Shown: positions 1 to 64,000 of the stretch, piece by piece
How positions within the stretch are numbered: the stretch's first letter is position 1
Layout: each line of letters opens with the position of its first letter
Assembly (NCBI RefSeq): GCF_030144855.1
Contig: NC_082736.1
Location: 6,386,001-6,450,000 of the forward strand
DNA from: Hypanus sabinus
Lineage: Eukaryota
DNA: 64,000 bases
Direction: 5' to 3'
Notes under the pieces: generated by a model
Database searches by the model: none
What the model was told of the DNA's origin: nothing
Seen by the model: only the letters and a program-made list of their open reading frames with translations
Made by a program: the position numbers and the translations under genes

Positions 1-12965: not shown

Positions 12966-13129
12966 AGTGTGTAAGATCCGCTTCTCTTTGTCCATAAGTG
13001 TGCGTTGCCTCGAGCGACATCCTTGGAACTAACCGACTTGCCGGGTCTAATGTCCTGGTTTTGATTTAATTTGGTCATTCAGTTGGAGTCTAATTGGTTT
13101 CATCCCGCATCGGTCCTCGACCATCTTAT

Positions 13130-14865
13130 TTTCACTATGGATGTCCAAACCCAATACACGTCCAGCAACTCCACACCCCCCGCACCAGGAAGGTCTCAAA
13201 GCTCTCCGCTTCCATCTGGATAACAAACCCAGCCAGCTCCCCTCTACCACCGTTCACCTCCTTCCGGCCGAACGTCCTCCCACTTCCTTTAAACACACGG
13301 TGTAGCCACGGACGCTGCCATGGGTCCCAGCTGTGCCTGCCTGTTTGTCGGTTACGTGGACCAGTCTCTGTTCCAAGCCAACACTGATATCGCTCCCTCA
13401 CTTTTCCTGTACTACATACATAAACGGCAGCATTGCGGTTCTTTCTGCACCCGCGTGGAATTCGTCCACTTCATCAGCTTTGCTTGTAACTTCCACCCAG
13501 CCCAAAAGTTTACCTGGTCCCTATCGGACACCTCCTTCCCTTTTCTCGATCTCTCTGTCTCTATCTCTGCAGACAGCTTGTCTCCTGATGCCTGTTATAA
13601 CCACAGACTCCCACAGCAACCTGGACTACACCTCTTCCGACCCCGTTACTTGTAACAACGCCAGTCCCTTCTCTCAATTCCTCCGTGTCCGCAGGAGGTT
13701 CATGCAAGAGCAAAGGAGATATCGTGTTTTTTTTCAAAGAAAGGGGCCTCCTTTCTTCCACCATCAAAGCTGCCCTCAACAGAATCTCTCCCATTTTGCT
13801 CACGTCTGCCCTTACCCCATACTCGCACCCTCCGCCAGGTTAGGGTTTGTCTTGAGGTCACCTACCTCCCCCCCCCCCCCCCCACCACCAGCCTCCGCCT
13901 CCAGAACACAATTCTCGGTAACGTCCGCCATCTCCGGCGGGATCCCACCACCAAACACATTTTTCCTCCCCCCTCTACTTTCTGCAGGGATCCCATGTGA
14001 ATCCCATGTGTGTTCGTCCCTCCCACTGATCTCTCTCCTGGCCCTCATCGTTGCAAGTGAAACAAATGCCCCTACACATCCGCCCTCATTACCATTCCGG
14101 GCCCCAAGAAATTCTTCCAAGTAAGGGGACACCTCAGCTGTGAGTCTTTCAGGATCATCTACCCTGTCCAGTTTGTCCAGTGTGGCCTCCTGTATATCGG
14201 TGAGACCCGCCACAGATTAGGAGTCCACTTCAGTGAGCACCTTACACTCCGTCCACCAGAACAAGCGAGATCTCCCAGCGGCCACCCATTTTAATTCCAC
14301 TTCCCATTCCAATGCCGACAAAATAGCCCATTAGCCCGAGGTCTCCTGTATTGTCACGATGAGGCTACACTCAGGGTGGAAGAGCAACACATTATATTCC
14401 ATCTGGGTAGCCTCCAACCTGATGGCATGAACATCGATTTCTCAAACGTCCGGTAATGCCCCCTCCTTCACGAAGCCCCATTCTCTTTTCCATCTCTGAC
14501 CTTATCCATTACCTCTCCGTCATCTCCCTCTGGTGTTCCTCCCCCTTTTCTTTCTTCCATGGTCTTATCCCCTTCCCTGTTATCCAGCCCAGTATCTCTT
14601 TCACCAATCAAAGTTTCAGGCCTTTAATTTAACAGACACCCCCCCCCACTGGTTTCACCTGTCATCTCGTGTGTCTTCCTCCCCCCCCCCCCCCACCACC
14701 CACCGTCTGGCTCTGATTCCTTGTTGTTTTTTCTCCAGCCGGGATGAAGGGACTCGGCCCGAAATGTCCACTGTATTTTTCCCACAAGTGCTACCTGCCC
14801 TGCTGACTTCTTCCAACATTTTCTGTGTTGTTTGGATTTCCATCACCTGCGATTTTCTCTTTGTG
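13130..14865 (+). mobile_element. Penelope-like retroelement, degenerate RT + GIY-YIG endonuclease + terminal repeat
   Basis: G.AMGPS.ACLFVGYV (RT), PFLDLSVSI, DSHSNLDYTS, then CES..IIY...C.CGLLYIGET...LG.HF.EH (GIY-YIG) at about 14130-14250, LGSLQPDGMNIDFS, and the terminal module at 14740-14865. Confidence 0.9.
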
Positions 14866-15104
14866 CCTCTCTCCATGTCCCTGCACACTAACATATTCAT
14901 GTGTCTCTCTAAAACCATCGTACACCCTTCCGTCTCTGAACCTGGCAGCCCGTTCCAAGCACCCGCCCCACTCCGTCTGAAAACGTGAGCCGCACATCTT
15001 CTTTAAACTCTCTCCCACTCCGACCTTACATTCATTTCCGTTAGAATTTCAAATCCTTACCCTGAGAACCAATTCTGACTCTGCCCAATCTATGTCTCTC
15101 ATAA

Positions 15105-15230
15105 AAACACAAAATGCTGGCAGACGTCGTCACTACCTCCTCCCATAGATGCTGTCTGGCCTGCTGAGATCTGCCAGCATTTTGTGTTTTTATTCATTTC
15201 CAGCATCTGCAGATTCACTCGTGTTGCCCA
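15105..15230 (+). mobile_element. PLE terminal-module mini-insertion with inverted 5' piece and 11-bp TSD
   Basis: TSD gtctctcataa at 15094-15104 and 15231-15241; leading aaacacaaaatgctggcaga is the reverse complement of internal tctgccagcattttgtgttt. Confidence 0.82.
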
Positions 15231-15579
15231 GTCTCTCATAACTTTCTGCCTCATAATTCGGTCAAGTTTCCTCTAGGCTCTGACATCCCAATGAAAGCTC
15301 AAACACTTTGATCAGGCAACGCCCGGGCAACGCTTTATAAATCCTGCTGATCCTTCCTATGAAGTGTCCATTCTTGCGGAATCTGGAACAGAGTCAGAAC
15401 AGGATTTAACGGGAAACTCTTGAGCGATGTTAATTCTATCTCTGATCCACGACACAGTGGATGATGACTAATGAACCAGTCTTAAACTCGCAGCGTCTAT
15501 TATAGTGAGTCATTACTCGGCCCTTGGAGTTCCTTGGAGTAAGTAGTTTAGTTGTTCTGTAGTCTAAAACTGTACAACC

Positions 15580-15651
15580 TGCGATGGCTGGGAATCGAAC
15601 CCGGATCAACTGCTTGGAAGGCAGCTATGCTCACCACTATACCACCATCGC
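15580..15651 (-). tRNA. tRNA-Gly (TCC), variant
   Basis: Minus strand GCGATGGTGGTATAGTGGTGAGCATAGCTGCCTTCCAAGCAGTTGATCCGGGTTCGATTCCCAGCCATCGCA; anticodon TCC; TTTT terminator about 11 nt downstream; one C-A mismatch in the T stem. Confidence 0.93.
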
Positions 15652-16289
15652 TCAATGATGTTGCAAAGGATTTGAGTAGTGAGGAGTCTTCCATAGTTCA
15701 ATGGGACTCCATCAGTCTCCAAGCTGCTGATTAAAATCTGGGCTGAAAAGGAAAAGTCAGTTACAGGCCAAATCGAGGTGGCGGGGACCAGGCCCCAAAT
15801 CATATCAAAGCGACTGAACCCAATGTCTGCACAATGATTTAGACGCAGGGCCAGATTGAAAAGGTCAGGTTGTTCTGCCTGAGGCCAGGGACAAGCCGGT
15901 TCAGTTCGCTGATCCACTCTGCACTGAACTAAGCATCTGTGCACAAACTCTCTTTGAGCATTTCAGTTTAAAACTCTACAGAATTTGCTTGTGTTTATTG
16001 TTTGCAGGATTTGTCTTTCTTTCTGCACATTGGGTGTTTGATGGTCTTATTTTATTAGTGGGTTCTTTTGGCTTTCTCTGTTTCACGACAGCCTGTTTGA
16101 AACAAACCTCAAAGTTGTATAATGTATACATACTTTAATAATAAATTCACTTTGTACATTGATTCAAAAACCTGATGCTTGAGGGATAAAATAAGGACAA
16201 AAAGATAACCAACTCAAAAATGATTCTCTTTTAATTATAGGCCAGGATGCAGAAGAGCGCAAAATGACAAATATTCTTCACTTTTTTAA

Positions 16290-17930
16290 GAATTGCAATA
16301 GGGACAAGATGGGAAACTATACCCTAGTGACTCTTACATTAGTGGTAGGGATATTACAAATTGCTGATATTATTGGAAAAGATATTTAACGATAGGATCA
16401 GCTTGCATCTGAAAAGGCATAAACAATTTCAGAGTAGCCAATATCGCTTTGCATGGGCAACGTCAAGTCTTGCGAACATGGCCGAACGTTTTAAGTGACA
16501 AATTCAATCGATGAGAGTTGGGTAGTGGGTATAGGACACATGGACTTTGGTAAAGCTTTCAACAAGAGTCCCCATGGTGGGCTGATCCACAGCATGGAAG
16601 CACATGGCTCAAAGGAAATTTGGTAGAGTATATTCAAAATGCAGCTTGTTCAGAGAACACAGAAGGTAATGGTTGAGTGGTGTGATTCTGACTGGAGACC
16701 TGTGAACAGTGGGGCCCACAAGAAATTCTACTCTTTGTGAAATGATTTGGATGAAAATGAAGGAGGGCTGATTTGTTGGTCTGCAGAGACACAGAAATTG
16801 GTGCAGTTATGGATCGTGAGGAAAGTTGTCAAAGGATTCAGCAGAACATAGACCAGCTGGAAATGTGGGCAGAGAAATGGGAGATAAGTCGGTGTACTCT
16901 GGGAAGTCAAATGTCAGAGGATTTCTTTGGAATTCCTCTCCCCATCAGAGTGGCTGGAATTACAGTTACGGCAGTGACATGCTCCACCTCAGGATGTGGG
17001 AGTCACTCAGTGTCCCCGATAACTTCACATGAGGGAAGTGCACCGAGGTGCAGCTCCTGACTGACCGTGTGAAGGAAATGAAGATGGAGATGGACAGACC
17101 GAGAGTTTCCAGGATGCTGAGACCAGAGGTTCAGTGAGTTGGTCACACCTGAGGTCAGAATGCAGACTGTTGTGTGACCATCACGACGGAAAGGGGAAGA
17201 GACAGACAGAGTAATGTCTCCCTGTGGCCGTGACCCTCAGCAACAAGTACACTCCTTTGGATACCCCTGGGATGACAAACCAGAGACAGCAGCTCGCCAG
17301 GTCGGTGGTACTGAGACCCCAGACCGATGCTCCGCGGGAGGAAAGGTCAAGCAGAGCAGTGATGACAGCAGACTCACAGTACAGGGGATGTGCAGGAGAT
17401 TCTGTGGCAGCAACAGAGATGACACGATGGTGTGTCGCCTCCTGGGTACTGGGGTCAGGTCCGTCTCAGACGTGCAGGATTTCCAAACGATAAACTTGCC
17501 AGTCGAGTCAGTGGTAAGGAAACCAAATGTCGGCATTCATTTCAAGAGGACTACAATATAAAAGCAAGGATATAAGCATTGGTCCGATCACACTTGGAGT
17601 ATTGTGAACTGTTTTGGGCCCCTTATCTACAAAGCTACATGCTCGCATCGGAGAGGGTCCAGAGGAAGTTCACAAAAATGATCCTGGCAATAAAAGGGTT
17701 AATGCACAAGGATTGTTTGATAGCTCTGGGCCTGTACTCTCTGGACTTTAGAAGAACGAGGGAATCTCATTGAAACCGATCAACTATTGAAAGGCCTAGA
17801 ATGGAGTGGGGAGGGTGTTTCCGATAATGTGTCAAGGACCACAGGGCACAGCCTCACAATACTAGGACATACTGTTAGAACAAAGATAAGGAGCAATTTC
17901 CTTAGTAAAGAGCAGTGAATCCGTGTAGCC
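16290..17930 (+). mobile_element. CR1 fragments including ORF1 (zinc-finger/coiled-coil + SGNH esterase) remnant
   Basis: RMWE..SVPDNFT.GKC..VQLLTDRVKE, PVAV.LSNKYT.LDT, RRFCG..RD..MVC.L.G..V; RT pieces on either side. Confidence 0.8.
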
Positions 17931-19390
17931 TATGTCAGGATGTTGCTCATTGTCTAGAGCTCAACATTTAACACTATCATTCCCACAGTCCTGATCAATA
18001 AGCTACAGAACCTGGTCCCTCTGCAAGTGGATCCTCGACTTCCTAACCGGGAAACCACAGTCTGTGCGGATTAGTGATAATCCACACAGATTGTGTGGAG
18101 ATATGGAGACGGGCTAACCCCTATTGACATCAATGGATCTCGGGTTGAGAAGGTAAACAGCTTTAAATTCCTCGGCATCAACATACCCGAGGATCTCACG
18201 TGGTCTGTACGTACCTGCTGTGTGCTGAAAAAGGCACAACAGCGCCTCGTTCACCTCCCAAATCCTAAGAACTTTCTACAGTGGCATCTTTTGGAGCATC
18301 CCGACTGGCTGCATCACTGCCTGGTATGGGAACAGTACCTCCCTTAATTGCAGCACAGCCCAGCGCATCTGTTGTTGTCAAATTCCCATGATTCAGGACA
18401 TTGACAAAGACAGTTGTGAGAAAAGGGCCCGAGGGACCATCGTGGACCCCAGTCACCCCAAGCACAATCTATTCCAGCAGCAACCATCCAGGAAACGGTA
18501 CCACAGCACAAAAGACAGGACCAACAGGTGTCTGGATAGCTCCTTCCACCATGCCATCAGACTGATTAACTCACGATGATTTGAGGGTACCTCTCTGTTA
18601 CACTGGCTGTTCTATTTATTATCAATTATTATAAATCACTGTGATTGCACATTGCATATTTAGACAGAGACATAACATAGATTTTTAATCCTCATGTATG
18701 TGAAGGATGACAGAAATAAAGTCAATTCAAATTCAACTATCTCCTCTTCACTGACGATCAACACTGGCCCTGCTGCACCTCAAGGATGAGTGCTTAGCCA
18801 ACTGCTCTACTCCCTCTAAGCCCATGACTATGTGACTAAATATAGCACAAATGCAATCTAGAAATATGCTGCATACAACCATTGTTGGTAGAATCTCAGA
18901 TGGAGATGATTGGACACACAGGAGTGAGATATACCAGCTAGTTGAGTGGTGTCACAGCAACAACCTTGGGCTTAATGTAAGTGAGACAAAACAGCTGATT
19001 GAAGGAAGGGTCAGATGAGGGAACACAAACCAATCCTCATATAGGGATCAGAAGTGGACACAGTGAACAATTTTAAGTTTCTGGGTGTCAATATCTCTAT
19101 TGATGCAGCTACAGTATAAAGAAGGCAAGACAACGCGTATATTTCATCAGGAGTTTGAAGATATTTGGTTTGTCACTTTAACACACCCAAAAACTGCTGT
19201 AGATGTATTCTATATATTATTTATAATATTTCTATTTTTGCACTATTTTAATTTACTTAATATACATATCCATATATCCAGTAATTTATTGTTTCTATAT
19301 TATCAAGTCCTGCATTGAACTGCTGCTGCTAAATTAACAAATTTCCTGACTCCTGCCGGTGATAATAAACCTGATTCTGGTCCTGACTCT
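17930..19390 (+). mobile_element. Rex1/Babar-like LINE fragments
   Basis: INGSRVEKVNSFKFLGI.I.EDLTWS....KKAQQRL; DPSHP.HNLF...PS.KRY; tail gataataaacctgattctg. Confidence 0.8.
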
Positions 19391-20058
19391 GAATTCATCC
19401 CCACAGACGGATGTGACCAATTAATTGGGTATATTTAATGTGGAATTTCTCGATTGTGGGTGGGGGCGGGATAAGTGTGTTTGAGAGGGTTAAGAGATCT
19501 GTCATGATCTCTTACTCCTGGCAGAATGGGGTAGCAGACTGGATGGGCCAAATGGCCTAATTCTGCTGCTGTGTCTTATGGTCCAATGGTCCAGGAGCAG
19601 CTGCAGGACATTTCAAAGGGAAGGTTGAGCAGCCGGACATCGTGGTGGACGGTGCGTGTTGGTAATAGCAACGCAGGGATACGGAGGGTTGTGTCCTGTG
19701 TAGTAAATTTAGAGAAATAAGACAGAAACTAAAAAGTAGTAAGCTCTGTATTACTCCCAGTGACACTTGTTAGTGGGGGGAGATATAGAGAGTTACCAGT
19801 GATGAACGTGTGGCTCAGGAGCTGGTGCAGGGGACAGAGTGCCAGGAATTGAGTGTTTTATAGACAGTAGTATTCACATTTTAATTTGACTTTTCGGTCT
19901 TATAAATATTTAATATTTGTATTTTCTATATTTGTGTGGATAATCTTTTACAATTTGGGATAGAAAAACGTTGTAACTAGATCACTGAACACTTCATGAA
20001 AACAGAACGTTACGGAAACATACTGTCAAAGTCAACATTTTAATCCAATGTAAGTTAA

Positions 20059-22330
20059 TAGAAGCATAGAAAACCTACAGCACCAAACAGGACTTTCGGC
20101 CCACAAAGTTGTGCTTAACATGTCCCTACTTTACGAATTACTGTGCTTACCTATCCAAATGTCTCTGAAAAGACCCTATAGTATCCGCCTCCACCACCGT
20201 TGCGGGCAGCCCATTCCACGCACTCACCTCCCTCTGAGTAAAAAACTTACCCCTGACATCTCTGTACCTGCTCCCCAGCACCTTAACCTGTGTCCTCTTG
20301 TGCAGCCAGTTCAGCCCTGAGAAAAAGCCTCTGACTGTCCACACGATCGATGCCTCTCATCATCTTGTACACCTTGGGCCTAAATGAAACGATGCTGACT
20401 TTGTCCTATTTTATCATGTGTCGCCAAGTAGCCCGAAAATACATCGAGTCCATCATCTTCCCGACCACTGAGGTCAGACTGACTGGCCTATGATTTCCTC
20501 TCATCTGCCCTTCTCCCTCCTTCAAGAGTGGAATAATGTTTGCAATTTTCCTCTTCTCCAGAGCCACGCCAGAATACAGGGATTATAGAAAGATTATTCC
20601 TAAAACTGCCACTATCTCTTCAGTCACCTCTTTCATAGCACTGGTGTAGAAAATCCCGTCCAGCTGATTTATCTACCTTCAGATCTTTCAGTTTCCCAAG
20701 CAGCTTTTCCACAGCAAAGGCCAATTCACTCATTTCTGCCCCCTGATTCTCCTGAATTTCCAGCAGACTGCCAGTGTCTTCCACAGTGAAGACTGATGCA
20801 CAATACTTATTCAGCTTCTCTGCCACTTCCCTGTACCCCATTACGACGTCTCCAGCATCATCTACTTTTGCCTCTCTTTTACACTTTGTATATCTGAAGA
20901 AACTTCTGGTATCCTCTTTAATACTAATGGCTAGTTTACCTTCATATTTCATCTTTTTCCTCTCAATGACTTTTTTAGTTGGTTTCAAAGTTTTGTAAAT
21001 TGTATAACTGAGTGTTAGGGATGTCTCAGAGCAGCTACTGAACAATGTTCACTCAGCCAGAGGTGGTGGTTCACGTCAGTAGCAGTGGACAGGTAGAAAA
21101 GGGATGAGGTCCCACAGTGAATATAGAGAGTTAGGGAACAAGTTAAAGAGCAGGACCTGAAAGGTTATAATTCTTGTGTTACTCCCAATGCTCTGTGGTA
21201 GTTCGGGTGGGAACAGAAAGTTAGAGCAGATGACTGTGTGGCTGAGGAGCTGGTGCAGGGACCGGGTTTCAGGATTCCAGAACACTGGAACCTCTTCAGG
21301 TCCAGAGGTGACATTTACAAGGGGGAGGGTGGTTTGCACCTTCACGGGGGGGGGGGGGGGGGGGTCTGTATCATGAGGTTCATTGTTGCTCCCTGGGAGG
21401 GTTGAAATGAGATTGACAGGGGGATGTGAACCAGAACACCTGTCACTGAATGGAGAGATTGACGCCAAGTTTGATGCTTAACACTGCAAGGATGGATTTT
21501 GAGGCAAATCCTCATCTGACATGAGTTTGTTTAAAGACAGCTGCACAGTGATTCAGGGCCAGTTTGTTCCTGTAAGGGGGAGGGTCCAGGATGGCAAGGT
21601 TCAGGAACCTTGGATGATGAGAGAGGAAGTAAATTTAGTCGAGGAAGAGTGAGAAGCATATGCAAGGCTTAGGAAGCTGGAATCAAACAGGGGGTTTGAG
21701 GATGATATTTAAAACACAGAAGGGAACACAAGAACATTTGGAGAGTGAGAAACAGTGATGAAAAATCTCTGATGAGCAGGATTAAAGATAACCCCACTGC
21801 ATTCTGTACATTCATTGTGGTGAAAAGGATACCCAGGGGTGCACGTCCAACATAAAGCATGGGTACACAGGTAATGGCAGGAACATTAACATACAGAAGG
21901 ATGCTGGGTCCGGGCAGATTGGTTCCCTGAAACTGGGAGCACAGGTTGACAGGGTGGTAAAGCCGGTGTACGGCATGTTTGCCTTCACCGGGCAAGGCAT
22001 TGAGTTCAATCACCAGGACATCATGTTACAGTTTATAAAATGCTGGTTAGGCCACAGTGAGAGCACAGTGTTCAGTTCCGGTCACCTCATTCTAGGAAGC
22101 ATATGGAGGTTTCGGTGCAGGTGCAGAAGTTGTTAAGCAGGATGTCTGGAGGAGGAGTGAGGTGAGGAGAGGCTCGACATGCTGGAGCTTTTTCCTCTGG
22201 AGTGGCGTCAGCTCAGGAGAGATCTGACAGAAATTTATACAGTTTTGCTGGTGTACACTGTCAGGGGTGGTGTCAGAGGCAGAGAGCACAGGGGTATTTA
22301 GGGAAGTCTTAAACAGACAGGAATTTGGAG
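20059..22330. mobile_element. CR1 fragments (minus 20059-21000; plus ORF1/ORF2 debris 21010-22330)
   Basis: RDVRGKFFTQR..SAWNGLP, KLAISIKEDTRSFFRY, esterase-like VIIL.LLP..N.WLRSWC, AYGMFAF.GQGIE. Confidence 0.75.
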
Positions 22331-23080
22331 AGAAGTGACTGGCAGGAGATACAGAAGACTGCAGGCACACTCAGCGATTCAGGAACAGCTTCTTCCCCTC
22401 TGCCATCTGATACCAAAATGGGCATTAAAACTATGGACACTACCTCACTTTTTTTAATGTACGGTATTTGTTTTTTTTTTACTTTTTTTTTAAATAACAG
22501 TCAATATACGTAACTGATTTACTTGTTTTTTTATTTTAATTAATAATTTTATAATTATTTTCTAGATTATGTATGACATTGAACTGCTGCGGCTGAGTTA
22601 ACAAATTTCACGTCAGATGCCGGTGATAATAAACTTGATTCTGAAATGTAAAACGCAAATGTTATTTTTCTGTGAGGCGATGAGAATCGCTCATGAAGCA
22701 ACGAACAGGCAATGTTCCCTCCTTCTGCACACCGGAACGGCCCGGGGTCAACCCGCAATGTGGAACCCAGACAACGCGGTTCCAGGTGATGAAGAGCGGA
22801 GTCGTTCAGTGATCGGAGATTAAATTCTCCCTCCCGGGGCTGACTCCGGAAGTTCATTTCATGACTCTGCGCCTAGGGAACCCGCTGACTCTCTGCAAGG
22901 GGAGAGAGCTCATTCGGTCTGCTGAGAGGGGAAAACGAGCCGGGACTGAAACGAACCGGTTTCTGTGCAGATTTATTCCGGTTTCTTTCGCGGAAGAAAC
23001 ATGTCGAGGCACTGACAGATGCAGGATATCAAAAGGACGGATAGAACCCGCCGCTCAGCCCTTCCAGAGCCATTGTGAGT

Positions 23081-23096
23081 GGCTCTGAAAAGAGCC
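23081..23096 (-). other. Histone mRNA 3' stem-loop (H2A)
   Basis: GGCTCTTTTCAGAGCC followed by ACTCA and purine-rich GGAAGGGCTG histone downstream element (HDE, U7 site). Confidence 0.96.
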
Positions 23097-23126
23097 TTTG
23101 GGTAAATAGATTCAGCTTACGTCGCT

Positions 23127-23552
<426 letters not shown>

Positions 23553-23573
23553 TCACCCCGCCCCTACTTGCCC

Positions 23574-23690
23574 TTTTTATACCCTCTTTGAGAATGCAAA
23601 GTGATGTTTGTGATTGGTGTGATCGTCCTTATTCTCATTGGTGAAGACAAATGCTCCAATCGAAGAACTGCCTTAATCACCAATCAGCAG
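23574..23690 (-). promoter_or_regulatory. H2A promoter: TATA, octamer-like, multiple CCAAT boxes
   Basis: TATAAAAA 23574-23581, CTTTGCAT 23594-23601, CCAAT motifs near 23613, 23637, 23656, 23680. Confidence 0.8.
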
Positions 23691-24054
23691 TCCGTAAAAG
23701 TAGAAGCGGGGAAAATAACCGTCTCCTCCCCAAAATGTATTGAAATCTGGAAAAAAGCCCGCCAAAAATAAACCTATTGTTCAAATTTAATTTCCAGTTA
23801 AATAATTGCAGATCGGTTACCCTCTGTTACTGAAACCAGGCATATTTGATTTAAGTGTAGTTGATATTGGAGTGTCTGGGAACTCAGTTCTCTAATTTCT
23901 TTCAACCCGTAACGGAACCGAATAAAACTGATCCTCAGCTTCTGCCCGCGGTCGGTCACTGTGTGAACGTTATCAGGTTATGGAAAACGGCTCTTCTCAA
24001 ACTTTGACCAGCGTCTAGTCTGCAATTTTATAAAGTTATTATATGAAAGAGCCA

Positions 24055-24155
24055 TCACGAGGAAAGCTGTAGATGCGGCAAATTCAAACAACACACAAAA
24101 TGCTGGTGGAACCCAGCAGGCCAGGCAGCATCTATAAGAGAAGGACTGTCGACAC
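24055..24155 (-). mobile_element. PLE terminal module between H2B and H2A
   Basis: cacacaaaatgctggtggaacccagcaggccaggcagcatctat..ctgtcgac matches the window-wide module. Confidence 0.8.
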
Positions 24156-24450
24156 TTCTCCATACGAAAGAGTCATGGGGTCTTTCAGGCTCGAGTTGAA
24201 AAGAGATTCAGGAGTTACCCAGCTGGAACCAATAAACACCGAACCCACAAATATAACGGCAGCAATCCTCCACTTGGCATGGATACCGAGTGGGACGGAC
24301 TGATGGGGAAGGGGGGGGGTAACAATTTCTTGTCAGTTCAGTGGGACGTTATTCCAACCGCGATCTAGCTCTTGTAAAAGTCACCAGACATAAAGTATGT
24401 GTAATTTATTACCGAAAAGCTAGTACAACTCTTCCATTGAAATTGTGAGT

Positions 24451-24466
24451 AGCTCTTAAAAGAGCC
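24451..24466 (-). other. Histone mRNA 3' stem-loop (H2B), basal G-U variant
   Basis: GGCTCTTTTAAGAGCT + ACTCA + GGAAGAGTTG HDE. Confidence 0.93.
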
Positions 24467-24497
24467 GTTGTGTTTTCGATCATCTCACTGGACAGCT

Positions 24498-24872
24498 TTA
24501 CTTGGAGCTGGTGTACTTGGTCACCGCCTTTGTCCCTTCGGACACGGCGTGCTTGGCCAGCTCCCCGGGCAGCAGCAGGCGCACGGCGGTCTGGATCTCC
24601 CGGGAGCTGATGGTGGACCGCTTGTTGTAATGGGCCAGGCGGGAAGCCTCACCCGCGATGCGCTCGAAAATATCGTTCACGAATGAATTCATGATGCTCA
24701 TGGCCTTGGAGGAGATGCCGGTGTCGGGGTGAACCTGCTTCATCACTTTGTAGATGTAAATGGCGTAACTCTCCTTCCTCGTCCTCTTGCGCTTCTTGCC
24801 AGACTTGCTCGCCGGTTTGGATGGAGCTTTCTTGGCGCCCTTCTTGGGAGCGGGTTTCGGTGCATCAGGCAT
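24498..24872 (-). CDS. H2B: Histone H2B, replication-dependent (124 aa)
   Basis: [16 protein letters not shown]...[26 protein letters not shown]...AVTKYTSSK; ATG at 24872; stem-loop downstream. Confidence 0.99.
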
Positions 24873-24924
24873 TTCCTCGTCGGTTTCAAACACAATAATA
24901 AGCAGAAGCTGTCCGGAGCGCGGA

Positions 24925-25045
24925 TTAAATAGGCAGCGCCCAAAGTGGTATGTTAATGAGGATGGGAACGCTGAGCATTCCCATTGGTTGTTTGGAGAAG
25001 GGAATCACCAATCGGAACGCTGGGGGATGGGAAGCGGCGCCAATG
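24925..25045 (-). promoter_or_regulatory. H2B promoter: TATA-like, octamer variant, CCAAT boxes
   Basis: TATTTAA 24925-24931; ATTAACAT 24950-24957; CCAAT near 24983, 25008, 25040. Confidence 0.7.
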
Positions 25046-26074
25046 TGTGGCGGTTACCGCTGTCGTTTAATGCGGGAGGAAGTACAGAAGGGCAGAGACA
25101 GGCGGGGGTGCGGGCTGAAATTGAAAAGAGAAACGCAAATTTCTAAAGCAGAATGAAAATAAAATCAGATGAAATATTGTTAAATTAAACACTGAGATGT
25201 TCATTTCATGACACAGGGCAGCAGGAGAGCGAAGGAGAGATTTAGACATTTCAATGCAAAGTTCAAATCGAGTTTATTTATGCACAGGTGAGAAGAAGAA
25301 CGGATTTGTAGCAGCATCACAGACACATTGCATCAGACACAACATTGACCAGAAACACTGGAATTAAATATGAATTATACCAAAATATTCAAATAGACAG
25401 AGAAATATCAGAACAAAATCTAAATAACAAAGAGATTATGCAGGCAGTGGGAGAATCACCCTCTTGTGCTTCTTCATCTCATCACTCTCGGTTCAGAGTC
25501 ACGCAACGCTGCCGCTTTGATCTGGCCCATGCCTTCATTCACCAGGTCCAACACTTGCCTTTATTGGATCTTCCTCCTCCTGACACTAGTCATCGTGTTT
25601 GTGGGGCTGTGTGTCCCCTTGGACCCCTGGATTAGGTTTGAGGTTCGGCCTGGTGGATGTATATATGCTGGGAGAGATAAGTCTGTAGAATTTAATATGG
25701 TGAGCTATGTGGGGCTACGGTGGATGGGGTAGTGTAGTGGAGCCACTCAGTTGCCGATGTGTAATTCTGCAAGTTGTGGGTATTTTCGACCTTGTTACTT
25801 GGCTTTATTCTGACCATTTGAGGAATAGAATGTTCTGAGGCCTAGTAATCAGGCTTTACCTCCAAGTACGGTTAAACTTCCCTACTCTAAATTTACACCT
25901 GTCTTTATTTTGCATCTGTGAGCCTGGGATTGCGTGGGTTAAATTAACAGAGTTTACTGCAGTACAAACTAGTGATTAATATTGGGCAGATTGATCCATG
26001 ATTCCAAAACGCAAAAATCTCTGAAATCCAGAATTTATTGTACTGACATTAGGTCACAAATGGGGAATTTTACC

Positions 26075-26485
26075 CTGGATTAAATGGCTTGTCTAATGAA
26101 GAGCATTTCACCTCACTAGGCCTCTATTCACTGGAAATTCGAAGGAAGAAGGGTTACTGAATTGAAACCTATGGAATAGTGAAAGGGCTTGAGTGAGTGG
26201 ATGTGGAGAGAACTTTTCCTGTGGTGGGAGTGTCTGTAACCAGACCACACAGCTTCAAAATAGAGGGGCATCCTTTTAGAGTGGAGATGAGGAGGGATAT
26301 CATCAGCCAGAGAGTGGTGAATCGGTGGTATTTTTGGCCACAGGCAACTGTAGAGGCTAAATCACTGGATATAGGCAGAGATTGGGGCTAAGAAGAAAAA
26401 TAGATCAGTGATGATGAAATGGCAGAGCAGGCTCGATGGGCCAAATGGCCGAATTCTGCTCCTATATCTGATGGTCTTATGGACT
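26075..26485 (+). mobile_element. CR1 3' fragment
   Basis: VDVERTFPVVG.S.TR.HS.KIEGHPFR.EMRR...SQRVVN.W; tail ctgctcctatatctgatggtcttatgg. Confidence 0.85.
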
Positions 26486-26654
26486 CACTTAGAGACTAAA
26501 ATTTTCCCAGAGACTGTTGATCTCAGCTTTGACTCAGCCCAGCACCTGAGGCTCCAGATTCCTTATATAAGGAATACAGAAGTTCCTAGTTCTCAGATTA
26601 AAGGAATATGATCTCATTTCCATCCTGAATGCTTGTCACCTTAATCTGTTCAAC

Positions 26655-26888
26655 AGACACAAGATGCTGGCGGAAGTCCGCAGGCCGGGCAGCATCTATG
26701 GGAAAGGGTAACGAGTCGATGCTTCAGGCTGAGAACCTTCACCAGGGAGAGATCTGATGGAAGGGTCTTGGGCCGATGTGTTGACTGTTTACTCTTTTCC
26801 ATAAAGGCTGCCTGTCCTGCTGAGTTCCTCCAGCATTTTGTGTGTATTACTTTGTATTTCCAGCATCAGCGGATTCTCTGGTGTTTGT
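26655..26888. mobile_element. Head-to-head (foldback) pair of PLE terminal modules
   Basis: Minus copy 26655-26746 and plus copy 26753-26888 meet at their hammerhead-motif 5' ends. Confidence 0.8.
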
Positions 26889-27884
26889 GATTTACGCCTC
26901 ATTCTGAGGGTATTTTCCTCAGTTATGGAGATCTCATTCAGGGGAAAGATCCTCCTTGCCTACTGCCAGTCACATCCAGAAAAAATCTAACAGATATCCT
27001 TGTTTTCCCATTAACTGCAGGAATACAGACCCAGCCCACTCACTCTCCTTTCACATAACCAACCCTCTATCCCTGGAACCAGCCCAGTCAGTGTGGGGAA
27101 CAGTCACTGAACTCCCTCTATTGCAGGGATATCCTTCCTGAGGAAGTGTGACCAAACCCGGACACTACATTCAAGGTTTGCTCTCACCAGGGCCCTATAG
27201 AATCCAGTGAGACATCTGTACCCCTCTTCTCCACTCCTCCTGGATCACAGGACAAAATACTGTTTGCCTCTCTCATTACTTGTAGTATCTGCATGTTAAC
27301 TCAAGTGATTTGTTTACAAGGACACCCAGGTCCCTCTGAACATTCCCATGTGGAATTAACTCTTACAGTTTGTTCCTGGGATTGGGTGATCTCACATTTC
27401 CCACATTCTGTTCCATCTGCCCCATCCTCAACTATTCACTCTCCTATCGACATCCCCCAAACCTTATCACTACTGACCCTGTCCCTCCTGCTCTGCCACA
27501 GCAACAGATGTTGTCACTGAGTTATGCCACACAGAAACAGGCCCTTCAGCCCAACACATCCATGCTGACCAACCTGAATTTGGCCCATGTCCCTGTGAAA
27601 CTTCCCTCCCGACAGTCCAAGTGAGTTGGCAACTGTGCCCCCCTAAACCATCCCTGGAGGTAGTTTGTTCCATGTAAACAGCACATTCTGTGAACAAAAC
27701 CTGCTCCTCAGGGTCCCAGTTAAATCTTTCCTCTCGCACTTTATACCTGTATTCTCTAGCTTCCAACTCCATGACCCTGGAGATAACAGATTCACTATTG
27801 ACCGTATCAATGCCTGTGATTATTTTATCAGTCTCTCTAATGTCACAAACACTTTGATGAGAATGTTCCAGCCGATCAGTGAGA

Positions 27885-28177
27885 AGGGGATCTGAAGTGT
27901 AAATATTTCACACAGAGAATAACTAGTATCCCGAATGAGCTGGCAGAGGACTGGGGGGAGAAGCCAATAAGGTCACTGTTCATGAAAACTTCCCAGGAGC
28001 CTGTCATTCACTGTGTACATCCTGCCCTGGTTTAACCTCCCAAAATAAAGTCTGTGATTTATACAGAACTGAAACCAACCCTTTGGTACAACTCATCGAC
28101 GCCAACCAAGTTGTCAAGCTGAACTCGTTCCATCTGCCTGCATTAGGCCCGTATCCCTCTCGACCTTTCCTATCCAT
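27885..28177 (+). repeat. Third, diverged copy of the block at 8965-9262 / 38067-38303(-)
   Basis: Shared cccaggagcctgtcattcactgtgtacatcctgccctggtt...gatttatacagaactgaaacc...ctgcattaggcccgt. Confidence 0.85.
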
Positions 28178-28300
28178 GGCGAGTGCATGGAATGGGCTGA
28201 CAGTGACCGCGGTGCAGGCGGAGATGATAGGGTCTTTTAACAAACTCCTAGATGGATACATGGAGTTTAGTAGATTAGAGGGCCATGGATAAGCCTAGGT

Positions 28301-29430
28301 CAGGTGTCGGCAACCCACGGCTCCGGAGCCACATGCGGCTCTTTGATCTCTGTGCTGCAGCTCCCTGTGGCTTTGGAAAATAAACGATGAGTGTTTGATT
28401 AAAATGTATTTTATGTTAGTTTGTTAGTTTTTGAAATGTTATTCTAAATTTGAAGATTATGGTGATCTTGTACAATCTAAATAAAACGTGTTTTTTGCCG
28501 CTATTAATATACGTCACCACTGCCAATGCCTGACACCCGCCAGTGCGCGTTTTCTTTAATTTTTCGATCCAAGGTCGGCTAACTATGGAGAATTCTAAAA
28601 AAAGAAACGTGATTGAAGAAAACAGAAAGTTTAATGATACGTGGGCAGATTCATTTGCTTACACTGCTGACGAGACTGGTTTACCGGTATGCTTAATATG
28701 CAATGAGAAACTAGCAAACAACAAAACATCAAAAGTCGCAAGACATTTCCAGAATAAACACGCAGCCTTTGCTCCAAAATACTCGGATGGAGATGAGAGA
28801 AAAAAAGTCGTTTCAGAACTGATGCGGAATGTTGATCTGAGCAAAAATCATTTCACGAAGTGGATGATGTCTGGAAAATCAATGACATACTCTAGTTTTG
28901 TGCCGCTCAGGAAATAGTCAGGCACGGGAAGCAGTTTACAGATGGTGAATATATAAAAGTATCTTTCATTAAGACTTCAGAACATCTATTCACGGACTTA
29001 AAAACAAGAGTGAAATTCAGCAGAAAATCAGGGATATGCCCCTCTCTGCAAAGACTGTCAAAGACAGAACCATAAAAATGGCAGAAGACATCACAAGACA
29101 GTAAATTAAAGACATCAATTCAGCTGTGGCCTACTCGATTGCCTGTGACGAGTCTAAAGACAAAGGTGATATTGAACAAATAGCGCTGTTCTGCCGGTAT
29201 GTAAACTCTGCCGGGCCACAGGAAGAAATGATTGAGTTGATACCTCTAAACAGCCAAACACTGGGGGAGGACATCTGTGAGGCTGTCTTGAATTGTTTAA
29301 GAGCCAAAGTAATAAAGACCACCCACCTGGTGTCAGTAGCTACTGATGGGGCACCAAGTATGACAGGAGCGCACAAGGGATTTGTGGCTTTACTGCAGAA
29401 GTCGCTGGAGAGAAAGCTGCTGACTTTTAG
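28301..29430 (+). mobile_element. hAT (Charlie/GTF2IRD2-EPM2AIP1-like) transposon, 5' half, pseudogenised
   Basis: Terminus CAGGTGTCGGCAACC after target gccTAggt. ATG 28585 MENSKKR..ENRKFND.W, BED-like PVCLICNEK..VARHFQNKH, YSIACDES.D, VATDGAPSMTG; frameshifts, stop and 3' truncation. Confidence 0.92.
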
Positions 29431-30777
29431 TTAGTCTATCTAACAGAAAGCTGTTAGATAGACTAACAGAATGAGAATAATTCAGGAACCAGTGGCAAGA
29501 GCCTCAATAGCTAAACTAACAAATAAAATTGTAATAAATTAAACTCAATATGTGAATATCGTTCACACTGGGGACATGGGACACATCTCACTGATATATT
29601 GGTTGACATTTCAACACTGTGCAATAACTTACAGCACTCACCATCATGAGAAAAATATTGAATGAGACTAAAAGTTAACATCACCAGGTCACAATGACCT
29701 GCACTCAAGAGTTTAACAGGGAAGTGGCGGGAGAGAAAGTGCAGGTAGAAGTTGCTGTTTGCCAGAACACACTGTGTTCCAGGAAGGTCCCATTGGAATG
29801 AAAAACCTCAACTACGTCCATTGTTCAAGTTAGAATACAACAGAAGGTAATTGTCGACCTGTTAATTTCACAAGTGTTGAGGGTAAAATGCTGGAGTCTG
29901 ATGTATGAAGAAATTACAAGTCATTTAGAGAAGTGAAATGTCATCAAACCGAGTGAACAATGTTCAGATTTGCAGCGACACTCTGCATGAAAATGGAACT
30001 TTCAGTCCATCTGGTCCAGGCTGAGGAACGCTCTCTTCCAGGAGGCACCCATATCCAACTGAACAAATTGGTTCAGATCACTGCTCCACGATGTTTACTC
30101 TGCCCTGCGCTGAACTTTGGGCTCTCTGTCCGTTTGCATGTTTTTCTCTCTCTGCACATTGAGTGTTTGACGGTCCTCTTTTTATTTGTTTTGTTCCTTG
30201 TATGTTCCTTTGTTTCATGGCTGCCTGTTAGGAGAGGAATCTCAAGGTTGTATAATGTCAGCATAATTTTAGTAATAAATGTGCTTTAAACTTTTGAACA
30301 TTGAGCACTGACTGGGAATTCCACGAGGCACAATATTCGATGCGGCAGAATTTGTTAGCCATGTCTAAAAGGGGTATGTGTGTGGTCCAACTATTTGGGA
30401 GGTCTGTCCTGTTCTGAGAAGTGAGCCAGGTTGACTGACTTTTCAGTGGCTGAGTCAGCTGAAGTTGCAACAAGGCTAGGGTACAGCTACTGCTCAAGAA
30501 TGGATAGTTTACAGGTAGTGTGCAGTCAACCTGGGCAAGAATTGGCTTTGAAGAGCAGAACTTCCCTTTGCACAGCAGGGGATGGACCCATTTCACATTC
30601 CAAGACAAGATAATGATTCAAGTGACAGATTGCCATGTAACAGTTGCTTCACTAATTCTTGATTATTATTGGCATTTAATGTGCAGATTGTTTTGGCTGC
30701 TAATACTGTATTATCGTAGTTTCAATGTGGATTACACAGACAAATAAGGAATTTGAACATAAGCAATTCCATTTCAA

Positions 30778-31680
30778 ACAGGGGAAAATGTGCAGATGCT
30801 GGAAATCCAAAGCAACACACACAAAATGCTGGAGGAACTCAGCAGGCCGGGCAGCATCTATGATAAAGAGTAAAGATTCAATGTGCGTTTGAGCAGAGAC
30901 CCTTAATCATGATTTGAAAAAAGAAGAGAAGTCCAATTACGAAGGTGCGGGAGGAAAGGAAGAAGTGAAAATGGTAGGTGATGTGTGAAACTGGGAGAGG
31001 GGACGGGCTATGGAAATAGATTGGTGATAGAGATGAAGGGCTAGAGGAAGGGGAATCTGATAGCAGAGAAGAGAAGACCGTGGAAGAAAGGGAGAAGGAG
31101 GGGATGGACAGGTAAGGAGATTAAGTAGGAGAAGGAAAAGGAATGTGGAATGTTGAAGGAGAGCAGGGGGCAATTAGTGGAAGTGCAAGAAATTGATGTT
31201 CATGCCATCAGGTTGGAGGCTACCCTTTTGGAATATAAGGCGTTGCTCCTCCAACCTGTTTGTGGATTCATTGTGGCAGGAGAGGTGGTGATGGACTGAC
31301 ATATTGGAAAGGGAACAGGAAGTGGAATTGAAATAATAGCCACGGGGAGATGCCACATTTCCTGGCAGATGGAGCAAAGATGTTTGACGAAGTGTTCTCC
31401 AATCTACATCAGGTTGCTCTGATATACAGGAGGCCACACCGGGACCACTGGATACAGTTGACATCCCCAACAGACTCGCAGGTGAATTTTTGCCTCACCT
31501 GGAAGGACTGTTTAGGGCCCTGAATGGTAGTGAGGGAGGAGGGGTAGGGGTGGGTATGACACTTTGCAAGTGTAAGTACCAGGAGGGGGATCAGTCGGGA
31601 GGGTTGAGTGGGCAAGGGAGTCACAAAGGGAGCAATCGCTGCGGGAAGTGAAGAGTGGGGGTGGGCGAGGAGATTACCAT
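30778..31680 (-). mobile_element. PLE 3' fragment (GIY-YIG + terminal module)
   Basis: IQGPKQSFQVRQKFTCESVG.V.CI..SRCGLLYI; RLEEQRLIF..GSLQPDGMNI. Confidence 0.88.
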
Positions 31681-34240
31681 TTGGTCATTACCAGTCTCTG
31701 AATAAACAACTCTGTAAAAAGTGATATTTCTTTGTTTAAACTTGAGAACAGTTTGTTTCAGAGGCCATGTTGTTCTCCTTGTGCACAGGTAACTAAGGTT
31801 TGATTGAAGAACGAGTGCGAGTTTTCAGATTCCAGCTACTGGGTGATGGTGGAAACATGGAGTTTCCTCTGAGAAACTGAACCCTTGGCTTTGTTTTACA
31901 GGAGAAAGGAATTCAGCCCCTGTAGCCAATCAGTCCTCAAACAGAATTCCTTGTGTGTGGAGTAGTCCATCACCTTTGTCCACTGTCGGAAGGCTGCAAC
32001 AGTAAAGAAGGAGCATTAGGTGGGTTTGAATCAGCTGAGGGAATAGAGGGAAACTGTGGCTGCCTCGGGCTGGGCTAGATCCCATGAATCGATGGGAAAA
32101 GAGGATGCCTCATGCTGGATTGAATCCCATTGGTCATCATGCATATGCCTTGGGGTGGATTTGACCCCATGATGCACGAAAGAAAGGGAATTCTGAAGTA
32201 TGAGTGAGTGCCTTGATTGTGTGTCTGAATGGTCACGTGAGAGTCTCTTACTCGACATCTAAGACGACTCGGTGGCTTGTTTATTCGTATATTGTGGAGC
32301 AGAAAGAATTAAGTATGTTGAGAAGGGGTGGAATGGAAGAAGGGAGTGCTTGCAGAAATACAGATAAAGGAGAAAGGAAACTTTCAGGAGCCCTGTGGTG
32401 TTCACCTGGAGAGAAATGCAGAAATAATTGGTTGCTCCTCACAGTAAGAGCAGAGAAGCTGAATAAAAAAGGTTAGAGAAATAGAGTCAGAAAGAACAGG
32501 AAAGTGTAATCAACTCTACCTCAATGTTTAAGAGACTACTAGACAGGAATATGGAGGAACTTAAGATGGGGGGTTATATGGGAGGCAGGGTTTGAGGGTC
32601 GGCACAACATTGTGGACTGAAAGGCCTGTAATGTGCTGTACTATTCCATGTTTAACAAGACACAACTCGTACTAATGTCTGAGTAGGAAGTAGTAGGAAC
32701 CTGTTTTACCCCTGTCCCCCACAGGTACAGTTACAACAAAGCCCACCCCAGTAGTGTCTTGCGAGTTCTTGAAGAGGCTGGTGTAAATCTCTCAAAAGCT
32801 CGATGGGAGAATGACCAATATGGAGACTTTTATGCACTTTGAACTAAAATGTCATGTTATACTGAAGTGTTTCCTTCACACTCCAGAGTGACATATGATA
32901 CACCATATTGCACAAAAAGCAGATGGGCACCTTAATAAATTTGTAAAGTAGATAAACAAAGTATTTCAGAAATACACTGATTTACTCGATTGTAATGAAT
33001 GTTATTGCAAATGATGATTAAGTGAGTCCAGGTTAAAGGAAATGTAGATTGTTACTTGTGTTAGATGAAAAGAGGTAAGTAAAATTCTGAGTGGTTTACA
33101 ATAATTTCAGATGAAATCAAATGCTTCAAGCTGTTAAGGGAGTGGATAATATTTGTGTGAGGACTGGAGACTCCCTGGACTGCTCTACCATTGTCTCATT
33201 AATATTGACCGTTGTATAAATATATTGTGACAGCTGCCCTGTATGATTTGAATGTTATTTTAACTTGTATTCTGTTTTATATTTAATAAAGATGACTGTG
33301 ACCACATTGTTGCTCATCATTACTATATTAAAGCTGTTTACAATTTCATTCTAAATTTTGTTTGAACGTTACCTGCTTTAAATGCATTTGACTTGTCACC
33401 CACTTGTGACTGGTATTTATTTTGTTCTGAACATTGTATAGTGTTACTTAGAGGGGGAAAAAACAACTATTCTAAATTATGGATTTTGCAGTTCTTTGAT
33501 TCACTTCAGGAAACATGGGGAGAAGGCGGAGGACAGTTACTTGTAAAAGGTGGGGCGTCAGTGAGAGGTGCACCTTGTTTATGGACAGTCTCGCCACTGA
33601 GTTCAAAGATGCCCTCAGCGCCAAAGCAACTTTGATAACAGTCAGTTTCACCCTCAGCCGCCACAAACACCACAGACTATGAAGTTTACTTTAAATAATC
33701 CTTTCCCAAACTGTACTGTAGAATTTGTACAATTGTAATTCTGCCCGCTGTAAAATGCCTCCTGATGTAAGCCGGTGTCTCAGTTTTTGGCCTTGATGAC
33801 TTTTTCGCCTGATATGATACTGGAAACAATGTCAGTGGATACGTGGTTTGTGCACCTCATGTCAAAGATGAGGCGGCACAGCTCCTGTTCCATACAAAGA
33901 ACATGACCCTTACTTATGAACGCATGTTGGTACTAAACGCTCGAGTTGTTGAGTGTGTTGTAGGGGGCCCATACATACGGAAGGTGGGTTAACAGTGAAG
34001 TCTGAACCCCTCAATTGTACTGAGTGATTCTGTTATAATGAACTGCCCCCCACCCCCGCCCCCGATTAGCTTCATTCCTTGCTGTGATGCTCTACTGTCC
34101 CGGGGTCACAACAGTCCGAACTATATTCCACCTTGCCAATGCCGAATGAACTGATTTAGCGTAAACACAAATTCTTTGTCCACTTTAAATTTGTCTTCTT
34201 AAGACAAAATTCCCCTTGAATGGTGCAGTAAAATTTGTAA

Positions 34241-34303
34241 CTCCCCGTCGGGGAATTGAACCCCGGTCTCCAACGTGACAGGCGAGGATACTAACCACTA
34301 TAC
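34241..34303 (-). pseudogene. tRNA-Asp (GTC) pseudogene, first 9 nt removed
   Basis: Minus strand GTATAGTGGTTAGTATCCTCGCCTGTCACGTTGGAGACCGGGGTTCAATTCCCCGACGGGGAG = vertebrate tRNA-Asp from position 10; TCCTCGTTA replaced by the hAT end; anticodon-stem and T-loop substitutions. Confidence 0.93.
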
Positions 34304-34770
34304 CGGGGGTCGGCAACCCGCGGCTCTGGAGCCACATGTGGCTCTTTTACGTCTGTGCTGCGGCTCCCTGTTGCTTTGGGAAATAATTGGTTGTGGCGAC
34401 CCTTTTCCTGGCACATCCGAACCGACTCACAATAAGATAGCCTACGGGGGTTTGCGAGCACAGAGCTTTGGAGCCTCTGCGCCATGGGGGGGGGGGCAGG
34501 TTGAGGGAGGCTTAAAAGTGAGGCTGAAGATTTCGAATAAAGTTTTTTTCCTTCGACTGCAGTTACCGACTCCGTGTCGTAATTTTAGCGCTGCGTGTAG
34601 CACACCGCTACATGGTCAGTATTTAGCCGTAGGCTATCTTATTGTGAGTCGGTTCGGATGTGCCAGGAAAAGGGTCGCCACAACCAATTATTTCCCAAAG
34701 CAACAGGGAGCCGCAGCACAGACGTAAAAGAGCCACATGTGGCTCCAGAGCCGCGGGTTGCCGACCCCCG
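34304..34770. mobile_element. Composite hAT-derived foldback MITE with perfect 144-bp inverted arms
   Basis: 34304-34447 is the exact reverse complement of 34627-34770; termini CGGGGGTCGGCAACC match the hAT end at 28301. Confidence 0.95.
34392..34612 (+). mobile_element. Short (221 bp) solo LTR nested in the MITE, probably Gypsy
   Basis: TGTGGCG...CGCTACA termini; 4-bp TSD tggt (34388-34391, 34613-34616); internal CTTAAAA and AATAAA. Removing it restores alignment to the hAT subterminal sequence near 28370-28400. Confidence 0.85.
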
Positions 34771-35384
34771 GTCTAGGGGATAATATTTTGTCCGATGGAA
34801 ATATAAAAGTCACTCAGTTCCTGCAGGCTTCAGCCTTTGTGGACCGCTGGGTTTTCACTTGTTGGAGAGAGAGAGAGAGATTAGTGAGAAAAGAAACTTG
34901 CCCGGGTCTTTTATGAAGCAAATCCGTTGAAACGGGAAAGTTGGTTCCTCGTTGTTAGTTCAAGAACATCGGTTCTATGGTACCTGCCACCGGCTCCCAA
35001 GCAAAGGGGAACCGAACGCACATGGCTTCCTTCAAATGGCTTCCTGCTACTACGGGATCATTAGTGTTTCTTCTGGTGCGTCTGAAGGGGTTGTTCCCCC
35101 AGACCCTCTTTTATACTTCCTCATGGGGTCACAGATATCAATCAGGTTGGGATGATGCAATCTCTTCTCAACCAGCCCACTTTGCCCGAGGGCTTACACG
35201 TAGCATAGTCCCCAATCCACAAATGTGGTCTCCAGGAGACAATGGTCAATGTTGCGTTATTTTGCATCACTGGGGAACGAGGCATCCAGCATGTCTCTCT
35301 CCCATTTCCTGGGTCTACTGACACCACCCCCGCCCAACTAGTGCTCTTGCAATTCTCACAAAGGAGGGGGCTGCCCGCATAACA
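34771..35384 (-). mobile_element. Truncated LTR, same family as 49828-50680
   Basis: gtctaggggataat..tgtccgatggaaatataaa aligns with 50030-50065; also shares cccagacc.cttttat..caatcaggttgggatgat; ends ..cataaca. The U5/polyA side is cut off at the MITE. Confidence 0.85.
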
Positions 35385-35457
35385 ACATAATGTAGCATTT
35401 GCAAACCTGCCAGTGAACATGGAATTTCCTATTTCAGTAGAATCGGGCTGATTTCAT

Positions 35458-35530
35458 CCTGGTCTTATATTGGGAAGGAAAGTGAGCGAGTCCTGGACTT
35501 ATATTGGGAAGGAAAGCGAAGGAGTCCTGG
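35458..35530 (+). repeat. 34-bp tandem duplication
   Basis: cctggtcttatattgggaaggaaagtgagcgagt / cctggacttatattgggaaggaaagcgaaggagt / cctgg. Confidence 0.85.
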
Positions 35531-36114
35531 TGAGTATGTCCTTTTACACACTGTGGTGGTAGTGCGTGTGGTTTGGGGTTGTGTGACAGGTCAAGGTGTT
35601 TTGGGTTGTGTGGAAGAAAACAAACGTGAAAACCGCAACTGACAGTGAGGAAGACGCACGTCACTCAGCAGACAAGAACTATTCAGTATTTTCTCTGTTT
35701 CTCAGAGTATTGGGTTCATCTGTGGGTTCCATACATCAGCAAAGACATTAATTCTAAGGTGCGATATTTTAGTAATCCGATACATTGTTGAAATGGGGTT
35801 TGTTTTGTCGCCCTGGTTTGGATATGGCCAAAGTGCAATGTGAGAGACACTGAAGTGGGTTGATAGTTCACAAATCTTCCATGTGAACAGTGTTCAAATG
35901 AAAGTAAATCAATAAATGCTGGGCAAAAACAGGACTAGTAACCAAAACTCTCAAACAGGTAACGGGCTCAAAAGAACATCAAATTATGGAACGAATAGCG
36001 CGAGTCTTCAAAGTCAGTTGACTCCAAAGTCCAGGTTCTCAGACAAGGCCAATGCAAAACAAAATCGAACCGTTGCTGTGCTCTGAGCAAGTCTCAAGAA
36101 GTGAGTCTACATCA

Positions 36115-37460
36115 GAGGTCAGTAAGTTGATGGAGAAGATACTGAGAGGCAGGATTTATGAAGGCATCATATGATTAGGAATATTCAGCATGGCTTTGTG
36201 AAAGGCAGGTCGTGCCTTACGAGCCTGGTTGAATTTTTTGAGGATGTGACTGCACACAGTGATGAAGGCAGAGCCGTAGATGTAGAGTATATGGAATTCA
36301 GCAAGGCATTCGATAAGGAACACAATGCAAGGCACATTGAGAAAGTAAGGAGGCATGGGATCCAAGGGGACGTTGCTTTGTGGATCCAGAACTGGTTTGC
36401 CCACAGAAGGCAAAGACTGGTTATAGAGTTGGTATATTCTACATGGAGGCTGATGAACAGTGGTGTGCTCCAGAGATCTGTACTGGGACCCCTACTCTTT
36501 GTGATTTTTATAAATGACCTGGATGAGGAAGTGGAGGGATGTGTTAGCGAATCTGCTGATAACACAAAAGGTTGGGGGTGTTGTGGATAGTGTGGAGTGC
36601 TGTCAGAGGTAACAGCGGGACATTGATAGGATGCAAATCTGGGCTGAGAAGTGGCAGGAAGGTATGATGTGGTTCATTTTGGTAGTTTGAATATGATGGT
36701 AGAATGTAGCATTAATGATAAGACTCTTGACAGTGTGGAGGATCAGAGGTCTGAATCCATAGGACACTAAAAGATGCTAAGCAGTCTGACGCTGTGGTTA
36801 AGAAGGCATACGGTGCCTTGATATTCATTAATCGTAGGATTGAGCTTTGGAGCTGAGAGGTATTGTTGCAGCTATATAAGATCCTGGACAGATCCCACTT
36901 GGAGTATTGTGCTCAATTCTGCTCGCCTCACTACAGGAAGGATTTGGAAACCATAGAAATGGTTCAGGTGAGATTTACAAGGATGATGCTTGGATTGGGG
37001 AGCATGCCTTATGAGAATAGGTTGAGTGAACTTGGCCTTTTATACTTGGAGCGGCAGAGGATGAGAGGTGACCTGATAGAGGTGTATAAGATGATGAGAG
37101 GCATTGATTGTGTGGATAGTCAGAGGCTTTTTCCAGGACTGAAATGGCTGCCACAAGTGGACACAGGTTTAAGGTGCTGGGGAGTAGGTACTGAGGAGAT
37201 GTCAGTGGCAAGTTTTTACATTCAGAGAGTGGTGAGTGCGTGGAATGGGCTGCTGGCAACGGTGGTGGAGGCGGATAAGATAGGGACTTTTAAAAGACTT
37301 TCAGATAGGTACATGGAGCTTAGAAAAAGCTATGTCCATGGAGGTACATGGAGCTTCGAGGGCTTTGGGTAAGCCTAGTAACTTCTAAGGTAGGGACATG
37401 TTCAGCACAACTTTGTGGGCTGAAGGGTCTGTATTGTGCTGGAGGTTTTCTACGTTTCTA
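36115..37460 (+). mobile_element. CR1 LINE, 5'-truncated (same subfamily as 205-2085)
   Basis: QHGFVKGRSCLT, SGV.Q.SVLGPLLFVIFINDLD, RGDLIEVYKMMRG; 3' tail. Confidence 0.93.
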
Positions 37461-37676
37461 TTAACTTAATTTGGATTAAAATGTTGACTTTGACTTATTT
37501 CTCCATAACGTTCTGTTTTCATGCAGAGGTCCAGTGATCCACATACAACGTTATTTCACCTCAAATTATAAAAGATTATATACACAAGATTATACAAAAT
37601 ACAAACATTAACTATTTATAAGACCGAAAAGTCAAATTAAAATGTGAATATTACTGTCTATAACACACTCAATTCC

Positions 37677-37996
37677 CGTGGGTGGGGGGTGGGGTCACTG
37701 TTCCCGGAAATGCCCCTCTGTACCCACTGTGTTCCAATGCTCGCAGTTTCTCAGTGGCACCACTGATTGACAGTTCTCTCTGACCCCGCCTCCCGTCACG
37801 TGACACCGTGTTGCGATGATGCCGTGCGGCGATTATGACGAGATGAAGACGCCACATCAACACCGACGTCGTTTCCATGGAAACGGTCCGGGATGGTGGG
37901 CACGGGGTTGTGGTAAAGTGGAGTCGGTCTCTACTTTGGGTTTCGGCTCCACTGTGGGAATCGGCCTCTCCTCTTCCTGCCCACGGAACAGTGAGT
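37677..37996 (+). promoter_or_regulatory. CpG-rich promoter-like cassette with putative first exon (copy 2)
   Basis: GC box, palindromic E-box GTCACGTGAC 37795-37804, palindromic X-box GTTTCCATGGAAAC 37871-37884, donor ACA|GTGAGT at 37990/37991. Confidence 0.5.
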
Positions 37997-40900
37997 GTCT
38001 GTCAGCGCCTCACCGCACCGGCTCTCTGCCTCAGGTACAATATTTAAACCATATTTGCACAGTTACATGGATAGGAAAGGTTGAGAGGGACACGGGCCTA
38101 ATGCAGGCGGATGGGACGAGTTCAGGTCGACAACTTGGTCGGCCTCGATGAGTTTTACCGAAGGGACGGTTTCAGTTCTGTATGAATCACTGTCTCTATT
38201 CTGGGCGGTTCAACCAGGGCAGGATGTACACAGTGAATGTCAGGTTCCTGAGAAGCTTTAATGAACAGAGACTTTGCGGGTTTCTGCCCCCACACCTCCT
38301 CCGACTCTGACTCTCTAACTTTTGTATGCCTCACGTAATTTTATCCACCTTCATCAACTCACCCTTCAGATTCCCTTTCAACCTCCACCCTGTCACGTCT
38401 TAGTTTCTGTCTATTTTCTCTAAATTCACTGCACAGGACACAACCCTCGTATCCCTACATTGCTACTACCAACATGCACCGTCCACCACTATGTCCGGCT
38501 GCTCAACCTTCCCTTTGAAATGTCCTGCAGCTGCTCCGAGACCATCGGACCATAAGACACAGCAGCAGAATTAGGCCATTTGGCCCATCCAGTCTGCTGC
38601 CCCATTCTGCCAGGTGTAAGAGATCATGACCGATCTCTTAACCCTCTGAAACACTCTTATCCCATCCCCCCCCCCCCCCCCCACAATCGAGAACCTCCAC
38701 ATTCAATGTACCCAATGAATCGGTCACATCCGTCTGAGGGGATGAATTCAGAGTCAGGACCAGAATCAGGTTTATTACCACCGGCAGGTGTCAGGAAATT
38801 TGTTAATTTAGCAGCAGCAGTTCAATGCAGGACATGCTAATATATAAAGATGGTTGCTGCTGGAATAGATTGTGCTTGGGGTGACTTGGGTCCACAATGA
38901 TCCTTCAGGCCCTTTTCTCACACCTGTCTTTGAAACTGTCCTGAATGATGGGAAGCTCACAACTACAGATGCGCTGGGCTGTCCGCAACACACTCTGCAG
39001 AGTCCTGCGATTGAGGGAAGTACAGTTCCCATACTAGGCAGTGATGCAGCCAGTCGGGATGCTCCCAGTTGTGCCCCTGTAGAAAGTACTTAGGATTTGG
39101 GGGCCCAGAGCAAACTTCCTCAGTTGTCTGCGGTGAATGAGGCGCTGTTTTGCCTTTTCCACCACTCAGCAGGTACGTATAGACCACGTGAGATCCTCGG
39201 GTATGTTGATGTCGAGGAATTTAAAGCTGTTTACCTTCTCAACCCCAGATCCATTGATGTCCATAGGGGTTAGCCCATCTCCATGAACAATCTGTGTGGA
39301 TTATCACTAATCCGCACAGATTGTGGTCTCCCAGTTAGGAAGTCGAGGATCCATTTGCAGAGGGACCAGGTTCCATTGCTTATTGATCAGGACTGTGGAA
39401 ATGACGGTGTTAAATGCTGATCTCTTGTCACTGAACAACATCCTGACATAGGCAGCACAGATTCACTAGCTTTTTCCAAGGAATTTGCTTCTTACCTTTG
39501 TTCTAACCACTGACCACTGACTCGACTGGCAAGTTTATCTTTAGGAAATCCTTCACATCTGAGATGAACCTGACCCCAGTAGCCAGAAGACAACAGACCA
39601 TCGTGTCATCTCTGTTGCTGCCACAGAATCTCCTGCACATCCCCTGTACTGTGAGTCTGCTGTCATCACTGCTCTGCTTGACCATTCCTCCCGCGGAGCA
39701 TCGGTCTGGGGTCTCAGTACCACTGACCTGGCGGGCTGCTGTCTCTGCTTCATCATCCCAGGGGTATCCAAAGGAGTCTACTTGTTGCTGAGGGTCACGG
39801 CCACAGGCAGACATTACTCTGTCTATCTCTTCCCCTTTCCGTCGTGATGGTCACACAACAGTCTGCATCCTGACCTTAGGTGTGACCAACTCATGAATCT
39901 CTGGTCTCAGCATCCTGGAAACTCTCGGTCTGTCCATCTCCATCTTCATTTCCTTCACACGGTCAGTCAGGAGCTGCACCTCGGTGCTCTTCCCTCATGT
40001 GAAGTTATCGGGGACACTGAGTGACTCCCACATCCTGAGGTGGAGCATGTCACTGCCGTAACTGTAATTCCAGCCACTCTGATGGGGAGAGGAATTCCGA
40101 AGAAATCCTCTGACATTTGACTTCCCAGAGTACACTGACTTATCTCCCATTTCTCTGCCCACCTTTCCAGCCTGTCTATGTTCTGCTGAATCCTTTGGCA
40201 ACTTTCCTCACGATCCATAACTGCACCAATTTCTGTGTCTCTGCAGACCAACAAATCAGCCCTCCTTCATTTTCATCCAAATCATTTCACAAAGAGTAGA
40301 ATTCCTTGTGGGCCCCACTGTTCACAGGTGTCCAGTCAGAATCACACCCCTCAACCATTACCTTCTGTGTTCTCTGATTGAGTACATTTTGAATATATTC
40401 TACCAAATTTCTTTTGAGTCATGTGCTTCCAAGCAGTGGATCTTGTTGTGGGACTCTTGTTGAAAGCTTTACCAAAGTCCTTGTATCCTGTACCCACTAC
40501 CCAGCTCTCATCAAGTGAATTTGTCACTTAAAACGTTCGGCCATGTTTGCAAGAGTTGACGTTGCCCATGCAAAGCTATATTGGCTACTCTGAAATTGTT
40601 TATGCTTTTTCAGATGCAAGCTGATCCTATCATTAAATATCTTTTCTAGTAATATCAGCAATTTATGATATCCCTACCACTAATGTAAGAGTCACCGGGG
40701 TATAGTTTTTCGTCTTGTCCCTATTGCAATTCTTAAAAAGGTGAAGAATATTTGTCGTTTTCCGCTCTTCTGCATCCTGGCCTGTAATTAAAAGAGAATC
40801 ACTTTTGAGTTGGTTATTTTTTTGTCCTTATTTTATCCCTCAAGCATCAAGTTTTTGAATCATTGTTCAAAGTAAATTTATTATTAAAGTACGTATACAT

Positions 40901-41169
40901 TATAGAACTTTGAGGTTTGTTTCAAACAGGCTGTCGTGAAACAAAGAAAGCCAAAAGAACCCACTAATAAAATAAGACCATCAAACACCCTATGTGCAGA
41001 AAGAAAGACAAATCCTGCAAACAATAAACACAAGCAAATTCTGTAGCATTTTGAACTGAAATGCTCAAAGAGAGTTTGTGCACAGATGCTTAGATCAGTG
41101 CAGAGTGGAGTAGCGAGCTGAACCGGCTTGTCCCTGGCCTCGGGCAGAACAACCTGACCTTTTCAATCT

Positions 41170-41864
41170 TTTCTTTCCTTTTTCAATCTTTTTATTAATT
41201 TTTATTAAAAAAAACATAACATAGTATTATATTAAATAGGTCATGAATGCATTAGACTTAGAGTTAAATTAGTAACAAGATAACAATATCATTAAACTAT
41301 CAGCAAAAAAAGATCGTACAATAATCAAATCTATATTGATTATACATGAAAAAGATTAGAAATAATCATCAAAAGAAAAAAAAATAGAATACAAGAAAAA
41401 AATGTATATTTATGAAATAAAAAAAATATATAAAAATATATAAACCTAAACTAACATGGGCAATAATAATAATTTATATGTATATGATGGTGTCAAAAAC
41501 TCCGGAACTCCATACCAGAACAAGAATAAAAAGAGTAAAGGTCTTGAAGAAGCCAAATTAATTCATATGAAAGTGTCGAATGAACGGTCCCTAAGTTTCT
41601 TCAAATTTAATTGATGAATCAAAAACAGTACTTCTAATTTTTTCTAAACTTAAACAAGAACTAGTTTGAGAGAACCACTGAGATATGGTAGGAGGATTTA
41701 CTTCTTTCCAATTTTGTAATATAGATCTCCTGGCCATTAATGTTACAAAGGCAATCATTTGTCTAATTGAAGGGGAGAGTCGACTATCATCTTCATTTGG
41801 TATACCAAAAATTGCAGTGATAAAATGAGGTTGTAAATCAATATTCCAAATTGAGGAAATGGTA
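41170..41864 (-). mobile_element. L1-clade LINE, 5'-truncated, 14-bp TSD
   Basis: TSD gaccttttcaatct 41156-41169 and 41865-41878; ORF2 C-terminus AIFGIP...IAFVTLMARRSILQNWK..NPPT.SQW...LSLEKIR; empty site present in arm A (about 15853-15866). Confidence 0.92.
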
Positions 41865-42203
41865 GACCTTTTCAATCTGGCCCCACGTCTAACTCGTTTT
41901 CCAAACATTGGGTTCAGTCGCTTTGATACAATCTGGGGCCTGGTCCCCGCCACCTCGATTTGGTCTGTAACTGACTTTTCCATTTCAGCCCAGAGTTTAA
42001 TCAACCGTACTTAGGGTTTTCCTCACTTTCTGTGACGTCGGTTCTGCCACATCAAATTGCCTCCAAGTCGAAAGGGACGTTACAGGCTATTCATTGACCA
42101 GAAAAAGAGATTCACTGATGTCACCATAAACCAGAACCAGTGGAGATAACTGCATTTAATTTCACTTAACTCACCGCAGAACTATTTTCCACAATCTATC
42201 AAT

Positions 42204-42874
42204 AAGCACAAAATGCTGGTGGAACACAGCAGGCCAGGCAGCGTCTACAAGGAGAAGCACTGTTGACGTTTTGGGCTGAGACCCTTCGTCAGGACTAACT
42301 GAAAGGAAAATAGTAAGAGATACTCAACTCTCTACTGTCAAGATGAAGCCACACTCAGGTTGGAGGAACAACACCTTATATATCGGCTGGGTAGCCTCCA
42401 ACCTGATGGCATGAACATTGACTTCTCCAACTTCCGTTAATGCCCCTCCTCCACTTCTTACCCCATCCCTGATATATTTAGTTGTTTTGCCCCCTCCTTT
42501 TGTTTTCTCTCTTTCTGCCCATCACTCTGCCTGTTCTCCATCTCCCTCTGGTGCTCCCCTCCCCCTTTGTTTCTCCCTAGGCCTCCCGTCCAATGATCCT
42601 TTCCCTTCTCCAGCTCTGTACCCCTTTTGCCAATCTCCTTTACGGGCCTCAGCTTCAACCCACCCCCTCGGTCTTCCCCTATCATTTTGCATTTTCCCCT
42701 CCCCCTGCTACTTTCAAATCTCTTGCTATCTTTCCTTTCAGTTAGTCCTGACGAAGGGTCTCGGCCTGAAACTTCGATAGTGCTTCTCCTTATAGATGCT
42801 GCCTGGTCTGCTGTGTTCCACCAACATTTTGTGTGTGTTGCTTGAATTTCCAGCATCTGCAGATTTCCTTGTGC
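42204..42874 (+). mobile_element. PLE insertion with inverted 5' terminal repeat and 15-bp TSD
   Basis: ccacaatcta(t/c)caat at 42189-42203 and 42875-42889; inverted module 42204-42321, then GIY-YIG tail and direct module. Confidence 0.88.
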
Positions 42875-43024
42875 CCACAATCTACCAATTCACTTTCAAG
42901 GATTCTGCATCTCATGTTCTCTATTTAATTATGACATTATTATTTTCTCTCTTGTATTTACACAAGTTATTGTCGTTTGCACATTGGCGATTTGGCCACC
43001 CTGTTGGGTGTGGTCTTTCTTGGA

Positions 43025-46000
43025 TTTACTGAGTAAGACCGTACGACATAGCAGCAGAATTAGGCTATTTGGCCTGTCGAGTCTACTCTCCCATTCAATC
43101 ATGGCTGACCCTTTTTGCCCTTTGCATCCCCACTCCCTGGTCTTCTCCTTGCAAACTTGGATGCTGTGTCCAATCATGAGCCTATCAAGCTCTGCCTTAA
43201 ATACACCCAAGGACATGGCTTCCACAGCAGCCTGTGGCTATAAATTGCATTAATTCACCATCCTCTGGCTAAGGAATTTCTCTGCATTTCTGTTTTAAAT
43301 CCTGAGATTGTGCCCCCAGGTCTTTCAACATTCGAAAAGAGATTTCCCCCCCCCCATCCTAAATTACAGTGAGTACAGACCCAGAGCTATCAAATATTCC
43401 TCGTATGAAAACCGTTTCATTCCCAGAATCACCCTTGTGAACCTGTACTGAACCCATTCCAATGCCCGCACATCTTTTCTTCGATGAGGAAGCCAAAGCT
43501 CATCACAATACTCAAGGTGAGGCCTCACCAATGCCTTATAAAGTCTCAGCATCACATCCCTGCTCTTGTATTCTAACCGCTTGATGTGAATGCTAACATT
43601 GCTTTTGCCTTCCTCACCTCCGACTCTACCTGCAAGTTATCTTTGGGTTGGTCTGCACAAAGACTCCCAAGTCCCTTTGCATCTCAGATTTTTGGATTTT
43701 CTCCCTATTTGGAAACTAGTCTGTACATTTATTTCTACCACCAAAGTGCACGAGCATGCATTTTCTAACATTGTATTTCCTTTGCCATTGTCTTGCCAAT
43801 TCTCCTAATCTGTCAAAGTACTTCTGCAGCCTACCTGTTTCCTGAACAGTACCTGCCCTTCTTGTCAACTTGCAACAAATCCATCTATTCCATCATTTAA
43901 ATCATTGATATACAGTAAGTGGTCCCAACACCGACCCCTGTGGAGCACCACTACCCACTGACAGCAACCAGAAAGGATCCTTTTATTTCCACTTGCTGAC
44001 ATGCTGCTTTCTACCAATCAGCCAATGTTCTAACCACGCCAGTAACTTTCCTGTAATACCATGGGCTATTAACTTGGTAAGCAGCCTCGTGTGTGGCACT
44101 TTGTCAAAGGACTTTTGAAAGTCCAAATATATGACATCCGTTGCATCCCCTTTATTTATCCTGCGTGTAATCTCTTCAAAGAATTCCAACAGGTTCATCA
44201 TTCAAGATTTCCCCTGAAGGAAACCATGCTGACTTTGTCCTTTCTTGTCCTGTGTTTCCAATGCTCCATATCCTCATCTTTAACAATTAACTCCAGCATC
44301 TTCCCAACCACTGAAGTCAGACTAACTGGACTATAATTTCCTTTCTGCCACCTTCCTCCTTTCTTAAAGAGTGGAGTGACATTTGCAATTTTCCAGTCCC
44401 CTAGCACCATGCCAGAGTCCAATGCATTTTGAAAGATCATGACTAATTGCACCACAATCTCTACCGCTACCTCTGTCAGAATCCTAGGGTCCAGTTCATC
44501 TGCTCCAGGTGACTGATATACCCTCAGGTCTTTCAGCTTTTTGAACACCTTTCCCTTATAATAATAACTGCACTCCCTTCTCTCCCCTCACTCCCTTCAA
44601 CATCTGGCACATGGCTAGTAACTTCCACTGATGACAAATACTCATTTAGTTCATCTGCCATCTCCGCCTCTGCCCCCCCCCCCCCCTCACCCCATTATTG
44701 TTCCTCTGGCTTGATTTTCTAGCAATCCAGTATCCAGTCTCAGCTCTCCTTTATGTTTTGCATACTTTAAAAAGCTTCAACGAATCACTTTGATAATATT
44801 TGCTAGCTTGCTTGCAGATTTAATCTTTATCCTCTTTATCTCTGTAAGGTGTTAGACGCTTCCCAATCCTTGTATTCTGAATTTTTTTCTTTGTTGTATG
44901 CCCTTCCTTTTCGTTTTACATTAGCTTTGACTTCCTTGTCAGCCACATTTGTACTATTTTGCCATTTGAGTATTTATTTGTTTCTGCAATACATTTATCC
45001 TGCACCTCCCTCATTTTTCCCAGAAACTCACCTTTGCTGCTCAGCTGCCATCTCTGCCAGCATCTCCTTCCAATTTACTTCAGCTGACTCCTTTGTCATA
45101 ACACTGTTCCTAGCTTTACTCCACTAAAACACTGCCATGTCTCTCCCTGTCCAATTTTAAGTTGGACTCAATGATACTGTGATCACTGCCTCCTAAGTGT
45201 TATATATAACATGTAACATTTACAGCATGGAAACAGGCCATCTCAGCCCTTCTAGTCCGTGCCGAACGCTTACTCTCACCTAGTCCCACCGACCTGCATA
45301 CAGCCCTCAACCCTCTATTCCTTACCTGTTCATATACCAATCCAATTTTTTTTAAATGACAATATAGAACCTGCCTCTACCACTTCTACTGGAATCGCAT
45401 TCCACACAGCTACCACTCTCTGAGTAAAGAAGTTCCCCCTTGTGTTACCCCTAAACTTTTGCCTCTTAACTCTCAACTCATGTCCTTTTGTTTGAATCTC
45501 CCCTACTCTCAATGGAAAAAGCCTATCCACACCAACTCTATCTATCGCGTCATAATTATAAATGTCTCTATCAAGTTCCCTATCAACCTTCTATGCTCTA
45601 AAGATTAAAGACTTAACTTTCTCTGTAACTTAGGTGCTCAAACCCAGGTAACATTCTACTAAATTTCCTCTGAACTCTCTCTATTTTGTTGACATCTCTC
45701 CTATAATTCGGTGAGCAGAACTGTACACGATGCTCCAAATTTGGCCTTACCAATGCCTTGTAGAATTTTAACATTACATCCCAACTCCTATACTCTGTGG
45801 TCCGATTTATAAAGGCCAGCATACCAAAAGCTTTCTTCACCACTCTATCCACATGATAATCCACCTTTGGGGAACGATGCACCATTATTCTTAGACCACT
45901 CCATTCTACTGTATTCCTCAATGCCGTACCATGTACCAGCTATGTCCTATTTTGATTAGTCCTACCAAAATGTAGCACCTCACACTTATGAGCGTTAAAC

Positions 46001-46145
46001 TCCATCTGCCACCTTTCAGCCCACTCTTCTAACTGGCCTAAATCTTTCTGCAAGCTTTGAAATCCTACTTCATTATCCACAACACCACCTATCTCAGTAT
46101 CACCTGCATACTTACTAATCCAATTTACCACCCCATCATCCAGAT
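43025..46145 (-). mobile_element. Two CR1 LINE fragments (43025-45185 and 45200-46145)
   Basis: WKIANVTPLFKKGGR..GNYSPVSLTSVVGKMLE, YLDFQKSFDKVPH, SKYAGDTEIGG, RGNFFTQRVV. Confidence 0.9.
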
Positions 46146-47216
46146 TAGTGGTCGCTAACCCGTCGATCGCGATCGACTGGTCGATTTTTTGAGACTTTCC
46201 CAGTAGATCCCAAAAAACAAAGAAAAATAAATACACAAATACTGTTGAGAGTTTGTTTCCGGGTTGCGGGGTTTTAGTTCCATTCTTTCTGCTCAGTGCG
46301 CATGCACATAGCTCCCCCGCATGACACAGTGTACTTCAGTGGTCCCCAACCACCGGGCCGTGAGGAAACAATATGAGTCAGCTGCACCTTCCCTCAGTCG
46401 CTGTCACACTGACTTTTGAACTTGAACTCACGTGAGGTCATCAGTCGCCTAAATGCAGTGACACCCTCGCGCCAGTGTTCGCCTCGCGCGGCTGGTGGGA
46501 AGCGCTGATGCTACTGGCTCAGAGCATAGCCAGCGAGAATCGCCGATGCTATTGGCCTGGAGCGCGGACAGATGGGAACCGCCTCTAAACCTGTTTAGCA
46601 CACCGAATGTTTGTGGGGAACCCGGTGCTAAAATATTAGCAGACAACCTAATTTGGGCTCAAGGTTTCGTATGTATCAGAAGAGCTACCTCGCTGCGATC
46701 TACTGAAACAAATTTTTGTCGGCCAATAGATCCTACAAGGGGGGCGAGCGCGGGCCTGTCGCTCTCCTCACTCGGTCGGTCGCTCTGTTCTAACTGTGAC
46801 CGCCGCGTCCCCGGCACGAGGACCTCTGGCCCTGAACTTGTCCTCTCACCCTACCCGCGACCAGATGTACCTGGCCAGGGCGTCTGGCGGCGGGAGGGCA
46901 GAGGCTGGAGTTTGGGCCCGGAGGCTGTCTAATGAGGCAATGAAGCCCTCAAAACTGCTTCGGTACCCTGAGTCCAAGCACCCTGCACTTAAACCTGAAC
47001 CCGCTGAGTTTTATCAGAGGAAAAAACGTGAGCAGCGCGGGACAGCCGCTAAGTGCTGAGAGTCGCGATAACTAAATTGCGGGATAGACTGGACATAAGG
47101 AACCTGCTTCATTCCCGTCGTCCCATCCCGTCCCCCCACCACCCCCGTCGGCCGGTCCGCAAGAATATTGTCAATATTAAACCGGTCTGCGGTGTAAAAA
47201 AGGGTGGGCACCCCTG
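46146..47216 (+). mobile_element. Composite non-autonomous hAT (Buster-derived, internally deleted)
   Basis: hAT-type ends at 46146 (TAGTGGTCGCTAACC) and 46337 (CAGTGGTCCCCAACC); transposase shards LSNEAMKPSKLLR and TKLRDRLDIRN; right end ..GGGCACCCCTG matches the element end at 62360. Confidence 0.85.
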
Positions 47217-47339
47217 GTGTTTATGGATTATTTCTACATCCGGGTTGTGGGGTATTACTTCCAGTCTTTCTGCCCCGGTGCGCCTGCGTGTATCTAATCA
47301 ATTTGGAGTTGATCTTGCCTTTCACTCAGGCCAAGGTAG

Positions 47340-48482
47340 GGGATCTTGGGCTTAAAAACGTTGATGACCACTACTTTAGGGGATTATCCTGCCTGTCAAA
47401 TGTGTTGAAATTGCTTGAAGAAATAAGCAGGATCGACAAAGAGAATCACTGGATGGGTGTGCCTTGTGCAATTGGATTTTTAGAAGGCCTTTGACAAGGT
47501 GCCACACATGAGGCTGCTTAAATTAAGAGCCTATGACACAGGAAAGTTACGAGCATGGATTACAACTTGGCTGATTGGCAGGAAGCAAAGAGTGGCATAA
47601 AGGGAGCCTTTTCTGGTTGACACAATGACTAATGGCATTTTATGTTATAGTATATTTCAATGATTTGGATGACAGAAATGATGGCTTCGGGCCATTTTCA
47701 GTTCAAAATAGGTCGGGGGAAGACAGTGCCGAGGAAGCAGAGAGGCTACAGAAGGGCTTAGACAGATTGTGAGAATAGGCAAAGATCCGGCAGGTGGATT
47801 ACCATGTTGAGAAGTTTATGGTCATGGACATTGGTATAAAAATAAAAGGATAGACAATTGCTCTAAGGGGAAAGAAAAATGAAAATCTGATGTGCAAAGG
47901 AAATTTGTAGCAGAGTAGGTTCCTTGAGGTTCATTTGTACTGTGAGCAATTCTGGGCCCCTTATCTAAGAAAGGTACTCTGACATTGGAGAGGGTTCTGA
48001 GGAAGTTCACGAGAATGATTCCCGGATTGAAGGGTTATCATATGAAGACCATTTGATTATGCTGGGCCTGACCTGACTGGAATTTATAAGGATGAGAAGG
48101 GATTGCTTTGAAACCTGTTGAATGTTGAACGGCTACGGTAGAGTGGATCTGAAGAGGATGTTTTCTATAGAGGGGGAGTCTAGGGACATAGGGCACAACC
48201 TCTGACTAGAGGGACGTCCATTTAAATGGAGATGAGGAGGAATTTATTTATCCAGAGAGTGGTTAATCTGTGGAATTCCATGCCAAAGGCAGCTGTAGAG
48301 GCCGTCATTGGGTATATTTCAGGTAGAGGTTGATACATTGTTGGTTTGTCAGGGCATGGTGGGTTAAGGGGACATCAGGATATTGGGGCTGAGAGGGAAA
48401 TGGATCAGCCATGATGAAATGGAAGTACTGTCTTAATGGGCCAGAGGGTCAAACTCTGCTCCTATATTTTATGGTCTTACAT
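47340..48482 (+). mobile_element. CR1 LINE 3' fragment, degenerate
   Basis: LDF.KAFDKVPH.RL, ERVLRKFTRMIPGL, RRNLFIQRVVNLWNS; tail ctcctatattttatggtctta. Confidence 0.85.
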
Positions 48483-48851
48483 CAGATTGGTTCCATCCCA
48501 AACAACCTCCCAGTAAACCTGCTCCACACTGTCAGGGAGGTTCATTCCTGTTCCCTGGGATTGGCAGGGGACGGGGACCAGAGCCCCAGGTCACCCATTC
48601 CAGTGATAATTTTCTTTCTACAGTGTGTCGACCAGACCTGTAGACGGTACGCCAGCAGTGTGAAACCCCACATGTTATCAGGCTGGTGCCTAAAACGTCT
48701 TTTATCTATTAACTCTTTATTTTCTGCCATTAATACCCGCAATATCTCCAAAACTCACTGTGCCTTACCAATGTAGTTAAAATTGTCAGCAATCAGTCTG
48801 TTCATATTAAACGTCTCAGCATTAGTTTTCAAATCTCTCCAGCTTTATATC

Positions 48852-49035
48852 TCACAAAATGCTGGAGGACTCAGCAGGCCAGGCAGCGTCTATGGAAAAA
48901 AAAAGTACAGTGGAAGACCCGGTCCGAGACCCTTCAGCCCGATACATGCTTTCCCATACATGCTGTCTGGCCTGCTGAGTTCCTCCAGCATTTTGTGTGT
49001 GTAGTTCAGATTTCCAGCATCTGCAGATTCCCTCG
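48852..49035. mobile_element. Foldback pair of PLE terminal modules
   Basis: cacaaaatgctggaggactcagcaggccaggcagc ... gctgtctggcctgctgagttcctccagcattttgtg. Confidence 0.8.
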
Positions 49036-49827
49036 GTTGTTGCATGTTGCACTCTGTCTGTGACTCGTTTCCTCGGCAACGGATGCGGGAGAGGGAGGGG
49101 GATCGCCCTGGTCCCGGGGGTGGCGTTGAGGCTTCCTTCCCCCCCACCCCCAGCGGGGTGGCAGGGACCGAACTGAAATGGGGTCGGTCTGTACTGGCTG
49201 CCCTTTGGAAGAATGAGAGGGGATGGAATGGGCTTCTCCATTCCCTGCCTGTTCCTGCCTGACTAAACACCTCTTCAACATTACCAGTGTATCAGCTTGA
49301 ACCTTTCCCTGGCAGCCATCAGTCTCTGAGAAAAATAGAAACTCACCTGCTCAATCTATTTGAACCAATCCCTCTCCCACTTTTAAATTGAAGCTCTGCA
49401 CTTGAGTATTTGACATTTGCTGCCTGTGTAAAAGACTCTTGTCCGCCTTATCTATTTTAAAGGTCTCTGCTAGGCCTTTGAAACAAGAGAGATAAAGGGA
49501 GTTCGAACAAACACAGTTTGTAAACAATCTGTGTTTCTACATCCTCACCTTATAACTGAAACTGTCGTTCCTGAGATGTGGCAACCAGCTCGGATCACAA
49601 GATTTTAAAATGTTTCTAATGTGTCTGCCACAATCACCGGCAGTTTGTTCAAAATACATACCACACTCTGCCCATTATGTCTGATCTGAAACACCTACCT
49701 TCTTGTTTTTACCAGCCATTCCCTGTGAAAAAAACAGTGTTTTTACCCTGTCTGTGCTCCCCATGATCTCCATACCTCTACTGGGATCACCTCTGAATCT
49801 GCTCTGCTCCAGGGAATAAAATACTAG

Positions 49828-50680
49828 TGTTACGAACTCCGTAACTGGGTATCTTACCAGCAAAGATAGGAGTATCCGTTGAAGTCTGATGATACTAGAT
49901 TTAACAGTATTTATTAGTAAAAAAACACAAAAATAATATCAATGCAAATATACAGATAATATATGTCATCAATACTAAACCTAAAAGTGTGGGTATAATA
50001 ATAATCAATAAGAAATAAGCTCTATCGTTGTCTAGGGGATAATGAATTGTCCGATGGAAATATAAAGTTCAGTTCAGTTCATGCAGGCTGTGGTGGTTTA
50101 TTGGTCACTATGTTGCAATTGTTGGAGAGAGAGAGAGAGAAACAGCTATTGACCTGCCGACCTTCCTTTTCGATCTTGATCCGTCGATGCGTTGTTGTTG
50201 TGGCCATTCACTTATGACCCCTCTGTCCTTTAGCGAGACCATTCTTCCGTCACGGACTCGTCACACAGGCAATGGTGGACACACACACAAGCCCCCACTG
50301 GTCTCGTAGTGTCTCTCCTGGTGCGTCTGAGGGGTGTTTCCCCAGACCTTACTTTTATCCCCGCTCACGGGGTCTCAGGTGTCAATCAGGTTGGGATGAT
50401 ACAACCCATCAACCAGACCACTCTGGTTGCCCCCTGAGGAGTTTCAATGAATTGAACAGTACTCAATACACAATCCTTCTCCAAGAGACAATAGCAGTAA
50501 TCAGTGGTTCCGTTCCGCTTTTGTTAGGAGACATTCCACTTTTGTGTATCTCTGCGTTGTCACTCTCTCATTTCCTTGGTATCAGACCCAAAATAGTAGC
50601 GATTTTGTGATTCTCAAAAAGAGGTGGGGGGGGCGACTTTGCACCCTTCTGCCCATGAGAGTTGCTCCTCATTCGTAACA
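49828..50680 (-). mobile_element. Solo LTR (853 bp), probably Gypsy
   Basis: TGTTACGAA...TTCGTAACA inverted termini; 4-bp TSD ctag (49824-49827, 50681-50684); minus-strand AATAAA near 49910; inserted in a CR1 relic. Confidence 0.92.
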
Positions 50681-50689
50681 CTAGTCCAT

Positions 50690-53600
50690 ACAACCTGTCC
50701 TTCTAACTCTGACTCCCCAGGTCTAAGCAACCATCTGATATTTATTTTTTTCTGTGCACTCTTTCTAGTTTAGGAACATCTTTGCTATAATAGGGTGATC
50801 AAAACGATAGTCAGTATCCCCAGTCAGTCCTCACCAAAGACTTGTATATCTACAACGTATCTTCTCAACTCTTATACTCTGTGCCATGAATGATGAAGGA
50901 CAGCAGGTCAAACAACACCAACTTCACCACTGTTATCTCCTTGAGGTGTCAGATCCGGTGAACTATGATTCACATGGATATTGTTTATATAAATTACGAA
51001 CAACAAAGGTCCCGGTGTGCAGTGCAACACCACTTGACAGAGACCTCCAGTCTGAGGTATAACCATCAACCCACCAGCCTCTGCCTCCTGATACTGAGGC
51101 AATTATGAAACCAATCAATTATCTCCCTTGGATTCCATCTCTCAGAACTAACCTCCCAGACCAGAGTCAAAGGTCTGGCTAATGTCCAGATAGACAACAC
51201 TCACAACCCTAACCTCATCTACGCACTTGTGAAATTCCTGAAAGAGTTGCAAGATATTTGTGAGACATGATTTCCCTTGCACAAAACTGTGCTGACTGTC
51301 TTGAATCAGACCAAATGTTGGTAGATCCTGTTCCTCAGAAATCACTCCAGTATATTCCCCAACACTGATATCCTGCCTGTAGTTTCCTGACTAGTTTCCA
51401 CTACCCTTTTTAAACAATGGCACAGCATTAAACCAAAAGACCTAAAGTCATTGGAGCAGGATTAGGTCTTTTGGCTCATCCAGTCTGTTCCATCATTCCA
51501 TCATGCCTGATTTATTATCCATCCCAACCCCATTCTCCGAACTTCTCCCCGTAAACTTTGATGCCATTAATAATAATTAAATCCCACTAACATCTGCTTT
51601 AAATAGACCTACTGACTGCCTTCATGGCCACCTGTGCCAAAATAAACCCATCGATAAAGAAATTACTCATCTCTATTCTAGAGGGGCATCTTTGTATTGA
51701 GGGTGTGGTCTGGTTCTAGACTCTTCCATTATTGGAAACATCCTCTCATATCAACACTACCTAGGCCTTTCAACATTCAATGTGTTTCTATACGATGCTC
51801 CCTCATTCTTCTAGACCCCAGTGAGTACCTGCCCAGATCATCAAATGATGGTTATATCCTAACTCTTTCAGACTTGGGATCATTCTCGTGAATTTCCCCT
51901 GCAGCTTCTGCAATGCCAGCACAGCCTTTCTTAGAAAATTGACCCAAACCTGCTCATGATACTTCAAATAAGGTCTGACTAAAGCTGCAGCATTAGATGC
52001 TTGCGTTTATATTCTAGTTCTCTTGGAATGAATACATATATTGCATTTGCCTTCCTTACTACCATCTAAACGTGCACATTAACCTTTAGGGAATCCTGCA
52101 CTAGTACCCCCAAAGTCCCTTTACACATCTGATTTCTGTTCTCTCCCTGATTAGATGGAGTCTATGCCTTTATTCCTCCACCCAGAGGACACGGCCACAC
52201 ACTTCCATACACTGTATATTGTCTGGCACTTACTTGTCCATTCTATAAATCTGTCCAAGTGCTACTGCAGACTCCCTGCTTCCATAACACTGCCTGCCGC
52301 TCATTCTATTTTTGATTTATCCACAGACTTGGCCTCAAAACTGTCAATTCCACATTAATCACTCTCCAATCACGTGTCACCTCAAATGGTGCTTGTGATG
52401 AAGCAACAATTTCTCCCGTGGCCTCCACAGTGTATTCTCTAACTTCTCACAAAATATAAGAATGTACCTGATATGACCCTGGAGATTCAACAGCCTTAAT
52501 GCATCTTAAGGTTTCCAATATAGATCCCTGCTAATTTGAATGTGGTGTAAGAAATCACAGCTGATTCCTGCTATTTTGGTAGCTCCATCACTTTCCATAA
52601 TTTTCTCAATGGTGAAATAAACGTCAAAAACATTCCTGGAAAGCCTCTCCCATTTCCTTCACTTCCACACACAGATGGCCATCCTCATCTCCAAGCGGAA
52701 CAATTCTGTCCAAATTCCCTTTTCCTCTGATTGTACGGAGAGAATCTCAGGGGATTTTACTCGCTTTTCCTTCCAATTCTTGATATATCGTCCTTTTACA
52801 CGCCTAATTTTTATGAGAGATCGTATGTCTAATAATATTCTGGAACAATTACCTGAGCAGTGATCCAAGCCTCATCAGTCAGTAATTTCCTGGTTTGACT
52901 CTATTGCCTGAGGAACAACATGCCCTGGAATATCAGCATTCCCTTCTCTGATCTCACTATCCTCTATGACCACATTGATGAATAGTGATGTGAAGTACTG
53001 GTTCAGTCCTTCGCCCACTTCAGACATAAACTCTCTCCTTTGTCCTTTTGTTGTTGTACTCTCACCATAGTGCCCCTTCTCCCCACAGTCATTTCTTGTC
53101 CCCGTTTCAAACTTTTATCTTCTCTGTTGCTTGCTTCATATTGCCAGAGGCCATCTCCAATTTATACACCTGAAACATTCTTTATCTTTTTCTTTCAGAC
53201 TGAATTCATAACATCTCTTACCACGCCCTTCTGCCGAACTTTACCATCCTTGTCTTTCCTCCACACATCGAAACAGTCTGAATTCTGACCTGATTGCCTT
53301 TAACAAACAGTCACATGTCAAACACAAAATACTCTGCAGATGCTGAGGTCAAAGCAATGCGCACAACACAGGGTGTTGGCCGGAAACATTGACTGTCCGT
53401 TTCCACGTATGCTGCCCCCCCCCCCCCCCCGCCCCCCCCCCTGCTGAGTTCCTCCAGCGTGTTGTGAGAGTCACATGTCAAATATGGTTGGACAAATCAC
53501 ATTCCGCTCTCTTCAGTTCCTGTCCAACACAGTTGCCTTTCGCTATAATCCCGATTGACCACATAACCACTGTGTCCAGTCTTGTGCTTATTTACTTTTC

Positions 53601-55860
53601 CCTGAATGAAACTTTTCTCAATGGCCAGGCTCATTTCCCAAAACAATGTCTTCTATGACCACCTTCCCTGGTTAGACTATCCACTTCTATGTTAAAAAAC
53701 ATCCCAGTATTCTTCTAACATATGCAGTGATATCTAAGCCCTTGAGTCTAAGGGAGTCCCAGTCAACACTGGGGAAACTAGTCGCCCTCTGCAACAAACC
53801 TGTTGCCTTTGCATCTTTCATTCCCTGCTACATTTCAGTTTCTTTACCTGCTGCTGGCATTTGGGAGGCCTGTAGCACAACTCCATCAGTGAATGCACCT
53901 CTCTTATCCTGAGCTCTATTCACACTGTCTCACTGGATGAAGCCTCCAGTGTGTTCTCCCTTAGTCCCTCACCCACAATTCTATGTAAAGGCTGATCTGC
54001 CATCAGACTCCTCCTGTATGTCGATCCCACTTCACTGATTTTATAAACAGTTATCCTCCTTCTCTTTAAATCTTTTTGGTCATCCAGCATCTCCATTCCT
54101 CTCAATTAGGGGATTCTAGCATTTGTTACAGAGTGCTTTGTTGGTGGTAGAGTGGGCAGTGAAGATTCTTTGAGAGTACAACGGGATTGAGATGACCTGG
54201 GGAAGTCGGCCAAAGACTGACAGATGAATGTTGATGTGGACAAGGATGAGCTCCTGCATTTTGAGAAGTCCAACCAGGGAAGGAGCTGCACAGAAAATTC
54301 TTGTTCCTTGGAGAGTATTGCAGAGACAGTGTCCATGGAATACAGGAACAACATTCACTGAAAGTGACAACACAGGTAGTCAGGATGGTGAAGATGATGT
54401 TTGGCCTATTTATCTTCATTGTTACAGGATTTGGGATGTCATCATCAAAGTGAGATTGCACTGTATTGTGCACAGTTCTAGTCACCCAGCTACAGGAAGG
54501 ATGTCATGAAGCTGGAAAGTGTGGAGGGAGGTTTGATGAGGGTGTTACTGACACTGGAGGATTTGAATTATTAGCAGAAGTTTGGACAGACTGGGACACT
54601 CTTTCTCACCAGAGAGATTAAGGAACTGTCTGGTGACCATTCAAAGGTTTACAAAATCAGTAGGCAATCACTCTTTTTGTCAGGGTAGGGAAGCATACAT
54701 TTACAAGACAATTGTTTAAGGTGAAGGGGAAACATTTAAAGGCTACTTGACAGGTGGGGGGGATGTTGCATGTTTGATTAAGGAGACCAACACAACAGTA
54801 ATTAGTGAGGGATATGATGAGGTCTTGTAAGTAGAGGTTTTAAATAGAATGATGAATGGTGATTTTGATGGGATTACACTGCTGGCCTCCCAATAGGCTC
54901 AGGTATTGTGGAGCAGACATGTTGGTAAATCACACAGAGGTGTAATGGGAACTGGCTTACAGCAGTCGGGCATTTTGACTACACCAGCATTAACCAGATT
55001 ACCTTTGTATGAAAAGCTTGAGTTTCCAGGAGTAATTTGGCAGATGCAGGATCAGTTCATCCCTCAGCAGAAACAATATTTGAAAGGGAGAATGAGGCAA
55101 CCATCACCAACAACGGAAGACAAGAGCAGAGAATATCACAAAAGTTAGTGGGAAGCTAAAGGATTAGTGGACTTAAAAAGAACAGAAGGTAACTAAATAG
55201 CAATATGGAGAGAACAGATGAATTATTAATGTGACTGACCAATAGTATAAAGGGGAATAAGGATTTCTTTCAGATATTTAAAGATTAAAAGAGGCGAGAA
55301 TGGATCAGGTTTCCCATTCTCACCTTCAGAATCACATCCCTCCCTGAGCCTCTTTTACACTGTTTAGTTTATTCTGTATTTCTTATTTAACCCGGCAATC
55401 TTGAACATTTAGTGAAGAGGGCCACAGCGTGGCAAATGCATTTCAATACAGATAAATGTGAGACAGTGCACACTGCAAAGTCAAACCAGTGCAGAACTTA
55501 CACTGTGAATGGTCAGTCATTAGGGAGTGTAATGGGCCGGAGAGATTTAGGGGTAAATCTCTCACATACAGTTCATTGAAAGTGGTGTCACTGGCAGACA
55601 GGGTGGTGAAGAACGGGGTTTAACATGCTGATCTTCATTAGTCAGGGGACTGAGTATATCAGTTGGGACATTGTGTTACAGTTGTGTAAGTGACTGGAGG
55701 CCACACTTGTATTGTGTACAGCTCTTGTCACCGTTATAGGAAAGGTGGTTAAACTGGGGAGAGAGTAGAAAAAATTTCCAAGGATGTTTCCCGGACCTGA
55801 GGTTCTCAGTTACACAGAGAGTTTGGTCAGACAATGTCCGTTGTCCTTTTTTCCTTGGAA
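50690..55860. mobile_element. Mosaic of old CR1 fragments with a PLE foldback at about 53320-53470
   Basis: DSQHSFVQGKSCLTN..F, endonuclease-like and 3'-ORF2 remnants on both strands. Confidence 0.7.
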
Positions 55861-55997
55861 TCAGAATCATTTATCACCGTGTTATATGACAAGGAATCTG
55901 TCATTTTATGTTGACGGCAGAACAATGCGATGAAGTTGCAGATGTGAACATTGTGTCAGCATAACGCCAAGAGATTCTGGGAATCGCGAACAACGCG

Positions 55998-56142
55998 GAC
56001 AAAATGCTGGAGGAACCCAGCAAGTCCGGTAGCATCTCCCACCAGAGTCCTGAGGAAGGGTCTCAGCCCGAAATGTCGGCTGTTTATTCCCACCATTGAT
56101 GCTGCCTGAGTTGCTGATTTCCGTCAGCAGTGAGTGTGTATT
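55998..56142. mobile_element. PLE foldback module with near-intact hammerhead motif
   Basis: agtc-CTGAGGA-AGGGTCTCAGCCC-GAAA-TGTC-ggct at 56046-56081, preceded by an inverted partial copy. Confidence 0.75.
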
Positions 56143-56191
56143 GTGTCAGAGAGAGTGAGTTAAAGGAGCGGGCGGCTTAGACCAGTGTCAC

Positions 56192-56620
56192 TGTGTTTGT
56201 GAGTCCGAACACATCGTAGGATTTCTCAGCAGCTCCTGTAGAAAATGAAAAGATTTTTCTGTTACGGAAACGCCCCACTCCCCAGATCATTCCCGAAGAG
56301 GGAATTAACCGCAAAGTTTTAATTCGATTAAATATTTCAGCCATAAAACAGAGAACAGGTCAACGATAGGGAGAGAGAACGCGGGCAATGCAGTAATGAA
56401 ACGGGTTAAAATAGAAAGCGCTGCCTTTAATCCCGATTAAACTTTCTTTCCAGCGAACATTCCGGCCTCAGGGACGGACAGGTACTAGTCCGAGTCTCCG
56501 CAGCGTCCGATTTGAATTGGAATCGGCGAGTTTTTGAGGAGAGAGAAACACAGAAAAATGAAGCTGCCGGGAGCTGCCAGCAGGATGTCTCCGCCCCGTC
56601 CGCTCGCTGCCTTTAAATGG
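56192..56620 (+). promoter_or_regulatory. H1 promoter: TG box, H1/AC box, GC box, TATA-like
   Basis: TGTGTTT 56192-56198; AAACACA 56546-56552; CCGCCCC 56591-56597; TTTAAAT 56612-56618. Confidence 0.8.
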
Positions 56621-56693
56621 CTCTGTGCCGCCGCCTTTCGCTTCATTTCTCATTCAGTTCTGATTGTGAGAAGGATTTACCAGAGTCGCCGAC

Positions 56694-57341
56694 ATGACTG
56701 AGACAGCACCCGCCGAAACGGCTCCTCCAGCCGCACCCGCCGCCGCAAAGAAAACTCCCAAGAAGAAGGCGGCTGCCCGGAGCAAACCAACCGGTCCCTC
56801 GCTGGGCGAACAGATCGATAAGATCGTGGCGGGTTGTCACGATAGGAAGGGTATGTCCGGTGCGGCCATCATGAAGGCTCTGGCCGACAGCGGTGTCGAT
56901 GTGGCGAAACGTCGCCACCAGGTCAAAATGAGCATCAAGAGGAAAGTGGAAAGCGGCTCCTTGGTTCAGGCCAAGGGCTCGGGTATTTCGGGATCCTTTA
57001 AATCCGGTAAAGGGAAAACTGCCGTGAAGGTGGTGAAGAAAGCGAACAAGCCAGCGGCAAAGAAATCTCCCGGCAAGAAGCTTGGCGCCAAGAAACCAGT
57101 GGCTAAAAAAGCAGGAGCAAAGAAACCAGCGGCTAAAAAAGCGGCAGCAAAGAAACCCGCGGCTAAGAAAGCGGCAGTAAAGAAACCAGCGGCTAAGAAA
57201 GCGGCAGCAAAGAAACCCGCGGCTAAGAAAGCGGCGCCGAAGCCCAAGAGCCCCAAGAAAGCCGCAGCCTCGAAGACGAAGGCGGCCAAGAAGCCGAAGT
57301 CGAAATCCGCGAAACCCAAGAAGACAGCAGTCAAAAAGTGA
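56694..57341 (+). CDS. H1: Histone H1, replication-dependent (215 aa), divergent globular domain
   Basis: MTETAPAETAPPAAP N-terminus, winged-helix domain ending GSLVQAKGSGISGSFK, K/A/P-rich tail, stem-loop downstream. Confidence 0.97.
   Translation: MTETAPAETAPPAAPAAAKKTPKKKAAARSKPTGPSLGEQIDKIVAGCHDRKGMSGAAIMKALADSGVDVAKRRHQVKMSIKRKVESGSLVQAKGSGISGSFKSGKGKTAVKVVKKANKPAAKKSPGKKLGAKKPVAKKAGAKKPAAKKAAAKKPAAKKAAVKKPAAKKAAAKKPAAKKAAPKPKSPKKAAASKTKAAKKPKSKSAKPKKTAVKK
57087..57236 (+). repeat. Coding minisatellite 5 x 30 bp (AKKPAAKKAA) in the H1 tail
   Basis: Unit gcaaagaaacc(a/c)gcggctaa(a/g)aaagcggca, five copies. Confidence 0.92.
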
Positions 57342-57378
57342 ATTGAGAATACACCATTTGTGTGTATCTGAACCCAAC

Positions 57379-57394
57379 GGCTCTTCTCAGAGCC
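57379..57394 (+). other. Histone mRNA 3' stem-loop (H1)
   Basis: GGCTCTTCTCAGAGCC + ACCCA + AAAAGAGCTG HDE at 57408-57417. Confidence 0.97.
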
Positions 57395-58179
57395 ACCCAC
57401 ATCTCAGAAAAGAGCTGATTCGGAGTGTTGTGATTCCCGCGCCGGGTCCGATTGAGAACTTCTCAATGGAACCCGAGATTGCCGGTACCTCTGACATTTG
57501 GTGCGGTGTCTGAAATGAGACACGGATGCCCGAGCTGAGATTGAGAGATAAGGGATGTGGGCAGTTTCAGGACCAATTCCTTCTCCGATCTGGGCGAGAT
57601 TGACCGACATTGACGCCAGCGGAGATTCAGCTGAGTTGATTGGGAACTGCTGAAACCTACGCGAGAGGGGAGGGGGCGTGTTGAGAGAGGGATCCGTCTC
57701 TGGGACGGACTGCAGCGGGAGGCTATATGATAAACTACCCGGTGGCATTGCCGACTGACCTTCATGCAGGCCCCAGCTACAAAACTACATTGTTAATTTA
57801 CACAAAACACCAATATCAAAAATGTACAAGAGCGGAATCTAATCTTAAAAGTCACTATTTCCTGGCGGTCACCGCCCCCTGAATTCCCCCACTGTTAGCC
57901 CTCGCGTCGGCATGCTTCACTCCAAGCACAGCGGGCACGAACGTATCCCCATGTCCAAAGCAAACAAAACGGTAACAGCCGTACCAGCTGTACACGACAG
58001 GTTTGTGAGAGAAGTGAAGGGCCAGATGAGACCCTGACAGGAAGTGAGCGCGTTCAGCTCCTGTCCCTCGCTAAACTACCCTGGTAGCACGGGACAATTA
58101 GTGCAAAATCGATCGGCAGGACAGGTCGCTACTACAATAATGATGAGCAAGCTACAGCCCTTTCCTTTGCCGTGGTAGT

Positions 58180-58195
58180 GGCTCTTAAAAGAGCC
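58180..58195 (-). other. Histone mRNA 3' stem-loop (H3)
   Basis: GGCTCTTTTAAGAGCC + ACTAC + AAAGGGCTG HDE. Confidence 0.96.
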
Positions 58196-58224
58196 TTTTG
58201 TGGTGTTCGGAGTGTAGGCTGGGC

Positions 58225-58641
<417 letters not shown>

Positions 58642-59271
58642 TCACGAGTGAGGACACAGGCTGAAATACAGGAACAAGATAGACGAAACGGGCTCCAGCA
58701 CAGGCTTTTATACCGCTGGAAAGGGCCGTCCCACCGCTTATGACTGGCTGTGCACCAACTGTCTGTTAAAGGATCTCCTTGCTGCGATTGGTTTATTGAT
58801 TTCATGCAGGCTGGCGGCGAATAAAAATTTACGACAAAATGGGAAACTGTTAATTGGCGGTCGGATTTCATCCAATCGGAATGCGATGTGATTGGCGCCC
58901 GATTATTTTCGAACCGCCCGCCAATTTCAGAGCACCCAGACTGATAACTTATTATTTACAATTAATTCTATCACGGATCATGTACTTTCAGTTTCATTTA
59001 ATATCTAATTCCCTCAGTTAAGATTTGAATGCATGATTACGAAATCGACTCTCAAAACGAGTGAACTGATTTCAGTCCGAGATGGACAGAATGATTAAGA
59101 TCGATATAAATGCATCCAGCATTCACGGTAATCACCGCCTGGAAAGGCACAATCGCAGCAATATATATTTCAAGCGGAATGATTAATCTGTTTCAAAAGT
59201 AGCTCAGCCAAATATATCGATAAAAATAATTAAAAGGTTGTGGACACGGCTCCCTCTGTGAGGCGGTGGGT

Positions 59272-59287
59272 GGCTCTTAGAAGAGCC
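59272..59287 (-). other. Histone mRNA 3' stem-loop (H4)
   Basis: GGCTCTTCTAAGAGCC + ACCCA + AGAGGGAGCCG HDE. Confidence 0.96.
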
Positions 59288-59320
59288 TTTGTGTTGTTCT
59301 CGGGAGGAAGTGGGAGTTTT

Positions 59321-59641
<321 letters not shown>

Positions 59642-59856
59642 TCACTCAGGTCGCTGCTCAGTGACAAACCGACTGCTGCTGTCTCCTTTTATACACAGCG
59701 CCCCGACCTGCCCGAGAAACGCGCAGAGAGACAGAGGCGGGGAGGGGAGGAGACAGAGTCAGAGTGACGGACAGAGCCGATAGCGGCCTCTCATCGCCCA
59801 GCTCCGCCTTCACTTTACCACACCCGCTAATTTCCAACAGAAAGCGCTCTTTCTCG

Positions 59857-60033
59857 ATCTGTGTCCTCTGGTCCTAGACTCCCCCACTATAGGAAACATC
59901 CTCTCCACATGCACTCTGTCCTCTGGTCCTAGACTCCCCCACTATAGGAAACATCCTCTCCACATCCACTCTATCTGTGTCCTCTGATCCTAGACTCCCC
60001 CACTATAGGACACATCCCCTCCACATCCACTCT
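59857..60033 (-). repeat. CR1-derived minisatellite, 3 x about 55-61 bp
   Basis: gtcctctggtcctagactcccccactataggaaacatcctctccacat(g/c)cactct x3; the reverse strand encodes CR1 ORF2 RVDVERMFPIVGESRTRGH. Confidence 0.88.
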
Positions 60034-60372
60034 AGACAGACAGACATACTTTATTGATCCCGGGGGAAATTGGGTTTCGTTACAGTCGCAACAACCAAAA
60101 ATCGTGTAGAAATATAGCAATATAAACCCATAAATAACTCAATAATAATAAGTAAATTATGCCAAGTGGAAATAAGTCCAGGATCAGCCTATTTGCTCAG
60201 GTTGTCTGACACTCCGAGCGACGAGTTGTAAAGTTTGATGGCCATAGGCAGGAATGACTTCCTATGACACTCAATGTTGCATCTCAGTGGAATGAGTCTC
60301 TGGCTGAATGTACTCCTGTGCCTAACCAGTACGTTTTGGAGTGGATGGGAGTCATTGTCCAAGGTGGTATGA
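60034..60372 (-). mobile_element. Rex1/Babar-like LINE 3' end
   Basis: LDNDSHPL...RSTFSQRLIPLRC..ECHRKSFLPMAIKLYN; AATAAA plus (TCTG)n tail. Confidence 0.85.
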
Positions 60373-60599
60373 AACACGTACAAACTGGAAGATTTCTGGA
60401 AATTTGCTGATTCTCCTGTTTTAAATTATAGGAGTGCTTTTCCATTCCGCAAATCCCCGAGGACCTCAGTCTGTCCCTCCCCGGCCCCAGGACCAATGCG
60501 AGCGTCCTCACACACAGCAGTTGGTGGGCGAGGGTGCAGTCGAGAGGGTTAATTCATCAGAACAATTGTTCCCCTGGGTCGCGAGGGAAATGAAAGTCC

Positions 60600-62359
60600 G
60601 GTCACATAAAGGAACAGGATACATAGGCAGATATAAGGATATACAGACCTCGCTTTGGTGCCTTCTAAAGACCAGGTAAAGTGGTGGCTGAGGAGCTGGT
60701 GTGAGGTGGGTGACGGCTTTAGGTATGAGGATCATTGAGGTCCCGAGGGAAAGGTGAGACGGGTCCAAGGAGGGGAGCCAATATGTTTACGGGAGCTTTC
60801 TTCATGCTACACGGAAGGGTTAAACGAGCAGGTATCAGGTCCTACACAGTGATTTTCAGGAAATAGGTTAAAAAGCAGGACTTCCAGGATTGTAATTATC
60901 GAATTGTGGCCCAAACCTTGTGCTGGTGTGGTGAGGAAACAATTGCTGCTGAGGAACTGATGCAGGAGGGAGATCTTCAGATTCATGGATCAATGGGCTC
61001 CCTTCCAGTCAGGTGGGAGACCGGGACAAACAAGGCCATTTCCATCTGGACCGGAGGGGAACCAATATCCTCACCAGGAGGTTTGATGGTGTCACTTGGC
61101 GGAGTTGGAACTGGAGTAGCAAGTGGGAGAATGTATGTATGACAAGACAGTCTGAAAAGAACGAGAGCCAATGTCAGGCCAATAAACATGGTGGGATTGA
61201 TGGGCTGAAATAAGTTTATTTCAACATTAGGAGTATTATGTTGTCGGACGTTCAGGGCTGGCAGCTCAACATCTCTAGGTTTCATTGTTTTACATGTGAG
61301 TGGGGGGAAGGGGGGTTATAAGATGCAGAGGCTACCCCACTGGGTATGTCACAGCAAACTGGAGGGCTCACTTACAGAGGCAATCTACAGTCACACGGAC
61401 TGGATTATAGTATTGGCCCCCAATAACCACCGGGAGGTGGAGGAACACAGAGGTTTATGTTTAGGGAGAGGTGCAGAACAGAACTGTCATAGTGGGGGAC
61501 TTTATCTTCCCTCGCATTGACTGGATCTTGCTCAATGCTGAGATGCTCAAGATTTCTTCAGCGATTCCGAGGAGTGTTTGAAACATTATGTACAGAGCCC
61601 CACCAGAGGCGAGAACAGACGGGAATTAGTTTAGGGAAACGAGCCAGGCCAGCTGACGATCACAATTTATTTTGTTCGTTAGTTATGAGTAAGACAGAAG
61701 CCAAGGGGCATTGATTGGGAGCAGCCACTGTCAGACAAGTCGACATCTGACATGTGGGAGTTGTTTAAAGACCCGCAGCTCAGAGTTCAGGAGCAGCATG
61801 TTCCTGTAAGGAGTAAGGACAAGGACGGTAAGGTAAGGGAACTTTGGATGAATGGAGAGATCCTGAATTTAGTCAGAAGGATATGGAAGGTTTATGAAGC
61901 TAAAATCAGACTGGGTATCTTTGGAATATAAAGATAGCGGGGAAATGCGAAAGCTGGTGATAGGAAAGGCCAAATGGGGCCTCAAACCGTCCTCGTGGAG
62001 TGGGATCAAAGATAATCCCAAGGCCTCTTGATTTATATTAGTTAAACAGGGATAACCAGAGACTGGAAAGGTCCACTCAAGATTAAAGGAGGAATGATGT
62101 GGTTGAAGTCAGACCAAGTGGCTGAGGTACTAAATGAGTCCGTTGTGTCAATATTTACCGAGGAGAAGGAATTGAATGTCAATGAAAACAGAGCGAGACA
62201 TGCTAATGTGCAGAGAAATGTTGAGATTAAGGAGGAGGCTGTGCTGGGATATCTGAAAAGCAATAAGATGGATGAGACTCCAAGAACTGAAGGCATATAT
62301 CCTACAATAGTGAAAGAAGCAAGTGAGCAGATTGCTGGGGATTTGACAAGGATCTATGT
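60600..62359 (+). mobile_element. Old CR1 fragment (ORF1 esterase, endonuclease, pre-RT region)
   Basis: LHL...GTNIL, VIVGDF.FP.IDW, IKDNPKA, AEVLNE..VSIFT.E, P..EGIYP..VKEA.EQIA..L. Confidence 0.75.
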
Positions 62360-64000
62360 CGGGGTCCCCAACTTTGTTTGCACCGCAGGCCCATTTAATA
62401 TTTATTGACAATATTCTTACGGACCGGCCAGCGGGGGGGAGGGGGGAGGGGTAGGGGTAATATATACCAGATTGCAGGTGAAACTATAAGTCACTTATAA
62501 GTGGCTAATTAATACACTCAATTTTGTTTCTAAAGGGTTTATCTAAAGAATTTAGTATTAAACACACAGTGCATATTTTCCTCCCATGAATACAGTGATA
62601 AGTCAATTATAGGGCACTTATAAGTCAATAGCATCATAACATATTAAGTAACATATGGATATTAAACACACAGCACCTATTATTCCCGTATGAACATATA
62701 AAATCATTGCAACACACCAATATCGGTGAATCAGTAAGAGTCCTGGGCTTGTTTTCCTGCAATAAGGTGGTCTCATCGAGGGGTGATGGGAGACAGCAAT
62801 ACTCAAAGGGGGCTCCTTATGTCCTGATGAAGGGTCTCGGCCTGAAATGTCGACAGTGCTTCTCCTTACAGATGCTGCCTGGCCTGCTGTGTTCTACCAG
62901 CATTTTGTGTGTGTTGTTTGAATTTCCAGCATCTGCAGATTTCCTCGTTTTTGCTCCTTATATCCAGTCTATTCCGCAATTTAGTTTTTGTTGCATTCAT
63001 TGCAGAAAACCCCGCTTCACAGAGATATGATGTTGGAAACGGAAGCAACGTTTTCTGTCCTTTCATGGCTATCTCAGGATATTCAGCCTTGACTTTGATC
63101 CAGAATGCCGGCAGAGATGTTACGTTAAAAATATTTTTCAACCCACCATCATTTGCAAGCTCGAGGGGTTGATCTTCCCGCGCTGACATGGATAGCTGTC
63201 ATTCTCCCCTGAAGTTTGCAGACTGTCATTCAGGAGCAACCACTTTGACTCGGGTAGTGAAACCAGACAGCCGTCCAGTCATAGCTGCAGCCCCATCTGT
63301 GCATATTCCAACACAGAATGACCAGTCCGGTTTGCCTAACATGTAGTCATTCAAAGACTTGAACAGTTCTGCCCCAGTTGTGTTAGTTGGCGGTGGCATT
63401 GCGCACAACGTATCCTCGTGCACATCGTCTTGAAATATATATCGCTCATAAACCAGCAGTGTTACCTTGTTGTCGCATTGGTAGACTCGTCGACCTGGAT
63501 AGCATACCATGGTGACTCGTTAAGCCGTTCTAACATCTATGCTTCGATGTCCTCCGCTTTGTCATCGATTCTCCTTGAAACTGTGGTAGCTGGAAGAGAA
63601 ACCTGTGCCATCTTGTTAGCAGCAGCTTCTCTCAACTGTTCACAGCACATGTCCTTGGCAGCAGGCAGAATCAATTCTTCCCCAACAGTGAAAGGCTTCT
63701 TAGCCTCAGCAATATGGCTAGCCACTAACTATGACGCTCTCAGAGCAGCAGCATTTGTGGAGGTGGTGGCTCTCAGCACCCGCTTGAGTCCCACTTGCTC
63801 ACATTTTTTCCACTCAAAAAACTTAAAGGGTTTGTCTTTAAGTGCAGGGAGCTGGGACTCAAGATGCCGAAGTAGTTTTGAGGGCTTCATTGCCTCATTA
63901 GACAGCATGTCTCCACATATCACACACAGGGGCTTGGAGCATACGAGTCACCGGTCGCAATAACGCCATATTTTATGTGCGACTCGTCGTATTTTCTGTT
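62360..64000 (-). mobile_element. hAT Buster-type (ZBED5/SCAND3-like) transposon relic, runs off the window edge
   Basis: CMICGDMLSNEAMKPSKLLRHL, IAEAKKPFTVGEELILPAAKD, VDEST, GICTDGAAAMTG, LLPFPTSYLCEAGFS..TKTKLRNRLD; end CGGGGTCCCCAAC after atcTAtgt; stops and an internal deletion. Confidence 0.92.
62821..62952 (+). mobile_element. 132-bp PLE terminal module beginning with a hammerhead motif, 9-bp TSD
   Basis: TSD gctccttat 62812-62820 and 62953-62961; GTC-CTGATGA-AGGGTCTCGGCCT-GAAA-TGTC-GAC. Confidence 0.9.

What the first reader, a model, noticed from the sequence alone, without database searches (positions are those of the whole stretch)
34296..34778. Newly assembled composite foldback transposon (hAT end + captured LTR) with two different transposase-type junctions
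Seen: the left end of the hAT family at 28301 received a 221-bp solo LTR (TSD tggt). The first 144 bp (88 bp hAT + 56 bp LTR) recur as an exact inverted copy forming the right end, so LTR sequence is now part of the terminal inverted repeats. There is no TSD: the flanks are cacTAtac and gtcTAggg. Known: Buster/Charlie hATs prefer 8-bp NNNTANNN targets; both flanks fit, as do gccTAggt (28293-28300) and atcTAtgt (62352-62359). Inference: both ends were joined by transposase to different targets, through intramolecular transposition with adjacent deletion or recombination between two copies. That makes this a young, mobilisable MITE born by template switching. Arm identity implies recency.
Basis: partly seen in the sequence, partly recalled or inferred. 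Interest (0 to 1): 0.8.

Follow-up and report, generated by a model that had tools for sequence, protein, structure and literature searches.

The report
Head-to-head hAT-plus-LTR palindrome, one-off rearrangement
A 467-bp perfect palindrome made of two copies of the same transposon end, each carrying a piece of a retroviral-type LTR, is really in the sequence, but it looks like a single local rearrangement scar between ordinary high-copy repeats and not a newly born, jumping mini-transposon.

Summary
Arms 34304-34447 and 34627-34770 are 144/144 complementary. The outer 88 bp match the hAT left end at 28303-28383 (88%). A 221-bp TG..CA unit with tggt on both sides interrupts that end. The two 8-bp flanks differ (cactatac, gtctaggg).

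Contigs from other individuals show that every building block is high-copy. They include LTR-less hAT copies with a single tggt (the empty site). Other copies of the right-flank repeat continue leftwards where this one stops, so that repeat is interrupted at 34771.

The hAT|LTR junction is probably a subfamily feature, not a local event. Contigs of another data set carry it in two sequence variants. Other first-stage notes on this genome describe LTR cassettes in hAT 5' ends at other loci, unverified; none describes a foldback.

The fold-back junction itself (34626|34627) is not abundant. It joins hAT position 97 to LTR position 56 with one extra G and no microhomology.

Best reading: two left ends of the LTR-bearing hAT subfamily integrated at two NTCTAGAN-like targets and were fused by one internal deletion and end joining. 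An alternative-transposition product is equally compatible. 'Mobilisable MITE' and 'template switching' are unsupported. The locus could not be checked with reads. Interest is low to moderate.

The parts
34242..34303 (-). tRNA-Asp-like sequence (GTC anticodon context), missing its first ~9 nt; forms the left flank
   Evidence: Rfam tRNA RF00005 at 34242-34308 (-), 28.1 bits, E 0.0036, just under the gathering score of 29. ARAGORN does not call it. Moderate summed depth (67-130) against 0 further left.
34296..34303 (.). Left 8-bp flank cactatac (GTATAGTG on the other strand)
   Evidence: fits nnnTAnnn.
34304..34391 (+). hAT left end, 88 bp, terminus CGGGGGTCGGCAACC
   Evidence: 87.7% to 28303-28383; summed depth 8,500-15,000 in organism A.
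34392..34612 (+). 221-bp solo LTR (TG..CA, TTAAAAG at 34512, AATAAA at 34536) with 4-bp TSD tggt at 34388-34391 and 34613-34616
   Evidence: Contigs end at 34612, and empty-site hAT copies appear as loose ends at 34683. Summed depth 14,000-46,000.
34617..34626 (+). hAT sequence resuming after the LTR (cagtattta, hAT positions 89-97) plus one extra g; the inner fusion point is 34626|34627
   Evidence: LTR-less copies read cagtatttaattaaaatg (loose ends at 34683). Compare 28301 copy. Neither partner predicts a g at 34626.
34627..34682 (-). Inverted copy of LTR positions 1-56
   Evidence: Exact complement of 34392-34447.
34683..34770 (-). Inverted copy of the same 88-bp hAT left end
   Evidence: Exact complement of 34304-34391.
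34771..35391 (+). High-copy repeat forming the right flank, cut off on its left side exactly at 34771 (first 8 bp gtctaggg)
   Evidence: Homology to 50030-50705 starts at 34771 = 50030. In all four runs other copies continue leftwards with ...GCTCTATCGTT (loose ends at 34771). Depth falls to unique level at 35392.
28301..28917 (+). Reference hAT copy: left end CAGGTGTCGGCAACC after flank gcctaggt, then a zinc-finger ORF fragment; no right end in the window

Best explanation
This is a one-off rearrangement scar, not a demonstrated transposing family.

The building block is a subfamily of a Charlie/Buster-type hAT element whose left end (88 bp in) was hit by a 221-bp LTR, leaving a solo LTR with TSD tggt. 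That subfamily then spread. Two left ends of this subfamily were integrated by transposase at two different NTCTAGAN-like targets. One target lies in the D-arm of a tRNA-Asp-like sequence. The other lies inside a high-copy repeat about 0.85 kb long. The two ends lay head-to-head.

Everything between hAT position 97 of the first copy and LTR position 56 of the second was then lost. The lost material included both right ends, both partner TSD copies, the 5' tip of the tRNA-like sequence and the left part of the repeat. The broken ends were joined by end joining, with one extra G and no microhomology.

The two left ends may have been two separate insertions, for example a local hop in inverted orientation. 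They may instead have been engaged in an alternative transposition. I cannot separate these.

Shown: the anatomy, the exactness of the arms, the interrupted flanks, the high copy number of the parts, and the LTR empty site. Inferred: the head-to-head pair and the deletion.
For: - Arms are 144/144 and both end exactly at the hAT terminus.
- The flanks differ (3/8 as a direct repeat), and each fits the hAT target. GTCTAGGG and GTATAGTG compare with NTCTAGAN (PMC3014272, PMC2836564). Five other hAT copies in X1 also run into gtcta after the terminus.
- The right-flank repeat is interrupted. Other copies continue leftwards in four runs and at 50019-50029. The left flank is a 5'-truncated tRNA-like sequence. 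Neither missing piece is in the window.
- The hAT|LTR junction exists elsewhere. X24 contigs 34627-34693, 34664-34770 and 34664-34765 carry it in two variants, at depth 21-40.
- Other first-stage notes on this genome, unverified, describe LTR cassettes in hAT 5' ends at several loci.
- Inner junction: hAT position 97, then g, then LTR position 56 inverted, with no microhomology.
- The fold-back junction is not abundant. One of three sampled words is held by three runs, and none by X1-X4, which hold the parts at depths of thousands.
- Precedent: a local hop gave an inverted Ds pair 1.1 kb apart that then generated deletions and inversions at high frequency (PMC3239180).
Against: - No partner copy and no reciprocal junction is in the window.
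- The model needs two independent copies identical over 144 bp, including 10 CpGs per arm.
- The flanks are 12/16 alike in the inverted sense, p about 0.004 even given an NTNTAG core. Target preference only partly explains this.
- One X24 contig ends exactly at the inner arm boundary 34627. That is what a second occurrence of this boundary would give.
- The low-coverage runs do not cover the unique flank 33600-34239, so the locus itself was not independently verified.
Confidence: 0.45

Rival explanations
1. A single LTR-bearing hAT copy in the tRNA-like sequence became a fold-back in place. The cause would be template switching during gap repair, or aborted re-replication after alternative transposition. 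One end was then re-joined by transposase to a nearby target, with loss of the DNA in between (adjacent deletion or hybrid-element insertion).
For: - Identical arms are most simply explained as a copy of one another.
- Both outer joints are precise and target-like.
- Maize Ac sister-chromatid transposition plus re-replication yields composite insertions with two inverted Ac 5' fragments of unequal length, fused at a non-homologous point (bioRxiv 10.1101/2020.01.07.897926).
Against: - It needs two rare events.
- The maize products carry perfect 8-bp TSDs, which are absent here.
- The inner junction has no microhomology, so it gives no positive sign of template switching.
- Nothing shows that two left ends with a CGG terminus are a substrate for the transposase.
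Confidence: 0.22
2. The 467-bp fold-back is a low-copy MITE family that has already transposed. This copy lost its TSD by recombination between two family members.
For: - An X24 contig stops exactly at the inner arm boundary, and another stops at the terminus.
- One junction-spanning word is present in three further individuals.
- The parent hAT family is abundant in organisms A and J.
Against: - X1-X4 and X24 hold none of the three junction words, although they hold the parts at depths of tens to tens of thousands.
- No second copy is in 64 kb.
- No first-stage note on this genome describes such a fold-back.
- Contig ends in high-copy repeats can coincide with a boundary by chance.
Confidence: 0.12
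3. This is an assembly artefact: a falsely folded-back join in the assembly.
For: The locus is embedded in high-copy repeats, and no independent read or contig spanning the outer junctions could be obtained.
Against: - The palindrome is small (467 bp) with a 179-bp unique-order spacer.
- Its ends coincide to the base with a transposon terminus, and its inner end with nothing repeat-related. Collapse or chimeric-read artefacts do not produce this pattern.
- One junction word occurs in three other individuals (weak).
Confidence: 0.05

Closest known systems
Composite insertions from Ac/Ds alternative transposition with re-replication (maize p1-ww-id alleles)
   Same: Two fragments of the same (5'/left) hAT end lie in inverted orientation. 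They are of unequal length, are fused at a non-homologous point, and form a perfect hairpin.
   Different: The maize insertions are kilobases long, sit at the edge of large duplications, and are flanked by perfect 8-bp TSDs. This one is 467 bp with no TSD, and no duplication is detectable in the window.
Closely linked inverted Ds pairs and the deletions they generate (rice OsRLG5)
   Same: A local hop creates a second, identical copy in inverted orientation, each with its own 8-bp TSD. Deletions and inversions follow (PMC3239180).
   Different: There the rearrangement breakpoints are at transposon termini. Here the inner breakpoint lies inside both elements and looks like plain end joining.
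hAT-derived MITEs (e.g. Mar in Drosophila; hAT-N families of Anolis)
   Same: Short and non-coding, with hAT termini and an nnnTAnnn / NTCTAGAN target context.
   Different: Those are multi-copy, carry 8-bp TSDs and short TIRs (11-16 bp), and retain a left and a right end through internal deletion. This one is a single detectable copy with two left ends, 144-bp arms and no TSD.
Nested solo LTR inside a DNA transposon that goes on transposing
   Same: The LTR has its own 4-bp TSD inside the hAT 5' end, and the junction is found at other loci (unverified notes).
   Different: That describes the parent subfamily, not the palindrome.

Membership tests
hAT superfamily (Charlie/Buster-type) element end | Sequence similarity of the end to an element that encodes a hAT transposase | tested here: met
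   87.7% over 81 bp to 28303-28383. That copy is followed by PF18658 zinc-finger (E 1.3e-6) and weak DUF4371 (E 0.037, below cut-off) ORF fragments.
hAT superfamily (Charlie/Buster-type) element end | 8-bp target-site duplication | tested here: not met
   cactatac against gtctaggg, 3/8 as a direct repeat. Each flank on its own fits nnnTAnnn / NTCTAGAN.
hAT superfamily (Charlie/Buster-type) element end | Canonical terminus CAG (YARNG, from my own knowledge) | tested here: not met
   Both termini read CGGGG, while the 28301 copy reads CAGGT. The X24 contig 34664-34770 runs to the terminus with a single difference somewhere in its 107 nt, so CGG is probably a subfamily trait.
MITE (amplified non-autonomous DNA transposon) | Many copies with the same internal structure at different sites | tested here: inconclusive
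   One copy in the window. One of three junction words is held in three runs and none in X1-X4 or X24. The whole genome could not be searched.
Solo LTR | TG..CA ends, a short TSD, an empty site in other copies of the host sequence, and high copy number | tested here: met
   TGTGG..GCTACA with tggt on both sides. Empty-site hAT copies and contig ends at the LTR boundary, summed depth 14,000-46,000.
Solo LTR | Full-length relatives with PBS, PPT and gag-pol between two such LTRs | not testable with these tools
   There is no other copy in the window, and the genome is not searchable here.
Alternative-transposition composite insertion (Ac type) | Two inverted fragments of the same transposon end fused non-homologously | tested here: met
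   the inner junction has one extra base and no microhomology.
Alternative-transposition composite insertion (Ac type) | Perfect 8-bp TSD around the composite, with an associated duplication or deletion | tested here: not met
   There is no TSD. A deletion is implied by the two interrupted flanks but is not demonstrated.
Foldback (FB) transposons | Long terminal inverted repeats built from tandem subrepeats (from my own knowledge) | tested here: not met
   The arms are hAT plus LTR sequence with no internal tandem repeats.

The most novel reading that the evidence does not exclude
The palindrome may act as a functional by-product. It is a perfect 144-bp hairpin that joins hAT-end and LTR sequence. 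If it is transcribed through, it could yield double-stranded RNA and small RNAs against two high-copy families at once, as the Ac composite insertions do in maize. Alternatively, it could be a nascent two-left-end MITE whose inverted repeats now include LTR sequence and which the transposase can still move.
Probability: 0.1. Interest if true: 0.55.

Novelty: new member of a known kind. Interest (0 to 1): 0.27.

Why it matters
If the preferred reading is right, this is an ordinary footprint of transposon-driven rearrangement in a repeat-rich vertebrate genome. It is a useful worked example of why a perfect palindrome with transposon termini and no TSD need not be a new mobile element.

It does show that the LTR-bearing hAT subfamily was active recently enough to leave identical copies. 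The family is abundant in organisms A and J. At 90% identity or above it is almost absent from organism B, which shares the unique flanks at about 92-95%.

It would matter more if the hairpin fed small-RNA silencing of both families, or if further copies with TSDs showed that LTR sequence can be recruited into functional hAT inverted repeats.

Tried and rejected
- Read support for the locus: the only read-laying run used low-coverage contig sets. They do not cover the unique left flank, so neither the outer junctions nor an assembly artefact could be tested.
- Copy count of the fold-back junction: the second run search sampled only three words, so the result is weak.
- Fetching other copies through spurious ORFs: the 64-aa ORF across the hAT|LTR junction found no candidate. 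That collection evidently lacks this organism's repeats, so the 150-aa ORF was not sent.
- Two metagenome scans, one for the hAT|LTR junction and one for the hAT end: no match.
- The search of earlier findings by sequence: blank. Searches by words returned titles only.
- Fold-back replication running through the terminus into the flank, followed by a homeologous switch: rejected. The right flank is repeat-type from its first base (34771 = 50030), which leaves at most 2 nt (GT) for a switch.
- Right flank as a tRNA-derived SINE head: rejected. Other copies are conserved for at least 30 nt further upstream.
- Rfam mir-9209 match at 34692-34774 (21.7 bits against a threshold of 90): chance.
- The large inverted repeat 15728-20151 / 37368-42003 around the locus: no ORF of 120 aa or more. 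It was not followed further and does not bear on junctions inside its spacer.

Full report
**What is there**

Window 34304-34770 is a 467-bp palindrome. Arms 34304-34447 and 34627-34770 are exact reverse complements, 144 of 144, with 179 bp between them. Patterns taken from the arms occur nowhere in shuffled sequence. The single strand folds at -237 kcal/mol, z = -35.

The outer 88 bp of each arm align at 87.7% to 28303-28383. That is the left end of a degraded hAT copy. Its downstream ORF fragments carry a Spin-doc-type zinc finger (PF18658, E 1.3e-6) and a weak DUF4371 match (E 0.037, below cut-off). Both are usual in Charlie/Buster-type hAT transposases (my own knowledge).

After the 88 bp comes a 221-bp unit, 34392-34612. 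It starts TGTGG, ends GCTACA, has TTAAAAG at 34512 and AATAAA at 34536, and has tggt on both sides.

Then follow nine bases of resumed hAT sequence (cagtattta) and one g. After that comes the inverted copy of LTR positions 1-56 and hAT positions 88-1. The 8-bp flanks are cactatac and gtctaggg, 3 of 8 as a direct repeat.

**What the reads add**

I laid Logan contigs of two individuals of organism A (X1, X2), of organism J (X24) and of organism B (X6). Unique sequence near the locus has depths of about 3-10. The hAT end has summed depths of 8,500-15,000, the LTR 14,000-46,000, and the right flank up to 36,000. All building blocks are therefore high-copy families. Summed contig depth is not a copy number.

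- Contigs stop exactly at 34612, the LTR end.
- Loose ends at 34683 in X2 and X24 read the hAT sequence continuing (cagtatttaattaaaatg...) after a single tggt. This is the empty site, and it proves the LTR is an insertion into the hAT end.
- Loose ends at 34771 in all four runs show that other copies of the right-flank repeat continue leftwards with ...GCTCTATCGTT. The copy at 50019-50029 does the same. That repeat (34771-35391) is therefore cut off exactly at the hAT terminus.
- The left flank is a tRNA-Asp-like sequence on the minus strand that lacks its first ~9 nt (Rfam tRNA, 28.1 bits). Neither missing piece is in the window.
- Organism B holds orthologous unique flanks (33828-33908 and 35380-35495, about 92-95% identical), the LTR 3' part and the right-flank repeat. 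It holds almost none of the hAT end at 90% identity or above. The hAT family therefore looks lineage-restricted and fairly young.

**The hAT|LTR junction is not private**

In X24, contig 34627-34693 overlaps by 30 nt (k-1) with two variant contigs. These are 34664-34770 (1 difference) and 34664-34765 (4 differences), at depths 21-40. Together they reconstruct the whole 144-bp arm including the LTR|hAT junction, in at least two sequence variants.

Several other first-stage notes on this genome describe an LTR-like cassette of about 212-221 bp inside hAT 5' ends at other loci. One describes a composite hAT family that kept transposing with a captured solo LTR. These are unverified AI notes and I could see titles only. 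They agree with the contig evidence. The LTR capture is therefore most likely a subfamily-level event, not something that happened here.

**The fold-back junction is not abundant**

I searched the run index with 34597-34657, in which 30 of 31 possible words span 34626|34627. Only three words were sampled. Three further individuals of organism A hold one of them. X1-X4 and X24 are not among the holders. This argues against a high-copy fold-back family. It gives only weak support that the junction exists outside the assembly.

No fold-back of this kind is noted elsewhere in the genome. Attempts to fetch other copies through ORF searches and metagenome scans were blank.

**Junction types**

Both outer junctions lie exactly at the hAT terminus. 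Vertebrate hAT families have TSD consensus NTCTAGAN, NHCTAGRN or NTNTANAN (PMC3014272; PMC2836564). Buster-type elements have nnnTAnnn (PMC3517528).

GTCTAGGG (right flank), GTATAGTG (left flank on the other strand) and GCCTAGGT (28293-28300) all fit. Five other hAT copies in X1 also run into gtcta beyond the terminus. These are best read as two integration joints at two different targets.

The inner junction joins hAT position 97 to LTR position 56 in inverted orientation. It has one base (g) that neither partner predicts, and no microhomology. That is the signature of end joining, not of microhomology-guided template switching.

**Most likely history**

Two left ends of the LTR-bearing hAT subfamily were integrated at two sites and lay head-to-head. 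One deletion removed everything between hAT position 97 of one and LTR position 56 of the other. It took both right ends, both partner TSD copies, the 5' tip of the tRNA-like sequence and the left part of the repeat. This needs one rare event on top of two ordinary insertions.

hAT elements hop locally. In rice, a second Ds landed 1.1 kb from the first in inverted orientation, each with its own TSD, and the pair then produced deletions and inversions in about a third of regenerants (PMC3239180).

I cannot separate this from a product of alternative transposition. In maize, sister-chromatid transposition plus aborted re-replication gives composite insertions with two inverted Ac 5' fragments of unequal length fused at a non-homologous point (bioRxiv 10.1101/2020.01.07.897926). 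That is strikingly like this anatomy. However, those insertions carry perfect 8-bp TSDs and this one does not.

**What does not fit, or is open**

- The flanks are 12 of 16 alike in the inverted sense (GTATAGTGGTTAGTAT against GTCTAGGGGATAATAT). This has p about 0.004 even among window sites with an NTNTAG core. Target preference explains the core, not the rest.
- The X24 contig that starts exactly at 34627 is what a second occurrence of the inner boundary would give. Contig ends in high-copy repeats can also coincide by chance.
- The locus itself could not be verified with reads. An artefact is unlikely on anatomical grounds but is not excluded.
- The termini read CGG where the 28301 copy has CAG. 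Because the X24 contig reaches the terminus with a single difference in 107 nt, CGG is probably a subfamily trait. Whether it is compatible with transposition is unknown.
- Zero differences between the arms bound the age only to about 7-35 My for assumed rates of 1.5e-9 to 0.3e-9 per site per year. Arm-to-arm gene conversion could reset that clock.

**Verdict**

The structure is real and was read correctly. The two transposase-type joints at different targets hold, and a rearrangement between copies is the best reading. The claims of a newly assembled, young, mobilisable MITE born by template switching are not supported.

It is a new example of known kinds of transposon-associated rearrangement. 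Interest is low to moderate unless further copies with TSDs, or hairpin-derived small RNAs, are found.

Noticed in passing
window 15728-20151 and 37368-42003: A collinear inverted repeat about 4.4 kb long (85-98% complementary in blocks) brackets a 17-kb spacer. The spacer contains both the hAT copy at 28301 and the palindrome. There are no ORFs of 120 aa or more in the left arm. It could be two copies of a long degraded element or a segmental inverted duplication.
   Followed up: partly
window 12152-12226 (+), 15580-15651 (-), 34242-34303 (-): tRNA-Asn(GTT) and tRNA-Gly(TCC) genes plus the truncated tRNA-Asp-like sequence. The region looks like a tRNA gene cluster, and a hAT integration has decapitated one member.
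   Followed up: partly
window 34288-34303 vs 34771-34786: The two flanks are 12/16 alike in the inverted sense, beyond the 8-bp target core (p about 0.004 given an NTNTAG core). This may reflect an extended target preference of this hAT family, or chance.
   Followed up: partly
window 34433 / 34641: Many other copies of the LTR family carry about 17 extra bases after ...gactcacaa (loose ends TAGCCAGCGTTCCGGC... in X1 and X24). The LTR in this element belongs to a shorter subfamily, and both arms share that variant.
   Followed up: no
window 34304-34391 / 34683-34770, read depths: Organism B shares the unique flanks at about 92-95%, the LTR 3' part and the right-flank repeat. It has almost no hAT end at 90% identity or above. 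The hAT family seems to have expanded, or arrived, after the A/B split.
   Followed up: partly
window 62360-62400: Another transposon end, CGGGGTCCCCAAC..., follows the flank atctatgt. It resembles the CAGGGGTCCCCAAAC termini of the Anolis hAT-HT2 families (PMC3014272) and is a different family from the one at 28301.
   Followed up: no
window 59853-60033: Three tandem copies of a 55-61-bp unit (91-92% alike).
   Followed up: no
window 11026-11318: A run of 293 N, an assembly gap or masked stretch, left as it is.
   Followed up: no
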